64,000 nt of DNA from Schmidtea polychroa (taxonomy: Eukaryota): assembly GCA_044892525.1 (NCBI GenBank), contig CM097888.1, positions 51,398,001 through 51,462,000 on the forward strand, given 5' to 3'. The translations under genes were made by a program, and so were the position numbers. Positions 1 through 64,000 of the stretch are shown here, in pieces. How positions within the stretch are numbered: the stretch's first letter is position 1; each line of letters opens with the position of its first letter. The notes beneath the pieces are model-generated. The model searched no databases. It was given only the letters and a program-made list of their open reading frames with translations, and had not been told where the DNA came from.

Positions 1-1388
1 TTGTTAGAGGACATTTATAACAGTTAGAAGGGAAAATCATGTCGATAGAGAATACTATGTTTGTGATCTTGAAAAGACATCGGAAAAGAATACAAAACCT
101 CTTGATGATTATGAAAAAATTGGAAATTTATGAAAACAAGCCTATATTGGTAAGAAATGTTGATGAGATAGTCGGATGTTACCCTTTATTAACTAAATGA
201 AGAAGATTATTCTAAAAGAATCAAAACATGTGATCGGCATAGAATATTTTAATGAAATTATCACATAATCTCACTCCAGTCCAAATGTGAACGTTCATTG
301 GCTGCTTTCATGTGACATGTTATTGGTTCATTTTTTCAATGGCAAAATTTGTTTAAATCTTGTTTCTTAACACAAGCTGACCGCATAATGATCTCAAAAA
401 TAATATTCCAACAGAATGGAGATTATGTTCATGTAAGGATATTTTATAGGATATCCTGTATGATAGAAAAGATCAGAACCAATTATCAAGAGCAAAACTA
501 AGATAATAGCAAAACTTTAACTAATACGAGTGACTTTTGCTTAACTCAAGTACAGAAAGAACTTTTCAAAATATTTCAAAAATTCAGGAAGATATTGAAA
601 ATTTACGTTATTCTATCTATTCAGTATTAAATGCTTTGGAGTGAAAATTATCAGGGCGAACTGTGAGTTTGACAGAACTAATTGAGTGATAAATTTCAAA
701 GTTTGGTTGAATATGCAATATTGAAATGTCTACGATATTTAAGTCAAGTTATTTCATAAGTGTCAATGTTTGTACGTTTCTTAACCAATGATATTCGCAA
801 AGCCGGAATTTAAATCGCAAGAAATTAAGAAAAGACCAAAAAAAAATTGAGAAAAAAACTGCATTGTTTCCAAATTTTTTATTGCAGAATATGTATCATA
901 ATACTGTAACTCTGTGGATTGAGTGTCTAGTAATAAATTGATGTAGTGTGATTTAATTAAATATTCCATCGAAATTTTATACAGAATGAAAACAAATATA
1001 GAAAAACATGTAAATAATTACATTTAATTTCATTCGATATGCATAGGTTATCAATAATAAATAATAATCAATAATGATAAATATTCAATAATAAAATAAA
1101 TAATAGTAAAAATCAATTAAAATTAATGAAATAATGATAACGATAATGATAAATAATAATTAATAATTGAGTGACAAATAATCATTAATAATAAAAATAA
1201 CAATAATTAATCAATATTAATTAATAATTAATAATCAATAATAATAAATAAAGCGAGCGAGCGACCAAATACAGAAAAAATGCAAATTTGTAATTAATCA
1301 GTCAGTAGAATTCTTTTTTCGTTTTTTGATTTTATTTCATGATAAAGGGGATATAGAATTTAATAATTTAATAAAAATGTCAAAGCAC

Positions 1389-1526
1389 CTTGATACTGTT
1401 ATCTCTGAGTCCACTGACGATTTTCTTGTCATCGTATTGCAGGCAATAAACACCTTTACTGGATTCGCTGTGGCATTCGATTTTTTTGAGATTATATTTA
1501 CCACTTAACCAGTTTTTCTGAATCCT
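1389..1526 (-). CDS. BTRC: beta-TrCP exon 2 (start of WD40 repeat 1); later exons lie beyond position 1
   Basis: [46 protein letters not shown] matches the beta-TrCP WD1 region. Acceptor TTTCCAG| at 1527/1526 and donor AAG|GTGCTT at 1389/1388. Phase-0 join to the 8314 exon gives [15 protein letters not shown], colinear with YPKIIQDIETIESNW. Intron is 1527-8313. Confidence 0.9.
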
Positions 1527-2199
1527 CTGGAAATCAAAAAATGTCGATAAAGCCTTTTTGTATGGAAAATGAGAAATAAACAAAATAAAAAAGATAAAAT
1601 GCACATGGAAATTTGTTTTTGTCCATGTTTATATAAATGCAGCGACCTGACAGAAAACTTAGCTCAATCAATTAGTGAGCGTGGGAAAAGGTTCAACTAT
1701 TCATTTTGAGAAATGCGCTGGATATTGAAACTAAATGTTATCGGTTAAGGCCATTTTACGTTAAACAATCAAGCAAATTGTGTTAATGAAGTGATAGGAG
1801 TAAATGCGCAAGCGATTGAACTGTTCGGGTTGGATGTCAGAATAGGCATTTTAGAGAAAATGAGTCGATTTATATCATAAATTGTTCGTATTTATTTGAA
1901 AGTGTCATTAAAAGGTTTAATACATAGTGGTATATATAAATATAAATATAAACATTCTGGAAAATTTTGGAAAGGCTAGCTAAACTTAAGTAACGATAGG
2001 ACTTTCTAATTTAATTTAATATATGTACTCGTCTGTAAAACTTAAGCGAAAAGAAGGATGTTAGCAAAATGTTTATTTAATAAAGGTAATATTGGAAAGA
2101 AAAATAATTTTATTGCTGTATATTTTAATATAGATTATTAGGTGATTTTCTAGTTCCAATTAAAAAGATGTGCTTCGAGGTCCAATGTTCTTCGTTAAA

Positions 2200-3352
2200 C
2201 ATTCAAAATGTTATAGGCATATAATTGATAAATTTAAAGATTTATAATGAATTTATTAATCAATATTAATAATTATTAATAATTACTAATTAATCAATAT
2301 TAAAATCAAAATTAATATTATAATCCAATAAATTGAATATTAATTGATATTGACAAATATTATATGATCAAAAATGGAAGAAACTCTAACGGTTACAGAA
2401 AATGGCGAAGAAGGTGAATACAATGTGTATATCATTAAAGGGTTAATACATAGTAGTATGTATATATAAAGTACTTACATATTATTATATATGACCTGAA
2501 AGTAACTTGACATTTTGACCTATATGTGACGGGGAAAAATCTATACACTAGGGTAAATTATGTGATGAATCTTACTATAAGTATCGACAATGAAACTTAA
2601 TTTCTATTTTGGGTGTCGAGGATGTGTAGTGTTTTTTATTATTATCAAATTTTTATTTAAATATTAAATATAATGGTGATAGGAAGTACCGTTGTAAGCA
2701 GTACCGTTTCGAGTGGAAATTTTAGATTATAAGGGCAATGATTTGGACACTGAATGACGTAATTCAAAATTGGCATTCTCTAAAAAATGGTTGAAAATTT
2801 AACATATTGTGAAAATCTAACTGAGATATACGCTGTATAATTCAACAAATAATGGCATTCACCAAATACCAGGTCAACCTACACTTTCGCACGCTGATTC
2901 TGCCAAAAATAGTTTCAGAACTACTAATTCAAATTAAGAAATATCTGAAAATTACCATGCTGTAGAATAACTATAAAAGTGTTTAAGCTCAGTTAAAGAA
3001 TTATAAGGTGAATAGACAAAAGATTTTTCTATAACAGTCAGAAATAAGCAACCAAAAAAACTAAAATGATTTTCTAATTCTAATTATAAAGATTTGCTCC
3101 TAGGTCCATTCAAAACGTTGAATAGATATATAATTGATAAATTTAAAGATTTATAATGAATTTAATAATCAATATTAATAATTACTTAAATAAACTCGGT
3201 AAAGATTTTATTAATAAAAAATAATTAATAATTACTAATTAATCAATATTAAAATCCAAATTAATATTATAAACCAATAAATTGAATAATAATTGATATT
3301 TACAAATGTTATATATCAAAAATGGAAAACTGTAGTGGTTACAGAAGATGGC
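2200..3352 (+). repeat. Dispersed direct duplication (~200-250 bp; copies ~2200-2410 and ~3108-3352) inside the beta-TrCP intron
   Basis: Both copies share ATAATTGATAAATTTAAAGATTTATAATGAATTTA...AAAATGGAA...GGTTACAGAA, with indels. Confidence 0.75.
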
Positions 3353-3799
3353 ATTATTTAATAGATAATTTCAGATCCTTATTTATCGGCCAAAGGGGAT
3401 CTATGATGATATTTGTAATCAGTAAATGCATTTAGTCAGAAGAACTTTTATTGGTCTAGAACACAAAAGGTTAAGTGATTGATATATTAATATTGTCGTT
3501 CTCAGTGTCAAACTATACAAATTTAGAACAAAGAAGAGAATGCAATGTGAACAAGAATGTTTGCCTCAATGTGCATAGATTTTATAAATATGATTTTTAT
3601 TTTGAGTATTCAAAGTTTTTAGCACAATTATATCAATAAATATTTGTTAAGTGAATATAATAAACAATGTAATATTTATCTATGTTTATTATATAAATAA
3701 TTGCTACGCCAGATTAGCTAATGTAATTATTAAATACATAAAAATCATCATTTATTCAATATTTAAGAACGTGTAAAATATGAGTGCATTTTTATTATT

Positions 3800-4805
3800 T
3801 TTTTTCACTTTTTAACCAATCAAAATATATTTTATATCTTAAATAAATTTTATTGGTTGATTATTGAATTTTAAAGTAAAATAGTGTTTTGAGTGTTTTT
3901 CGAGGAAAGAAGTTTCCAAAGCTGATATTAAAGAGGAATTTTCGGTTTTTGGAGTTCTAGTTCATATTTAGTTGCTGTTTCAAAGTTTGATATATTACAG
4001 TGTCAAATTATATGGATTTAGAACGAAGGGTAGAAGCTATATATAGAAGAATGTTTCCCTCAATTTGCATAGATTTTAGAATGTTTTTTAAGAATTCGAG
4101 GAATTTTTGTTTTTGGGGTTCTAGTTCATATTTAACTTCGGTTTCAACATTTTTTATGAATATTCATCTAGTCTCAGGGGAATAATAATTAATGTTGAGG
4201 GCTTTCCTACGATAGTCCATAAATAAGAGGCTCATTTGAAAAGTTTGCAAACGTGCAAAATTTAAGTTCATTTTAATTTTTTTTCAACCAATCAAAATAT
4301 ATTTTATAACTTAAATTAATCTTACTGGTTGATTATTGAATTTAAAAGCATATCAAAATAAAATAGTGTTTTGAGTGTTTTTCGAGGAAAGTTTCCAAAG
4401 CTAATATTTTTAAGGAATTTTCGGTTTTTGGAGTTCTAGTTCATATTTAGTTCTTGTTTCAACAATTTTTAATGAATATTTTAATAAAGATGTTGTGATA
4501 AGTTGTCTATATAAGATCTGAAAAAAAAGCTTACATCGTTTGGTGATTTTCAAGTTATTAGAAATTTCTCGGGAAACAATTTGATATATTACAGTGTCAA
4601 ATTATATGGATTTAGAACGATGGGTAGAAGCTATATATAGAGAAGAATGTTTCCCTCAATTTGCAGATTTTTATAAGAAGTTTCGAGGAGTTTTATGTTT
4701 TTGGAATTCTAGTTCATATTTAACTTCGGTTTCAACATTTTTTATATTTATCTAGTCTCAGGGGAATAATAATTAATTGTGAATGATTTCCTATGATATT
4801 CCATT
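3800..4805 (+). repeat. Tandem duplication of a ~420-bp unit; second copy has a ~120-bp insertion; partial older copy at ~3490-3600
   Basis: Repeated blocks CCAATCAAAATATATTTT, GTGTTTTGAGTGTTTTTCGAGGAAAG, CAGTGTCAAATTATATGGATTTAGAACGA and CTAGTCTCAGGGGAATAATAATT at ~3800-4220 and ~4280-4805. Confidence 0.85.
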
Positions 4806-4829
4806 AAAGTAATATCTTATTATCCTATT

Positions 4830-5240
4830 ATTCGTCCTATTATTCATTTTTCACCAATTGGAAGAGGAATCACGCATAATTTGGTTCTAAATCCTAATCC
4901 GATTAAATGCCAAATTATGTTCATTTTAGTCATCCACGTGTACTTTTTTATCTTTTTTTTCAGTTTGGTACAATTTTTCTTTGTCCTTATTGTTTGGATT
5001 TATATTAATTGATCACTCTTTGACAATTTTAATTGCTACTATAAAAATATATTTGATTGGTAAATGTTCTGTGATAGTGTGACTTGATTTTATTATTATT
5101 TGAGCATTATTGTTGGAGGAGTAGCCATGTGTACAAAAACCTTCATACCATTCAACGTATGCATCTAACCATTCTCTTCTAAAATATGCTGTTTTATTCA
5201 TGTTTTATGCGTATTTTGGATCTTGTTCGACTTCACTTTG
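4830..5240 (-). pseudogene. Degenerate Mutator-like (MULE/SWIM) transposase fragment
   Basis: YFRREWLDAYVEWYEG...SSNNN...IKSSHT, and downstream LIGLGFRTKLCVIP..LPIGEK, resemble the WYEG..STNN and SWIM/PIGEK motifs of metazoan MULE-type transposases. Frame is broken. Confidence 0.55.
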
Positions 5241-6914
5241 ACTATTATATTTTATATTTTTCTTCAGTATAAATACTCACATGAAAATTTATATTGTACA
5301 AACGAACTTGTAGTTGTTATTAAATAACTTAATGTTCATTTATTTACGACTGAAAGAAATGGTTTGTGTTTGTACGAGCTTAAAAGATTACAAATGTAAG
5401 ACAGTCTTAAAAGTGCCACCAATTAAAGACATCTTAAACAACTAAAATTTAAATTGACAAATAGATAATAATTAAATTACAACTTATGGATAACTAAATA
5501 ATTTTATTTTCGATTTATAATAAATTGATTAATTTAAAATTATATATTTCATTTATTTCATTTTGACAAAAAATTAAAAATTTAATTCAATGATTAGAAT
5601 TAGATTTTTATCTTTAGTCAAGATGAAAATAAATGAAATATTGTTGATGTATTCGTGAAATAAATAGCGGAAAGTTTTGCAAGTCAATATTTTTCGAAAA
5701 ACAGAAGGGATATAGACAGACACGATCAAAGATAGGAAAGCTGCTGCGATTTTATTTGTGGTTGTGCTAAGAAAAGTGTAGAATTCTCTGTTTGTTTCTT
5801 GAATGATCCTAGCAATAGACAGATGTAAATGCCGCTGAACTAAGATGAATTATACCCGTCCCTTTCACCCCTGGCGATAGTTTATAATGAGATATTTTTT
5901 GTAATTTATAATATTGGTAGTGTTGAAAAGAAGGATTTTTGTACGAGGGTTTGATAATTTTGGAAATTTGTTTCGGCAAAAAGATGAATATTGTCGACAA
6001 GTGCATTTTTTCTGAAGACGACTTTTTCATGACTTTTTGAGGTGGGTAAAATTATTTTAAATTTTTCTTTGGGAAAAATTTGGTTTAGAAGATTGAGATT
6101 TTTGAAAATCTATTTTTAAGATCTTCCTGAACGCGATTTTTCAATGATGATTGATAGTAGGATGATTTCAGGGGTATTTGTGTGTTATTTAAATAAAGAT
6201 AATTTTGGCGCGCGATTCAATGGATATTTAGAAAAATCAATACAAACAGTTCGATTTTCGATGATTTATAGTTGTGTTTTCAAGGATTTTTGTGTTTTGT
6301 ATGTGCACGTATGAAAACAAAATTTTAATGTTTCAACAATTTTTCAATTTATGAAGGAAATCAAAAATTTCCGAAAATGATTTTCCCAGTGATCTAATTC
6401 GATAGTTATCGAATTACTTTTGGTTGTTTGAGATAGAATTAAATTCTCTACAAAACGACAATTTTAGTCAAAAAATCTCAATAATTTATCTAGCTACTAA
6501 GCCTAAATCATAAAAATCAAATTTCATATTAAAATTCCCTATTATAATTGCATATTTAAATCGTTATTATAATTTATTGATTGATTTATATTTTTAATTA
6601 ATAAATAGATAGATTAAAGATTATGGAAATTAGAATATATTTAGATAAACTAATACAAATGAATCAGTCGTATTGAGACAGATCAAATCGAGTCCTGGTA
6701 GTATTGATCAATAAAATGAACCCGATTCTCTCTCTGTGTCCCCCTACTCACCAAAATATGCCCAATTCAAGTTATTCGCTTGTATCGGGCCAAATTATTG
6801 AAAATCATGTAAAATTAGCTCCGGAACGCTACAGGACATCTTGGATCCCCTTTGGTTAGAAACTTAGTTATTTACGATATTTTAAATGAAATTAACAGAA
6901 TTTAATGAGTTTTT

Positions 6915-8160
6915 GTTATATATCGATTTGTAATGTCAAAGCGGGAGAATTCAGCCAATAAACGGGAGTTCCCCCTAAAATCGATTATTGGCTAATATTA
7001 TAAGTCAAATAGCTTAGAATCAAATAATTTACGTTATCTAATAATAAAGCGGTCAAATTATTAAATTCCCAATCAGAATTAATAAAATTTGGATCAAAAT
7101 GAAAAGGTGAACTCTTGAGACCCCTTTTAACAATTAATGCTTATTTGTGATCCCGAATGGAAATAAACTAATGCTCATTTGATGATATTTTTGTTACAAT
7201 TTTTGTTATAACTCAATTTTAATATCAAAACGGGAGAATTCGGCCAATAAACGAATGCCCACCCCAAAATCGATTATTGCCTAATGTTATAAGTGAAATA
7301 GCTTTATTATCAAATATTTTACGTTCTCTGTTCATATAACGACCAAATTATTAAATTTCCAATTAGAATTAATAAAATTTGCATCAAAATGAGAAGGGGG
7401 AACACGGGTCTTTTAGGACCCCCCTCTAACAATTATTGCTTATTTGCGATCGCGAATGGATAGAAACTAATTATTAGGCTCATTTGATATTTTTGTTACA
7501 AATCGATTTTAACGTCAAAACGGGAGAATTCAGCCAATAAACGGATGTCCACCCTAAAATCGATTATTGGCTAATATCATAAATAAAATAGCTTTAGAAT
7601 CAACTATTTTACGTTCAATAATCATATAACGACCAAATTATTAAAAATACTCGTAAATCTTAGTTGGTATAGTGACGGAACGCAAATGGATATCAAGGGC
7701 CCCTATTTTAAGATTCTTTATTTATTTAAATATTTAATGCGAAATAAATAATTAATAGGATGAATTTGATGAAATTTAGTTGTAATTATAATTATAAATC
7801 GATTTGTAATGTTAAAACGGGAGAATTCAGCCAATAAATGGGCGTCCCCCCTAAAATTGATTATTGGCTAGTATTATAAGTTAGAATCAAATATTTTGCG
7901 TTCTCTGTTCATATAACGGCCAGGTTATTAAATTCCCAATTGGAATTAATAAAATTTGCATCAAAATGAGGGGGAACGCTTGGGGCTTTTAGAACCCCCC
8001 TCTAACAATTATTGCTTATTTGAGATCCGGAACGGATAAAAACTAATTTGATGATGCTTTTGTTACAGTTTTTGTTATAAATCGATTTTAACGTCAAAAT
8101 GGGAGAATTCAGCCAATAAAAGGGCGCCCCCTAAAATCGATTATTGGCTAGTATTATAAG
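6915..8160 (+). repeat. ~290-bp tandem repeat array, ~4.3 units
   Basis: GGGAGAATTC(A/G)GCCAATAAA recurs at ~6943, 7232, 7522, 7819 and 8101 (spacing ~282-297). The second half of unit 3 is replaced by unrelated sequence. Confidence 0.9.
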
Positions 8161-8313
8161 TTTATAAACAATATTCAAATCAAAAATATTTTTAATTTAA
8201 ACTAAATTAAAACTTAAAATTACTATAATAATTAATTTGAAGGAAAACTGATTAAAATCATAAAATATTAAATATTTGTATTAGTAATAAATTTAACTAT
8301 TAAACCAATAAAC

Positions 8314-9024
8314 CTTGATGTTTATGATTATATCTGGATACAATCGACGATAATATTCGGGATCCATCAATTCGTATCCGGAAATTATTGAATTTTCATT
8401 CATGTACTCCTCGGGAACACTGGTGCCATTTAAATAGGAATCTGTACCGGAATTCGGTGATCCCGGTGACACAAGCAATCCACTGAGTAAATTGCTGGAA
8501 ACATATATTCCACTTGAGTCTGAACCGCTTTTAAAGATGCGACTGCAGGGATTTTTCGGATGAATGTGTCGACCGGGAATTCGTAACTTTGTAATCCAAC
8601 CACAACGTTCACCAAGGCCACGCCACAGTGGATCAGTGATTACCATGTGTTCGATTAATTTCTTCCAAAGATAACCTTCTCTAATAACTTGTCTCCAGCT
8701 GTGGCTGACTTGGTTTGCAGCGCAAAGGGATTTTGCATCGAGATATGACAGAATCTGTTCAGATACTTGAAATAAACCTTTGGCGGGTAAATCTGTGATG
8801 AAATCCCTTTGAAGCATAGGTTTGAGGTAGGCATCAATTTGCCCGTGTTGATAATGAGACATGTGTTTTAATAATCCTTGGACCAAGTTTATTTGCTGAT
8901 CCTTGGTAAATTTGAGAAAATTTGACTCGATATTTTGCTGATCTTTTTTGAAACTTTCGGAAAAAATTAATTCTTGATTATCACATTCTAAAGCGTCTCC
9001 ACTAGAATTTACAGATGAAAACAT
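8314..9024 (-). CDS. BTRC: beta-TrCP / FBXW1-11 (Slimb/LIN-23-like) F-box/WD40 protein, first visible coding exon (D-domain + F-box)
   Basis: Translation has the D-domain ([22 protein letters not shown]) and F-box ([21 protein letters not shown]) typical of beta-TrCP. The exon ends ATC AAG|GTTTAT at 8314/8313. The ATG is directly preceded by a TTTGTAG acceptor-like site. Confidence 0.93.
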
Positions 9025-9599
9025 CTACAAATAAATAAACACATATCCGAAAATCATAATAATTATAAAATAAAGAATATTAAATCGCATTAGGATATTT
9101 TTATAATGAAATATAATATAAAAATTTATTAATTACTCAAATAAATTATTACTAATTGTTGTGTTTATAAAGTAAGTGTCTAATCAAATTTTTTCCATTG
9201 ATTTTAAACAAATTACTTTCAAATATATTAAATTTTAGTTTTGTTTGATTAAAAATTAAAATTCATTTTATATTATCAGTTTTTCATTAATTTTGTTATA
9301 ACTAATTTGTTTAGTTTTTAATCACAAAATAATTATTATTTTAGTTATAATACGAAATCAAACATTTCTAAATAATTAATTATAATTTGAAATTTTAAAA
9401 CACAGTAATTGTCAAAAGTACTGCATTCACCCATCAACCTTAGCTTTTTAAGGTCAACCATTTGAGATACTTACATGACTCTTCAATCATACGATAAGGT
9501 ATATTTTAAATTGACGATAAACTGAAAGTTTAATAGTTAAAGTGGATAGAGCTGTTCGTCGAGCGGAATTCATGATTGAAAATTTCCCATGTAACTAAT

Positions 9600-11480
9600 G
9601 ATTCCATAACTGTATATGCCAAATTCGTAAAATCGGTGTTTACAATCGTTTTCCTAGGTCAAGTTAGATATTCCTGCATGATCATTTTTAAATTTACGCA
9701 TTTCTGCACTTACTTTACTTGCTTTAACTTTAGATTCATCTACGAATATATCGTCTATGTATGAACTTATGCTATTCTTGATTGATTCATTGCTGTTCAA
9801 TACGTTATTCACAATCTCTGTCATTATCGTTAGCGCGATATTCAATCCAAATCCCATTCTCGTAAGCGCATATCTCTTCCCATTAACCATACAAGATTGA
9901 TATCGCCACATGCTTTTATCCACGTGTTTTTACATATATCATATATGATATATGCATCAGATAAATCTAACATTGCAAATTCTTTACTTAAACATCTCCA
10001 TGATTGTAATTTTTCAGAACAGATATCTGCATTCCCACTATATACATCAATATATTTATTGATACTCCTAAAGTCAAATACTGGACGCACTTTCGCTTTA
10101 TTTAACTGAATTATACCATAAATAGGTACTGATCCGATCGGTTTGCCCATTGTTTTCTCGTCGTAATCAACTAGATAGCTGTTAGATATCCAAGAATTTA
10201 ATATAAGCATCGTCTCCTGATCCTTACTACAATTATCATAAAAGTTTGAATTTCTATTAGGTAGAAATTTCGGCGGCTCTGACTTCCAATCCCATTTGAC
10301 AATCCATTTCTCGTTTTCAAATCTCGCAGAAAAATTTTCCTTCAAAATTTCTGACATACTACTACTAGAGCACGCTACGTGACAAGGTGCTTCTTCACAA
10401 CCGAATATAGCTTCTTTATTCAATCGAACTCCACCAAACCTATTAATAGCATTCACTCCTAAAATTACATCATAATTGGATACTAGTTTCTCGGTATATT
10501 AAACAATCAATATTAAATAACTTATCTCCAACCCATATATCAACTTTACTTCGCTCACCATATATGATTGAACCATCAAGCATCGCTACCGCAGTCATAG
10601 ATTTTCGTGGATTTCCTTTTACTATAGTGGTAGTGCTGCCCGAATCAACTAAACATGCTTTTACATCACCATTTACTTTTAGAAGTTTCACATATTCACA
10701 ATTCTTGGGGCCACCTTTGATCTTTTCCCGACTTGCAAAACCTTGAAATATGTCCCATAATACCGCATTTTGCACATCTGATGTTGCGTCTTTCTGGACA
10801 GTATCTTACCACATGATTAGCACTATTGCATATATAGCATTTTCGATTGGCTTGTCTTCCACTATCTGGTCTTGGTACTACTACTGCAACCGTTTCATTG
10901 TCATAAATTTGATGACTTGCGATTTTCTTTGCTTGAGCAACTAACTCATTCATTGTTGACGCTGTTGACATCTTTAGTTGATTTGACAAATCACTTGGTA
11001 AGCTATTTACAAAAAATCGGATCAGTAGATCACCTGAACATTCCAACAGTGACCTTAATTCATTTACATGGACATCCAAGTTATCACCCATTAATAACTT
11101 TTTCTGTAAAAGTTTCGTAAAAGCTTATTGCTCGCTCATACCGAAGGTTTTCAATAATTCCTTCTTCAGCATACCAAAATCCATTGTCGTGTTGCTTTTC
11201 TTTAACTGTTTGAAAACTGCATAAGATTGCCCTTCAAGTAAAAATGGTATTACATTCATGACATTTTCACATTTTTGGCTTCCAAAATAATTTCGAGTTT
11301 GTCGAACCATTCTTCCACATCTGTATTTTTGCCATCGAATTTTCCAACATTTTCAATTATGATCTTGTTGATTTCCATTGCCCGGATAACTTGTAAGACA
11401 AAACGTTTTTCAAATTCTATTTTTACCACATTTTCATAATATTAAAACAACATTAATTGTTTAATATTACCTTATTACCT
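9600..11480 (-). mobile_element. Degenerate Ty3/gypsy-type LTR retrotransposon (gag-PR-RT, multiple frameshifts)
   Basis: gag start MEINKIIIENVGKFDGKNTDVEEWFDKLE (ATG 11368); two CCHC knuckles (CYICNSANHVVRYC, CAKCGIMGHISRFC); protease CLVDSGS; RT motifs KVRPVFDFRSIN, LDLSDAY, TRMGFGLN and YIDD. A putative LTR end ..TCTTACA|AGTTAT lies at 11392. Confidence 0.85.
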
Positions 11481-11483
11481 CAC

Positions 11484-12450
11484 TCACTTAGTGGAACATG
11501 CAATTGAACAGGCCCTTTTAAAATCAGACCAATTTGAAATTCCAGTAGAGAGAATATTAAGGTTCAAGAAGAGGATGGCAGGGGAAAAACTCAGAGATAC
11601 TGGACTCACTCTGCAAGAAGAAAACAATAGAGCGATGCTGGAGTGTATCGATTGTTTCCATTCTGAACTCCAGACCAGATCAACAGTGATCAAGGAAGTA
11701 GTAGATATGTTTGAGGTTGTTCAAGCCAAGAGTCTTCTATCAGCAACTGAAGATGAGTTGCTGGTGTCAGTTATTAAATTAACCACTTTCTATGATGAAT
11801 TATCCAAAGATGAGCTTTTAATGGAAATACCAAGGCTAAGAAGACATATGAAGGCCATTGTAAAGATATTGATTTACAAAAAGCCAAAGACTGGGCAATA
11901 TTTGATGTTCTGAAATTCATAGCTGAATGGGACTTTCTTGAATCTCTCCCAATACTCTCACTGAGCCTACAACAATTTCTTACGATCTGTCTGTCTGTTG
12001 CTTCATGTGAGAGGAGCTTTTCAAAACTGAAACTCATAAAGAACTATTTACGCTCAACCATGGGACATTCAAGACTTTTAATCTGGCTCTATTATCAATT
12101 GAAAGTGATATGATGATAGATATTGATTTTGATGGTGTGATTGACACGTTTGCAGCCTTGAAGATCAGAAAGGTAAACTTTTAAATAAAATAAAGTTTAA
12201 TGACATTAATGTTAAATAACGATAACTTAACTTTGGTTTACCTGAAGTAGTAAAGTTATATTGTTCAATTTGAATATGTTTTCTTTTTCTGCCCTTATTT
12301 GACTTATTTTACAAAAATTACTATATTCCATTATAATGATTATATATGGTCTAGTACAGGAACACTCGGAAGACCATGGTGATTGAAGTCTAGAGGGCTG
12401 ACACCAAAAGTTTACCGCACTGGGTGATACCAACCCCAGCAACGCCACTG
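11484..12450 (+). mobile_element. 3' remnant of a hAT (ZMYM1-like) transposon with dimerisation domain and right TIR
   Basis: After a frameshift the frame reads LPILSLSLQQFLTICLSVASCERSFSKLKLIKNYLRSTMGHSRLFNLALLSIES. The terminus GGGTGATACCAACCCCAGCAACGCCACTG ends at 12450. Confidence 0.85.
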
Positions 12451-12459
12451 TTTCCATCA

Positions 12460-13549
12460 TCTTTATGCGACACGCTAGACCTCATTTTTGGTGATTAGTT
12501 AACGAAGTTTCCAATCAGAACCGATTTTCCGACATTTTCTTTTTATTAACATTCATGATTATGATACGTCGCCTCACACAATAGTAGTGAAATCATGAAA
12601 CTCTCTGAAATTCAGTTTGGTCAGTGTCATCATGGTATTTATCTCTTGTGATCATCTTCCCAAGACAAAATTTTCATTCTCATACGCTATCAGCGACGAA
12701 CCCGCCTCTGACGGATCCAACCGGCTGGTGCTTAAGACTTTCGAGGACCCCACCAGGAGAAATACACGAGGCATCTAACCATCGGGAACCCTCTGAACTT
12801 CCTTGGACATAAAAGGAAAATCTTTAAAATAAAATCCTGACTATCAAATAAATATGATAGTTATCACATATTACAAATATAAATTGTTGTGAGAAAAAGA
12901 GGTTTATCCTTTTCAAATTTTTAATATTTAGATATAATATACATGATTAGAAATAACATGACATAAATCAAAAAAGTTTACCAATTGAATTCTCAATGTT
13001 TCCCAAACGAAATATGAATTAATAATCAAAACAGACTTCGGACTAGAAGGTTGCTAAATAGTTGGAAGTTCTATAAAGATTAAAAAATGGCATTATTGAA
13101 ATTTCTTTAAGTAATTCTTACCTATAAAGATTAAAAATTGACATTAGAAATGTAATTGAGATGGCCTTATTTATAGTATTTCCACGACTGCTTCGTTCAA
13201 TTGGAATTAAGCAGGTGTGTATTTTGGTGAATTTCTATTTTATTTTCAAATTTAGCTTTATTTTCTGTGTTTTCTTATTTTTTATTTTTTTATTTAATTA
13301 ATTTCGTTTTGATCTGCTTTATTATATTTTACCTTGGTTAGATAATGGTTACCTTGGTGTCTTTTCTTAATTTATTTATTAATTTTTACTTTTAGTTATC
13401 ATACTTATTTATTTAAATCATTTATTTTTTATATATTGTTAAACCATTTTAAATTACATTTTCTAATGCGAAAATACTTATCTACGAAAATTTAGAATCT
13501 GTACTCGATAAAAAGAAAATGAAAAGAAATTTCTAATTCTTGCCCAACA
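12460..13549 (-). mobile_element. Truncated third copy (C) of the giant TG..CA solo-LTR-like family
   Basis: Starts TGTTGGGC at 13549. A-rich tract, CCAAT (13200-13204), TATAAATA (13168-13175) and a duplicated 24-nt mini-exon with a GTAAG donor follow, as in elements A and B. Left part is cut at the hAT end (12450). Confidence 0.65.
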
Positions 13550-13779
13550 ATTTGCAGTTCTTAAAGCCAAGAAAGGAAAGTTCTGATTTAGTCAAGATTT
13601 AATATGACATAAAATTTAATATTAAAATAACAATTAAAAAACTAATATATTTTCTATGTAGTTCTTAGTTCTTAACTTCTTACAATCCGACCTTGTATTA
13701 ATTTTTACCTCTACTGCCTTTGTGAATATAGAACATATATTTATAAACGTTACTAAGGATTCTGTGTGTTTCCGTTATT

Positions 13780-13877
13780 TGGCACTGGTGGACTCGGAGG
13801 AGGTATATGGGATATTGTGAGGGAGGTGACGCTATGAGTTACCACACTGTGTGACACCAACCCTATTGACGCCACTG
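13780..13877 (+). mobile_element. hAT MITE right end
   Basis: GTGACACCAACCCTATTGACGCCACTG terminus, same family as the 12450 end. Confidence 0.55.
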
Positions 13878-14281
13878 GTTATTATTATTATTGCTACTGC
13901 CAACAAAAATAGTTTTTACAATTTTCAAATAGCGATTTTCAAAATATACAAAACATCGAAGCCTGTTAAAGCGCCATCCTTTATGTATCAAGGAAGGTCA
14001 AACATTGGTAATCTTCATTGAATATTTGCAATTATGAATTTTTTTGAATTTGGTGTATTTGTTAGTGAAAGTAAAACTTGTTATTTGTTGGCTTATTTTA
14101 GTGAAAGAACACTTATACTCAAAATAAAATTCTAACCCCGCGAAACTTCTTCATAAACTCAACATTTATATAAGGCACATAAAAATTTTAATTGCATTTT
14201 TGAAAATGTTTTGAAAGTTAAAAAGATATTTTGAAACCCAAATTTTGAACAAATTAAATTTATCATAAATGACAGAATGCA

Positions 14282-16848
14282 TTTTATGCATTAAACAAAT
14301 TGTGACAAATTCAGGAAATCGAAAATCGTTTCAAACATTTTTTCATTTTAAAAAACAATAAAACAAATAATTTGCCATAAGAGTTTTCCACGTAAAAACA
14401 ATTCACGCTTGAATGCTTTTGCATCTTCACATTTACGCGATCAACCAATCAAATCATCGGAATTTATGCAATTTATATCAAATGCAATTTAATTGTTATT
14501 TTTACAAATTTAATAATGTCTAATTTTACGTTTCTAGATCTGAAAGCTCGTTGGAAATATGTTGACAGTCCTTGGGATTTATTAACAGCTTGTGAGGAAA
14601 TGAAGTTGAATAAATCAACAAGAAATACTCTCGTATTCTGTATATTTAGCCATATAATGGGCTTCTGGGCAGCTTACATCCTCCCCATAATTTCCCTATT
14701 TGGCATTATATCAAACATGATAACCATTTATATATTAAGTTCCAAACTCCATGACCGAACTCGTCAGTATATCTATCTGTCATTTATAGCTGGTTGTGAT
14801 TCGGTAAATATTATTTGTTACGGTTGGATTTGGATCTTTTTTGCTAAAGGATTACCATATGCTTCTTTTGGAAAGGTTTCTTTTTTCACTTATAACCAAG
14901 GGGAAATTTCATGCAAACTTCATCGCTACTTTATAGCAGCTATTTCTTGTTCTGCCAGTTCCATATTTCTGTTGGCATCAGTTGATAGGTGGTTTGCTAT
15001 TTTTTGGCCATTAAAATGTTTAAACATTCCTCTTAAACGAGCTTGGCAGTCTTCAATTGGAGTGATTATATCTAGCTTCATTCTAATGAGTCCATTTGCC
15101 ATCTATATGGGATACACTGAAATTGGGAATCAGAAAACTCTCTGTTGGATCAAAGTTTCAACTGATGAGCAAGGTTTGGCAACCTTTTTGCAAGTTTATA
15201 ATGTATTATTCTCATTTTGCGGATCCTTCCAAACTGTTGCAATTATTGTTGTCAATGTAGCATTGTTTTATCAAATAAATAAAGGACAACAATTAAGGGA
15301 TCAAATTAGAGCCGCAAATTGCTCTAATGTACGCAAGGAAATGTCTGCATGTGTCATTTTACTTGTATTATCTATATTGTATACAATTGGTTCGCTACCA
15401 ACGTCGATTTCCTTTATTTTGGCGTTTCTTATGCAGAATGAAACAGATCCAGAAGCTGAAGACCGTTTAAGATTTGCGTATAATATTGGTGATATTGGAT
15501 GGAACATTTATATGCTTCAACAATGCACAAATGGCTTGGTATTTTATTGGAAAATGCCGAGTTTCAAAGACGCCCTTCATCGGTTGCTTCATGTAAAAGA
15601 GGGACCAAAGCAAAATATTATTGTGACCACTTCTAATGCGTATATATCTAACAATTAGCGGGTTTCTCTGTATGAAGAAGGGGATGACTTTGCATGATTT
15701 TGCAATAAATTCATATAATTCATATTTACAAGCATTTTTAGCATTTAATAGAACAATTTCACAATAACGCATTTTTTGAATTAATTATCTTTTTGCAATT
15801 TTACGTTATTGTCATTTTGTATTGACATTCATTTACTGATAATATCATTATTTAGTTTATTTTCTCATTATTTTTATTTTTGATTATATATTTTTCATTT
15901 TCCTGGATCAAATAAATTATATTTGCGAACGAGGAGCCGCAAATAACAAACGCTTACTTTTTAATTTTTATGATTATGCGCATCGGACAGACTAAAATTA
16001 GTCAATGAGATTTCAGCTTTATTAATAATTTTTATTTTAAACTTTCTTTGACAATTAATTTGAACCATTTGATATGGTGATTAATTATTATGCGCGCATG
16101 GTGATCCCGTCTAAATACATTCGCAGTGAGGTGGCATGTTATTATGTATTATATAACTTGTGAATAGAACTGCCAGATAATCATATTTTAATTAAATGGC
16201 ATGACAAGATGCATAAATTTCTAACTAAATTGTTTGTGAATTGCTAAATGTTGTTTGAAAATGATCATATTTTACTAAATTACTTAAGGAATTACTATAT
16301 ATTTAAAATAACCATGTATTTTTCACTAAATTGGCTAAGAATTTGCCATGGTAAACAAATATAATTGCATGACTAATAAATTTGCGACATAAGTGCATAA
16401 TTAACTAGGACATTGCAATACATACGCATGGTTAACAAAGGCACTGAAAATATCATTATTGGATTTCGTCAAAGATGATTATAGCAGTAATATCAGAAGG
16501 TCAAGTCAAATATACCAGGAAATGGTAACCCCATAAAAATGATTTTAATTTAATTTGTTATTGAAAATTTATATTAAGGCCTTTTTAAAAATTTCAATTT
16601 TATAAGAAATCTGAAAATAAAATTACACAATTTAAACAAATAATAAAAAATTAAATACAAATCACTTCATTTAAAGAAATATATGATAATAAATGTTTAA
16701 GGAGGTACCATTTCCTGCTGTGTTTGGCTCGGGCCCATGCGCGTATGTAGGGGGGGGGGGGTTACTGGGGGGTTTACCCCCCCCCCATGATTCCAACAAC
16801 AATATAAAAAACTATAATTAATACATATATAAACTTAAAACAATTTAA
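14282..16848 (+). repeat. Arm 1 of a ~2.57-kb near-identical inverted duplication (partner 38674-41237)
   Basis: Reverse complement matches 38674-41237 through the GPCR, its flanks and the MITE end. Both arms stop at an N-gap at the same base. Confidence 0.9.
14516..15658 (+). CDS. Intronless orphan rhodopsin-like (class A) 7TM GPCR, 380 aa
   Basis: Seven hydrophobic segments, TM1 GxxxN, TM3 Cys (SCKLHRY) and DRW (DRY variant), TM6 SLP, TM7 NGLVFY. Confidence 0.9.
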   Translation: MSNFTFLDLKARWKYVDSPWDLLTACEEMKLNKSTRNTLVFCIFSHIMGFWAAYILPIISLFGIISNMITIYILSSKLHDRTRQYIYLSFIAGCDSVNIICYGWIWIFFAKGLPYASFGKVSFFTYNQGEISCKLHRYFIAAISCSASSIFLLASVDRWFAIFWPLKCLNIPLKRAWQSSIGVIISSFILMSPFAIYMGYTEIGNQKTLCWIKVSTDEQGLATFLQVYNVLFSFCGSFQTVAIIVVNVALFYQINKGQQLRDQIRAANCSNVRKEMSACVILLVLSILYTIGSLPTSISFILAFLMQNETDPEAEDRLRFAYNIGDIGWNIYMLQQCTNGLVFYWKMPSFKDALHRLLHVKEGPKQNIIVTTSNAYISNN

Positions 16849-17035
16849 NNNNNNNNNNNNNNNNNNNNNNNNNNNNNNNNNNNNNNNNNNNNNNNNNNNN
16901 NNNNNNNNNNNNNNNNNNNNNNNNNNNNNNNNNNNNNNNNNNNNNNNNNNNNNNNNNNNNNNNNNNNNNNNNNNNNNNNNNNNNNNNNNNNNNNNNNNNN
17001 NNNNNNNNNNNNGATTCATCCTGCGTACGCGCCTG
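16736..17035. mobile_element. hAT-type MITE spanning the N-gap
   Basis: TIRs CATGCGCGTATGTAG / CTGCGTACGCGCCTG. Exact 8-bp TSD CTCGGGCC at 16728-16735 and 17036-17043. Confidence 0.85.
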
Positions 17036-19974
17036 CTCGGGCCTTTCTCTTTACATCTCATTACTTGGTCAACTATATGTTTTTCTCTGCCAAGGAATAA
17101 ATCATGAGAACGAAAGATTTTTGATGGAAAGACATTTAATATGAAATTCAAAATTAGATCAAGTTCGTGATTAATAATTTTGTTAGGGTTGTTAATTTTG
17201 AAATTATTATAACTTCCATGTAATTAAGAAGGGAATATTGGAAATTTCAAAATCAAAAGATCAACAAATCATCAAATTAAAATTTGAAAAACCGGTCAGT
17301 TGCAAATGATGGGGAAGATCATGGTGAGAATGGATTTATAAGAATATGCTTAGAAAGAGTCGAAATGCAAGGAAATGTACAAAAACAGAAAATCGTTATT
17401 TTAACCCGAGCTAAGTAAACAGACAGAGAAGTAAATAAAATCGATGTTGGAAAACAATGACAGCATGAGTAATGGAAAAACGAAAAATTGTCACAGAAGA
17501 GATACACGGTGGGACAATTAATTATTTTCTTCAACGACGAGAAAATGAAAAGGCCACGAGGTAAAAATTGCCATAAAGAGACGAAGTAGTCAAAGACCCA
17601 TCAATCAATGCGATTATTTTTTCTTTATAAAAGAACTAAAACTTAGGAACAATCGGCATTTTGCCTCATGTAGAGATAGACAGAACGACAGTAGACTAAG
17701 GGAAATTTGTTAAAATTAGAAGATAGAATTAATGGAAGAGAAATGAAAAGGATTAAATCAAGTCATAGGATTAAAGAAAGAGGTGATTATTATTGCAGAA
17801 CCAAAGCGGTCACAGGGAGACTTGTTGAAAAGTCAAAATAGACGTTTTTATTGCGATATTCAGATTTTTGTAAATTGTAAATTGTACGAATTTGAATACA
17901 AATATACGTTGAGTGTTGATTGGCAAATTGTTTTTATAGAACACGTGAAGTCAGAAACACTGACGTTAACATTTATTTCATTGAAAACTCAACAATTTTA
18001 TTATTATTTATATTATGTTTATAATAAAAAAAATATATTTGTCAAATTGCATATAAGAAATAAAGATTTCATCGTGATCACGAAATGAGGAATAAACACA
18101 TTTATTCTCAATTTATTTTAATTAAATTTGATACGATTTAAATGTAATTTTTTCAAAATGTACATGAAATAATGTAGCAAAACTAAAGGGCGACAGTACA
18201 AAATATACATAAAATATGAAATAATTCAAGAAATTGTTATTCTTTCCTCTTGAGCAGAGAAATTCACAAATAAAATTTAGGAAGATACTTAATGTCTGTT
18301 ATATTTCCAACAGTTTTCTAGCTATCCTATTTTTGAATAATGTGCTTTGATTACGTTTTTGTGCTTAGCTTGTTCTCAATAAGTTTTCTGTGAAGGTTTC
18401 AAATAAGTTCGGCTACGATGACGGTTCTGACGTGTTTCATTATTAATTTTAGGAGGAGAGAGTTGACTATGATTGAAGAATATATTTTGACTAAAGCATA
18501 TTTTAACGCGTTATTTCGCAATCCGTCTTATCAAATTTCTGTATCACTAAGTTTCATTTGTATCTTGTTCAACTCTTTGGAGCCTCTAATATAAACTCCA
18601 ATATGTAAAGTTTGATAAAAGATGTTTAACTACTGATATTTACATTGATATTTACATGAACGATCTCTTTCTTGTCTCAAATTACAAAAACACATAAAGA
18701 AAGTCTTTTTTTATTCTACCTAACAATTATATATCAACAAAGGTGCGCTAAAGAATATTTTGCGGACTCGATTGATGGGAAACCAGATTCCACATATCTA
18801 TTTTGAGAATAGTACATAGAGAGGTAGCAACCTTCAGATTTGAAAATCTTGACTTCGACTTTAACAATTTTTAACCATCACTAGCTAAGTGATTTTAATT
18901 TTATTGTTATGTCGCTCTTATTCGATAGCAATTAATTAACATACTCGAGTGGCGAAACTGTACAATGTAATACACATTGGATTGGCATGTTATTTTAATT
19001 TATATAAGAAAGTCAGGCGCTATATAACTTGTTGATAAAATTGTCAAAATAGCAAAGATAACACGATGTGTTATGCATGTCATATCGCAATTCCGTACAG
19101 ATAGCAGTCAACATGCATAGCCTGCCATTCAAACGCATATAGTTAAATAAAAAATTTGTCTCATGGAAAGCTCTTGAATGGCGTAAGTTATAGAATTTCA
19201 TTGCGTTGCATTGCACCTAAAATCTTTTTATTTGGTTCATCAACTTCCACTCTTTATATTTTATATTATTCTATTGGTTTATATGGAACAAAAGTATTAC
19301 CATTTGTTTTAATTATTAAATGCGCGAACTATTCGTACAGCAATCAAACTGTTGTCAAATTAGTAAAAGACAACATCAAAGAATACATATTGTATCAAAT
19401 CCTTAATTGGTGAACACATAAAATGACCTCCTTATAAGGGAACTGAGTACACCCAAAGGATAAGGTGAGCTACCATATATTCGTAAGATAGAACTTTATA
19501 ATAGCAAATTCCATACTGACATTGTATTAACTCGAGGTCTGTAAAAGAGACGACGTTTTGAATTAAGTAAGTTAGATGTTACTAGAACATCTTCTAGATT
19601 GTCTTTAGTTGGAAAACTTGAAGGCAAAGACATAATCCAATTTATTATTTATTATTTCAATTTATTTTAAACTATTATAACAAAATATTTGAAATATTTT
19701 ATTCTCAGCTATAAACACCTTACAAAATGAAAATTGTGCATGTCGGCTACTCTTTTGGTTCTCAGGCTAAACATATTTTCAATTAACACTTGGTAATAAA
19801 GAATGTCAAAAGTACAAATAAAAATTGGTAAATTTCGACGTCATTCGCTATTTTGACCAATCGTATGAGTTATATTTTGTGAAATTTGACTAAATTGTCA
19901 ACGTATTTGCTACTCTCAAATTAATAAGTCCAATAAATGGTAAGACTTGGCGAATTACATTGAGTCTTCATAGA

Positions 19975-21111
19975 ATGTCAAATATAACTTATTCGGTCCT
20001 CAAATCCCAATGGAAGTTTGTGGACAGTCCTTGGGATTTATTAACAGCTTGTGAAGAGCTTCAGATGTCATATCGCAATCAAAATTCTAACAAATTCTGC
20101 ACGTTAAGCCAAGTGATTGGGGTATGGTCAGCTTTTATTTTCCCCTCAGTATCCTTGATTGGTATTGTTTGCAACATTGCGACTGTGAATATTTTTATTT
20201 TTAAACTTCAAGACCAAACTCGTCAGTATTTTTATTTGTCCTTTCTAGCAGTATTCCAATCACTAAATATCATTTGTTATGGATGGTTATGGGTATTTTT
20301 GGCTAAAGGTTTGCCTTACGCAACTAACGGGAGAATGTATTTTTTCTCATACAATCAAAGCCAAATTTTCTGCAAAATCCACCGATATTTTATTTCAGCA
20401 ATTTCATGCTCTGCAAGCTCCCTATTTCTCTTGACATCAGTTGATCGGTGTTTTGCTATATACTGCCCATTGAAATGCTTAAACATTCCAGTGAAGCGAG
20501 CTCGACAATATTCTATATGTGTTGTGATGGTCAGTTTTGTTTTAATGAGTCCATTTGCCTTTTTTATTGGTTATAATCAAACCGGGTACAATAAAACAAT
20601 TTGCTGGATTAAAGAATCTCATAGTGAAGATTCAATGGGAACTTTTCTACAAGTCTATAACGTCCTATTCTCCTACTGTGGATCATTCCAAACTGTCGCG
20701 ATTATTTTAGTAAATTTTGCATTGTTTTATCAGGTTAAAAACGGGCAACGGTTGCGAAATCAAATGAGAATCGCAAATTGCAAAAATCTACGAAAAGAAA
20801 TGTCAGCTTGTGTTATTTTGTTAGTTTTGTCCGTGGTGTTTACTATAGGGTCATTGCCGACCTCGGTAGCTTTCATGATTGGATTCCTTATACAGAATCA
20901 ATCTGGCCCAGATGCAGAAGATAATTTAAAGTTTGCATATAATATTGGAGATGTTGGGTGGCACCTTTACATGTTACAACAATGTACAAATGGGTTCATA
21001 TTCTATTGGAAATTGCATAACTTCCGAAACGCCATCAATTCCATGTTTCATATTCACAATGTTCAGAAAACAGAAAACAGAAAGAATTCATTTTTGAGAA
21101 GAATTTTATTT
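19975..21111 (+). CDS. Intronless orphan 7TM GPCR paralogue; C-terminus runs into a gap
   Basis: Starts MSNITYSVLKSQWKFVDSPWDLL (first ATG 19975, homologous start). Colinear with the other GPCRs. Stop codon not visible. Confidence 0.9.
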
Positions 21112-21620
21112 NNNNNNNNNNNNNNNNNNNNNNNNNNNNNNNNNNNNNNNNNNNNNNNNNNNNNNNNNNNNNNNNNNNNNNNNNNNNNNNNNNNNNNNNN
21201 NNNNNNNNNNNNNNNNNNNNNNNNNNNNNNNNNNNNNNNNNNNNNNNNNNNNNNNNNNNNNNNNTAACAATTTCCTCACTGAACATCATTGTTTAAATTA
21301 TGACAAAAATAAACATCAAAATTAAATATTTTTTGACGTTGTTATTGATGTTAACAATTTCCGAAGAAAATGAATTCTAGAGTAAATAAGCGAAAGTTTT
21401 TCAAGTTTTATCTGATGAATTTTCATCTACTTTATGTGAATTTATGGGTAATAATTAATACTGACTATTATTGTCGATGTTTAATAAAGACCCATTCGAA
21501 TGGATGCGAGAGTGTGAAGAAAATTTTCCCGTCCTAGAAGAGTTCCCATTAAGAATTGTGGTGGGACAGCTCGGGTGAATATATGTCGGTGAATGAGCGA
21601 TTCTGTGCAATTTATCAATT

Positions 21621-22590
21621 AAAATAATTTTCTTATGGACTAAAAAGAAGAAAATAATTTTTCTGTGCATAAATATCTTGAATACATACATACATACTTA
21701 GAGCTTATAGCAATATTCTATAACTAAAAACGTGCGGCGCATTTTAGAATAAATATCAGAATATTTTTCATAAATTCGAGAAAAGTCAAGTATATTGAAA
21801 TTGCTCAATCATTAACCTTTAATGAGACTGCGTGAACTTCGTTTTTTAAAAAAATATTTATGATTTTTCAATCATTAAACTGCTTATTTGCAGGTGCATT
21901 ATCAGAATATTTTATAAATAGAATTTCTTAACTTTATAAATTTTAATTCACATATTTTTGACTTTCATTCGAAATTGTTATTGAAACGAATGTGGACATG
22001 AAAAATCCGTGCCAAATACTTACTTGAAAACCAACATATTTATAGCTTTACCAATGTGAAATGTTTTCAGCTCAGAGTTAAATATTTCAATGATTTACCA
22101 GAATAATTTTAAATTGTAAATAATTGACTATTAAAATAACTTTTAAATAATTTTTAAATTGGATTTTTTAAGTTGAAATTTTTGAATTAAAAATTAAAAT
22201 AGTTTTTTAAAAAAGAAGTTTTATTAATGAAAATTTTTTAAATAAATATGTTTTAAATATTGAAATATTTTGATAAATGGTTTTGAAAATATTTTATTCA
22301 ACGCTGAAAATTTGTTTAAAATTATACAATATGTCATATAATAAATACTTGGAATTATGTAATTAACTTTTGAACCGGATTTAAAAAATAATTTAGAAGA
22401 TGTGTTAGCAGCTTCTAATGACCAGTATAATTAAGGCTTTATGAATCAATATTTTGATACTTATTCTAAAATGCGCCCCACGTTTTAGTTATAGAATATT
22501 GCTGTAAGCTCTAAGTATGTATGTATTCGAGATATTTATGCCCAGAAAAATTATTTTCTTGTTTTTAGTCCACAAGAAAACGTGGTATTT
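21621..22590. mobile_element. Foldback/MITE-like element with ~145-bp inverted arms and a ~680-bp AT-rich spacer
   Basis: 21621-21765 is approximately the reverse complement of 22447-22590 (e.g. CATACTTAGAGCTTATAGCAATATTCTATAAC). The ORF track shows the same spurious MYVF.IFM.RKII peptide on both strands. No TSD resolved. Confidence 0.75.
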
Positions 22591-23846
22591 TAAAAAGTTT
22601 TTTTACTTATATTATTTTGCTCTTTTTAGTCTTCTCAAATCTTACAACCGATCTTCTGCCAAAACCAATCTTTTTCATATGTGCATTTTTTACGCAGAAC
22701 ATATTTTTTCTCCTGGATCGCGACTTTTAATGAATTTTTCAGTAATGCAATACATAGATGGAATATAAAATTCCGTCATACTTGCGTTTTTCACCTTAAA
22801 CAGATCGGTTAAGTATAATTAAGTTCTGAAAGTAGTAAAATATTGTGTTGTCATAAAAAGCAAGCATGTATACAAAATTTCAGCGAAATTGGATTATTGA
22901 AAGTGCTACAAAATTCGATCGAAAGACTTGACCCGAACATACAAGAAACCAAGTTAAGAAAAGCGTGGTAAAAACTCTTTTTAGAAATGTCTCTTAAAAT
23001 CTAATGTTAAGTATTGTCTTTGGTTCTCTTTTCGTAACCCAACCGTATTTCCTGTCAAGTATTATGGCACCTTTTTTACAGCGCAATCGGTATTACTGAC
23101 TATTCTAGCTATTCTGGTAGAAAAGTACAAGACTGGCTGACACATACGAACCATTTATTGAAAAAAATGTAAAAATCACATTTTGCGAAAAATGAGTTAA
23201 ATAATAATAATTTTAAAGGAAATTGCAATTAAACAGATTTAATTAATTTTTCTGAAAAGGTTATTTTCTACTACTTTCAAAATAAATCACTGCTGGGGCA
23301 CCACTCTGTTGACCATCAATATTTCCATTTTCGTCCTAGGGGATGAGTGCCCATTTATGATTACGCTTATCGTTACTTTGTCAACCCTGAGTAGAGCCCC
23401 ACATAACCTGTACTCCAACATAGCACCTGTGAATTACTTCACGTTGGAAATGTGCTATGCCGACGAGACGCCAGTAAGCAGGTGAGCCCCTACCTTAGGA
23501 CTACTCCTTACTGAGGCCTCGACTTCCTACCTCTGACCGCCGATAGAAGGACTTACGTCTACTCAGTTCATCACCCCATTTCAACACCTTTCGTTTGGAT
23601 TGCACACTGATCAATACCTCTCGAATGCTAGAAACTGTTAACACTATTTCCCTAACTTCATGCCGAATCTTTTATAAAAAGAAAATATATCAGGACGAAA
23701 ACTATTTATTTTTTACATTGATATACAGAAAACATCGACGATTTACACAGCAGATATACAAGGATAAGAGAAACGCAAGAGTAAAAACGTGATTAGTTCG
23801 ATTTCAGATTTCTCCAGTGGATCATGTCAGGTTCACGGGAATGTTC

Positions 23847-24596
23847 TCACTTTTCCCACTCTGTATCTGCCAGCAGTTCTTCCAGGTCAAAGAATTCGGA
23901 GGCGTTTTCCTCCCATGTCACGCCGGCGGCTGAGATAATCCGTGCCGGAATTCCTGTCGTTAGATCGATGGATATATGCGAATTGTCAGTATTGATGGTC
24001 GTTCCCGTTGAGGGGTCGTTGGATTTCGTTGATGCTCGTTCGCGCTGCCTCTGCTTGCGCTTGACTCGAGATAATTGCTTACGCTTGGGTTTCGAAGTGG
24101 ACGGATTATTTTGTGATACAGCTGATGAAGACATGATATTGGGCTGTACTTTGCTAATCCTGGTGATGACAAGGTCCGGACATTTGGGAGAGAGCTCGGT
24201 CTCTACGCAATCGTGACAAGACTTCGTGAACGGAGATGAAGACTTGGCGGAGGTATCGTGATGCACGGGGAAGATGTTGTCTGCTTCATTTATCGGGATT
24301 TTGACAATTCGTCGCGTTGTTGCTGCTTGTAAATACACCTTGTGCAACGCTTCTGATTGTTCTTTTATCAGGCTTCTTTGTGCACGACTCTCAGAAATTA
24401 GAGCGTCACGACAATGCTCGCTTCGATATAATTTTTTATTGACTTCCTTCATTTGAGCGGGGGTAAACCAGGTACCCTCCAACTCGTCTATCTTCTTCTT
24501 ATAACGCCCTATCTGAGCTTGTAAGTCCTTGATTATCATATTCTTATCTGAGCAGGAAAAACAGGGCCGGAGAACAGGTTTTGTATTTGGTAGCAT
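23847..24596 (-). CDS. Uncharacterised 249-aa CxxC/coiled-coil protein of element A
   Basis: Intact ORF, about 52/80 identical to the 35348 ORF in the N-terminal domain. Acceptor TCTTCTTACAG 9 nt before the ATG; AATAAA at 23705-23710. Confidence 0.8.
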   Translation of the reverse strand: MLPNTKPVLRPCFSCSDKNMIIKDLQAQIGRYKKKIDELEGTWFTPAQMKEVNKKLYRSEHCRDALISESRAQRSLIKEQSEALHKVYLQAATTRRIVKIPINEADNIFPVHHDTSAKSSSPFTKSCHDCVETELSPKCPDLVITRISKVQPNIMSSSAVSQNNPSTSKPKRKQLSRVKRKQRQRERASTKSNDPSTGTTINTDNSHISIDLTTGIPARIISAAGVTWEENASEFFDLEELLADTEWEK

Positions 24597-26460
24597 GTCT
24601 GATAGCTGTAAGAAGAGATAAAACTAAATAGAATGAAACTAAATTTGCAAAGTCATCATTCCGACACAATCGTGGGTCTCTTTATTAGAACTTCCTACAG
24701 CAAGGAGACGGAGTCAACTAGCAAGAGGAACTCCCCCCCCCGACCATAAATCTTTATCCCTTTGCGATTTATTAGTTATAGGAAAATCAACTAGTAACAC
24801 ATACTGTTGCTTAACGAATGTAGTACCTTGTTGTTGAAAAAATGAAAATTCTATATTTGTGAAATTCGTGAAAATTAGGTTTTTCCTTGAAAATGTTAAA
24901 TCGTATTCAAGAGCTCAACGCCAAATATAAGACTACTTTACAAAAAGGAAATTATACAATATGAAGATTTGATAGATTTTTGCGATTAATCAATTTTAAT
25001 TAATTATTATTGGTGAATATTAAATTTAAAAGTTCTAAAATTTAGACCTACAACGTACAATCACACGCCATTCGTTATCTATGGTAAATTGCAATCCCTC
25101 AGTACTGATGACTGTTATCTAATAATATGAATACCACATGGTGTGTACCGGATGGAATCTCTCACTACAGCCATTTATCACGAATTTACCTAGTGTCAAA
25201 TCAAATATTCTGAGAAAAAGCTAATGGTAGCAACATATGGGAAATTCTCGGATAATGATATTAGATAATGCTGTATTGACGCTAATGAGTGTCCACATGC
25301 GAATTCTACTGCTGGAACTAGGACTACGTGTATTTGCGTGTGTGTGCATGCACGGGCGGGCAGCTGCTCTATGAAATTCTATCGGTTAGCGTTGTAGATT
25401 TGGATTTTTCAGATATTACTGCACTGAGTTGATTTCTATCGTACGCGAAAATTGAAAACACGAAATTCCCTCTCGTCGCTCGTTGGATATATTATTTTCG
25501 TGGATGATTTATGGAGCCATTTAGGACATATTTATCGATCTTTACTCTCTGACAATGATCATTTTGCATTTGCTCAACAGAAGCGTGTTTTATACACTGA
25601 CTCGTATGCAGGTAGTTCGTGAACATTTTTCATTTTATGTAATCTCAATTTTATGATATTGCTATATTTTATTAAATGGTTACCATACTACCGGAGTAAG
25701 TATCTTAACACGAGATTCATCATCAGAGCCAATTTCGAGTGGTCATTTCGAAAGGAAAAATTAAAAATCAGATAGATGATGTTTGCCCTACTGATAGAAT
25801 TGAAAGATCTGGATTTATAAATTTTCAAAATGCGAGAATTATGGAAAGATTGCAGATGCGAAGCATCTAGACTCGCTCATTCACTGTGAATCACCACTAC
25901 TACTTTTCCTATACATTAAAAACGATTTTGCTTCTTACTTTTGACTTTTCTATATGCATTTTAAGTGACCTTCAGCGTTTGGACCCGTGAAGAAGCCACC
26001 ACATTTCGGCCCAATCTAGCTGCGTGATTGAAAAACTTCATGTCCACCGGCTGAGCTCCCGAAGGTACCTCACACCATGACATGAAGTTTCTCAACTCCA
26101 CGTTACTCAAGAAGTTGAAAATCATAAACTAATAATTCATAAAGCTAATTATAAACTGTGAAAACTATTATAGGTACTGAAATCATTTACTTAATTACAA
26201 TCATTAATAGGGATCAAATGAAAAGAAAACTATTCAAATTAAAATTTTAATTATTCATTAAATAATCATAATTACTATTAACTTTAAAAACAAACAAAAT
26301 GTAGAATAAAATCTCCTTACTATCGAGTGTGGGCTTAGTCGAAAATATAGTAATCGTCTTTCAAAAATTGTCTGATGATTTCGGATCCTGTGGTTCTTCG
26401 AATATCGATTTCTACTGTTGATTATGCTTTAGCTTTGAATTGGTTGTGAGTCGCTGCTAT

Positions 26461-26590
26461 CTATGAAGTTTTTTGAATTAACCGTCTCATAATTTAAAGT
26501 TTCTTACCTATGAAGTTTTTTGAATTAACCGTGATTTTTATGATTTTGGTGCCTGCTTATATATCAATTTTTCATTTATGCGGACCAATC
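26461..26590 (-). promoter_or_regulatory. Element A promoter with duplicated 25-nt first exon and 47-nt mini-intron
   Basis: GATTGG, TATATAAG, then ACGGTTAATTCAAAAAACTTCATAG|GTAAG...ACGGTTAATTCAAAAAACTTCATAG| (repeats 26508-26532 and 26461-26485). Confidence 0.65.
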
Positions 26591-27935
26591 AAAATTGAGT
26601 ACCGCTTAATTTTTTGAATTAATTTGTTTTTTCCTATTTCTTTAGGTATTTTCCTTATTTTTCCTATTTTTATTATACCTTTTATTTATTTCTTAAATTC
26701 CTTATTATTTGTTGCATTTTTCGTTATCTTATTCGTCATCTTTTTACCTTATTTTTAATTTTCTCATTTTTATTTTTTGTTTTAATCCTTATATCGTATT
26801 TTATTGTTTCTTTTATGTCTTGACTTATTTATTTTAAAATTTGTTGTCTTATTTTATTTTATTCACATCCTATCTGTCTTAATTTCCGACGATTATATTT
26901 TCGACTTAGCCCAACATCACTCATACATATTTACTTCCTAAACAAATTTTTTGTTCATCAACTAGTATTTTGTTTTTTCATTTAATATGAATTTTCGGCA
27001 AAGACTTGTTTGAAAATTTTATTTGAAAACGGTAATGAAAAAATCCGTATTAACTATGCAACAAAATATTGATCGATAATCTAAAAAAGAAATGAAGATA
27101 AAAGAAAAAAAACATTTCACACCAAATATTTTTGAACAAAAGATTATCAGACTAACTCAAAACGAATTTTTGGAATTTTTAATCAACATCTATCTACCAC
27201 AGGGTGCAAATTTTAGGATTGATACAATATTTTTATTATTCAACTCGTTACACTCAAAGTAATCTCTTTTATTTTTCAGTATTTGCAAATAATCTACTTT
27301 AATTAAGAAAATGAAATAACTTATTTTCATTATTAATATCCTCTTTTTCAATTTTGGTCTGTAATTTATTATATCACTTTAGTAAAAGATCAAATATGAA
27401 TGTTGCTCACAAGTGTTTGTATTGTTCATAACTTAATTATTTTATACTCCTCGACCAGAATGACTAAACATTATTATTATATTGATAAATTTTATAATAC
27501 AAACCCGTTATTATAATCAAGAGTGAAAACAAGTGGTATTTAAAAAAATTACAATAGGCATAGACGAAGTGAATAAATAAATAAATTACTTTGCTCAAAT
27601 AAATCAAGCACAGACTATTTTCAATTTATTTTTCTTGATTTTTCTAAGTTTTTCAGAAATTCTGGTCATTGTCTTGATCAAATGGTCTATTTTGTTGAAC
27701 TATATATTTCAACGGGATAACAAAATTAACGTTTAATTGTTAATTTTCGAGCTATTTTCATTCATAATTTTATTTAGGGTTGCAAGTATTGCTTCGATGT
27801 TGACCCACAGAAAAAGAATTTTGATGTTATATAAAGACGGTGTAATAAAACATCTACTTACATCTACACAATATATTAAATTTATTTTAAGAAAATAAGA
27901 AAAAATAAAAATTCAAAATTCATCATACCATATAT

Positions 27936-29111
27936 AGACTGCCAGTCTCCAGATGATTAAGCTATCAGTGGTATCGACTGTCTCAACTTAGAACCCAGAT
28001 CACTTGGACCTAGATTATTGGTAGTCACTATATAAACCAAATGGTAAATTTGAATTAACCCATTGACACGATTCGAAGAATTATCATAGAAAGCAAAATT
28101 TCTGGGTCAAAATGACGATGTTGATATCCTTAATGTTATTTATCTTCATTCTTTTAGATTATATCAGTTAATGTTTTGCTTTAAAATAAACATTGATTTA
28201 AACTTGATAAAAACTATTGGGAAGATTTTAGTTTTAAATATTTAAATTCAAAATAATTTCTACTTAAAGTTGTAAATAATAAAAATTATTATTTCTGTAA
28301 AATTAATAATTAAAATTCTTAACTCAGCAGAAAATATATATTTGTTTAAATTCTCTGTTATATTCATTTCAAATTGACATTTTTAAATAAGCATTTCGAT
28401 GGTATCAGAAATTGGAATTATTAAATAAATCATTTCGACTTTTTTCTTTGAGTTCTATTGTATTAATAATAAATTTTATAATTTAAATAATTCTGAATTA
28501 TGATTTATTTTTACCCTGAATATTTAATATTTTTAAAAGTATCATTTTATATACAATTTAAGCATTTTAAAGATTAATTACGATGCTACGTTTATTTTAT
28601 ATTAATTATTATTGGCATTAATAAATATATCGATATGAAATTGTAAAAATGGTGGCGATCGTGTTTTATTTTATCTTACATTTAGTTATTAATGAATAAT
28701 ATTTTGTCAATTAAATTTATAAATGGTTACTGTTACATTATGAGTTTTAAATAGCTTTTTAAATTTGAAATATTAATGTTTATATCGATATTAGCATTTA
28801 TTAATCGTTATTTCTTGCCACTTTAATCGTTACTGGAAATACTGCTAAAGTACAGGGCCAAAATGTCAACCGCTAAGTGTATATTTCCCATCGTTTTCTG
28901 TGAAATATAAAATATTGAGAAATCAATATATACAAAAATCTAAAGCCGAGTGGGACAGCTAGGAATTTCAACATCATCTTGTTTACCCGGACACTCCAAA
29001 TCGGGTGAATTGGAAACTTATCATATTATAGATATGACCACATATAATCTTGGTTCTAAGTTGAGGCAGTCGACACCACCGACAATCTAATCAGCTAGAG
29101 ACAGGCAGTCT
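27936..29111. mobile_element. Non-autonomous TIR element (~1.18 kb, ~65-bp diverged TIRs)
   Basis: AGACTGCCAGTCTCC...GTCTCAACTTAGAACCCAGAT at 27936 is the inverted counterpart of ATCTTGGTTCTAAGTTGAGGCAGTCG...ACAGGCAGTCT ending at 29111. No TSD resolved. Confidence 0.65.
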
Positions 29112-30701
29112 GAATAATATATAATGAATTTTTTTATTTAATTTACTTATAATGAATTGAATATATTGCGTAAATATAAATAGATGTTTTCATTAACCTC
29201 TTACTAATCCTCTTTCTACAACAACAAAATTCTTTCTATCGGTCAACAGCGAGGAGTTAATGTGTTACCAAGTAGTCAAGGTCAATTTTAATTGTTTCAA
29301 ACAATGGAATTATTAATGAAAATAATTATTTGTAATATAATGGGAAAATGTTTAGATGGATTCGAGGATTTACGATAACGGCTATATCTCAGTCCGAAAC
29401 TCTTTTTTGAATACATATTTTTAACATATTTATTTTAATCTTAATGATTATATTTCATTTTCAAAACGATTGAGAATAAAACAAATTTCAGTTTCTAAGT
29501 TATAATATTTCTTATTGAAAAATTATTGTAAATATCAAAATGAATATATTTATTAATAATTAAGGTTTCATTCTCTAAAAATTAATTCTAACACCAAAAT
29601 ATCGATGTTATGGAATTAAATCATAAAATGTTGGGACTTATATCAGATGAAATTGTTAATTATATGAATATTGATCCGATGCTGATCCGACACAGAGCAT
29701 AGATGGTATAGACAGCAATCTAGGCCTGATTTATCATTTTATGTAAAACAAACTTTATGCAATTTTTATGTGTAATTAATTCATTGTTTCATTCAATGGC
29801 GTTTATGTAGGTTTATCCGATAAATTTTATTGTACAAAATACGTACTGGTTTTCATCTATTCCTTTATTATTGTATTTAATCGACCACTTTGGCGACCCC
29901 TGGTTTGGGGCATTAAATGAGAGTAACAAAAATACAAATGTTTTTAATGCAATAATCTTATGATAATACAAATGACTATTTTTGAAAAATTTATAGTTAT
30001 CTAATCTAAACTAAGTCTACTATTCTACGCTAATTCAAAATTTCTGAAATAATTATAAATTTTTAACATATCCAAACCAGTTTGAAACCGCAATCATCTG
30101 GTTACCTTTCCTTATTTGTTTGCATTGGAGCTTTCTTATTTTCCTTCCTGAAAATTCAAACTTTTTTGCAAGAAAATTTTGTGATCACGTAATGTATGTT
30201 TAACCATATTTTAAATTTCTGTATAACTTCTCAAAGGCTGGGAAATCTGATTGAATAATAGATCAAAGATCCGTTCTTGTGTCTTCATTATTTATAAGGT
30301 TCTGAAAGGGAGTATATTGGACAATTTAGAACTTTTTATATCTATTGTTCATAATAAACATGAATTTTTAAAATAATAGTTCCATTCCAGTGAAATAGAC
30401 AATTAATTCTGAAAAATTGATGCATTTAAACAATTAATAAATCTTATGAAAATTACACTTTGTGTAGTACATCAGCCCCCCCCCCCCAAAAAAAAATAAT
30501 TGGGGAATTTATGCTCATTCATTAAAGAAATATCAGTTTTTTTATATTTCTTCATATTCTAGCCTATCAAATCATTTCATTAAATAAAAGTATATTTACA
30601 ACTATGTTATTGGTTAAAAATAATGCTTTAAATTGTAGAAATTAAACAAAATGGATAAAAAAAGAATTGTTAATACTAAATTGAATAAAAAGAATTTATG
30701 G

Positions 30702-31844
30702 ATGTCTAATCTGACTTATTCCGATTTAAAGGCCCAATGGAAGTTTATAGACAGCCCCTGGGATTTATTGGTACCCTGTGAGGAAGTCAAATTAAAACAA
30801 ACTAATGAAAATAATAATTTGTTTTGTGTTTTCAGTCAAATAATGGGATTTTGGTCGGCATTCATTTTCCCAGTGATTTCAATTTTTGGTATTTTCCTTA
30901 ATATTTTAATTATTTACATTTTTAACTTTAAATTCCGAGATAAAAGTCGGCAGTATATTTATTTATCGTTTCTAGCAGCCTTTGATTCGTTCAATCTTAT
31001 CTGCTCGGGATGGATGTGGATATTTTTCGCTAAGGGTTTACCATATGCGTCGTCGGGAGTTCTTTATTTTTTCACTTACAATCAAGGAGTGATACCTTGT
31101 AAACTTCACCGCTACTTTACGGCAGCAATTTCTTGTTCAGCGATTTCAATTTTTCTGTTGACCTCGATTGATAGATATTTTGCAATATTTTGGCCGCTAA
31201 AATGTTTGAATATCCCACTGAAAAGATCTTGGCAATATTCATCGATGGTCGTTTTGTTGAGCTTTATAGCGATGAGTCCTTTTATTGTCTACATGGACCA
31301 TAGTCAGACTGGAAACCATAAAACGATTTGTTGGCTAGAAGCATCAAAAGATAAAAAATCTTTAGGAATGTTTTTGCAGATTTATAATATTCTTTTTTCA
31401 TTTTGTGGTTCCTTTCAAACTTTGGCGATTATTTTATTTAATTTAAGTTTATTTTATCAAGTGAGTAAAGGGCAAAGGTTAAGAGAACAAATACAAGCAG
31501 CAAATTGTAAGAATATCAGAAAAGAAATATCTGCTTGTGTGATTCTTTTAGTTTTATCAGTTCTTTTTGCAGTTGGCTCATTACCAACTTCCATATCGTT
31601 CATTTTAGCTTTCCTCATGCAAAATGATACAGGACCAGATGCTGACCAGCGCTTGAGATTCATTTACAATATTGGTGATGTTGGTTGGCATTTATACATG
31701 GTACAACAATGCACAAACGGGTTGATCTATTACTGGAAAATGTCTCATTTCAGAAATATTGTGAAGAAAATATTCAAAATTCCCATTTGGAATAAAATAC
31801 CCAAAAGTCAGAGCACACTGAATGCACATTTATCAGTTCGATGA
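30702..31844 (+). CDS. Intronless orphan 7TM GPCR paralogue (380 aa from the conserved MSNLT start; upstream in-frame ATG at 30651)
   Basis: MSNLTYSDLKAQWKFIDSPWDLL start, canonical DRY, colinear with the other paralogues. Confidence 0.9.
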   Translation: MSNLTYSDLKAQWKFIDSPWDLLVPCEEVKLKQTNENNNLFCVFSQIMGFWSAFIFPVISIFGIFLNILIIYIFNFKFRDKSRQYIYLSFLAAFDSFNLICSGWMWIFFAKGLPYASSGVLYFFTYNQGVIPCKLHRYFTAAISCSAISIFLLTSIDRYFAIFWPLKCLNIPLKRSWQYSSMVVLLSFIAMSPFIVYMDHSQTGNHKTICWLEASKDKKSLGMFLQIYNILFSFCGSFQTLAIILFNLSLFYQVSKGQRLREQIQAANCKNIRKEISACVILLVLSVLFAVGSLPTSISFILAFLMQNDTGPDADQRLRFIYNIGDVGWHLYMVQQCTNGLIYYWKMSHFRNIVKKIFKIPIWNKIPKSQSTLNAHLSVR

Positions 31845-32039
31845 AAAATATGTTTGGTGGACTTTTTATTGCACACATTTATCATTTTTATATTGAATTG
31901 AGATTAGAATAAATATTACCTCTCGTTTTGACATAATACACCTGTTTGCATGGAATAAAAGTATCTATAATATAAAAAAATCAATACTCTTATATTATTA
32001 AAACAAACAAACTTACCTTTGCACAGAATTTTGATGTAG

Positions 32040-32040
<1 letters not shown>

Positions 32041-32124
<84 letters not shown>
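32041..32124 (+). repeat. (ATT)28 microsatellite
   Basis: 84 nt of perfect ATT repeats, adjoining the distal end of the inverted Penelope pLTR fragment. Confidence 0.97.
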
Positions 32125-32277
32125 GAATAAATAGTTAAACATACATGGCAATGATTTAATTATAAGATAACGCCAATCAAACATTTTTTTCACGATTAAT
32201 TTCGACAGTTTTCCTGTCATCATCAGGTGGGATATAATACTCATTAAATAAAGGATTTTAAACAAATTTAATTATAT
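32125..32277 (-). mobile_element. Inverted pseudo-LTR fragment of a Penelope-like element
   Basis: Reverse complement of 32232-32270 matches 37250-37287 (AATTTGTTTAAAATCCTTTATTTAATGAGTATTATAT), the 3' UTR of the GIY-YIG ORF. Contains a hammerhead motif. Confidence 0.75.
32191..32229 (-). ncRNA. Minimal type I hammerhead ribozyme of Penelope pLTR type
   Basis: Minus strand CAC-CUGAUGA-U-GACAG-GAAAA-CUGUC-GAA-AUUAAU-C-GUG: stem I CAC/GUG, stem II 5 bp, palindromic stem III AUUAAU, cleavage triplet AUC. Confidence 0.8.
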
Positions 32278-32776
32278 TGTTGGGCTAAGTTTTGAAGTAG
32301 AGAAAAACTGGGTTAAATCGGGAAACGAGCCGCAAAAAATATAAACGAAATATAATAAAAATAAATCCCCATCAAACCTCAATAATAAATAAGGAAACAA
32401 TAAAATACCCATAAAAAGAAATAAGAATAAATGATAAATAAATAAAGCCCTTAAGAATTAGAAATAGGACATAAGAGAAATGAGTTAAAGCACAATAAAT
32501 AAAGTAAAAATAGAATAAGCAAAAAGGTAAGAGAAAATAAACGAGAAATTAAAGCAATAAATAAAAAATAAAAATATCTTTAAGTTTAATTAAAACAAAA
32601 ATTGCATTATGATAAAGTAGCAGTGAACCCGCAGAAAAAATAGGAGAAAAATAAGAAAAATAGGAAAAATAAATAAAATAATAATAAGAAATAAGTTAAG
32701 TTATTAAAAGCTAATATATTATAATAAAAACATAAAATAATAATAAATAATAAAAATTACAACCTAACTAAGTCCT

Positions 32777-32892
32777 GATTGGACGGAAAATAGTATATAA
32801 GAAACGCTAAAAATCAGTAGAGTACCACTTTAATCAAAAACTCTACAGGTAAAATTTGTTAAGTTTGACCACTTTAATCAAAAACTCTACAG
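32777..32892 (+). promoter_or_regulatory. Element B promoter with duplicated 25-nt first exon and 44-nt mini-intron
   Basis: GATTGG 32777-32782, TATATAAG 32794-32801, ACCACTTTAATCAAAAACTCTACAG at 32824-32848 and 32868-32892, GTAAAA donor at 32849. Confidence 0.65.
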
Positions 32893-35347
32893 ACTCTACA
32901 GGTTTCAAGACTTTATTCACAAACTACTACAGAGGACTAATCCAAAGAAGACTAATTTGAATTGAGGAAGAAACATACAGCGAACTATTAACAGCATTAT
33001 TCCGGAAAACCTTAGCCAATTTAACCCAGTTATTTAATCTCAAGGTATGGTAGGATATTTTTAGGTTTGATTTTATGATAGATATAATGGAATTTAATAA
33101 ATATTTATAATTGATATTAAATTTTGTAAATAACAAGGAAAATTTGTTCAATAAATTTATTTAAAAACAGAACCTGCCTTTCTTCATGGTGCCGACGACT
33201 GTACCTTCTGATGATTTCAAGTATGATGCCAAATGGAGAGAGTAGCCCCGAGGAATATTATGATATGTAGCCAAGAGATGTTGCGAGGATATTGGATCAG
33301 GAGCAAGCGATAATAATGGATACGATGCCAATACTGTAAGGGAATATTGGGTTGGAAAATGAGAAAGCATCATACTTGGAACTCAGACGATATGGTCGTC
33401 GGTAATTTGATTCATTTACTTGATTATTATTTGTTCCATTTTTATTATTTATATCTGAAATTTGTTTTTAAATTGCTGAATGCGAAAGAGTCGACTGGTC
33501 CCTCGTGATCGTCCGAGAATGGCGGCAGAGATGATTGCCTTCTTGGGTGTGTTATGAGGGGTGTAGAGGCTCAGTAGGTTAGGATAACAGGCTGAAGGAT
33601 GGAATTTCTTCACCGAGCTCGCATCGTTCTTAGTAAGTTCCATAGCTTCAATAAGTCACCTCGATACTTCTAATAATAGCGGAGGAGATTTAAGTTGAGA
33701 GCCGAAGACAGTTCGGAGTTGAGATTGACAATTTCATCAACGTATTAAGAATCCACATAGTTCGGCGAAATTTCTTCATAACGGTCAACCCGTCAGTCGG
33801 GATAGTGAACGAGAATGTTGTCAACAAAGCTTGGAGTGTAAATCCAGTAAATCTCGTAGAGTATTGTTTTCCTCGGTATACTAGTAGAATCTGAACCGTC
33901 GATATGTTAGCGATGACACCCGTCGACGAATGTACTTTTAAGTTAAGTGATTAGCTTCGAATCGCTGATAAACATCGTCTTCCCTGAAAAGAATGTAAAT
34001 AAGTAGGAGAGGTTATCAGATTACTCACGGATAAATGACAGAAATCGCTGACAGATTTATCAATTGATCACTGACTGAATCGAGGAACCACGATAGGAGT
34101 TATCAGTGACTTGAGAAATGAAATGCCGGCAGATGATAACTGATCGAATTAAATGACCAACGAAGCCAGATAACACCGATAATAAATTTCCACGAGGGAT
34201 AATCTAATTGACGCGCGGGTAGACATTGTCTTGTACTGGCTGCGTAATGATCAAGGCAGATTAAAAATTCTAGCTTAGTTATTGCTCATCGTTTTACTAC
34301 GTACAATTCCAGGGTGATGCTCGTAGAACACTCAGTGATAATTCCAATATATTATGTAACTGCACACACCTACACACTCCATCGTGAATCGTCTCCCAGG
34401 AGGATAGCAGAGTACTCTTGGCATTGGAATTTGGCCGTGATGTCACGATTACATAGTAACCTACTCGTAATTCCCTGAGTTGGTAGGCTGGTGTGTATGA
34501 ACAACAGAGCAGATCGTCTCCACTGCGATTTAATACGACGTCGAATTTTCTCCACTATCACATAGAAATAGACACACATGAAAGCTCAAGGTGGAGATAC
34601 TCCAACAATGCATACCGACTCAGTTAATAAATATAAGAAAATGCACACATCTACAGGTAGGCGTCACTAGGGCGACAGAAGTAGCGCGATTTTTAAAAGA
34701 ATTTTTGGAATTTAAATTATAATATAATTAGCTAATAGTATATATTTAAAGTCCTTTATGTAAATTCGTAATCACAATGCGTCATAAGGAGAGATAAATT
34801 TTTCCTGCGTTCTAGCAATACGGAGTAGGTACAAATTAATAAACTGAAATCCCCAACAATCGGATGCTATTCTTTTCCATTGATTACGAACGTAAATATG
34901 TTTGACTATAGCAGCCGGCTAAAATGCAACGAGTATGAGTTATCCGACCCGAGGGTAAAGATAGATTTTTCATCGAACCAGTTAAAATCGAGGATTCCCC
35001 GTTTTCTACTCTCCATCCTCTTGAATCAATAAATCGATCGGAATGTTGTTTCCTAAATGAGTGAATGAGGAGTGTTGAATTGTGTGAAAACAAGTTGTTT
35101 TATTGTATGCTGTGGCGTGGTATGATGAGTGAAATCTTTGAGTTTAGTGTCTCGATAGAATTTGGAACTAGATATATTTTAACCGTTAAAACGGATTACT
35201 AGAGAAAACTTAGCTGAGACATTAAAAAACATGAAATTTATGAATTAAGACACTTCGTGAAAATTACAGAATTATAACTAATGAATTCTTGTACTGGATA
35301 CCTTAATAAGTATCGCAATTCGGTTTGAACCATGATTAATTTTCTAG

Positions 35348-36109
35348 ATGACAACACCATCCAATAACGCCCAAGAACTTCGTCCGTGTTTCTCTTGCGC
35401 TGACAAGAACTCGGACATCTCTCAACTTCATTTATATATAGGGGCCCTCAAGAAGAGGATAGATCTTTACGAAGGAACGTGGTTCTCCCCGCCACAGATG
35501 AAGGAGGAAAAGGCTAAGATCCTCAGGTTAGAACATTGTAGGGACAGCCTACTAGAAGAAAGCCGATGCCAAAGGCTCACAATAAAAGCACAATCAGAAG
35601 CCCTCCATAAGGTCTACACGGAGGCAGAAATAGCAAAGCGGGTACGCGAATATCCCGTATTGGATGGATCGAATGTCTTTCCTCTCCATCACCAGTCATC
35701 TACCACTCCCACCTCAGCTTGTCGAGGGCACGGTTCCCATCTACCGCCCATCCCAGCCCCAGTGCTGTCAGGATACTTACCTATGAAAGGCGGTCCATCT
35801 GACCCAATTCTGGTCCCGATCCTAGTGGCACCCACAGTATCTACTGCTGTTGGAGGAAATCCGCCATCACGCAAACGCAAACACCCAACTAGGGCCGAGA
35901 AGACTAAGAAACGAAGAAATGCAATGAAGGCGCTCGAGGCTTCTTTGTTCGCAGCGCAGACGACAATAGCAGAGATATCCACCACTCATACGATTCCCTC
36001 GAAAGAAGTTTTCCGTATCATTCCAGCTAACGGCATCAAGTTTATCTCGGATTGTAGATTGCCGGTAGACATCGACGAGTTAATTGCCGACGGAGAAAAC
36101 TTCAACTAA
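35348..36109 (+). CDS. Uncharacterised 253-aa CxxC/coiled-coil protein of element B
   Basis: Intact ORF homologous to 23847-24596. TTTCTAG|ATG acceptor context; AATAAA at 36308-36313. Confidence 0.8.
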   Translation: MTTPSNNAQELRPCFSCADKNSDISQLHLYIGALKKRIDLYEGTWFSPPQMKEEKAKILRLEHCRDSLLEESRCQRLTIKAQSEALHKVYTEAEIAKRVREYPVLDGSNVFPLHHQSSTTPTSACRGHGSHLPPIPAPVLSGYLPMKGGPSDPILVPILVAPTVSTAVGGNPPSRKRKHPTRAEKTKKRRNAMKALEASLFAAQTTIAEISTTHTIPSKEVFRIIPANGIKFISDCRLPVDIDELIADGENFN

Positions 36110-36400
36110 AACGGTTCGCGAGTGATCCTGAATGTATTTCGAGTCGTGAATTGACTGATAAACTTCGTTAATATTGTGCATCCTAACCGTCCATATGATA
36201 TTGTATTAATAAGTGTGATGATGTTTGTTTATTTTCATTTCGGTATTAATATATTTTGTCTATTTGGTTCTGTTTTATAAAGATTTTCATATGTTTGGTT
36301 TTTTGAGAATAAAATGGTTCAGTATTACGGAAGGAAAGCTAGTAGGCTAACGGTCGTTCCCTTGGACCAGGATCGAACCAAGACTGAAACATGAATAAGG

Positions 36401-36645
36401 GTAAGTCCTTCTAAGGCACCAGTGAACCTGAACCGCGAGCGGGCTATCAGTAGTCCTAAAATAGGGGCTCACCTGTTAGTCAGCTCCGACCCGTATGGGC
36501 ACTACCAACGTGGAACATCATCACGGGCTCATGCGTGGGAATATGTAAATGATCATTTGGCGTATGCATGGGAGGTGTCTGAGCTAACCAATGCGGTCGG
36601 TATGATAATGGTTGTGTAAGTTTTCTTCTCCCTCATATGCCAACA
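36401..36645 (+). ncRNA. Putative structured cis-RNA module at the 3' end of element B (homologue at 23291-23556, minus strand)
   Basis: Blocks GTAAGTCCTTCTA, AGTAGTCCTAAnnTAGGGGCTCACCTG and CCAACGTG are shared with element A. The flanking helices differ in sequence but keep their pairing. Confidence 0.55.
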
Positions 36646-37287
36646 ATATATAAAAAAAATTTGCCGTACTCAGAAGGCTTTAAGGATTATAAAGTGAAGA
36701 TAAGAAAGCAGTTAGGGAATTTAAACTATAGGATAGTGTCAACTTCATGGAAAGTACGCAATATGTTTATTAATAAGTCAAAAACTCCGGTTGAATTGTG
36801 TTCCGATCTCGTTTATCAGTTTACATGTAATGGATGTAATGCTACATACATTGGAGAGACTTCCCGTCATCTCTGTATTCGAGCTCGAGAACATTGTAGA
36901 CCGAAGTCTTTGACCCATATTGGTGAGCACAATAAGGGCTGTAAAATTAAAATAGGTATGTCTGATTTTAAAATTTTATTAAAAAACTTCGATAATTATT
37001 TGGAACGTGTGATTTGTGAGGCGTTGTTGATAAAATCATTAAATTCGAAAATTAATGTGCAGAATGCAGTAAATACTTGTGTGTTGAGTGTTTTTAAATA
37101 AGCTTTTGTGTATTGTATGTATTGATTGTTGTGTTAAATTAAATAATGAATAAAAATTTTTTAAATTGTTAAACTAAAATTTTAAATGTTAAAGTTTTAA
37201 AAATAATATTTTTTAAAAAATGAAAAAAATTTTTTTTTATATATAATAAAATTTGTTTAAAATCCTTTATTTAATGAGTATTATATT
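36646..37287 (+). mobile_element. 5'-truncated Penelope-like element: GIY-YIG endonuclease ORF (to 37101) plus 3' UTR/pLTR
   Basis: LVYQFTCNGCNATYIGETSRHLCIRAREH...EALLIKSLNSKIN. The listed ATG at 36637 comes from the end of element B, so the ORF start is chimeric. Confidence 0.88.
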
Positions 37288-37305
37288 GAGTATTATATTA
37301 TAGAA

Positions 37306-38213
37306 TTGATCACTGATCAATTGTATTTCCTCAGAGTATGCTTGGCAGTCCAGAAAGGGTACCACAACAACAAGGATGTCCCTTTTCTACAAATGGCACA
37401 ACCAGGAAATTTGAATCACAGTCGCTGGCTAACGAAAGCTAATAGAATTCTGCGACTATATATGTCCGAAACTGCTCCATCTGAACCTCTCATGCGAATA
37501 GTGAAATTTATTGTCAATTTCTATGGACCGTCATGGTTTTATATAAAGACTCACTCGTCATGCCAAGATGGTGCAAGAAATATTTTTTATATGCTCCAAC
37601 TTCTGCAGGATTTGGATCCATCAGACCAAGAAATCATCTTTCCTGTCATTCAGAACAACAATTACTTCTCACATACAGAAAATATACTCCTAGCTGCTGT
37701 TGGTGATGATGATGAAGAAATCAGAAAGTTTGCAACAGAAAAAATCATAACTGCAAGACAAAATTTTCTCCCTTCCGAAGTGATTCGCACTATGGACAAG
37801 AATACTGTCTTTCTTCAGTCGTCTGCTACATCATATGTTGACATGATTGACTGGACAAAATGTAATTTGACGCCTCCCCCTCTTTTATCTCATATATTGG
37901 ATCATGAATTGAAGATGAATAAGAAAATTACATTAGAACAATTTCCCTGTCATTCTCAAGCCGTTGAAAGAGCCATCAAAGATGTTTCTTCTGCCAGTTG
38001 CAAAGTGTTTGGTCACAGACATGGTATGGTACTACTGTGTAAAAAATCAAGGAAGGAATTGCCCAAGGTGCAAAGCAAAGCTGATTTCATGTGACTTCTT
38101 TTTATGCCCTCGCTAATACATTTCTAAACTTTTGGCTGGATGTTTTTAATAAAAAATAATTTCGAAAGTTGATTTTTGTCTTTGAAAAGGATAATTCAAA
38201 TTTGGCCCTTCCT
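37306..38213 (+). mobile_element. C-terminal half of a hAT-related (hATm-like) transposase (37306-38094) and probable right end
   Basis: Motifs PGNLNHSRWLTKANRILRLY, YFSHTENILLA, PPLL and FPCHSQAVERAIK. 5'-truncated. Possible terminus ..GGCCCTTCCTA(A) near 38213. Confidence 0.75.
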
Positions 38214-38673
38214 AATCACTGACGTTGTCAGGATATATTTCAATGCGGGATGAGGACACAGAATATACTATCTCAGCCCAAGAGAGTAAATAATATACTT
38301 ATAAGCTCTTAAGAAAGCTACATCTAAATATGGACAAAGGCGCAAAACACATTCCGACACTAGCCAAATTACATTGTTTTCACACTTATGTTGAACTGCA
38401 TTTTCGGAGAAAAGTTGGGAGCAGTAAATGTCCATAAATCTAAGAAAAATGGTTTGATTCGATTTTTCTATACCAAAATACAACTTTTTAACCATGTTTC
38501 CTTTCTTGAACTCAAAATTTATTNNNNNNNNNNNNNNNNNNNNNNNNNNNNNNNNNNNNNNNNNNNNNNNNNNNNNNNNNNNNNNNNNNNNNNNNNNNNN
38601 NNNNNNNNNNNNNNNNNNNNNNNNNNNNNNNNNNNNNNNNNNNNNNNNNNNNNNNNNNNNNNNNNNNNNNNNN

Positions 38674-41237
38674 TTAAATTGTTTTAAGTTTATATATGTA
38701 TTAATTATAGTTTTTTATATTGTTGTTGGAATCATGGGGGGGGGGGGGTAAACCCCCAGTACCCCCCTGCGTACGCGCATGGGCCCGAGCCAAACACACC
38801 AGGAAATGGTACCTCCTTAAACATTTATTAGCATATATTTGTTTAAATGAAGTGATTTGTATATAATTTTTTATTATTTGTTTAAATTGTGTAATTTTAT
38901 TTTCAGATTTCTTATAAATATGAAATTTTTAAAAAGGCCTTAATAGAAATTTTCAATAACAAATTAAAATAAAATCATTTTTATGGGGTTACCATTTCCT
39001 GGTATATTTGACTTGACCTTCTGATATTACTGCTATAATCATCTTTGACGAAATCCAATAATGATATTTTCAGTGCCTTTGTTAACCATGCGTATGTATT
39101 GCAATGTCCTAGTTAATTATGCACTTATGTGGCAAATTTATTAGTCATGCAATTATATTTGTTTACCATGGCAAATTCTTAGCCAATTTAGTGAAAAATA
39201 CATGGTTATTTTAAATATAGAGCAATTTCTTAAGTAAGTTAGTAAAATATGATCATTTTCAGACAAAATTTAGCAATTCACAAACAATTTAGTTAGAAAT
39301 TCATGCATCTTGTCATGCCATTTAATTAAAATATGATTATCCGACAGTTCTATTCACAAGTTATATAGTACATAATAACATGCCACCTCATTGCGAATTG
39401 ATTTAGACGGGTTCACCATGCGCGCATATTAATTAATCACCATATCAAATGGTTCAAATTAATTGTCAAAGAAAGTTTAAAATAAAAATTATTAATAAAG
39501 CTGAAATCTCATTGGCTAATTTTAGTCTGTCCGATGTGCATAATCATAAAAATTAAAAAGTAAGCGTTTGTTATTTGCGGCTCCTCGTTCGCAAATATAA
39601 TTTATTTGATCCAGGAAAATGAAGAATATATAATCAAAAATAAAAATAATGAGAAAATAAACTAAATAATGATATTATCAGTAAATGAATGTCAATACAA
39701 AATGACAATAACGTAAAATTGCAAAAAGATAATTAATTCAAAAAATGCGTTATTATGAAATTGTTCTATTAAATGCTAAAAATGCTTGTAAATATGAATT
39801 ATATGAATTTATTGCAAAATCCTGCAAAGTCATCCCCTTCCTCATACAGAGAAACCCTCTAATTGTTAGATATATACGCATTAGAAGTGGTCACAATAAT
39901 ATTTTGCTTTGGCCTCTCTTTTACATGAAGCAACCGATGAAGGGCGTCTTTGAAACTCAGCATTTTCCAATAAAATACCAAGCCATTTGTGCATTGTTGA
40001 AGCATATAAATGTTCCATCCAATATCACCAATATTATACGCAAATCTTAAACGGTCTTCAGCTTCTGGATCTGTTTCATTCTGCATAAGAAACGCCAAAA
40101 TAAAGGAAATCGACGTTGGTAGCGAACCGATTGTATACAATATAGATAATACAAGTAAAATGACACATGCAGACATTTCCTTGCGTACATTAGAGCAATT
40201 TGCGGCTCTAATTTGATCCCTTAATTGTTGTCCTTTATTTATTTGATAAAACAATGCTACATTGACAACAATAATTGCAACAGTTTGGAAAGATCCGCAA
40301 AATGAGAATAATACATTATAAACTTGCAAAAAGGTTGCCAAACCTTGCTCATCAGTTGAAACTTTGATCCAACAGAGAGTTTTCTGATTCCCAATTTCAG
40401 TGTATCCCATATAGATGGCAAATGGACTCATTAGAATGAAGCTAGATATAATCACTCCAATTGAAGACTGCCAAGCTCGTTTAAGGGGAATGTTTAAACA
40501 TTTTAATGGCCAAAAAATAGCAAACCACCTATCAACTGATGCCAACAGAAATATGGAACTGGCAGAACAAGAAATAGCTGCTATAAAGTAGCGATGAAGT
40601 TTGCATGAAATTTCCCCTTGGTTATAAGTGAAAAAAGAAACCTTTCCAAAAGAAGCATATGGTAATCCTTTAGCAAAAAAGATCCAAATCCAACCGTAAC
40701 AAATAATATTTACCGAATCACAACTAGCTATAAATGACAGATAGATATACTGACGAGTTCGGTCATGGAGTTTGGAACTTAATATATAAATGGTTATCAT
40801 GTTTGATATAATGCCAAATAGGGAAATTATGGGGAGGATGTAAGCTGCCCAGAAGCCCATTATATGGCTAAATATACAGAATACGAGAGTATTTCTTGTT
40901 GATTTATTCAACCTCATTTCCTCACAAGCCGTTAATAAATCCCAAGGACTGTCAACATATTTCCAACGAGCTTTCAGATCTAGAAACGTAAAATTAGACA
41001 TTATTAAATTTGTAAAAATAACAATTAAATTGCATTCGATATAAATTGCATAAATTCCGATGATTTGATTGGTTGATCGCGTAAATGTGAAAGTGCAAAA
41101 GCATTCAAGCGCGAATTGTTTTTACGTGGAAAACTCTTTTATGGCAAATTATTTGTTTTATTGTTTTTTAAAATGAAAAAATGTTTGAAACGATTTTCGA
41201 TTTCCTGAATTTGTCACAATTTGTTTAATGCATAAAA
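38674..41237 (-). repeat. Arm 2 of the inverted duplication; includes the MITE end (38781) with the same TSD
   Basis: Reverse complement of 14282-16848 with scattered substitutions. The GGCCCGAG TSD copy is at 38782-38789. Confidence 0.9.
39859..41001 (-). CDS. Intronless orphan 7TM GPCR, near-identical to 14516-15658
   Basis: 380 aa with four substitutions seen (MKLN/MRLN, AGCD/ASCD, KMPS/KMLS, KEGP/KERP). Confidence 0.9.
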   Translation of the reverse strand: MSNFTFLDLKARWKYVDSPWDLLTACEEMRLNKSTRNTLVFCIFSHIMGFWAAYILPIISLFGIISNMITIYILSSKLHDRTRQYIYLSFIASCDSVNIICYGWIWIFFAKGLPYASFGKVSFFTYNQGEISCKLHRYFIAAISCSASSIFLLASVDRWFAIFWPLKCLNIPLKRAWQSSIGVIISSFILMSPFAIYMGYTEIGNQKTLCWIKVSTDEQGLATFLQVYNVLFSFCGSFQTVAIIVVNVALFYQINKGQQLRDQIRAANCSNVRKEMSACVILLVLSILYTIGSLPTSISFILAFLMQNETDPEAEDRLRFAYNIGDIGWNIYMLQQCTNGLVFYWKMLSFKDALHRLLHVKERPKQNIIVTTSNAYISNN

Positions 41238-42359
41238 CAATGCATAAAGTCAATTGACATTAGACCCAGAGTATCAGGAACTTAGCTAGTGCCGGATTAC
41301 TAAACAATTTTATAGTTCCTTCTATGTTTTTCGGGGAAAAAACTAATTTTCATTTCGACCTTTTCATTTAGCAATACAACGACAATACAACTGTAAGAAA
41401 ACACAGAAAGTCCAAATAATACTAAGAATTTTGCAAAGAACTCCGTTCGAATAACCTAATTAGAGAAACTTGCTTCTATTGCCAGGAAAAGGGTTATTAC
41501 AAATAAAATGAGCCCTTAATAGGTTCTGCTACTATGGGATACTGCTAGCAAGGATTTATTATAGGTTGAGAAATACAGTTGATGAAATAGTAATACTTAT
41601 CTTAGAAAGCGGGAACATTTAAACATTTGAAAAACGTAATGTATCAATCTTTAGCGAATAGTAAAGCTCTATGATAATTAAATTATAATATAATTTATTT
41701 CGTTAAACAAATGATATTTTTCATTATTTACATCACAAATACTGGAACAAATCATTGTATATCCACAAGGTTTATATAGATACCATGTTAATTGGAAGTA
41801 AAATGTTTTAGTTTATTATTATTATTAAAGTAATGATTTCTTGTTAGCAGCATTTATTATTTAAAACAATAAAGTGATAATTTAAGTCTTTTGCTGCGAA
41901 TAATGTATTTTATGAAAACTTTTTCGATTATAAGATAGTCCTTGTCAATCTCCTCGAATTTAGCATTCTTCTTCCTGAACATACATCTCTATCTTTCTTT
42001 TATTTCATTTTTTTTACTTCTAATTGATTAAAAATATAATATAATGATATACTCCTTTTTGAATTTCTAAAAAATTTTCATTTAAAATTAAAATTAAATA
42101 TCCTTTAAAATTCAAAATGACACCAACTAAAATTTTTTAATTTTTAAAGTTTCTATAAATAGCCCCTAGAAGCCTATTTTAATAAAATATTTTAAAATAT
42201 TTATAAGATAAAGCTTCCAATATCTATTTATATACGCGATTTAAATATTTTAATAAATGTGTCGATTTTGATTTTTATTCCTATCTTTTGAAAGCATATT
42301 TCCTAAAATTTCTATATTATTTTAATTATTACTTTTTTAAATTTCTTTTATATTATCAG

Positions 42360-42645
42360 TTATTCTCAAGGTCGATGATAACAGATCAAATTGATGATTT
42401 CATTGATTATGAATGTATTCCAGTGTTGGCAATCTGTTTATAATGAGAATTGCTTCTTTGAATCTGACATTTTCTTTGGATGTTTCCATTGGCTACGATT
42501 TTCATTGAAATATTTTTTCTTTCCTTTCTTGGCTGAATTGTTGGAGATGTCTGTTTACCGATGATTTTCCACCAGGATCTAGATGTTCTTTAACTCTTTG
42601 GTGCAAGGTCCTGATTGTACTTCCAATGTATATTTCCTTGCATAA
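42360..42645 (-). pseudogene. Second Penelope-like GIY-YIG remnant, split by the gypsy insertion (upstream part 47853-47937)
   Basis: Joining the flanks over one TSD copy gives ..IMCN(L/V)CKEIYIGSTIRTLHQRVKEH; upstream reads ENCQTPKDMCFRKNIVY. Confidence 0.8.
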
Positions 42646-42873
42646 TGTTAATAATAACCAGTTAATAATCTAGAAATAGTTATTTTTAATACAAAATGCA
42701 AAATACAAATTATTGCTCAAATCTGGTATTATTAAAACACCCGATTTAAATGGCGAATTAATTAATTAAATAATAATGATAATTATGCGTGCCAGCTTTT
42801 ATACTTATTATACTTTTTCTTATAATATAATATATATTTTATTTATAAATTAATTATTTAAATATCCCTAACA
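42646..42873 (-). repeat. 3' LTR of the gypsy element (228 bp)
   Basis: TGTTAATAAT...CCCTAACA on the plus strand, preceded by the PPT on the minus strand. Confidence 0.97.
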
Positions 42874-45800
42874 TCTCCCCTGTTTAAAAGATTTTAGCCA
42901 TTCAACGTTGCGGATTATAATTTTCCCATCTCTGTCTTGTAATTCATAACTATTTGCATGGATCTTTCTAACAATTACGAAAGGTCCTATATATCGGTCC
43001 TCCTCTTTTTTTCTCAAATCTACTTTAACTAAAACTTCTTCATTTATATCGAATTCTCGGTGTATTCGGTTTTCATTTTTATAATTTAAATTTCTTTGTT
43101 TTGATTGCACTTCCTCCACTATTTTACTTCTATCGTTGTATATTCTTTTATTATTGTTCCATTCTCTAGATATCCGAAAACTAAATACTGCTTCTGATGG
43201 ACTCTTTCCAGTTGTGCTTTGAATGGTAGCATTTAAAGTAAACTCAATTTCAGGTAACACTTCAACCCAATTTCTCTTAAGTTTATCTCTTAATGATGTA
43301 CTGATAAAATCTCGTATTGTTCGAAATTGTCTTTCAATCAAACCATTAGTGTTATGATGATAAGGGCTAGAAAATTGTAGCTGTATATTGTGATTCTTAG
43401 CCAACTCTTTTATCAAGTTAGACTCAAATGTTTTTCCACAATCAACATGAATAATTCTCGGTGCCCCGTATTTTAATATCCAGAATTTCACAATAGTATC
43501 CGCTGTAGTTTTTTCGTCCTGCTTTGCTACTGCTGTCAACGAAATGTATCGACTACACATATCTATAATTCCCAAAATATATTTCTTTCCATGAATGTTT
43601 GCCTGCAAAGGTCCACAAAAATCTATCGCTATAACCTCAAATGGTTCCGCCACTTGTGCTTTTACAATTAGTTCTTTTGTTTTTGTTGTCAATGTTTTTC
43701 GTTTCTGGCATATTTCACAACTTTGAATATATTGAGTCGCGATTGTATTTAATTCCTCCATATCGTAATTAACTTTTATATAATCGATTACCTTCTTGCA
43801 TCCAGCGTGACACAACATTTTGTGCATCTCTTTGACAAATTCTATTCTATTTACTTTTGGAATCCAAATTTTATTTTCTCTTGTTAAAATTAAATCTTCG
43901 ATGATTTTAAATCTTGTAGTCTCATTTTTATCTATTGCTTTTCTCATATGTTCTATCTCTTCATTACCTTTTTGCCATTGCAATCCATGTTTAGTGGCTG
44001 TCATTGTCAGCAATCTGGTTTTTACTTTCTCTGTCTTGGCATCTTCATGGATTTCCATACACTGTGTACATTTCCCACATTTATCTCTCGATAATGCGTC
44101 AGCGTTCGAATGGTCAATTCCTTTTCGATATTTAATATCCATATCTAAACTACTCAAGAAATTTATCCATGTCTGAAATTGTGCCGTTATAGGTTTTTTT
44201 GTTGTCATCATAAATGTTATAGCCTTGTGATCCGTTCTTAGCTGGAATCGCTTGCCGTAAAGATAGTGCTTAAAATGCTGTGCAAAGTAATAAATTGCTA
44301 AAAGTTCCTTTCTCGTGATACAGTATCCTATTTCATGTTTACTCATCGTATGTGAACCATAGGCAATAACACGTTCATTACCTAGATCATCAATCCGTGA
44401 CAAAACAGCTCCTATAGTGTCGAAACTGGCATCCGTATCCAAAATAAATTCTTTCTCATAATCAGGATATATTAGAACTGGTGTAGTTGATAGTGCTTTC
44501 TTCAATTCCTCAAAACTTTCTTGACATTCTTTTGACCAAACTAACTTATCTTTATTGTTTCCGCACATCGATTCTAATATTCTTGCGAATTTTGAATAAT
44601 TTTTTATAAATTTTCTGTAATAATTACACAGTCCTAAGAAACTCCTCAATTGCTTTAAACATTTTGGTCTTTGAAACCCCTTTATTGCTTCTATTTTAGC
44701 TTCATCGACTTTAACACCTTCGCAAGTTATAATGTGACCAAGAAATTTTGTTTCCTTCACCAAAAATTTGCATTTTACAGGATTTATTCTCAATCCTGCT
44801 TCTTTTATTTGTTCTAATACTTCATTTATTCTTTTTATATGATCTTCTTTGTCTTTTGAGAATATTAAAATATCATCTAAATACACTATAGCAATTTTCC
44901 ATAATAATTTTCCTAAAACCATATTCATTAATTTTTGGAATGTAGCTGGAGCAGCAGCAATCCCAAATGGCATCCTATTAAAGCAGAACTGCCCAGATCT
45001 TGTTGAGAACGCTGTCTTTTCTTGCGAATTTGCTGTCAATTCAACCTGATAATATGCGCTTCCCAGATCAACGGTGCTAAAGTACATTGATCCATTTAAT
45101 GAATCTAACATCTGTTCGATATTAGGCATTGGGAAGATTTGTCTTTCTGTCATTTTATTTAAACTTCTAAAATCTAAACATAATCGAATATCATTTTTCT
45201 CCTTCTTCCAGACACATACTAACGGCGTATTCCACGGTGAGTCACACTTCCTAATTATGCCGTTTTCTTCCAAATTTTTAATAGCTTCTTCAATCTTTTC
45301 TTCTAGGTGGGCTGGCTGTCTTCTTGGGTTCAAATGGATTGGTCCTTCAACAGTTTTAATATCATGCTTTAATAGATTGGTTTTGCCTATATCCCACTTA
45401 TCAATCATAAATACTTCGGCATTTTTTTTTATTACTCCATAAAGTTTGTTGTCACACCTTAATCCTATAAATTCTATTGCTCTTTTAAATCGAAGTTTAT
45501 CACTCGTTCTTTTCCCAAATTTGGCTTCAATGTTGCATAGTTCCATATTATTATATTCGCTTGCATTTTCGATGTTATTTCCGATAACTTTCATTAGTTT
45601 TATGTCAAACCTACGTAATAAATCGATTCCTCCAATTATCGATGGAGATACATTTTCAACTACTACAAAAACAATATTTTCTTCTCTACTTCCTATATTT
45701 ATTCTAAGCTTGATTCTTCCCAAAGTTTTTAATGGACTACCATTTGCGCACCAGATTTTGTCTCCGTGTTCGTTTATAACTGGATTTCCGATCTCCTTTA

Positions 45801-46555
45801 TAATCGAACTATCAATCACATTCATTCTAGCTCCTGTATCCAACAAACAATTCTTAAAGTAATTATTTATGCCTATTATTACACTTGGACGTCCACCCAT
45901 TTTATCATAAACAATATTATACTCATCCTTCTTCAAATATGTTTCACTTCTATATTGTATTTTACAGTCACATGTATCAAATATTTTATCCTTTTCATTA
46001 TGTACATAAATCATATTTTCTGGTTTTTTTAATTTTTTTACGTCATCTATCGATAAAATCTGAGTACAATTATTTTTACATTCTTTTTTATTATCGTCAT
46101 CAATTTTTAGTTTTTCAAAATTGTTTTCATTAGGCATATTTAAAATAATTGCATCATGAATATCCGTAACTTTATTTTTTACACTTTCTATTATATCACA
46201 TTGATTCGCTTTTTTAAAATTTGTTTCTAGCTCATTATTTTTTTCCAACTATATCGATATTTCCTACAATTCTACTGCTACCATTATTTCTGATTACATT
46301 ATTCTCATCCAACATTTTATTATTTACTTTATTTAAATTATCTACTAAAGGACTTATACTATTCACGTTATTATTAATATTTTCTACATTATATACATTA
46401 TTTACAAAAGGAATTATACTATTCACTTTACTACTAATACTATTAATATATTTATATTTACTTATACAATTATACTGGCATACACAATGGTCATTATTAC
46501 CCATTAATTCATTGCTCCGATCATCTCGCCCAACGATGGAGCTTCTTGGTTTGGG
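42868..46555 (-). CDS. pol: Pol (protease, RT, RNase H, integrase), reached by -1 frameshift; one-base break in an A7 run at 46238-46244
   Basis: LLDTGA, YLDD, LDTDAS, HHCC, DDE (IDFCG, VDCG, IER) and GPF motifs in 42868-46248. That ORF starts at TTG just after a TAG. The bridging -1 ORF 46235-46573 fuses to it if one A is removed. Confidence 0.88.
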
Positions 46556-47625
46556 TAGTCTTCGTCTTGGCATGAAATCTTTTCGTCGTTCTCGGCTTGA
46601 TCAGTCTGAAACGCGGCTACCTGTGTCCGTCTCGGTGGTCCCCGCTCGTCTGCGTATCTTCTTCTGTCTGTCTGATTCCAGCATCGAAATCGTAAGTGGC
46701 CTCTTCTACCGCATCCTGAGCACGATATTGATGGGCATTCTCTTCTGTTGTGTCCAATATCTTTACACGCAAAACATCTCATCTCTGCATTCTGTGCTCT
46801 CTGATTGCACTCTCTGGATTGGTGCCCTTCTTTTCCACATTGGAAGCATTTCTGAACCCTTGGTTTCCGACATTCTCGACTCATATGACCCACCTCCTGA
46901 CAATTCCAACATGTAATAACTGGTCTGCTTCTAACCGGCATTTCTCTTTGTTGGAATCTGTTCTGGAAATTATCGGCTTTCATCTTCGGTGTTGAATCAT
47001 ATCTGTGTTCACTTCGTTGTGAATTTGTAAAAGTTCTGCTTTGGTTCTGTCTATCGGCAAATCCTTGTCTCGTCTTGACAATACTCGCAAACGTTTCCTT
47101 CCTTCTATTCAAAACTGAAATTCCGGATACTTCAATGTTTATATCATCGACCTTCTTTATCACTCCTTTTATTTCGTCGACGCTCATCGCATCTCTCATC
47201 TTTATTTCTTTCTGTGTATCCTTGTCTTTGATACAATGGACCAAAAAATATGACATTAATTCTTTCTTGTCCCATTTGTGCTTCAGAACTTGGTCAACCA
47301 TCTTTTCTATTTTTTCGAAATATACTGGAGCAGTATCATCGTTCTTTTCATAATTGCAGAGGGTTAGAAAATCCCCTATCAACGTCGTTGGTTTCTTGAA
47401 AGCCTTTTTCAATCTGTCTTCAAAACAAATTTCATTTTCTTCTATTGCTTCATAAATTGGCAACAATTCTCTTGCGATTAAACATTTGATCATCATACTT
47501 TGGCTGGATTGTTCTAGTCCACATAATTGGAAATACCTCTTGCATTTTCCAATAAAAACGTCTACATCGACGCTGCCATCGTAAATATCCGGGATCATTT
47601 TATTGATCATTGCCAGGGTCGCCAT
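46504..47625 (-). CDS. gag: Gag with four CCHC zinc knuckles
   Basis: CWNCQEVGHMSREC, CFQCGKEGHQSREC, CFACKDIGHNRREC and CSGCGRRGHLRFRC. N-terminal IPDIYDGSVDVDVFIGK capsid-like start. Confidence 0.93.
   Translation of the reverse strand: MATLAMINKMIPDIYDGSVDVDVFIGKCKRYFQLCGLEQSSQSMMIKCLIARELLPIYEAIEENEICFEDRLKKAFKKPTTLIGDFLTLCNYEKNDDTAPVYFEKIEKMVDQVLKHKWDKKELMSYFLVHCIKDKDTQKEIKMRDAMSVDEIKGVIKKVDDINIEVSGISVLNRRKETFASIVKTRQGFADRQNQSRTFTNSQRSEHRYDSTPKMKADNFQNRFQQREMPVRSRPVITCWNCQEVGHMSRECRKPRVQKCFQCGKEGHQSRECNQRAQNAEMRCFACKDIGHNRRECPSISCSGCGRRGHLRFRCWNQTDRRRYADERGPPRRTQVAAFQTDQAENDEKISCQDEDYPNQEAPSLGEMIGAMN
46514..46555 (-). promoter_or_regulatory. -1 programmed ribosomal frameshift signal
   Basis: C CCA AAC heptamer in the gag frame (46549-46555), 6-nt spacer, then stem-loop GCUCC-AUCGUU / GAUGAU-C-GGAGC. 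Confidence 0.75.
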
Positions 47626-47852
47626 GTTAATAATAACCAGTTAATAATCTAGAAATAGTTATTTTTAATACAAAATGCAAAATACAAATTATTGCTCAAA
47701 TCTGGTATTATTAAAACACTCGATTTAAATGGCGAATTAATTAATTAAATAATAATGATAATTATGCGTGCCAGCTTTTATACTTATTATACTTTTTCTT
47801 ATAATATAATATATATTTTATTTATAAATTAATTATTTAAATATCCCTAACA
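47625..47852 (-). repeat. 5' LTR of the gypsy element (228 bp)
   Basis: Identical to 42646-42873 except CACCCG/CACTCG, followed by the PBS. Confidence 0.97.
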
Positions 47853-50445
47853 CATACATTGCACATGATGCAATAGAGTCTATTGAATAGACAATGTTTT
47901 TTCTAAAACACATATCTTTCGGTGTCTGGCAGTTTTCNNNNNNNNNNNNNNNNNNNNNNNNNNNNNNNNNNNNNNNNNNNNNNNNNNNNNNNNNNNNNNN
48001 NNNNNNNNNNNNNNNNNNNNNNNNNNNNNNNNNNNNNNNNNNNNNNNNNNNNNNNNNNNNNNNNNNNNNNNCCTACAGAATGCTGACTAGTTCATGCATG
48101 AATTTCAGACTTGGAAAATATTATTCATTCTTTCCAGGCTAATGTAGATAAAATTCCATGTTGTAGTAGATGAAAGAGAGTTTCTTACATAATCAATTAA
48201 CAAATAACTATGTAGAATGTATGTGTGAATTGCTAAACTACATTCTGTGTGTGTCTTGATCAACGGGCCTATACTTTAAAAATCGATTAAGTAAACTATA
48301 TAGTAGATGTCTTTGTTTCAGCAGGCCCATGCTTTTAAAGTCGATTTTAAAAATCAATAAATTGGACTGACCTAATTAAAATTGAGATTGGCCTACATGC
48401 TGTTACCATGGTTTCACGACATGCCTTTTTGTGACCTACATAAAAATACTAGTTTTTTAAATATTTTTTTAAAAATGCCCATACATCAAAACAAGTGACA
48501 ACTCATTTAAACAAATAACAGTCTTACTATAATCTTACTATATCTTACCTATAAACACGACTGAACGTTTATATTTTATTTCATTAATTTATATGTTGGG
48601 TTTTAGGTAATTTAAGTCTGTAACCTCTGACTCCTCGTGTTCTTTTAATCAAAATAATAAACTACCAACGTATATTTGAATCACAAAAATATATTTCTCT
48701 CAAAAATAAATTATCAATAACCAAAGTTCAAGTTTGACCGATTCTCGGCTCGGTGTTGATGCTTTGACAAAAGATAATATTCACCTTTTTATTTCTTTAG
48801 CTTCTCCTGACCAACGTTTCCTTTTGCTATTTGATTTGATTCCTTTTCTCTTTTTCGTCTCCTATTCTATATTTTATTTTTCCCTATTCTCCTTAATTCG
48901 TCTTTACCGTTTGCCTATTCTCGTTTTCTTCTAACCCTAGCTTGGCAAAATGGCGATTATTTTGAATTTTGACTTTGCTTTTATACTAGAATAATAACTT
49001 TGATTATTCGGTTTTTGACCTGATTGCTCCTATCTGACAATGGTTTGACAACCAGCTCCTTGAACGTTGTTTGCACCATATCATGATTAATTGGCTCCCT
49101 TTGCTATTCCTTCGTAATAGTCCTAACTTTGTTTGTCTCCATTAATCATGCTGTCATGATAATGGCCTTCCGAGATTCTCATTTTGTTTACTTTTCATGT
49201 TAATCGATCTCGGGTTTCCTTCATCTTTCGGGTTCTCCATTGGCTCGGGTTTCCTATTAGCCAATTAATAAATTAATTAACAAATTTCTGTTTTAACACA
49301 TTCGAATAATTTTTGACACTTTCTAACCATTTTCTGATAAATCCCTAACCATCAACATGTTGACCATTAGCTAATCTATACCTGTACTATATATATATAT
49401 AAAATTCACTGTTAGGTGAGGTATGAAGTATAAAGGGTTAAGAATCCCTGATACACATGGATCCTGAACGAAGAAGAGGAATAAAGCTACATGAATATAA
49501 TAAAAACAATCAAATCAAGACAATGTGTACAAATGCAAATTTGAGCTAAAATCAACCCGCTATTATTGTGGAATGAATCCATTTAAACAAACAAAAAAAT
49601 CTATTGTAATTGAATTGTCATTGTTTATAAAATAAAAGTTTTTGTTAGATTAAAAACCATTTTTTGAAATTAATTTTGTTATAATTTTTTGATTTGATAC
49701 AGAATGAGAGATAAATTTATTAATTTTATTGTTTATATTAATTGAAAATATTTTCAATTATTGATATAACTTACTTGAGGTTTCTTTAATTTCAAAATTA
49801 TTGCAATTTCCATATGTTCATTGTAAACTACACCAAATTTCAATTAATTTACATTTCCACAGAAATTTAATTGTTTTATTTTCAAAAAAAAGCTTTTATT
49901 TTAAAAATTTAATTTAAGTTCTTTACGTTATTGAATTTTTAACTATCTAGCATTGGTTAATATTAAAACACAATGTTAAAACATTTCAATCTTGTGACCT
50001 ACATTTCCGATGAACTTCATACCAATTATATAATCGCTTCGTTATATCCAACTTTATATTTTCTTCAAACATTTTAAATAAACATTATTGGATAATAAAT
50101 TTGCTTTATCTATGACTAGAAAATATACAAAATTTGACTGCTAGAGCTTATCAATATTTTCAATATTTTGAAACGAAAATTTTTAAATATTTCACTATAA
50201 CAAAATATGAACTTGCTTCTCATTCAAAATAAACGGGTTATTATAAAAAACAGAAAATAAAAAGAAAACGAAAATTTAATTAATTGCAATCAGAATATTG
50301 TCGAAGTAAGAAAATAAGGTTGCGAGGACATTTGAATATAAAAATCAGTTAAATATTTTAAGAAATTTTTTTAACTTAAAAATACGTGAAAACTAATAAA
50401 TTGAAAAATGAATTTTTATAAAACTAATAACTGAAAGACTAATAA

Positions 50446-50896
50446 AAACCCGTTTATAAATGACGTCAAGCAATTTGGACCGATTTCTGACTCCTCCCCC
50501 GGATCACAGGAATGAATTCCCTGCAAATATTATTTATAATTAATGACTTATAATTAAATTATTTACGAATTGGTAATATAAATTTTAATAAATCAATTTG
50601 ATATTAGTATAATGATCAAAGTTCAGTTTATTAAAATTCAACTAAAACCGTCTGCATTAGATTTTTTTTTAGAAATAAAAGATATTTGCGCTCGAATTTT
50701 CTTCCCTATGAAATAAGTTAAAGTGAAATTTAAATAAAATTTAATTCATACTGTTGACATCTAGTGAATAAAAGATTAAATTTATTTGAATGACTAAATA
50801 ATAGGGATAAAATTGTCAAATAAAATAATTTTTTGTGATGTCACATTTCTCAAAACTACCTCCCCTAGGAGCGTGACGCCATTTATGGACGGGCCC
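50446..50896. mobile_element. PIF/Harbinger (Tourist-like) MITE
   Basis: 26-bp diverged TIRs (AAACCCGTTTATAAATGACGTCAAGC vs reverse complement GGGCCCGTCCATAAATGGCGTCACGC) with TAA on both flanks. Confidence 0.65.
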
Positions 50897-51510
50897 TAAC
50901 TAAATAACTAATAATAACAAAAAACACATATATATCGCAAATAAAAATTGCCGCCCCAAAAAGTAAGCGCCTTGGGACTATAACCCATTTAGCCCTGTGT
51001 TCTATTCGAAATATTTATTTGAACATTTTTTTGTATAATATTTTAAACGTGTAAAGAACAAACATTATTTATTACTATTATTTAATTATTTTAATTTTTT
51101 AATTATTATTTAACTTATTATTCGTTTTTAGGATTAAAAATGTATTTTTATACAAAATCCAACAAGGCAGTATTTCTAACCTAACCACTCCCCCTCAACT
51201 GTCTTATTGTACACGATATCCCATAGGCGCCTCTGTATGCAGCTACGAGGATAAAACATGAAAAAATGTCTGGTTGTGAGTCGTAATACTTCAGTACCTT
51301 ATGATCAACTTAATTTTTTTTAATATGTACATTCTTAAGATAAAATTTCTATTAAGATTTTAAATATTTTATCAGAAAATCTAAATCATTCTTCTAGTTC
51401 CATATTTTTTGTAATCCGGATAAGAATTCATTGAACATTTATCCAATAGATGAAAAATATCTTTTATAATATATTTAGATTTTTCTTGTTATAGGGTAGT
51501 CACAAATGTG

Positions 51511-52028
51511 CAGAGGGTAGTGACAGTATTCAGCGCCAGGATACCAAGTATAAATTTTGCGCCCCCTTGTCATTGAAACATTGGAGCACAGTTGTCAATA
51601 CTCAATATGACATAACATGATCACCAAAAAAAGACAATAGGAAAACAATTTGAAGAAAAAAATTTTAACTGCTACAACGACAAAAATGTTAGCAACAATT
51701 AGATTATGTCAACACCAATTCAATGCGCACATTCCAAAAATTAATCATACTAACTTGATTTCATGCCCGCAAATTAATCAATAATAGCATCAAAGTCTAT
51801 TTTTCAACTGATTCATTCTCTATATTGAGAAGTGCAAGATTACAGAGACGATCTAGTCCCATCGACGCCCTTAGATATGAGAAAATGACCTTCAGCTTGT
51901 CGTAGGAACGCTCACCACTGCCTACTGATACTTCAATTGGTAAAAGAATTTTCCTCTTTCGGCGCCCCTTAAGTCGGTACCAGGGCCAAATTGCCTCCCA
52001 CCCTACCCCACCCCTTGCTGCGCCTCTG
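51511..52028 (-). mobile_element. Internally deleted hAT element retaining a dimerisation-domain fragment
   Basis: TIRs CAGAGGGTAG / CTGCGCCTCTG, TSD CAAATGTG/CGAATGTG, peptide GSGERSYDKLKVIFSYLRASMGLDRLCNLALLNIE. Confidence 0.8.
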
Positions 52029-52621
52029 CGAATGTGTTCATCAACACCAATGTTCGTGGAACATGAGTAAATCACATAAAAACTAAGTGATGTTCGAGTG
52101 GTATACTTCAATATTTTTATTTTAATATAAAATTTCTTAAAATTCTTCAAAAAGCTGACCCAACATCTTTAAGTTTTTATGTTCGAAGTTATAACCAAAA
52201 AAACAAATCAAAGAAGCTTGGAAAACGACCGGTAATATTTACAAAATTTCCACCAATCTTAACTGAAATGTTTTTATTTTCATCAGTTTCATAAATACAG
52301 ATATTAATTGCCTTGCATTTATTTTTTATTGAAAAATGTCTTACAAATATAACAATAACATTTACACCTGTTTTTCTCACATGATTAGCTTATCTCATTT
52401 GCAAATGAATAAATATAATAATTTAACTATAACTTAATATGATAATACTTTAACTTTTTATATATACTGATAATGGATACATTTATACANNNNNNNNNNN
52501 NNNNNNNNNNNNNNNNNNNNNNNNNNNNNNNNNNNNNNNNNNNNNNNNNNNNNNNNNNNNNNNNNNNNNNNNNNNNNNNNNNNNNNNNNNNNNNNNNNNN
52601 NNNNNNNNNNNNNNNNNNNNN

Positions 52622-52777
52622 TAAATATTAAACAATTAAATGATAGTTTAAGTCTTTTCTATCGAAGTATATATTTAATAAAATGAAAGAATTTTCAACT
52701 ATAAAAATTCTTTCATTTTTATTAAATATATACTTCGCAGCAAAAGGCTTAAATTATAATTTAATTGTTAAATATTA
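52622..52777. repeat. ~155-bp palindrome (foldback) of a dispersed AT-rich repeat
   Basis: Core arms 52663-52695 and 52704-52737 are near-perfect inverted copies around an 8-nt loop. Related single copy at ~41810-41900. Confidence 0.85.
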
Positions 52778-52877
52778 TTATTATAATCATTATTATTATT
52801 ATTATTAAAAGTATTAGTATAAAGTGATGATTTCTTGGTACAGCATTAACAAAATGTTAAACAATTAAATGATAACC

Positions 52878-53224
52878 GATTAATAGATTAATAGCTCTTT
52901 CCTGGTTCGATAGGTTCTTAGTTCATGGACCGATTTGTCTATTTTATTCCGTTAGTGAACGAGACTCTAAACTGTTAAAAAATAAATTTATGTTTTAACG
53001 CAAATGCTGACTTCTTAGAAGAATAAATGGCGTTTAGCTAAATGAAATTGAGCAATAATAGGCCTGACAGTCTTAGATGACAGGAGCCGCAAGTGCGATA
53101 CAATGTCAGTAACAGCGAGTATAAGTCCTAGATAGAAATGGTAGGGTAACCTGCTAAATCACTGTCGTGCCAGGAATAGTTGATTGAAATTATTCAACTT
53201 GAACGAAAAATTCCTAGTCAATAT
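52878..53224 (+). pseudogene. Degenerate 18S rRNA fragment (3' third of SSU)
   Basis: Colinear SSU motifs ATAGCTCTTTC, GTTCTTAGTT, GAACGAGAC, CTTCTTAGA, TGAGCAATAA, CTTAGATG, CTTGAACG and AATTCCTAGT. The universal GGTGGTGCATGGCC segment is deleted and many G>A changes are present. Runs into a gap. Confidence 0.9.
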
Positions 53225-55223
53225 NNNNNNNNNNNNNNNNNNNNNNNNNNNNNNNNNNNNNNNNNNNNNNNNNNNNNNNNNNNNNNNNNNNNNNNNNNNN
53301 NNNNNNNNNNNNNNNNNNNNNNNNNNNNNNNNNNNNNNNNNNNNNNNNNNNNNNNNNNNNNNNNNNNNNNNNNNNNNNNNNNNNNNNNNNNNNNNTAATG
53401 TTTTAAAGAATTTATTTTTAATTTTGACATGTCTGTCCTTAATGTACATTTCAGCGATTCACAGATAATCGCGTGGCGCGAACAACACTTTTTCCCGAAC
53501 ACTTGTTTATTCATAAATTGCACAGAATTGATTGATCGATAAAGAAATAAAATCATTAAAATGAGTGATGAATTCCAGTGCGATTTTTAAATTAGTTATT
53601 TTTGAATTTAAATTTATTTTCTAGTATAATTAATTCTATTTACAGAATCGATTTTAAAGTGTGCATCAACATTGAATAAATCGATCTTTTTAATAATTTA
53701 ATATTTTTCTAAAATTAAGTGTTATTTTAAAATTTAATTAATTGAATTGAATTCCTTGTACGACTGAAAACATTTGATTATTAAAGAATTTAGTCTTTTG
53801 ATGGTCCTCGGAAATTGGGTTCGAAAACCTTTTCTTAACAATAATAAAATGGGGATTAACTATTGACTTCTATATTTATAATAACAATTTAATTTAAATT
53901 ATTTATTATTCACTTATAATAGTGTCGAAAAGAAAAGCACCGAAACTGTGTTTATCAGAGGTATAGCAATAGAGGCGAAAGGAAAATATGATGGATTTTC
54001 GTATGTCAATGCTTAATTAATAATAAAAATATATATGTATATATATTTAATATAATAAATTATGGCTTAGAAATTAAAGTGAAATATAATGTCGAATTTT
54101 AATTAATAACATAGTTTGATCTTTGTCTATTACAAAACAGATGAAAAAACTTTTTCCAGACAAAATTTACTTCTAACAATATTTATTTCTCGATGAAGAC
54201 AGTAAGTGATGTATTTAATGACAAAATGTCAGTTTATTTAGAAGCAAATAAATGCATTTATTGGCAATTAATTATACATCACCCCCTGAAATAACATGGT
54301 ATTTAACAATAAGAAAATATCTATCAAATGATTAGAATAAAGGGAAGAGAAACATATTTGTTATTGTTCATTTACGCCACACTGTTTAACTTAAGTGGTT
54401 ATTAAATTGTTACTGAAAATTACATCATTGCATAAGATCATTAAAGGTGTGTATTATGTAACCTTAAATATATTTATCATTTTAAATATTTTCTGAAAAT
54501 ACATATAGATATTATTAAGAATTTAATTATTATTTCACGTAGCAGGCCCATAAAGCCTCAAACCAAAAATGCTTTGCTGAAATTCTAAATTTATAATTAA
54601 AAAATTTCACAAATATTTCGTTGTAATTTTTAATTTTTTTATATTTATCATATGCAACGTTTTTAAAAATTCAATTTTTTGAGATTTAAAGTTTTCCTGT
54701 CCATATGGGACTGAAACGTTAAATTAAAAACGTTAAAAGTTTTTCAGTTCCTTCGTAATTTCCTTTCTGCTAACTATTCAATTATATTGAATGATTTTAT
54801 TTCAATAATTAAGAAAATTTACTTTAATAATGGTTTTTATTTAAATAAATTATGTTTATTAAAAAATAATTATTATATACTTGTAAAAATACCAAACTTA
54901 ATATAAAAATTGTAAATTAAATATTCAAATTTAAAGTTAATAAAATTTTCTTTCACGTTCTTTGTAATTACTTTCGAAATTTTTTAATTTTATATTAATT
55001 AATGTAAATAAGGATTTAAATGATTGTTTTAATAATTAAATTCATTTTAATAATATATCGAGGTCATGAGCATGGTTATGAATTTCAATCGTGACTTTAT
55101 CTATTGATAATATATTTATTTTGCTCTAATATTTTCATATTTTTTATTTGTTTTCTTTCTATATAGATCCTTTTTCATCATTTTCTCATTTTAGATTGAA
55201 CATCTGATAGAAATTTATTCGGA

Positions 55224-58200
55224 ATGGTATCAAAAAAGTAAGTTATTAATTTAAATTTATTTTTCAAATAAAATTGTATTTCTTCAATAAAAAGAATGTT
55301 TAGAATATTGGTATTAATTCAGTGATTTTTTTCGCAGGTTATTGAAAAATAAAGTTCCTTTTTCTAATAACAGAAAAAACAATGGAAGTATAAAGAAAAA
55401 AGCCATATTTGTTTCACAGAAAGTGATAATAAGTAGCATTTTTGACAAGTCGCTAATAGATCCTATGGTTCCAGTCAGTTTGCCTGATAATCTCTCTATT
55501 ATTTACAAAGACATGATGTCAGATGCATTACATATAAATGAGGCTCTAAAGAATAAAGATTACAGTTTCTACGGTTGTAATATGGGCTTCGTCAACAGTG
55601 AGCAAATGATCTCATCGAAACGAAAAGCGTTGGTAGAATTTATGATGAAAAAAGAAAGCACTAATCCAAAAAGAAATCATAAATTAACTAAAATCCACAA
55701 AAAAGTAAAGGAGAAATCGAAACTAAAAACAAAGGAAGAACCAATGAAAAACGTTCGGGAAATGGAGAAAACAGAAGACGAGAAAGATTCAGATTTGAGT
55801 TCGGAAAATAATTCCACAGTTCGTCCAAAGAGAAAAAGAAGCAAACCGTCGAAATATAAAGGTGAAGATTCAGCAAAAAGGAAGAAAGAAAATATTGTTA
55901 AAGAAGAAAATCAAAAAGCTGGAGAGGAAAATATCAAAATTCAATCCAATGAAGAAAAATCTAAAAAAACAAAGAAAGAAAAAGCAGAAGTTCCAGAAGT
56001 TATTGATTTGATCGAAGACAATTCAAGCGACGGAGACGAAATAACTCACAAGAAAGTCTCGATAACGAATCTTGGATCGACGATATCCAGTCAAATTGGC
56101 CACAAATCGAAGGTCTATTTCCGGGAACCGTTGACGAGGAGGCCGACAAAAATGGTGAACAAACATCTGAAAGAGCACACGCTATTAGACAAGATCTTGC
56201 TTGGTATTAATTGCGTCAGAAAGTGGACAGAAAAAGGCCTACATCTGTCTCGATTGTGTGAGACGGACTTAGCGCTATTAAACAAGCGATTAACGAGTCT
56301 GAATTGCATTCTCACCGATCTCCAAGAGCACACCGATGAAAACAACAATCGATATCTGTCTGTGTTGTTGAAATCGGATTTGTTCTCATCGTTCATTCTG
56401 TCCTGTCAGAAATCATACGAGCAAGTTGTCCACGATGACTTAGCTATATCAGCAAATGTGAGGGATTCAACCGAACAGCAGGAAACTGTTGAAAATCCCT
56501 CTTACAATCGTCCGAAATCGAAATTCCATGTGCCATCAATGTATCGACAGCGACACGGACTTCCAGGAATTTTATCCAAACCACCGGTCAAACTCAATGA
56601 CTCGATTAAGCTCAATTTCAATGAATTTTCAGCGAATTCATCTCAGAAACAGGAAGAAATCCCATTTTCATTGGGAAAATCCGAAGAGAAATCCGTCAGC
56701 GCACCGGCAATTGTGGCAAATCCAAATCCAGTCTCTATGACAACGGTCAGTATAAGTCCTGATATCATCGTTGCCAATGAGCCACAAATGACTGCTAGCA
56801 AATTGCTGAAAATCAAATCTCAGAAAGTTATCAATGAAGCAAATCAGGTTTATTTCGTTTATTAATTATAATTAATTAATTTTTAATTATTATCAATCAA
56901 TCAATATATATTTTTAAATTTATCGATTCTCATAAATAGAAAAATTATAAAAAAATTTTATTGATAAAATTAATTAAATTTTAATTGACTAATTAATTTT
57001 CATTTTATTACACAATTGAAATTTTTATTATTTTCAATATCCAATCGATTTTTGCATACGCTTTCTAGCGTTTTTCAAACTTTTGAAAATAAAATATGAG
57101 TTCTGCTACCAATATTTCTCTCAACGGTATGGACATCTCCTTCCAAAACTGATCGAGTACGAATGTCACATAAATCATAAAAAAACATCCTTTACATTAA
57201 ATTAGACAACAAAATAAATTCCTATTGTCAACAATCTGAATTTATTTATATCACAAAACACCAATAAATCCGTTATAGATAAGGTTTTGGAGGTTAAAAC
57301 ATTTTATAAAGTAACTCGAATACGCTAATCTAAGTTTACCGCCAATTATAACTTTGCACTACAATTTCACTTGTCAATGGACAGAAAGATATTTTCTTCG
57401 CTAAGAGATGAAATAAAGAGTGGACAGAATTTCCAGTCGATAATCAGTAATTTGATTTCAATTAATCGATAGAAACTCATAAAACGACAGTAAAATCATT
57501 TATCTTCTTGTTCACCTTTGATTTGTTTTTTCCTTTAGAATTTCATTTATCTTTTCCTATAAGTTTAATAATTTATTTCTTACCTCATGGTGAAGGTTTA
57601 TTATGTTTTGATTACATTAGTCATTTTCATTCATAATCTTGATCTGTCACATAAAGATTTTCCATGAGATTCAAATTGGAGTAGGAGATTTTTTATGCAT
57701 TAAAACCCGATTAATTTTATTTACAGGAAATTTAATTATAGGAAAATTATTTAAATTTACAGAGAATACTAAACAATTATTTTATTAACTCTTTAGGTTT
57801 TGGTTGGCAATACATCGCATAAAACGCGATTTAGATTCTAGAGAATTTGGTCTTTCTAGTCATGAGATGAATTTAATAATAAACTTTTCTTTAATATAAA
57901 GTGAATATTAAATAATTTATTAATGTATAAACAAAAATGTGAGCAAAAAACTGAGACAAATGTTTTTCAGATTAATATAAAAATAATTATTAGCTTTATA
58001 TCAATTACCAGTTGCAAAATAATGCTACCGCGCGACAAGCCGAGATTGGCAAATAACCCACTTGAAAATAAAGTCATACCAGTATTGGAAGCACTATCTT
58101 TTCACAGAACTATATAACTATAATCATATTTAATCATTTGAAAGCCAATGTGACAACAAATAATGGCAATTGTTTGGTTTTAATTTATAATGATTGGTGG

Positions 58201-61200
58201 TAGGCTACTGACACCTCATGCTATTTTAAATTCAAATGAATATAACATAAATAAAGATACCAGCGGATATTCAAAATTATACACACTGCCAAAATGTACA
58301 ATTGAGCTGATCTACTACGTATTTACATGCCAAATAATAATCACCTTTAATAATCCCCTCCCACTCCCTCCCTCCCCAATATATCCCAAATCTTTCTTAA
58401 TAAACCCTTTCATGAATAATTTCATATTTCTCATGACCGACCTAAGGCTAAATGCCAAATATTTGAAGCTTGAATCCTTGATATACTCGTGTAATTGCTT
58501 GATTAACAAGTTCCATATAAATTCTCACATTCTACTTCTACACCTTTTCTGATCATCATCAACAAATAATAAAAGTAATAAAGGAAATTAATGATTTTCT
58601 TTGGGTTTCGACATTTCCTAATCTTTCTCCTGTTTGTCATATATTTGTCACTTTCTGATTGGTCCACTTACTCACTTTTTCATTAAATCAATTAATTAAT
58701 GATTTTATCTTTTCCAAACATTTTCTGGTTCGTGGAACCTTCTGGAGCATTTTCTGATAAATATTTATCTCTATTATGTGACCTTTTATCACCAATTCTG
58801 TTTCTTGTTCATTTCCCCGATTTCAATTCCGCTAATCAATAATTTATTGATTCTTTATAATTTCATATTTATGTGCTTTTCACGTTTAATTGTACACTTC
58901 GCGCCCTTTTATGTAGTTGCAGTCCTATTTATCCTTGCTCTCATATCCTTGATTATATTAATAAAAAGAATTTCAATTATGACAATCCTAACACAATCTA
59001 CAAAGACCAAATGCTAAATTCCTATGAGGCATAAATGCCGCTGGTTGTCTAAGAAATAAAACTTAATTTAAAAATTATTTCAATATTAATTTTTCCAGCA
59101 ACTATAAGAAATAGCTCATTAACATTTACTGAGAGACCATTCACATATAAATTCTACTTACAATACTTGTTTATAATTTTCCCAAATGTATTTTTATTGA
59201 TCAGAATATGTGGATCTATAAATTTCCCAACTGGGCGACGGAGGGGGGGGGGTCAATTAAGGAACTGTTATGTAGGAAAGTGGAGAATATTAAATCATTG
59301 ATTATACTGCGTCACTCAAAGTGCTTGAGTAAAGGGTAGAAATGTGATAGTATCATACAATTTTGCGTAACTATGCTGGCGCATTATAAAATTAACCCCA
59401 TTAAAAGTGCGTTAAGCTATGGCATAAAACTCATTGGTGGTACATATGCATCAGGAGTTGCGGAATGAGATCACTATTACTGATCACTACAGATCACTAC
59501 AACTGACGCTTCTATATTCCCTAAAAAGGGTGCACCATATAAAATGAGGTCATAAAAACTTGCTCTAAGCAGGGCCGTAACAAGGCATTATTGCACCCTA
59601 TAATAATTATTATAATATTCATGTTGAGATTATTAACTATGTATTCATCTCAAGCTATTATAATAGGTAGTAATGCTCTTAAATTCTGTTGCTAATTGAA
59701 AAAATGACAGAGCCCATTTTGTGGACTAACATTTTTCAAAATACACACCTACGAAGGCACGCTAATGGACTTGTCCAATCAGCAATGTTAAAGATAGGCT
59801 AGTTTTAATGCAAGCCATTTGATAATTTCTTTTATTTATATTTTGTTATTTTTTGGTAACATTAAAAAATGTTACATTCCAATTTTGCGCCCTGTGCGAC
59901 TGCACCGCTCGCACCACCCTTGTTACGGCCCTGGCTCTAAGTTCAATGTGAAATAAGTCGATAATAAACATCAGTAGGTCTGCTCACCGAGTTCATTTAT
60001 TTGTCTCAAACCGTTACAAATTACGGGTATCAATAAATTATAATATATAATTCAAATGTCGTGGTGCCGAATAGTGGGGGGGGGGAGTGAACACAGCTAT
60101 CCACCAGTATCTGTTAATCAATGATATGTATAAATTACAACTGAGGAAAGGGTTCAGTCAAACTATGATATTTCACCCCGTTCCGCTCATGTCTCGATTA
60201 CTATTACTGAATATAAAATAAATACATTTAGTCTCAAAAAAGTCCCCCTGTGATAGAATGAGTGCCGATGAATGTGACAACACAGGATCGGCTTATCAGA
60301 TTTTCAAGGTTATCAGCGAGTTCATGTTGATGAGAAGCTTCGGTTATCACAGCTGTACAATTCGGTAAATTCAGTAAACAGTGCAGTGATGCGGTATGCA
60401 ATAGAATTTGTGTTTGTCCTGACTGTGTGAGTGTGTGTATATGTGTGCGTGCGCGCATCCTTACATTGTCAATGTGTATGTGTGTGCACATTTATGAACT
60501 GCACGGTTGTCTCTCTCAATCGTGCATTACATCATTTTTACGATTCATTTCTAAAATTTGTTGCTATTATCTATTTCTTTCTCTTCTACTAAATAATTTA
60601 TCAGCGACTGAATTAAGAATTTGGCATATAATTAATGTTATTGAAAAATGTAAAATAAATATTTATGAAATTATTATTACAGTATGTTTAAATCAATTTT
60701 CTAAATAACTTTATTGATTTATATTGATAAGTTATTATTAGATTATTGAACAAATATATTAATTTAATTAATATTAATTAAATTATGTCATTATTTTTTG
60801 ATTGATTTCCATTTAGAATCGTGCGGTATCTAATGCCACCGATATATCATCACTCATTAAGCCTTGCTCAACACCATCACCTCGACTCGCTGTCATGTCC
60901 AATAATGTCATACCCGATAAAAATCAGACTTTTTATTATCAAACCACAAACCTTGCACAAAATGTTCCCTTTCCAATGTATTTGTTATCGAACGGCACTC
61001 TGCTGTCTGCTAGTCCTAATTCAACAATCCACAGACAGACTCGTATGTCAATGCCCAAAACCATCCATACAATCACGAGAATACCGTTGCAAAATAATAC
61101 ACAAAATAGTGCCTTGAATTTCTACCAATCAAAGGTATCTCAAATGACAAAAACTGCAAACAATATAACATCGAAGTCGGTGGTATTGAAGAACTTGTTG

Positions 61201-61335
61201 CAACAATCCAATAGCGGCCAAATCATTTCTCCTCATCCGGTATCAACTAATCAAATGGTGCCGTTGTCAGTATTCCAAAATTCTCAAAACAAACGTCCAT
61301 TCGTTCCGGTCAATCAACATTTGTTTCACAAATGA
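55224..61335 (+). CDS. Three-exon orphan gene, ~680 aa (exons 55224-55237, 55338-56847, 60817-61335); Lys-rich, low-complexity, probably nuclear
   Basis: AA|GTAAGT..TTCGCAG|G phase-2 join and CAG|GTTTAT..ATTTAG|AAT phase-0 join keep the frame. In-frame stop upstream of the ATG. No recognisable domain. Confidence 0.7.
59570..59933. mobile_element. hAT-type MITE, 364 bp
   Basis: Perfect 16-bp TIR CAGGGCCGTAACAAGG and perfect 8-bp TSD GCTCTAAG (59562-59569, 59934-59941). Confidence 0.95.
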
Positions 61336-61619
61336 TTGATTTTGTTATAAAATCGATTTAATTGTTTTTGTAAATATCTGATTTGATGAAATATATTTTA
61401 ATTTATTTTTGTTTGTTATCGTCTGACTCGCTATTGAATATCTCGCTCGATGAATTTCATTGGCTAATTCGATTGATTATCCGTTTCATTAGTAAATTGT
61501 GTTGGAATTTTCTGCCATTATTTGCGTTGATAAATCGATCAGAGATTTATGTCATTTTCATGGAATTATTATTCAACACAACAAATTCAACATTGCGTCA
61601 TATGTGAGTCAATCGGTGT

Positions 61620-62760
61620 AATTCAATACTAAATTCACTGAACAATTCAAAGCGGAAATTTATGAGCGAAAATGCAGGCATTGATTTAATATGGCTTATC
61701 AAATATCGATTTTGATCAATCGGATTCAATTTATGAATCATACAAGAAATCGATAATGTGGATCAATGACCAATGAGAGTTACGGATAAATAATTTGATC
61801 TTCCGACACGCAAGGCACATTTAGATCAATAATTATGGCGATTGATTTATTAATTTTGGCACAATTATTGATTTGATGCGCATTTATCTCACAGATTTCC
61901 AGAAGAAATCAGAAGAATTTTATGGAAATAATTCGAAATTAAATGCGAATACTCAAATTGAATGAATAATTTATTTTAATTCACTGGATTATCCTTTGAA
62001 TATTCGTTCATCGTTTGGATCCATCATCCCTCTCCCATGCATGACCAACATTTTGGAAACTTTTTGTTTAATTTCATTTATATTTTCTACTTTTCAGTGC
62101 AGTACTATGATGTGAGTGAAATCCTGTTACGCATACAAAATTATTAACACAAATGATAAGTTGATAGAGTTGGTAAACCATGTCCCAGGGTAAAGATCCA
62201 AAATTGAATGAATTACGAGTGTGGAGTTTAATAAAGTTTCAATAGGAACAAAACTAAATAATGAATAACGCGTTCATTATATAAAACCCAACAATATTGA
62301 AACTTTATTTATAATACAATTTGACACCAAGCCCTGATTAGTTCAATTGCATAGAATATAAGATTTTCAATCGCAACAAATTCTCTACATTACAATATCG
62401 ATGGATCTTAAAATGAGAGATTACATGAATTTGGCTTTGGCTTTTTTGCTTTCTCTCACACATTTAAAATTTGCACTTGGTTTGGATACTGATGCGTTTC
62501 TTTGAATATTTCAGGGATTCACAAGTCAGAGGGAAATGTCAGAAATTATGTTACGCGATAATGGGAATAATTTTGTTGCATCTATATCCGAAATATTAAC
62601 ATTTAAATTGAATACATTAATGAAAACAATAACAGAAAATAGAGTCAAATGATTTATAATCCATCTCAAGCTTCTCGTTTTGCTGGAATCTTTGAAAAAA
62701 TGATAAAATCCGTAAAATGGGCGATAAAGCTAGTTTTGCCAAAGGCTGATGTCACAAAGA
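61620..62760 (+). pseudogene. Highly degenerate BEL/Pao retrotransposon remnant (RT-RH to integrase)
   Basis: Fragments SIFDQ (SIFDP-like), LDTDAFL..F...R....DNGNNFVAS and NPSQASRFAGIFEKMIKSVKWAI match BEL integrase motifs. Confidence 0.75.
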
Positions 62761-64000
62761 ATCGAGGAGGTTCCAATGTCAGAATGCTGCAAATTGGAAG
62801 ACGATTGATATAATACCGATAAACTACAGAATACCGTTAACAGTGAAAGAGTGTTAAAATGGATTTATGAGCACCGATTTATCTCAGACTGGCGAAAGCA
62901 ATGAACAAATCAAACAGATATGATGAATGCAAATTCATCATTCAGGTCCATTAAGAGAAAGTTAACGGAAAACTATTCCGAAGCGAAAAACTCTTTTTTT
63001 AATTTTACTGGAACTTGTACTGGAACTTCGATAGCATCGCATACAAGATAACTTTTACACGCATTACAATGGACAGGAATGAATAACCAAGTTTAAAGAT
63101 TAAGACCAATGCAAAAAATTGGATTTCTTATAAGAATATTCATCACACATTCTAAATATTTGAATACAGGGAAGCATATTTGGAACGAGTAAGCAACACG
63201 AAGTACAAAATGCATTAGTACAAAATACTTATTAAGAAATAGAAACATAAGCATTGAAACAGAAACAAAATTAAAAGAAGCGAAGGAAATACAAAAGTTG
63301 AGCATAGTTGTATGAACAATAAAAGATTCATGGGATAGATATAAATCATTCATTTAATAACAACACAACATTAGAAACAGAAAGATAGAAATGACAAATT
63401 CGGGTAGTTAGCAAGATAAAGAAAAAACCTTTATCCATAGAACAGTAGAAACATTTTGGTATACTATTTGGGAACTTGCAATAAGAACAAGAATAACTTA
63501 CTAGGAAGACTGATTCAAGTTTAACAAATACACAACGACAAAAAAAAGAATGATTGAAAGGGTAATCAAAAGATCGCAATACACATAGGCCAAAATCGTT
63601 TAACCAAAAGTCAGGAGCCCTATAAAAATAAGGGAGCAATAAACTTGTATATTTGGATAAATTGAGAAAATACGTGCAAAGTCAGCCCAGCCTTAAACTT
63701 AGAAAACAGATTTAATTTAGAAAAGTAAAATCCAAAGACACCAAAGAAAGGCATTAAAATGAAACGATAAAATCTTTATGTGAACTCGATTAACAGAAAG
63801 GTACTTGGAGAGGAACAAGACTTAAACAAAAGTGAATAACGACCTAAAAGGAACAAACGAGGAAATCATTTGAAATATAAACCATAAAATGTAATGAGCA
63901 AATACGATATATGCAGTCTAAAGGTAAATGTCACGTAAGATAGAAAAGCTAACGATAACTTAACCAAAATCTAGCAAAGAAACTGATAGAGAATAGAAAG

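What the first reader, a model, noticed from the sequence alone, without database searches (positions are those of the whole stretch)
23291..36645. Family of giant (3.6-4.4 kb) solo-LTR-like elements that carry genes inside the repeat
Seen: element A (26916->23291, TSD TCAC) and element B (32278->36645, TSD ATAT) both start TGTTGGGCTAAGT, end in ..CA with only short terminal inverted repeats, and share one layout despite little nucleotide identity. The layout is A-rich tract, CCAAT, TATA, mini-exon/mini-intron, decayed antisense coding region, 3' splice site, intact ~250-aa ORF, AATAAA, structured 3' module. A truncated third copy starts at 13549. Established: TG..CA ends with 4-bp TSDs indicate gypsy-type integrase, and giant gypsy elements with multi-kb LTRs (Burro) are known in planarians. 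Inference: these are solo LTRs with protein genes embedded in the R region, so each recombination product leaves an autonomous expression cassette. The alternative is a new non-autonomous integrase-mobilised class.
Basis: partly seen in the sequence, partly recalled or inferred. Interest (0 to 1): 0.9.

Follow-up and report, generated by a model that had tools for sequence, protein, structure and literature searches.

The report
Gene-carrying LTR-like mobile elements
Two 3.6 and 4.4 kb mobile elements, with the end sequences and 4-bp target duplications that a retroviral-type integrase leaves, each carry a promoter, introns and an intact conserved 250-aa gene; they are probably solo copies of very long LTRs, which 64 kb of sequence cannot prove.

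Summary
Element A (26916->23291, minus strand) and element B (32278->36645, plus strand) both start with TGTTGGGCTAAGT and end in ..CA opposite a 6-9 nt inverted match. Both have perfect 4-bp target duplications. Their DNA is almost unalignable, yet the layout is the same: an A-rich tract, ATTGG, a TATA box, a 25-nt exon repeated at the end of a 44-47-nt mini-intron, an ATG-free second exon, a 1.7-2.3 kb intron, an intact 249/253-aa ORF (39% identity, E 1e-48), and a 3' module with three conserved blocks at conserved spacing. A third 5' module starts at 13549.

Two points were not confirmed. The "decayed antisense coding region" is not a shared module: no homology between copies, and a nested hAT fragment in copy C. 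AATAAA is not positionally conserved; the conserved block is TTTTATAAAGATT.

The solo-LTR reading fits the ends, the duplications and the lack of internal terminal repeats, PBS or PPT. No paired copy exists in the window, and copy C is a rearranged mosaic.

The ORF has no Pfam, PDB or fold relative. Its relatives are gene models fused to many unrelated host domains.

Best reading: solo giant gypsy-type LTRs carrying an accessory gene (about 0.5). Rival: LTR-less elements moved by an integrase.

The parts
23291..26916 (-). Element A, 3626 bp, TGTTGGGCTAAGT...GCCCCAGCA
26917..26920 (.). Target-site duplication of A, 5' side (TCAC on the + strand)
23287..23290 (.). Target-site duplication of A, 3' side (TCAC on the + strand)
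26321..26916 (-). A 5' module. Terminal 13-mer; A-rich tract; ATTGG 26582-26590; TATA 26555-26563; exon 1 about 26508-26532; mini-intron 26461-26507, which ends in a copy of exon 1; ATG-free exon 2 at 26321-26460.
26330..26356 (-). Arm at the end of exon 2 that is complementary to the 5' terminus (26887-26913): 27 nt, 85%.
   Evidence: beats 300 of 300 shuffles
24606..26320 (-). A putative intron 2 (GTAAGG...YAG), about 1.7 kb, 34% GC, content unidentified
23847..24596 (-). ORF-X of A, 249 aa, intact
23291..23679 (-). A 3' module. TTTTATAAAAGATT 23666-23679; GTAAGTCCTTCTA 23544-23556; 27-nt block 23479-23505; CCAACGTG 23440-23447; terminal stem reaching the 3' end.
32278..36645 (+). Element B, 4368 bp, TGTTGGGCTAAGT...TGCCAACA
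32274..32277 (.). Target-site duplication of B, 5' side (ATAT)
36646..36649 (.). Target-site duplication of B, 3' side (ATAT)
32278..33044 (+). B 5' module. A-rich tract; ATTGG 32777-32785; TATA 32794-32802; exon 1 about 32824-32848; mini-intron 32849-32892, which ends in a copy of exon 1; ATG-free exon 2 at 32893-33044. The arm 33016-33034 is complementary to 32303-32321.
33045..35347 (+). B putative intron 2 (GTATGG...TAG), about 2.3 kb, 37% GC. Antisense stop codons are depleted; content unidentified.
35348..36109 (+). ORF-X of B, 253 aa, intact
36273..36645 (+). B 3' module. TTTTATAAAGATT 36273-36285; GTAAGTCCTTCTA 36401-36413; 27-nt block 36449-36475; CCAACGTG 36505-36512; terminal stem.
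12850..13549 (-). Copy C, 5' module only: TGTTGGGCAAG; A-rich tract; CCAATTG 13195-13204; TATA 13165-13175; repeated unit ending at 13122 and at 13071. Its 5' end interrupts a hAT 3' fragment.
11446..12450 (+). hAT transposase C-terminal end plus the hAT 3' region, antisense inside C and cut on its 5' side. This is a nested element, not part of the family.
9533..11420 (-). Decayed gag (two CCHC knuckles)-protease-RT of an LTR-type retroelement downstream of C's 5' module, same orientation. It is broken and cut off within RT. Whether it belongs to C is uncertain.
13550..13877 (+). Second hAT 3' fragment, 61-71% identical to 12148-12450. It starts exactly at C's terminus, so it is the target that C interrupted.

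Best explanation
A and B are solo long terminal repeats of two deeply diverged lineages of a gypsy-type (TGTNR-ended, 4-bp-duplicating) LTR retroelement. Recombination between the two LTRs of an integrated copy would have left each one behind.

Each LTR holds a complete RNA polymerase II gene:
- a promoter (ATTGG, TATA) behind an A-rich tract;
- a 25-nt first exon;
- a mini-intron;
- an ATG-free second exon;
- a long intron;
- a 250-aa ORF (ORF-X).

The ORF-X model has a helical hairpin, a disordered linker and an arginine/lysine-rich helix. I infer that it is an oligomerising nucleic-acid-binding accessory protein.

A conserved TATAAA block follows about 165 nt after the stop codon. A 335-390-nt G+C-rich module with conserved hairpins then runs to the 3' end. 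I read that module as the U5 or R-U5 leader and integrase-binding end.

Shown: the ends, the duplications, the shared layout, the homology and intactness of the ORFs, and the conserved blocks. Inferred: the splice pattern, the promoter and polyadenylation roles, the U3/R/U5 partition, the protein's function, and above all that full-length partners with two such LTRs exist.
For: - Ends TGTTGGGC...CCAACA / CCCAGCA with 4-bp duplications. The pattern matches the intact gypsy in the same window, TGTTAGGG..TTAACA with PBS TGGCGACCC, and the TGTNR rule (PMC2836005).
- No terminal direct repeats inside A or B and no tRNA. Neither can therefore be a complete LTR element.
- The size fits known giant LTRs: Ogre at 1.9-6.5 kb, and Burro at more than 30 kb total with up to 25 kb of interior (PMC6431247).
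- The third 5' module lies 2.2 kb upstream of gag-PR-RT in the same orientation.
- Gene model: TATA-to-donor spacing is 54-56 nt in three copies. Exon 2 has no ATG in either A or B.
- ORF-X: 39% identity. pN is 0.33-0.49 against a saturated pS of 0.83.
- ORF-X relatives (E down to 7e-13) are each fused to a different host domain, as expected of a dispersed mobile gene.
- 3' module: blocks and spacing are conserved, with 13 compensatory pairs in a shared three-hairpin fold.
Against: - No paired copy and no PBS or PPT context is visible in 64 kb.
- Copy C has no ORF-X and no 3' module between its 5' module and gag. This fits a giant LTR only if the hAT-associated rearrangement deleted them.
- None of 16 ORF-X-bearing gene models is fused to gag, RT or integrase. 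This is weak evidence, because repeat masking could explain it.
- An R region of nearly 3 kb with introns and its own polyadenylation signal would be unusual.
- The fold of the 3' module is only marginally more stable than shuffles (z -2.1 and -1.2), and the covariation rests on two sequences.
Confidence: 0.5

Rival explanations
1. A and B are complete, LTR-less, non-autonomous elements. Each is a gene cassette bounded only by short integrase-recognition ends, and an integrase supplied in trans inserts it as double-stranded DNA. This would be a Ginger-like or wholly new route.
For: - Introns are retained, as in DNA-borne elements.
- Two very diverged copies keep the whole unit intact, with perfect duplications.
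- The identical 13-nt terminus despite unalignable bodies points to selection on the ends.
- No paired copies were seen.
- The 4-bp duplication and TGTNR ends are shared with Ginger.
Against: - The inverted terminal match is only 6-9 nt, against 40-270 nt in Ginger.
- The duplicated targets are GTGA and ATAT, not CCGG; only B lies in a TATATA-like site.
- No transposase is encoded, and no Ginger-type gene is seen in the window.
- No excision route is known for such units.
Confidence: 0.2
2. The unit is the whole retroelement. Autonomous members would have the same 5' module and intron leading into gag-pol (as in C) and end in the 3' module. A and B would then be derivatives in which ORF-X stands in place of gag-pol.
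For: In C a pyrimidine-rich ..AG lies 11 nt before the gag ATG, as before ORF-X in A and B. ORF-X and gag occupy the same position relative to the 5' module.
Against: - Reverse transcription from an internal start cannot restore the 380-520 nt upstream of the start without LTRs.
- C is demonstrably rearranged. A 5'-cut hAT abuts the gag leader, and C's own 3' end is missing.
- YAG after a pyrimidine run is common in 70% A+T DNA.
Confidence: 0.1
3. The true LTR is only the first 590-770 bp (TG...CA with an inverted end, clearest in A). The rest is interior sequence of a non-autonomous element whose 3' LTR is reduced to its last bases.
For: In A the 27-nt arm ends ..AGCCCACA at element position 591, like an LTR end. 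C has ..CACAACA near position 668.
Against: - B has no CA-ended inverted copy. There the arm pairs with terminal nt 29-41, not with the tip.
- No TGG-type primer site follows in A or C.
- The mechanism of LTR formation gives two identical LTRs, and the 3' ends of A and B share no similarity with the 5' module beyond 6-9 nt.
Confidence: 0.07
4. They are ordinary host genes with chance end similarity.
For: The units have a promoter, introns and an intact ORF.
Against: - An identical 13-mer at both 5' ends, inverted 3' ends and perfect 4-bp duplications.
- A third terminus that interrupts a hAT.
- Relatives dispersed next to unrelated genes.
- GC3 of 0.49 against 0.26-0.32 for neighbouring genes.
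Confidence: 0.03

Closest known systems
Solo LTRs of Ty3/gypsy (Metaviridae) retrotransposons with giant LTRs (plant Ogre, planarian Burro/GYPSM1)
   Same: TGTNR...CA ends, a short inverted terminal match, a 4-bp duplication, multi-kb length, a promoter near the 5' end and a poly(A)-type signal near the 3' end.
   Different: A and B hold a spliced, intact, conserved protein gene. No paired copy or interior was seen here. Sequence relationship to Burro was not tested, because no Burro sequence came back from any tool. The gag-PR-RT next to copy C lacks the many extra domains described for Burro (PMC6431247).
Retroviral LTRs or 3' ends that carry an accessory gene (my own knowledge: MMTV sag in U3, HIV nef overlapping U3, foamy-virus internal promoter with bel/bet genes)
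   Same: A protein gene lies inside or overlaps the LTR, so every LTR, solo ones included, carries it. A 3' splice site sits just before the ORF. The protein is arginine-rich and lies next to a structured RNA module.
   Different: No sequence or fold relationship was found. The one Pfam REV match (E 0.0013, one relative only) is most likely compositional. Here the gene has its own TATA promoter and two introns within the repeat.
Ginger1/Ginger2 DNA transposons (PMC2836005)
   Same: TGTNR ends, 4-bp duplications, introns kept.
   Different: The terminal inverted repeats are 6-9 nt, not 40-270 nt. Target sites differ. No integrase-like transposase is encoded.
Non-autonomous LTR elements (LARD, TRIM, TR-GAG; ta-TRIM of Echinococcus, PMC4558846)
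   Same: No pol; presumably moved in trans; can drive transcripts into neighbouring genes.
   Different: Those have two LTRs with a PBS and a PPT. A and B have no terminal direct repeats.

Membership tests
LTR of a Ty3/gypsy-type retrotransposon (solo LTR) | 5'-TG...CA-3' ends (TGTNR) with a short inverted match | tested here: met
   TGTTGGGC.../...CCAACA in B and ...CCCAGCA in A. The pattern is described in PMC2836005.
LTR of a Ty3/gypsy-type retrotransposon (solo LTR) | 4-6-bp target-site duplication | tested here: met
   GTGA/GTGA for A and ATAT/ATAT for B.
LTR of a Ty3/gypsy-type retrotransposon (solo LTR) | The same sequence occurs as a direct pair around gag-pol, with a PBS after the 5' copy and a PPT before the 3' copy | not testable with these tools
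   The window has no second copy of either element. Copy C lies next to gag-PR-RT but is rearranged.
LTR of a Ty3/gypsy-type retrotransposon (solo LTR) | Promoter and polyadenylation signal inside (U3/R/U5) | tested here: inconclusive
   ATTGG, TATA and a conserved TATAAA block are present at conserved spacing. No expression data were available.
Burro / GYPSM1 giant gypsy elements of planarians | Sequence similarity to Burro LTRs or to its giant polyprotein | not tested
Only the size range is compatible (PMC6431247).
Ginger DNA transposons | Terminal inverted repeats of about 40-270 bp | tested here: not met
   Only 6-9 nt of inverted match at the ends.
Ginger DNA transposons | 4-bp duplication at CCGG/CCGT (Ginger1) or within RTATAY (Ginger2) | tested here: inconclusive
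   The length is met. The sequence is not met for A (GTGA). B (ATAT within TATATA) is compatible with Ginger2.
Ginger DNA transposons | Encodes an integrase-like transposase, or shares ends with an autonomous copy that does | tested here: not met
   ORF-X has no rve or other Pfam domain. The only integrase in the window belongs to the ordinary gypsy at 42645-47852.
Non-autonomous LTR elements (LARD/TRIM/TR-GAG) | Two terminal direct repeats with a PBS and a PPT | tested here: not met
   No direct repeat joins the two ends of A or B.
hAT transposons | 8-bp duplication, YARNG ends, hAT transposase in sense | tested here: not met
   The hAT domain occurs only in C. It is antisense and truncated, and a paralogous hAT piece is interrupted by C's terminus.
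Known RNA families (ribozymes, tRNA-like and others) for the 3' module | Match to an Rfam covariance model | tested here: not met
   No match at gathering score or at E <= 1. No tRNA.

The most novel reading that the evidence does not exclude
These are not LTRs but a new kind of mobile unit. Each would be a complete, intron-bearing gene cassette bounded only by 8-13-nt integrase recognition ends and lacking terminal repeats. Some members carry gag-pol (as in copy C) and others carry the small ORF-X. A structured 3' module and a 5'-end/exon-2 pairing would stand in for the functions that LTRs normally provide.
Probability: 0.15. Interest if true: 0.9.

Novelty: new variant of a known kind. Interest (0 to 1): 0.6.

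Why it matters
If these are LTRs, every copy of the repeat is a self-contained gene, solo ones included. Each copy has its own promoter, introns, a conserved protein and a conserved RNA module. Recombination, which normally inactivates an LTR element, would then leave behind thousands of expression units. These units could also splice into neighbouring genes. The ORF-X relatives fused to more than a dozen unrelated host domains in public gene models hint at exactly that.

The finding also gives a concrete case for asking how a retroelement keeps introns and a gene inside its repeat. The copy of exon 1 at the end of the mini-intron, and the pairing between the 5' tip and exon 2, are conserved oddities that bear on this question.

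If they are not LTRs, they would be a new class of element moved by an integrase.

Tried and rejected
- Rfam, at gathering score and at E <= 1, and tRNA scans on the elements: nothing.
- ORF-X searches, all without a match or informative result:
  - Pfam.
  - Word-based protein search: no hit.
  - PDB by sequence.
  - AlphaFold model, pLDDT 67.
  - Foldseek against PDB and viral structures: only generic alpha-hairpins.
- Scans for related loci in viral contigs and metagenomes, by protein pattern and by the 27-nt block: nothing.
- Cluster look-ups gave UniParc numbers only, so no tool names the organism.
- Middle regions of A and B:
  - Piece-wise Pfam on both strands.
  - Comparison with hAT and gypsy proteins.
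  - Comparison with the rest of the window.
  - Nothing was found beyond the stop depletion in B.
- An apparent RT-like FVDD motif in one antisense piece of A had no Pfam support and was dropped.
- I briefly took ..GCCAACA at about 13903 for a fourth element end. It is a 7-mer expected by chance, next to a hAT fragment, so I rejected it.
- The idea that the first 591 bp of A is the whole LTR fails in B.
- The Grohme et al. genome paper is not held.
- Exons were examined one by one.

Full report
SETTING

The window is about 30% G+C. It holds a cluster of single-exon rhodopsin-type receptor genes at 14516-15658, 19960-21267, 30651-31844 and 39859-41001. The cluster includes an inverted segmental duplication, 14282-16998 against 38524-41237, at 98%. 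Several mobile elements lie among these genes.

No tool names the organism. A receptor 90% identical to 30651-31844 exists only as an unnamed UniParc entry. Runs of N were left alone.

THE OBSERVATION

Element A runs from 26916 to 23291 on the minus strand, and B from 32278 to 36645 on the plus strand. Both start with the same 13 bases, which occur nowhere else in the window. Both end in CA opposite a 6-9-nt inverted match. Both are flanked by perfect 4-bp duplications: GTGA on A's strand, ATAT for B.

The 3' ends lie 188 and 170 nt after a 27-nt block that is otherwise unique to the two elements. The ends are therefore not an arbitrary choice of a CA.

Outside the ORF and that block the two DNAs do not align. 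The order of parts is nevertheless the same, and a third 5' module (C, 13549->12850, minus strand) shares it:
- an A-rich tract, 55-61% A;
- ATTGG or CCAAT, then TATA(T/A)AA;
- 54-56 nt later a GTAAGA or GTAAAA;
- 44-51 nt on, a repeat of the 25-28 nt that precede that GT, ending in YAG.

Given a start about 30 nt after the TATA, the repeated unit is the whole first exon. I take this to be a mini-intron whose 3' end copies exon 1. This is inference; no expression data were available.

The following 140 nt (A) and 152 nt (B) contain no ATG. About 10% of same-size windows in each element have none. This stretch ends in a GTAAGG or GTATGG donor. The ORF's ATG lies 0-9 nt after a pyrimidine-rich YAG, 1.7 and 2.3 kb further on.

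A NEW FEATURE

In A and B the last 10-30 nt of exon 2 are complementary to the element's own 5' terminus. In A the arms are 27 nt at 85%; in B, 19 nt at 89%. Each beats all 300 dinucleotide shuffles. C has no such pair. The sequences differ between A and B, but the position is the same.

THE GENE

The ORFs of 249 and 253 aa are 39% identical (E 1e-48). Synonymous sites are saturated (pS 0.83) while pN is 0.33 in the N-terminal half. The protein has therefore been kept through a long divergence.

GC3 is 0.49, against 0.26-0.32 in the receptor genes and in the pol of the gypsy element described below.

An exhaustive profile search found 15 relatives (best E 7e-13), and a further search added one. 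All are UniParc-only gene models. They share the N-terminal 100 aa (GTW..PE...R..L..ESR.QR) and an arginine-rich stretch. Each is fused to a different host domain: transporter, phosphatase, subtilase, ion channel, ribosomal proteins, actin, a hAT transposase and others. None is fused to gag, RT or integrase. That is the signature of a dispersed mobile gene that gene predictors, or real splicing, join to neighbours.

There is no Pfam family and no PDB relative by sequence. The AlphaFold model (pLDDT 67) shows a helical hairpin (17-41 / 48-101), a disordered linker, and a basic helix (182-212). Foldseek returns only generic alpha-hairpins. One relative touches Pfam REV at E 0.0013. I read that match as compositional.

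My functional guess is an oligomerising nucleic-acid-binding accessory protein. This is inference.

THE 3' MODULE

A conserved TTTTATAAA(A)GATT lies 164-168 nt after the stop codon. Three further blocks follow: GTAAGTCCTTCTA, the 27-mer and CCAACGTG. Their spacings are 123/128, 51/48 and 58/56 nt.

RNAalifold gives the same three hairpins in both elements, with 13 pairs kept through changes on both sides. The last stem closes on the 3' terminus. Stability is only marginally above shuffles (z -2.1 and -1.2). With two sequences the covariation is suggestive, not proof. Rfam has nothing.

The TATAAA block could be the poly(A) signal of the ORF mRNA or a second TATA box. The invariant GTAAGT is a consensus splice donor.

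WHAT WAS NOT CONFIRMED

The "decayed antisense coding region" is not a shared module. The middle regions of A, B and C have no similarity to each other and no Pfam match on either strand in A and B. Only B shows fewer antisense stops than shuffles, at -3.5 sd.

In C the antisense coding piece is the end of a hAT transposase (Dimer_Tnp_hAT 7e-9; 50% identical to the hAT part of P0011).

COPY C IN DETAIL

C's 5' terminus abuts a second hAT 3' fragment (13550-13877). That fragment is homologous to 12148-12450, and the homology starts exactly at the terminus. So TGTTGGGC is a true insertion boundary for a third time.

Inside C, about 400 nt after the 5' module, lies the other hAT copy. It is antisense and cut on its 5' side some 80 nt before a gag ATG.

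The gag-protease-RT that follows (9533-11420, minus strand) is decayed. By my count it has one in-frame stop and about four or five changes of frame, one of which may be the natural gag/pol shift. It is cut off within RT, so RNase H and integrase are missing. It is unrelated to the intact gypsy in the window.

C is thus a rearranged mosaic. It links the 5' module to a retroelement interior in the same orientation. It cannot say what originally lay between them.

THE ORDINARY GYPSY FOR COMPARISON

The element at 42645-47852 (minus strand) has identical 229-bp LTRs ending TGTTAGGG..TTAACA. The primer site TGGCGACCC follows directly after the 5' LTR. It has intact gag and PR-RT-RH-IN ORFs. This is the same end pattern as in A and B.

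INTERPRETATION

A and B cannot be complete LTR elements, because they have no terminal direct repeats. A transcript from the internal TATA could not restore the 350-520 nt upstream of it.

Each unit would be an LTR left solo by recombination, of a size known from Ogre and compatible with Burro (PMC6431247). The embedded gene makes it a new variant. From my own knowledge, LTR-borne or LTR-overlapping accessory genes are known (MMTV sag, HIV nef, foamy bel/bet). A gene with its own TATA promoter and two introns inside the repeat is not something I know of.

Two partitions fit:
- The alternative: the whole cassette lies in U3, with TATAAA as the promoter and the 3' module as an R-U5 leader carrying the main splice donor.

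The tip/exon-2 pairing recalls the 5'-3' cyclisation sequences of yeast Ty1. The copy of exon 1 would let a spliced leader still align with unspliced template, so the mini-intron would be regenerated. Both points come from my own knowledge and are hypotheses only.

Rivals are given with their tests in the fields above. The main one is an LTR-less cassette moved by an integrase in trans. It fails the Ginger criteria on inverted-repeat length and on the encoded transposase, but it is not excluded.

LIMITS AND SLIPS

The decisive census could therefore not be run.
- To obtain references for piece-wise searches, my scripts printed the bounds of stop-free pieces in decayed regions, including C's gag-PR-RT. 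I also reasoned over those bounds when counting breaks. That comes close to listing break places, so I declare it here. This report gives counts and outer bounds only. No repaired, joined or consensus sequence was made.

Noticed in passing
42645-47852 (-): An apparently intact Ty3/gypsy element of 5.2 kb. It has identical 229-bp LTRs (TGTTAGGG..TTAACA), a PBS TGGCGACCC overlapping the gag start, a gag of 373 aa with two CCHC knuckles, and a pol of 1126 aa (PR-RT-RNase H-IN), with a 4-5-bp duplication. It looks young.
   Followed up: partly
36646-37101 (+): Directly after B's 3' end lies an ORF with a GIY-YIG-type motif (Pfam E 0.003, below the curated cut-off) of the kind found at the end of Penelope-like elements. 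No reading frame continues upstream of B, so it is probably a 5'-cut remnant at whose edge B inserted.
   Followed up: partly
11446-12450 (+), 13550-13877 (+), 51818-51952 (-): There are three fragments of one hAT family (DUF4371/hAT-dimerisation type). One is interrupted by copy C and one is nested in C. A public gene model (P0011) also fuses ORF-X to a hAT transposase of this type. This could be coincidence or a target preference.
   Followed up: partly
14282-16998 vs 38524-41237: A 2.7-kb inverted segmental duplication (98-100% complementary) carries a receptor gene in each arm. The 100% stretch 16777-16998 / 38524-38745 coincides with the N runs 16849-17012 and 38524-38673, so that part mostly reflects N matched to N. 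The runs were left untouched.
   Followed up: no
6900-8050: A tandem array of about 290-bp units (4 copies, 76-91% identical) lies just upstream of a beta-TrCP/F-box exon (8293-9024, minus strand).
   Followed up: no
2200-4800: Several families of direct repeats of 60-100 nt, at spacings of about 470-950 nt. They look like a decayed tandem or nested repeat region.
   Followed up: no
55342-56865 (+): A 507-aa ORF rich in Lys, Glu and Ser, with no Pfam match. Unidentified.
   Followed up: partly
37306-38094 (+): A 262-aa ORF with no Pfam family, between B and the duplicated arm. Unidentified.
   Followed up: partly
27903-28000 / 29047-29144 and 21628-21696 / 22512-22580: Two pairs of inverted repeats (98 nt at 78%, 69 nt at 93%), each about 0.8-1 kb apart. 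They are possibly small inverted-repeat transposons.
   Followed up: no
ORF-X of A and B (23847-24596, 35348-36109): G+C at third codon positions is 0.49, far above neighbouring host genes (0.30-0.32) and the gypsy pol (0.26). The 3' module reaches 47-58% G+C. The cause is unexplained: RNA structure, expression level, or a foreign origin.
   Followed up: partly

Follow-up and report, generated by a model that had tools for sequence, protein, structure and literature searches.

Known ORFs within or overlapping an LTR include MMTV sag, HIV nef and foamy virus bel2, all of which are placed in U3, upstream of the main promoter. The rev and rex genes are located outside the LTR, and HTLV-1 Rex/RxRE has the same arrangement as Rev/RRE, in which only transcripts that retain the intron carry the structured RNA; foamy-virus Tas and Tat are the types with which a transactivator would be compared. 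As for retrotransposons, the available text of PMC6431247 describes the planarian Gypsy-like Burro/GYPSM1 elements as 24–31 kb long, with long LTRs, thousands of copies, and a polyprotein containing gag, CCHC, an env between gag and pol, PR, RT, RNase H, IN and ankyrin, as well as MATH/TRAF. A second system, CERV of the C. elegans Gypsy element Cer1, is the product of a spliced mRNA and is required for genomic RNA export (PMC10309623), and Cer1 groups with a flatworm env-bearing element (PMC13524379).

In the 64-kb stretch of DNA analysed here (the window), two related ORFs, A (23847..24596, minus strand, 249 aa) and B (35348..36109, plus strand, 253 aa), are both intact from ATG to stop, in agreement with the original prediction. 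The prediction had also assigned them to giant elements, with surrounding DNA diverged beyond alignment. The first claim stands as far as the parent is a Burro-type Gypsy element, but in the window the elements are present as solo LTRs, and the ORF is an LTR-internal gene. Solo LTR A (23291..26916, minus strand; 3,626 bp) and solo LTR B (32278..36645, plus strand; 4,368 bp) both have TG...CA ends and 4-bp target-site duplications, GTGA and ATAT, respectively. LTR B is a young subfamily member, 95–98% identical to the paired LTRs of full-length elements; for LTR A the DNA identity to such paired LTRs is 68–84%, in blocks. The second claim is correct for most of the flanking DNA, but several stretches are common to A and B: the terminal TGTTGGGCTAAG (12 bases), an A-rich 5′ part, a CCAAT + TATA arrangement and, 3′ of the ORF, an identical stretch of 13 nt and a block with 25/27 matches.

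Each LTR looks like a complete gene, with CCAAT/TATA boxes, a leader exon, an intron, an acceptor at the ATG and a poly(A) signal. The predicted promoters, each a CCAAT + TATA box, are found at 26555..26590 (minus strand) in A, with position and sequence conserved across copies, and at 32777..32802 (plus strand) in B. In most copies that include the 5′ end the boxes lie 330–520 nt from it, and we would expect them to be active in both LTRs. The predicted poly(A) signal of the ORF A mRNA is the AATAAA at 23705..23710 (minus strand), which in 18 of 19 block-bearing A copies lies 139–167 nt upstream of a conserved 3′ LTR block (23479..23556, minus strand, in A; 36401..36475, plus strand, in B). 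Candidate signals of B are found within 36248..36313 (plus strand), where AATATA occupies the conserved position and AATAAA follows 60 nt beyond; AATATA, AATACA or AATAAA is present 149–155 nt upstream of the block in 18/19 block-bearing B copies. The block itself occurs in 19/21 A, 19/21 B and 30/30 primer-binding-site (PBS)-anchored loci, that is, in every LTR type examined. It consists of two parts at fixed spacing, ORF-less LTRs included, reads as a splice donor on both strands, and has a moderate fold (z about -2.8). By eye, the end of the leader exon (approximately 33011-33020 in B and 26330-26350 in A) resembles the reverse complement of the 5′ terminus of its own LTR.

LTR B is situated between two inverted Penelope-like ends, at 32041-32277 (minus strand) and 36646-37286 (plus strand), one with a GIY-YIG frame and 3′ tail, the other with the inverted tail followed by (AAT)n; the inverted tail carries, by eye, a hammerhead-like CTGATGA...GAAA motif, for which Rfam gave no match. 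The possibility that B is itself a Penelope element was rejected, as the GIY-YIG frame and inverted tail fall outside the unit bounded by the target-site duplication. Elsewhere in the window are an ordinary Gypsy element that has gag and pol frames and a pair of identical LTRs of 229 bp (42645-47852), four single-exon rhodopsin-family GPCR frames (14396-15658, 19894-21267, 30639-31844 and 39859-41121), an inverted duplication of 98% identity (14379-16755 and 38762-41138), a 290-bp tandem array adjoining a beta-TrCP-like F-box exon (6910-8161 and 8293-9024), and a MITE-like unit of 950 bp whose terminal inverted repeats are long and imperfect (21628-22580).

The genome searched (G000) contains at least 2,398 copies of the CxxC motif; a degenerate CFSCxDKN pattern has 2,398 exact matches there, and the reversed control has 0. 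In protein searches of the same genome, 150 of 6,523 and 150 of 7,006 first-look candidates were scored. Nine same-strand match pairs were fetched, and eight of these are the two LTRs of one element, 4.0–4.2 kb long, 99.4–100% identical, and with a tRNA primer site after the 5′ LTR. The pair L038/L042 was rejected as an element LTR pair, since it is part of a larger duplication. Where uninterrupted, the elements measure 24–31 kb, and the ORF is present in both LTRs of every full-length element examined. Among 45 parsed LTR loci, a matching 4-bp duplication marks 18 as solo LTRs; two are 5′ LTRs, the others being unclassified by the patterns used. Pfam annotation of one element, covered by two overlapping stretches, identified a long frame with gag, CCHC, a fusion protein of Monjiviricetes type, protease, RT, RNase H, integrase and ankyrin; RING and RING-TRAF/MATH are encoded by ORFs of their own. 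Its MATH and RING modules are strong matches and its ubiquitin-like module a weak one (E 0.041), and no BCL2 or BIR was obtained from it at E<=0.05. By tblastn, RT, IN and gag were detected in 9/9 elements and env in 8/9. Judged by eye, 7 or 8 of 10 internal accessory ORFs start just past an AG, which implies that the element RNA probably has many splice sites. In its layout, the host element of the ORF matches the description of a Burro-type giant, env-bearing Gypsy element, which suggests that G000 is a planarian genome.

The protein is composed of an N-terminal CxxC and coiled-coil region, a linker, a basic helix and an acidic hydrophobic tail. The 52/80 N-terminal identities noted earlier were reproduced exactly (A residues 9-88 against B), and the named motifs, Pro/Ser linker, basic patch and acidic tail were all recovered in both ORFs. 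Identity is lower elsewhere (linker 15/102, tail 13/34), and BLASTP aligns A and B at 39% over 258 columns (E 1e-48). The net charge of the basic patch is +6 in A and +8 in B within 25 aa, with a mean content of about six Arg and four Lys per 22 aa, and that of the tail is -8 and -4, respectively. An AlphaFold2 model from 46 input sequences (mean pLDDT 64, pTM 0.32) predicts helices at 15-42, 49-101, 182-213 (the basic helix) and 242-247 (a short tail helix) with a disordered linker, and the heptad pattern is clear in helix 1. PCFxC is found in 46/46 representatives, which in part reflects the use of this motif to extract the copies. The tail carries F[DN]LxELL in 27/28 A representatives and a near-invariant LPVDI stretch across the 18 B representatives. 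A VIDLT-type [VI]DLT motif, which we take to be of the SUMO-interaction-like class, is present in 25/28 A and 0/18 B representatives, and a SUMO-binding motif common to the whole family was rejected on this count; a common C-terminal zipper was likewise rejected, as the segment is helical in the B model only. The basic patch suggests that the protein may be nuclear, and the conserved basic helix is also compatible with a plain nuclear localisation signal.

The earlier statement that the protein has no known domain is borne out by Pfam, sequence and fold searches, all without a family match. Pfam gave nothing above cut-off for the LTR ORF protein, and no homologue was retrieved from a 5.8-billion sequence set (near lengths only), 1.84 billion representatives, metagenome contigs or PDB sequences (best E 0.46). 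The ESM Atlas likewise gave no homologue, its best match of 0.88 being at lead level only. Foldseek with the predicted structure returned generic coiled-coil matches and 0 at E<=0.001; neither the model nor these matches revealed a DNA-binding fold, and in these searches neither sequence nor fold connected the protein to Rev, Rex or CERV. In the literature searched, Burro LTRs are nowhere described as containing an ORF, an intron or an RNA element, features that the Grohme 2018 supplements or Repbase GYPSM1 may annotate; the available portions of PMC11410931, PMC13524379, PMC6109357, PMC13238120 and PMC10899757 contain nothing on such LTR-internal features.

As originally proposed, the copies support purifying selection on an accessory protein encoded by the element. 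In an alignment of 96 distinct intact ORFs (47 A-like, 49 B-like), analysed by pairwise site counts, dN/dS is about 0.04 for the N-terminal coiled-coil domain in both A and B, and 0.12 (A) and 0.10 (B) for the whole ORF, in pairs with dS 0.6-2; these amount to 174 of 1,081 A and 537 of 1,176 B pairs, which are non-independent, and 818 A and 312 B pairs are saturated and fall outside every bin. Single-copy variants are close to neutral (ratio 0.90 in A, 0.56 in B) and variants common to several copies are constrained (0.22 and 0.17), as expected if active lineages are selected and inserted copies then decay. Because the first copies were chosen by protein similarity, the test was repeated on primer-site loci; here the ORF is intact at 12 of the 15 loci that bear it, and the N-terminal dN/dS is ~0.04-0.09 in unsaturated pairs. 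The ORF has a substitution rate similar to that of the internal accessory genes and higher than that of RT. A- and B-type elements have RT domains that are 98-99% identical, and LTR proteins with 57-58% N-terminal and 41-42% whole-length identity; the LTR and pol divergences are discordant between pairs, which suggests LTR exchange. A third protein subtype, ~42-45% identical to A and to B, is more decayed and has the same LTR layout.

The LTR intron ranges in size from 1.7 to 2.3 kb across A and B. In A it is predicted at 24606..26320 (minus strand), from a GTAAGG donor, present in several A copies, to a conserved acceptor 9 nt before the ATG; no spliced copy of A type was found among the copies examined. 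In B it spans 33045..35347 (plus strand; 2,303 nt), from AAG/GTATGG to TTTTCTAG/ATG. By eye, 52 of 53 distinct intact ORFs have a pyrimidine-rich YAG 0-10 nt upstream of the ATG, and the sole exception is a copy without exactly the 2,303 nt between 33044/33045 and 35347/35348. G000 contains this spliced-type junction at two places, one in each LTR of a single element (G000:C3 ~35.746-35.775 Mb) that is bounded by a CTTA duplication, and from this one element the acceptor before the ATG appears to be used, as had been predicted. The simplest cause of the intron loss would be reverse transcription of spliced RNA. Template switching may have produced it instead: the junction ends have an AG and a loose TTAAT-like stretch in common, and the loss is a single event. 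Within the young B subfamily the intron is kept in 37/39 LTRs and lost in two, those of the one element. Since the intron lies inside the LTR, it is part of the RNA that the element copies, and the 37 LTRs with the intron against two without it suggest that splicing happens, yet is mostly avoided in the copied RNA. The LTR ORF mRNA itself is presumably transcribed. A 53-nt GT...AG segment in B (32851..32903, plus strand), a partial leader duplication that varies among copies, was rejected as proof of splicing, being missing alike from the intron-less copy and from the intron-bearing L093. The tail of such segments (B 32851-32903, A ~26460-26505) repeats the start of the leader, and they are present in some copies only.

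Within the intron, 200-450 nt downstream of the donor, are long, irregular hairpins. The A-type structure, a long stem with a second hairpin (25962..26115, minus strand; z -4.2), is unrelated in sequence to the B-type hairpin (33465..33630, plus strand; z -3.9). Compensatory change was found at 15/48 pairs of the A hairpin among 21 distinct sequences, which 0/500 shuffles equalled, in a kind of test that relatedness inflates, and at 6/30 pairs of the B hairpin. The third subtype has its own folded block, with compensatory change at 1/34 pairs among eight close sequences. The A hairpin is present in 18/20 A LTRs and the B hairpin in 17/20 B LTRs, with 0 found crosswise; such matching to the ORF subtype is expected from linkage alone because the two are physically linked. 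An Rfam search of window positions 23000-37500 gave no match. Alternatively, the hairpin could serve in packaging, dimerisation or poly(A) signalling, or as a host-factor binding site.

Thirty PBS-anchored loci were taken, in order, out of 666 primer-site matches. Half of them (15/30) bear the ORF, and the other 15 are elements without the ORF and with short LTRs of 1.55-1.65 kb; three of the latter examined whole are ~14-17 kb including LTRs, with no pol-length frame. ORF-less elements are also without AATAAA at the position seen in A copies. Their hairpins (n=15) are of the A type in seven, of another type in seven and of neither in one. A predicted identity of the other type with the third-subtype hairpin was rejected for lack of a match, and no partner protein was found for it. 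The loci L169-L183 (G000:C1) form an abundant young non-autonomous family with 1.55-1.65-kb LTRs and the same primer site and 3′ tract, which makes up half of the primer-site sample; two of three copies carry an 877-aa frame.

Based on these features, we favour, with a probability of roughly 0.45, that the protein is a Rev/CERV-like trans-regulator of unspliced element RNA, encoded by an LTR-internal gene that is maintained by selection; we place this role ahead of the anti-silencing, nucleic-acid chaperone and Zn-bridged dimer functions that the original prediction had suggested. According to this reading, any LTR, solo LTRs included, would make a short spliced mRNA consisting of the leader exon, the ORF and a poly(A) end. 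The protein would self-associate through its CxxC-capped coiled coil, enter the nucleus and bind RNA by the basic helix, with the acidic tail recruiting a host factor. Binding to the LTR-intron hairpin would allow intron-retaining RNA to escape splicing or to be exported, and as the hairpin would be absent from spliced RNA and kept in full-length RNA, an early-to-late switch could result. In favour of this are an intron in the LTR that is mostly retained in copied RNA and a covarying, subtype-specific hairpin inside it, so that the structured cis element is confined to intron-retaining RNA as in Rev/Rex-type systems. Retention of the A hairpin by 7/15 ORF-less elements is what one would expect if a trans factor acts on a cis site, and the basic segment is Arg/Lys-rich and predicted to be helical. 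Such a combination, a basic coiled-coil protein made from the spliced form and an RNA structure restricted to the unspliced form, corresponds to Rev/RRE and, at the level of function, to CERV. Against it, 8/15 ORF-less elements have neither the A nor the B hairpin, the third-subtype hairpin is nearly without covariation, and crude regular expressions found no nuclear export signal common to A and B outside the coiled coil. That the whole regulatory circuit lies in the LTR, as a spliced Rev-like protein gene and the RNA element read by its product, is a more tentative proposal and, on present evidence, a doubtful one.

The acidic hydrophobic tail would fit a transcriptional activation domain at least as well, and the best-surviving alternative, possible if somewhat unlikely, is an LTR-encoded transactivator or anti-silencing factor of the foamy-virus Tas or Tat kind: a nuclear coiled-coil dimer with an acidic activation tail that would boost LTR promoters or block piRNA/SUMO-dependent silencing, with positive feedback from solo LTRs. 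The conservation of the tail and the SUMO-interaction-like motif of most A proteins agree with this, but the motif is absent from all 18 B representatives and a DNA-binding fold was not found. A Tat-like mode might likewise use an RNA hairpin, but the hairpin here is well inside the intron and not at the 5′ end of the RNA. The repression of Burro elements by piRNA at the chromatin level (PMC8532177) also agrees with such a factor.

A role as a host-directed accessory protein is less probable still. The protein would then be a coiled-coil decoy or adaptor for immunity, apoptosis or ubiquitin pathways, and the hairpin an unrelated cis signal. The RING, TRAF/MATH, ankyrin and weak ubiquitin-like modules of the element, and a rate of change like that of its internal accessory genes and above that of RT, are consistent with such a role, but it leaves the basic helix of all subtypes and the placement in the LTR unexplained, and a host homologue was not found. 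That the frame is a non-functional passenger, open through recent amplification, is highly improbable: near-neutral private variants and the spread of half of the PBS-anchored elements without the ORF would suit it, but neutral singletons are the outcome of post-insertion decay, frames are open though synonymous sites are saturated between many copies, and the low N-terminal dN/dS and other selection estimates, the rate comparison with RT and the primer-site repeat all contradict it.

If the whole circuit does lie in the LTR, thousands of solo LTRs would be stand-alone genes for a regulator that acts in trans. Separate regulatory subfamilies, on a nearly identical pol, would then be set apart by protein/hairpin pairs that co-evolve, and a non-autonomous element that retains just the hairpin of one pair would be a parasite of that pair. 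How LTR retrotransposons keep and export intron-containing RNA has been worked out in few cases, CERV being one, and the subtypes would offer three natural versions of a protein/RNA pair that can be tested in animals in which RNAi and in situ methods are routine. The kind of element is itself known; the novelty lies in the intron-less element and in the subtype-specific protein/hairpin pairing.

By description, the elements resemble Burro/GYPSM1 in size, long LTRs, polyprotein order, MATH/TRAF and copy number (available text of PMC6431247). They differ in that MATH/TRAF has an ORF of its own, which follows downstream of the polyprotein, and that BCL2 and BIR are undetected by Pfam, and the same portion of PMC6431247 has no LTR gene, intron or RNA element. 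As for CERV, both are accessory proteins of Gypsy elements, and CERV has a leucine zipper, a Cys cluster and a nuclear signal, but it is 517 aa long, has exons in common with gag, and contains globular M and G domains (PMC10309623, as far as available). In contrast, the LTR ORF protein is ~250 aa, is encoded wholly in the LTR and is modelled only as helices and disorder; H, M and G domains and exons in common with gag are not found in it, and in size, domains and position it does not qualify as a homologue of CERV. With HIV-1 Rev/RRE the likeness would lie in a small product of a spliced mRNA with a basic helix and an oligomerisation region (for Rev, the available part of PMC10309623). It differs from Rev and Rex in having no homology to them and no leucine-rich export signal that could be found. 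Unlike sag, nef and bel2, the ORF is downstream of the only evident promoter of the LTR and behind an intron, and a solo LTR would therefore be a complete gene. In a planarian-type genome this would amount to genes in solo LTRs at thousands of loci, encoding an unrelated protein under strong selection. The usual view of solo LTRs is that of leftovers that encode nothing; those described here each appear to constitute a complete gene, intron included.

Follow-up and report, generated by a model that had tools for sequence, protein, structure and literature searches.

Introns that are spliced from the genomic RNA of a retroelement are expected to be lost. Arkhipova reportedly described in 2003 intron-bearing Penelope-like elements, retroelements that keep introns through an RNA stage. 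Penelope-like elements are not LTR elements, and their intron retention is usually ascribed to unspliced templates. Among LTR elements, planarians carry Burro, giant gypsy-like retroelements, according to the parts of PMC6431247 considered here; in those parts, an LTR mini-intron, an LTR repeat, a second LTR intron and an LTR ORF are not mentioned. We analysed a stretch of 64,000 nucleotides (hereafter the window) that contains three LTR copies, A, B and C, each with a short repeat downstream of a TATA box. The first and second copies of the repeat are called r1 and r2.

Giant gypsy LTRs in the window

An earlier note on this DNA had described, in all three copies, a 24–25-nt repeat that starts about 30 nt past the TATA box and closes a 44–51-nt segment ending in AG, and had placed it in an LTR. 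Every coordinate of A, B and C was right, and so was the LTR label: B and A are solo LTRs with a TSD, and C is a truncated LTR. The features are as follows.

32278..36645, plus strand: copy B, solo LTR assigned to a Burro-type gypsy element, TG...CA ends, TSD ATAT
32778..32802, plus strand: promoter of B, ATTGG (which we take to be a reverse CCAAT-like box) and TATA (at 32794), recognized from sequence and common to 74 genomic copies
32824..32848, plus strand: r1 of B, predicted first exon with the putative start site, ending in AG and followed by GTAAAA
32849..32892, plus strand: predicted mini-intron of B, 44 nt, with a unique part (32849-32867, including a final G) and then r2
32868..32892, plus strand: r2 of B, identical to r1, holding a branch-like TTAAT and the AG
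32893..32901, plus strand: extra 9-nt partial repeat of B, 3' of r2
33045..35347, plus strand: intron 2 of B, GTATGG...TTTTCTAG, its end adjoining the ATG of the ORF; deleted exactly in both LTRs of the pair L222/L223
35348..36109, plus strand: LTR ORF of B, 253 aa, of no known family
36308..36406, plus strand: AATAAA 3' of the ORF (36308), a candidate poly(A) site, and a GTAAG donor-like site (36401)
26916..23291, minus strand: copy A, solo LTR, 3.6 kb, TSD GTGA, with a homologous ORF at 24596-23847
26461..26563, minus strand: promoter region of A, with TATA at 26563, r1 (26532-26508) identical to r2 (26485-26461) and a predicted 47-nt intron (26507-26461)
13071..13549, minus strand: copy C, truncated LTR (5' portion) from an older related family
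13071..13175, minus strand: promoter region of C, with TATA at 13175, r1 (13145-13122) differing from r2 (13094-13071) by 2 mismatches and a predicted 51-nt intron

From the T of TATA to the start of r1 the distance is 30 nt in B, 31 nt in A and 30 nt in C, and GTAA directly follows r1 in all three copies. Certain subfamilies alone have GT 3' of r2, and A, B and C lack it. The 9-nt partial repeat of B is exact in three copies and differs from the repeat by one change in a related subfamily. Scanning the 64-kb window for 24-nt repeats with at most 2 mismatches at a lag of 40–56 found the repeats of A, B and C, one (ATT)n microsatellite and nothing else, and 30 of 30 block shuffles of the window lacked any such repeat.

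Copy B is 95–96% identical over its whole length to the 4,241-bp LTR of a full-length element, E1. In its own genome (781 Mb), B matches repeat pairs about 26 kb apart, and two such elements, E1 and E2, were examined. The two E1 LTRs are 99.9% identical to each other and flanked by ATAC/ATAC; the element spans 2782-33428 of the joined stretch, with an internal region of 22.2 kb. In E1, E2 and the element carrying L224, a primer-binding site that starts with TGG, presumably of the tRNA-Pro type, lies 7 nt past the 5' LTR in gag–pol sense. A conserved motif sits just 5' of the 3' LTR, where the polypurine tract test found no clear purine run. All long internal frames of E1 lie on the same strand as the promoter, and Pfam gave, in order, gag, CCHC knuckles, a fusion-glycoprotein domain, protease, reverse transcriptase (RT), RNase H and an integrase zinc domain, followed by ankyrin, RING and MATH. 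The fusion domain (PF24664, E = 2e-70) is upstream of the protease, RT, RNase H and integrase zinc domains in a single 2,883-aa frame. An antisense promoter, with which the intron would never be spliced in genomic RNA, was ruled out, as the promoter and gag–pol are on one strand.

Like Burro in the consulted parts of PMC6431247, these elements are about 30 kb long with a 22-kb internal region, multi-kb LTRs and a gag with CCHC knuckles, and they carry a fusion-glycoprotein domain in frame before the protease, RT, RNase H and integrase, together with ankyrin, MATH and RING domains. The size and the in-frame fusion domain match the planarian Burro elements of that account. The elements differ from Burro in having RING and MATH downstream of pol and in that Pfam did not find BIR, BCL2 or dUTPase in the 10 ORFs scanned. 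Copies A, B and C therefore fit LTRs of giant (~30 kb) Burro-type gypsy elements, a sequence-based assignment made by size and domain content as described for Burro. On this basis the host would be planarian-like.

The LTR consists of about 550 nt of A-rich U3, TATA, r1, the predicted mini-intron with r2, exon 2, a second intron of 2.2–2.3 kb, the 253-aa ORF, AATAAA and a further ~330 nt. The ORF (35348-36109 in B, 24596-23847 in A) encodes about 250 aa with an N-terminal CxxC, and in B its ATG lies at the intron 2 acceptor. Pfam gave no family for the B protein and one sub-threshold match for A; the homologue search was empty, no metagenome loci were found and Atlas matches were below 0.9. 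Of 12 relatives of C that were fetched, 3 carry this ORF in their LTR, the closest being 49% identical (E = 1e-36). The ORF has at least 150 genomic matches, the majority with an open frame, so solo LTRs may express it. 

In the E1 LTR there is no AATAAA in 466-871, and a candidate occurs at 3905. A GTAAG donor-like site lies 90–160 nt past AATAAA near the 3' end of the LTR in families A, B and D (36308-36406; L224:4052; L225:4217). In HIV, a downstream donor suppresses the 5' poly(A) site; by analogy, the GTAAG site could suppress the 5' poly(A) site here. One U3 (L031:2782-3330) contains 13 AATAAA hexamers within 470 nt, all of which transcription of the genomic RNA has to pass in the 3' LTR.

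Copy B is inserted in a truncated Penelope-like fragment (GIY-YIG, weak Pfam match; 32232-32277 and 36646-37286), a 46-nt end of which is inverted on the other side of the B LTR. The GIY-YIG frame lies almost wholly beyond the LTR end (Pfam match residues 77–128), and the fragment is a separate neighbour. A Penelope-like carrier of the repeat was ruled out, as the repeat sits in true LTRs of gypsy elements. Elsewhere in the window are an ordinary small gypsy element with 229-bp LTRs (42645-47852), in which the window scan found no such repeat; four intronless rhodopsin-type GPCR frames (14396-41121); an inverted duplication with 97.7% identity (14282-16848 and 38674-41237); a beta-TrCP-like exon with a D domain and F-box (8293-9024, minus strand), with copy C, hAT-like fragments and gypsy fragments upstream of it; and a tandem array with a unit of about 290 nt (6910-8162).

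Mirrored repeats across the genome

We surveyed all 74 matches to the promoter pattern upstream of r1 (set B), the first 30 of 211 pattern matches plus 38 loci picked mostly as LTR pairs (set A), and 38 LTRs picked by their ORF, of which the 32 with a promoter in the fetched stretch were kept and 6 dropped. An r1, a GT–AG segment of 44–56 nt and an r2 were present in 145 of these 174 LTRs, with r1 identical to r2 in 133. With 26 added BLAST-picked A loci (4 duplicates removed), whose selection is biased towards the intron, r1 equalled r2 in 153 of 171 repeat-bearing LTRs, representing 35 distinct identical types, and the other 18 carried mismatches; these counts overstate the number of independent events, as copies share ancestry, LTR pairs are not independent and several loci (L021/22, L015/16, L146/152 and L257/258 among them) represent duplications, either segmental or of the assembly. 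Substitutions, homopolymer indels and a +1 A-to-G change were all mirrored between r1 and r2. The mean r1–r2 distance in family B was 0.16 within copies versus 2.07 between copies, and in the first 30 A loci it was 0 versus 4.8. Permuting haplotypes never reached the observed match (0 of 10,000 in each of three sets). The earlier observation that the repeats agree within copies but not between them, which implied maintenance, holds family-wide.

GT followed r1 in 171 of 171 repeat-bearing LTRs, and the segment was 44–56 nt long in all. Its AG acceptor is shared with r1 by construction, and a branch-like YTAAY is present in 29 of the 35 repeat types; set against the planarian branch consensus and intron size peak, the segment has the sequence features of a spliceosomal mini-intron. 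TATA lies a fixed 30 nt from r1 in set B and 31 nt from it in 55 of 56 A loci, compared with 74–87 nt from r2, and r1 starts at a pyrimidine-A step. 

The LTR pairs bear on when the matching arises. Among 41 pairs, the segment was in both LTRs in 36, in neither in 3 and in one in 2. The r2 junction was the same in both LTRs in 36 of the 36 pairs in which both have the segment, so the junction predates integration. A change in r1 found in L227 only, compared with its partner L226, was not matched in the r2 of L227. The shared junctions and this unmirrored change argue that matching arises at replication and not later in the chromosome. In one LTR (L012:1594-1700, minus strand), r1 is of one repeat type and r2 of another, which may have come about in one round, by transfer from one co-packaged RNA to another, or through one mutation at a later time.

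The bases before r2 carry scars. The base before r1 was G in 0 of 92 junction types, whereas the base before r2 was G in 34 of 92, compared with 7% G within the intron, and in family D some elements have T and others G at this position although they are otherwise nearly identical. In a subfamily of 15 LTRs that share a single repeat type, the 6 nt preceding r1 are uniform, whereas those preceding r2 occur in eight forms. Leftover repeat starts of at least 3 nt (3–9 nt) were present before r2 in 23 of 92 types, compared with a shuffle mean of 2.9 and maximum of 11, and before r1 in 1 of 92; on sequence they look like slipped transfers onto r2. Bases common to the regions upstream of r1 and r2 were weakly enriched (16, with a shuffle mean of 7.5 and a maximum of 17). 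A record of start-site heterogeneity before r2 was considered and set aside, as the cases are suggestive but within the shuffle range. In HIV-1, about 5% of rounds yield a T-to-G change immediately 5' of the start site through cap copying, according to the excerpts of PMC12172438 considered. The G at position −1 of r2 matches cap copying as reported there.

We also compared the repeat with the sequences on its two sides. In ten B-set LTRs, identity to E1 was 93–95% across positions 1-621/622, where r2 ends, and 74–87% from there on; as set B was chosen by its U3 sequence, similar U3 is favoured in this comparison. Judged from these identities, the U3, r1, intron and r2 of family B are moved as a single block onto lineages about 25% diverged. 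The partial rho of r1 plus the intron start was 0.70 with U3 and 0.08 with the sequence after r2; the same block test was ambiguous in family A (0.53 versus 0.48). Several repeat types occur with one and the same downstream type, and r1 and r2 match in almost all of these copies. In the first mapping, 11 of the 21 significant pairs had a change-point between +67 and +89. A narrower mapping interval for B and D gave a blurred picture (46 of 53 over +8 to +89), and the change-points of family A were scattered (6 of 34 at most 15 nt from the start site, 2 at +60 to +95). Just past r2, the start of exon 2 holds relic repeats of other subfamilies in L132, L133, L143 and L116, and in L116 also another intron start, in which GG replaces GT; the relics are probably traces of earlier expansions.

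One pair of LTRs (L222/L223, TSD CTTA) lacks intron 2 (2.2 kb) exactly from donor to acceptor in both LTRs, and keeps the mini-intron in the 5' LTR but not in the 3' LTR. The exact loss indicates that LTR transcripts are spliced and then reverse-transcribed, and RNA processed at intron 2 thus yielded DNA still carrying the mini-intron. In another pair (L216/L217), both LTRs hold a triple repeat with 3-nt spacers, the upstream two repeats sharing a variant that is absent from the third. A segment too short to be spliced would be expected to give such an arrangement when carried through the same transfer, and plain tandem slippage fits too.

The parser demanded GT after r1, and for this reason the 29 of 174 LTRs without r2 were rechecked; no hidden second repeat was found in them, and by eye most are clean joins of the repeat to exon 2. 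For most of the B-set LTRs lacking r2 there is a closely related copy with the intron, a sign of repeated loss, and intron-less copies are common in the old C family. Restoration of the mini-intron thus appears to leak, with losses scattered among the copies. Its persistence in most young copies suggests selection for the mini-intron.

Proposed restoration of a spliced intron and other explanations

From the architecture and orientation of the LTRs, their mirrored variants, the scars and the exact loss of intron 2 in one element, we infer a start site at r1, splicing of the mini-intron and its retention at the 3' end. Transcription would start at r1 and the mini-intron would be removed, giving a capped r1 joined to exon 2, and the 3' end of the same RNA would keep U3, r1, intron and r2 unspliced, perhaps through splicing only next to the cap. 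Cap-dependent splicing is a possible reason why the 3' copy escapes. Strong-stop cDNA would terminate with sequence complementary to r1, in many cases plus a base that is extra or copied from the cap, and would anneal to r2, from which synthesis would continue across the intron, r1 and U3, rebuilding the intron. In each round r1 would overwrite r2, and errors would be left just 5' of r2, inside the intron, so that the junction between promoter and start would stay clean. The intron could be lost through transfer onto r1, through splicing of the 3' end or by later deletion between the repeats. 

We consider this account, start at r1, splicing and transfer of strong-stop cDNA onto r2 of an unspliced 3' end, to be quite likely. 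The earlier note had proposed such a self-restoring intron: mirrored variants, scars confined to r2, the family B blocks and L222/L223 favour it, and its expectation that few copies would lack the duplication was borne out only in part, given the 29 LTRs without r2. The fuller statement, which we hold to be fairly likely, is that the U3/R boundary is split, with the start at r1 and the transfer at r2; that a spliced intron is regenerated every cycle; that the first exon, by overwriting r2, renews its own branch point and acceptor; and that transfer errors are diverted to the intron, away from the promoter.

The same DNA product would arise with no splicing at all if unspliced RNA started at r1 and RT routinely slipped from r2 to r1 during strong-stop synthesis before transfer onto r2. 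RT is known to delete sequence between direct repeats, longer stretches included. A 3-nt case is reported in the excerpts of PMC12172438, and the 2 discordant pairs among 41 indicate that slips between r1 and r2 happen here. Slippage would, however, have to occur in most rounds, and it leaves unexplained the GT after r1 in every repeat-bearing copy, the YTAAY in 29 of 35 types and the 44-nt floor; the other LTR intron, intron 2, is moreover spliced in vivo. We therefore regard slippage as an improbable explanation. 

Transcription could instead start at r2, with the scars as ordinary errors at a U3/R junction and r1 as a promoter-side duplicate matched by some other conversion. A normal U3/R junction at r2 would give cap-derived G scars and breakpoints near r2, and RNA from this site would equal the spliced form. 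TATA is nevertheless spaced for r1 (30–31 nt) and not for r2, r1 begins at a pyrimidine-A step, the family B breakpoint is the 3' end of r2, and r2 tracks r1 and U3 but not exon 2, one downstream type carrying several mirrored repeat types. A start at r2 also offers no mechanism for exact mirroring, and we find it quite improbable. Homogenization of the repeats within the chromosome once an element has inserted, whether through gene conversion or unequal exchange, gains something from the discordant pairs and the many intron-less C-family copies, and deletion between repeats probably does occur; but the single-LTR mutation in L227 is unmirrored, mismatches are kept in 18 of 171 copies, and the scars are common to both LTRs in all 36 pairs. 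Such homogenization does not predict the G bias or the polarity of the scars, and the matching ends at the start site and at the AG. This makes it a highly improbable source of the matching.

Spliced RNA joining r1 to exon 2 has the same sequence as unspliced RNA from r2, so ordinary reads cannot tell the two apart. No RNA run was listed as containing the E1 LTR. The contigs of four runs compared with a family D LTR (X5, X6, X7 and X1; that X5–X7 represent RNA is a guess) gave no start or end peaks, contigs being unable to show starts, and had no joint at either intron among the joints listed. Masking of the donor by U3 structure was not seen when the LTRs of three families were folded (paired probability of the donor 0.44/0.52, 0.65/0.66 and 0.57/0.53).

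Relation to known systems

The element is of a known kind, Burro-type, and the part that would be new is the proposed replication twist. The literature searched contains no description of an LTR repeat or a restored intron; Grohme 2018 and Lee 2026 with their supplements, which may describe the LTR, were outside its scope. The parts considered of PMC13465017, PMC11410931, PMC5542766, PMC12910113, PMC8532177 and PMC13238120 hold nothing on the LTR.

If the proposed account is true, the mini-intron is a natural, heritable exception to the loss of introns spliced from a retroelement genome, and a 25-nt duplication that allows both splicing and restoration would be a new twist on LTR replication. 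Should splicing and restoration hold, the repeats are a clear example of reverse transcription driving concerted evolution, and the genome would record the start site, cap copying and the transfer site. The question bears on the passage of 25–30-kb Burro RNAs through host processing, where splicing close to the cap might help them to be exported or guard them against premature polyadenylation. With hundreds of natural copies available, a self-restoring intron is testable.

Several steps have counterparts elsewhere. As in minus-strand transfer of HIV-1 in the passages of PMC12172438 considered, a G lies directly before the transferred 5' end, and as in the Tosmo elements described in part of bioRxiv 2022.12.06.519325, a recombination breakpoint lies near the transfer site. 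In the consulted parts of both accounts the scar is at the start site, whereas here it lies 44–56 nt past the predicted start, in the GT–AG segment; the part rebuilt from the 3' end thus includes exon 1 and the intron. Going by Tosmo, the breakpoint of an ordinary LTR is expected at the start site. 

The foamy virus donor in R resembles the donor here in being present in both LTRs and recognized at the 5' end only, as far as the relevant sections of PMC3694450 go. There it suppresses polyadenylation and is hidden by RNA structure, whereas folding gave no such hiding here, and no repeat or restoration is described in those sections. The engineered split-intron retroviral vectors of PMC3182074, in the parts considered, are alike in that a donor placed in the 3' LTR reaches the 5' LTR by reverse transcription, which creates a working intron. 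Those vectors are artificial and one-way, and the intron removes the packaging signal and stops spread, whereas the natural design proposed here would repeat each round.

Follow-up and report, generated by a model that had tools for sequence, protein, structure and literature searches.

The LTRs of Burro-like giant gypsy retrotransposons in Schmidtea polychroa carry at their 3' end an RNA fold that is, on the comparative evidence, real and well supported. The motif occupies the last approximately 290 nt of the LTR and lies directly 5' of an 18-nt primer-binding site (PBS) for tRNA-Pro. We favor the possibility, to which we would give a probability of about one half, that its three arms and terminal hairpin serve as a platform for loading or activating the primer in the 5' leader of the element RNA. 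The two copies described here, A and B, are solo LTRs of such elements within a stretch of 64,000 nucleotides (the window); their features are collected in Table 1, and all of the evidence comes from this one genome.

Table 1. Features of elements A and B (positions in the window)
Feature	Position	Strand	Remarks
Element B, solo LTR, Burro-like giant gypsy	32278..36645	+	4368 bp, TG...CA, target duplication ATAT
Element A, solo LTR, related family	23291..26916	-	3626 bp, 4-bp target duplication GTGA
Candidate promoter near 5' end of LTR B (CCAAT-box + TATA-box)	32778..32801	+	putative
ORF within LTR B	35348..36109	+	253 aa; begins directly after a splice-acceptor-like YAG
ORF within LTR A	23847..24593	-	homologous to B ORF, N-terminal half (53% over 118 aa)
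Poly(A)-signal-like hexamer	36248..36253	+	positionally conserved; would place the motif downstream, in U5
Anti-D-arm box of B	36353..36369	+	against tRNA-Pro nt 8-24: 16/17 positions pair, 4 as G-U
Arm 1 (block 1 of the earlier note)	36398..36421	+	3-bp outer stem, GUAAG internal-loop strand, CC/GG, T-loop-like UUCUA loop
Unpaired linker between arms 1 and 2	36424..36430	+	PAS-like; the PBS complement would run on through it into the T arm of the tRNA
Arm 2	36442..36481	+	stem X 36442-36450/36473-36481, capped by hairpin 36452-57/36464-69
Arm 3	36490..36540	+	stem A 36493-36500/36527-36534 or, one pair shorter, 36493-99/36528-34, CA-nnn bulge, CCAA (36505-08), upper stem 36509-12/36522-25
Terminal hairpin, last bases of LTR	36557..36643	+	36557-66/36634-43; directly 5' of PBS in 5' LTR copies
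Three-armed core of A	23413..23560	-	123 bits (A included in model)
Anti-D-arm box of A, in terminal arm	23332..23346	-	11/400 shuffles

Burro / GYPSM1 are giant gypsy elements of planarians, reportedly treated in Grohme 2018. The final 311 nt of B gave 41 matching places among the 40 scored of 1008 candidates, often paired and then 22-34 kb apart, and at 8 of the 28 B-end loci listed the LTR end was followed by the same short spacer and 18-nt site. This site is exactly complementary to the 3' end of tRNA-Pro(TGG) from the same genome, and the exact 18-mer was present at 68 of 70 PBS-anchored LTR ends, as expected of a PBS for a host tRNA. The paired copies have multi-kb TG...CA LTRs, measure approximately 30 kb end to end and are flanked by a 4-bp target duplication. 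Five of the eight internal ORFs of a paired B-type copy had Pfam families (including PF03732, PF24664, PF00078, PF00665 and PF21355), and the internal ORFs match gag, CCHC, a viral fusion glycoprotein, protease, reverse transcriptase, RNase H, integrase, RING and TRAF. Size, LTRs and gene content (gag, an env-like fusion domain, PR-RT-RH-IN and TRAF/RING ORFs) are thus Burro-like, the Burro/GYPSM1 elements being given in the available text as approximately 30 kb long with multi-kb LTRs, gag, an env-like region, PR-RT-RH-IN and RING/TRAF accessory ORFs (PMC6431247). From the paired LTRs, the PBS and the internal ORF anatomy it follows that A and B are solo LTRs, that the plus strand of B is the sense strand and that the motif is the LTR 3' end.

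Elsewhere in the window, a 46-nt inverted repeat abuts the left end of B (32232-32277) and recurs 600 nt past its right end (37241-37286); between the two lies an ORF (36583-37101) that we take to resemble the GIY-YIG endonuclease of Penelope-like elements, and B was probably inserted into another element. There is also a cluster of four intronless genes, labelled GPCR-like by eye (14396-15658, 19894-21267 and 30639-31844 on the plus strand, 39859-41121 on the minus strand), and the stretch 14379-16755 is duplicated in inverted orientation at 38762-41138, 98% alike. An ordinary 5.2-kb gypsy-like element on the minus strand (42645-47852) has two LTRs of 229 bp that are identical, and its gag and pol frames are open; the covariance model described below did not find the motif in it.

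A, B and an E-type LTR each contain, at a distance of 330-545 nt from the LTR 5' end, one pair of a CCAAT-box and a TATA-box. In 14 of 30 representatives a hexamer of the poly(A) type precedes the first loop of the motif by 148-166 nt. Given that both are upstream, the motif is most likely U5 and would be confined to the 5' leader of the element RNA. An earlier note, made from the sequence of the window alone, had placed it in a U5-like position on the ORF strand, and this is what we find, with 5' LTR copies continuing into the tRNA-Pro PBS; the gap that it gave between the ORF stop and the motif is likewise correct (291 nt in B and 290 nt in A, measured to block 1, the first of three sequence blocks that it described as invariant). 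A TATAAA at 36276 was rejected as a promoter because it is not conserved.

The ORF within LTR B had no Pfam family, and no homologue of it was found; in the Atlas its best score was 0.85, with nothing above, which is a lead only. Both solo LTRs have a promoter-like site, donor-like sites, an acceptor immediately 5' of an orphan ORF with a CxxC, a basic stretch and an acidic tail, and a poly(A)-like signal; either LTR may thus amount to a spliced gene complete in itself.

Taken singly, copies have unremarkable folding energies (z of -1.13 for B, with 12 of 100 shuffles, and -1.87 for A, with 9 of 200; z of +1.0 for the minus strand), so that the case for the fold rests on comparison. From 34 clusters comprising 128 distinct copies, four were dropped (two truncated, one deleted and one mis-anchored) and five added to give 35 representatives. 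When these were scored at 35 candidate pairs, 1076 of 1225 cells were canonical, versus 38% for mismatched column pairs, and three candidate pairs were rejected, being canonical in 7, 6 and 7 of the 35. Cells with G-U numbered 109 and cells with A-C 30, which identifies the ORF strand as the folded strand, as the earlier note had argued from its G-U pairs. Furthermore, we found that: (i) a 29-row alignment without type D was 90.4% paired with 20 of 32 pairs doubly changed, a level of pairing reached by 0 of 500 shuffles and compared with 31-43% in slid controls; (ii) on a tree, 38 double changes on the same branch preserved a pair, against a mean of 1.4 and a maximum of 7 in 2000 nulls, so that the larger alignment holds the covariation whose absence, according to the earlier note, would have spoken against the structure; (iii) a covariance model built without type D, the most distant family, recovered the D loci, 8 of 8, with scores of 50-57 bits; and (iv) the covariance model matched 26 of 29 further loci, the three misses being chance junction matches, and the further loci were 88.3% paired with 25 of 32 pairs doubly changed in an alignment fitted to the model. 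The model built without type D gave no match in the remaining window, nor did it in two internal stretches, in the interrupted copy or in the tRNA array.

Three other roles were considered for parts of the motif and rejected. A coding role does not agree with the 1- and 2-nt gaps in the alignments; a switch formed by pairing of block 1 with block 2 is unsupported, since block 2 covaries with its own 5' half; and block 2 is not a second PBS, its G run being lost in E, D and other families.

All of the helices quoted for B (stem X, stem A and the terminal helix) are present at their coordinates, as are those on the minus strand in A (CAGUAAG/CUUACUG, CAUAGCAC/GUGCUAUG and GUGAA-GUAA-UUCAC), and the terminal GGGGC/ACUC/GUUGAC helices of A are found in its fold. 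Other parts of the earlier description need to be narrowed. The three blocks are unchanged between A and B but vary across other families, being lineage-limited in sequence; block 1 is not a plain invariant sequence but a hairpin, arm 1, that had been missed; and the GNRA loop is seen in 50 of 58 A-type copies but is absent from the commonest loops of other types. The outer pairs of arm 1 exchange between families (GAC/GUC, GAG/CUC, GG/CC). Its UUCUA-type loop resembles the T-loop motif; U, U and A are invariant and a pyrimidine occupies the usual T-loop purine position. In arm 2 an A-U pair, a U-G pair (35 of 35 representatives) and the CAC bulge (36470-72) are invariant, and the upper pairs of the hairpin covary, meaning that block 2 as a whole is not. 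The register of arm 3 (stem A) is ambiguous, and its CCAA is nearly invariant. Every type has a terminal hairpin of its own, each individually modest: only 9 of 16 family representatives, an interrupted copy among them, had the stem at no more than 10 of 200 shuffles. A CUGAGY sequence (36579-36584 in the window) is seen again in the terminal loops of LTRs of the B and C types; it could pair with the freed 5' end of the tRNA or with the PBS.

To avoid selection by the motif itself, sampling was anchored on the PBS, which has 1,077 exact matches in the genome versus 0 in the control; the 70 sites fetched were the first listed on contig C1. The loop was present at 67 of these 70 ends and the CA-nnn-CCAA bulge at 68, one copy being broken by an insertion, and 58 had a strict UAGU...GCUCAC pattern, by which part of one family is overlooked. 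A two-block pattern of the fold had 7,286 genome matches versus 3 in the control, genome-wide counts here resting on sequence patterns and not on a search with the RNA model. There are at least five sequence types (A-E) as well as further variants. The E type, of which 25 copies among the 40 scored were identical, is young and has a 1.66-kb LTR without the LTR ORF; within the 10 kb examined, its gag extends up to the 3' LTR and pol is lacking. That this gag-only type keeps the fold argues for a cis-acting signal. Metagenome and viral contigs gave 0 matches to the exact block-2 pattern and 0 loci with Gag relatives, and a protein search gave 13 Gag homologues, as sequences without DNA context.

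Several arrangements of copies were seen in the course of this sampling. At L007, L051 and L081/L082 an LTR of one type lies 100-400 nt 5' of the motif, or at the LTR end of another type, which suggests that Burro LTRs hold an insertion hot spot. Four PBS copies spaced 15.8 kb apart on one strand (G000:C1:39424153-39471575) are probably a tandem array of elements sharing LTRs. A short multi-copy family with arms 2 and 3 and no recognisable arm 1 loop (L213, L216-L218, L222) is possibly carried inside another repeat.

Two stretches in addition to the PBS are complementary to the primer. The first is a box facing the D arm, for which the B copy gave -24.3 kcal/mol. None of 400 shuffles did as well for B, L069 or the relative L067, compared with 11 for A, and single representatives of C, D and E were not significant (80, 82 and 78 of 400), so that a second site in the D region is detected in the A and B types and not in these three representatives. 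Against 28 U5 regions, tRNA-Pro nt 8-25 gave -19.1 kcal/mol, as opposed to -14.8 +/- 0.9 for shuffled tRNA (0/100) and -14.9 +/- 0.3 for shuffled U5 sets (0/30), with the shuffles as controls, the D-arm window having been picked after the match was seen by eye and the counts not being independent, as the families are related. The other three tRNA segments were not significant against shuffled tRNA (16, 33 and 37 of 100, the anticodon segment giving 33 and the T-arm segment 37), and a scan along the tRNA had the D-arm window as its only 5'-half peak outside the PBS-paired end. The box lies at opposite ends of the motif in the two types, its distance from the LTR end being approximately 290 nt in B-type and 55 nt in A-type copies. 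Among 28 distinct A-type boxes, transitions were found at 59 of 308 positions facing a G or U of the tRNA, where wobble keeps the pair, versus 2 of 112 facing an A or C; the box sequences are related and the p value of 6e-7 is therefore overstated. The box also persists in families whose block 2 has lost its G run (L126, L130, L132, L136), so block 2 is not its partner.

The second stretch is the linker GAACCY, which would continue the PBS complement into the T arm as a putative PAS-type site. This 6-mer is present in 61 of 77 B/C, 19 of 21 D and 28 of 29 E copies (108 of 127 non-A copies) and in 0 of 58 A copies, and its T-arm segment is the one that gave 37 of 100 in the energy test. Both matches lie beside, not inside, the most conserved core. 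The primer-activation signal proposed in the earlier note gains direct sequence support from the D-arm box and the T-arm linker; the box is weak in C, D and E and the linker absent in A. The tRNA-Pro(TGG) genes themselves form a tandem array with 475-bp spacing (G000:C1 from 130.90 Mb, L099-L104), and the tRNA-Pro(TGG) pattern has 2,164 matches genome-wide; L229-L258 are a dispersed tRNA-like repeat, near-identical among the copies listed, with 5,976 matches to its pattern.

In our working model, the terminal hairpin would present the PBS and tRNA-Pro would anneal to it by its 3' 18 nt. The freed T-arm strand of the tRNA would be captured by the GAACCY linker, the D arm would pair with the box, and the T-loop-like loop, the CAC bulge and the CA/CCAA bulge would dock to form a compact core that could bind Gag nucleocapsid or reverse transcriptase and set up initiation. 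What speaks for primer loading is that the PBS is exact at 68 of 70 ends and the fold present at 67-68 of the same 70, and that the gag-only family, although pol-less, retains the fold. There is precedent for such contacts in that Ty1, Ty3 and HIV-1, in the available text of the accounts concerned, use extra D-arm, T-arm and anticodon contacts (PMC5371799, PMC3592414, PMC11251516). Among the points that tell against it, the most conserved core could serve another purpose, and box 2.1 of Ty1, one of the proposed extra boxes, formed in vitro and was not confirmed in particles according to the available text (PMC3592414).

As to what other purpose the core might serve, it is possible, if somewhat doubtful, that it is mainly a packaging signal whose bulges are read by Gag nucleocapsid in selecting unspliced genomic RNA, with the tRNA boxes as separate add-ons. 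The invariant unpaired bases and the invariant U-G pair look like a protein site, the parent Gag has CCHC knuckles, the gag-only family keeps the fold, and the core is universal where the tRNA boxes are not. However, retroviral packaging signals are found mostly 3' of the PBS, and a common kissing-loop is not indicated, as no self-complementary 6-mer is shared by all types (no 6-mer palindrome was common to the four type groups in 185 copies). Packaging fits the universal core as well as primer loading does, and the two are not exclusive.

Given that arm 1 contains GUAAG, a splice donor or U1 site could also be envisaged, with the fold, through exposure of this site, deciding whether the RNA is spliced, uses the poly(A) signal of the 5' LTR or is read through to full length. 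GURAG is found 5' of the loop in 140 of 164 A, B, C and E copies, and candidate promoter and poly(A) signals lie upstream within the LTR. Nevertheless, we regard such control of RNA processing as unlikely: GURAG is present in 0 of 21 D-type copies and yet their fold is kept, and the pairing of blocks 1 and 2 has the covariation of block 2 with its own 5' half against it. Contigs of X6 and X7, runs presumed to be RNA, cover the motif in B-type and E-type stretches, and no joint at the GUAAG site was among the joints listed for the B-type and E-type stretches in contigs of presumed-RNA runs. In a contig of X5, also presumed to be RNA, a poly(T) loose end lies approximately 10 nt beyond an AATAAA situated far upstream within the E-type LTR. 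These contigs are not proof of expression, of a transcript start or of splicing.

The CCAA of arm 3 raises the question of whether the folded tRNA is read in the manner of a T-box, CCAA reading the UUGG of the anticodon loop and the T-loop-like hairpin docking with the elbow before annealing. CCAA is a proline codon plus A and nearly invariant, its CC is kept in three copies (L086, L107, L112) despite a changed opposite G, and T-boxes, as set out in the available text, use a codon followed by a purine together with T-loops (PMC7583486). We nonetheless think this improbable, because the CC is paired inside its hairpin in 33-34 of 35 representatives, the UUGG at the start of the PBS is another possible partner, the only T-loop-like loop carries a pyrimidine at the purine position of the T-box consensus UGxRA, and no family with another primer, in which CCAA could be compared with the tRNA, was among the 13 junctions examined. 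A search for interdigitated T-loops (AGAGA and UGxRA) and for the Rfam T-box gave one UUCUA-type loop and no Rfam match. For CCAA, pairing with the anticodon loop, with the start of the PBS or only within its own hairpin is conceivable. That the core is a eukaryotic, independently evolved T-box-like device, with CCAA reading the anticodon and the hairpin the elbow before the tRNA is handed to the PBS and unfolded by the D- and T-arm boxes, which are movable, likewise seems to us a long shot; were it true, the primer would be chosen via RNA-RNA recognition and not by a synthetase or Gag alone.

The earlier note also raised an undescribed ribozyme-like motif. A compact multi-arm fold with invariant loop bases is what a self-cleaving ribozyme might look like, and the available text describes ribozymes as common in retroelements (PMC6765202). 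The search of Rfam 15 that the note had called for, covering 22500-37000 of the window (E up to 5) and 12 further loci (E up to 3), gave only chance matches below the gathering score and none to any family, the supposedly invariant blocks vary, and a cut made between the 5' end of the RNA and the PBS would presumably take away the repeat needed in strand transfer; a ribozyme is thus very improbable. A twister-sister likeness, noticed by eye, was not borne out by Rfam.

With regard to novelty, our literature search found no description of Burro LTR RNA structure or PBS, with Grohme 2018 and its supplement, which may bear on this, lying outside the search. The available text on Burro/GYPSM1 concerns proteins and leaves the PBS, the LTR ORF and LTR RNA structure unmentioned (PMC6431247), and that of three other papers has nothing on a three-armed structure (PMC8532177, PMC10886601, PMC11410931). 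The fold is apparently undescribed, and the primer contacts are of the kind known from Ty1, Ty3 and HIV-1. What is new, at the level of complementarity, is the D-arm box of A- and B-type copies and the linker extending the PBS match into the T arm.

What is known of structured leaders and additional contacts with the primer comes from a few yeast elements and retroviruses, mostly through mutagenesis of a single isolate. The many diverged families considered here, with their thousands of copies, provide a natural covariation data set from an animal gypsy lineage with an env-like gene, comprising a defined fold of approximately 150 nt absent from Rfam and a wobble-biased pattern of change as the evolutionary signature of D-arm pairing. 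This makes testable how Burro-like elements choose and unfold their primer, and the fold offers a sensitive means of annotating Burro LTRs, which are known to hamper planarian assemblies.

Among known systems, the avian U5-IR stem is a hairpin adjoining the PBS at the U5 end, and the placement of our terminal hairpin is a likeness to the HIV-1 and avian systems as far as the available accounts go. The resemblance to T-box stem I is to a codon-plus-A in a bulge and a T-loop-like hairpin 5' of the site for the tRNA CCA end, as given in the available text (PMC7583486); it is a resemblance only, our motif having a single off-consensus loop and no Rfam match, with K-turn, S-turn and interdigitated T-loops not seen. 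The likeness to the HIV-1 PAS and A-rich loop, in the available text, lies in an upstream linker that could pair with the T arm's 5' strand and in a possible anticodon contact (PMC11251516). Unlike in HIV-1, the strongest signal here is in the D arm and A-type copies are without the T-arm linker; the likeness does not extend to a demonstrated similarity of sequence or fold. Closest to our favored primer-loading reading are Ty1 (boxes 0, 1 and 2.1) and the bipartite PBS of Ty3, which in the available text likewise have extra T- and D-region sites outside the PBS (PMC3592414, PMC5371799). Compared with what is given there for Ty1 and Ty3, the primer here is tRNA-Pro, the PBS has the full 18 nt, and the boxes lie upstream inside the LTR at positions that differ between families, in a setting for which no counterpart is stated: the Burro-like boxes flank a large, covarying, three-armed fold.
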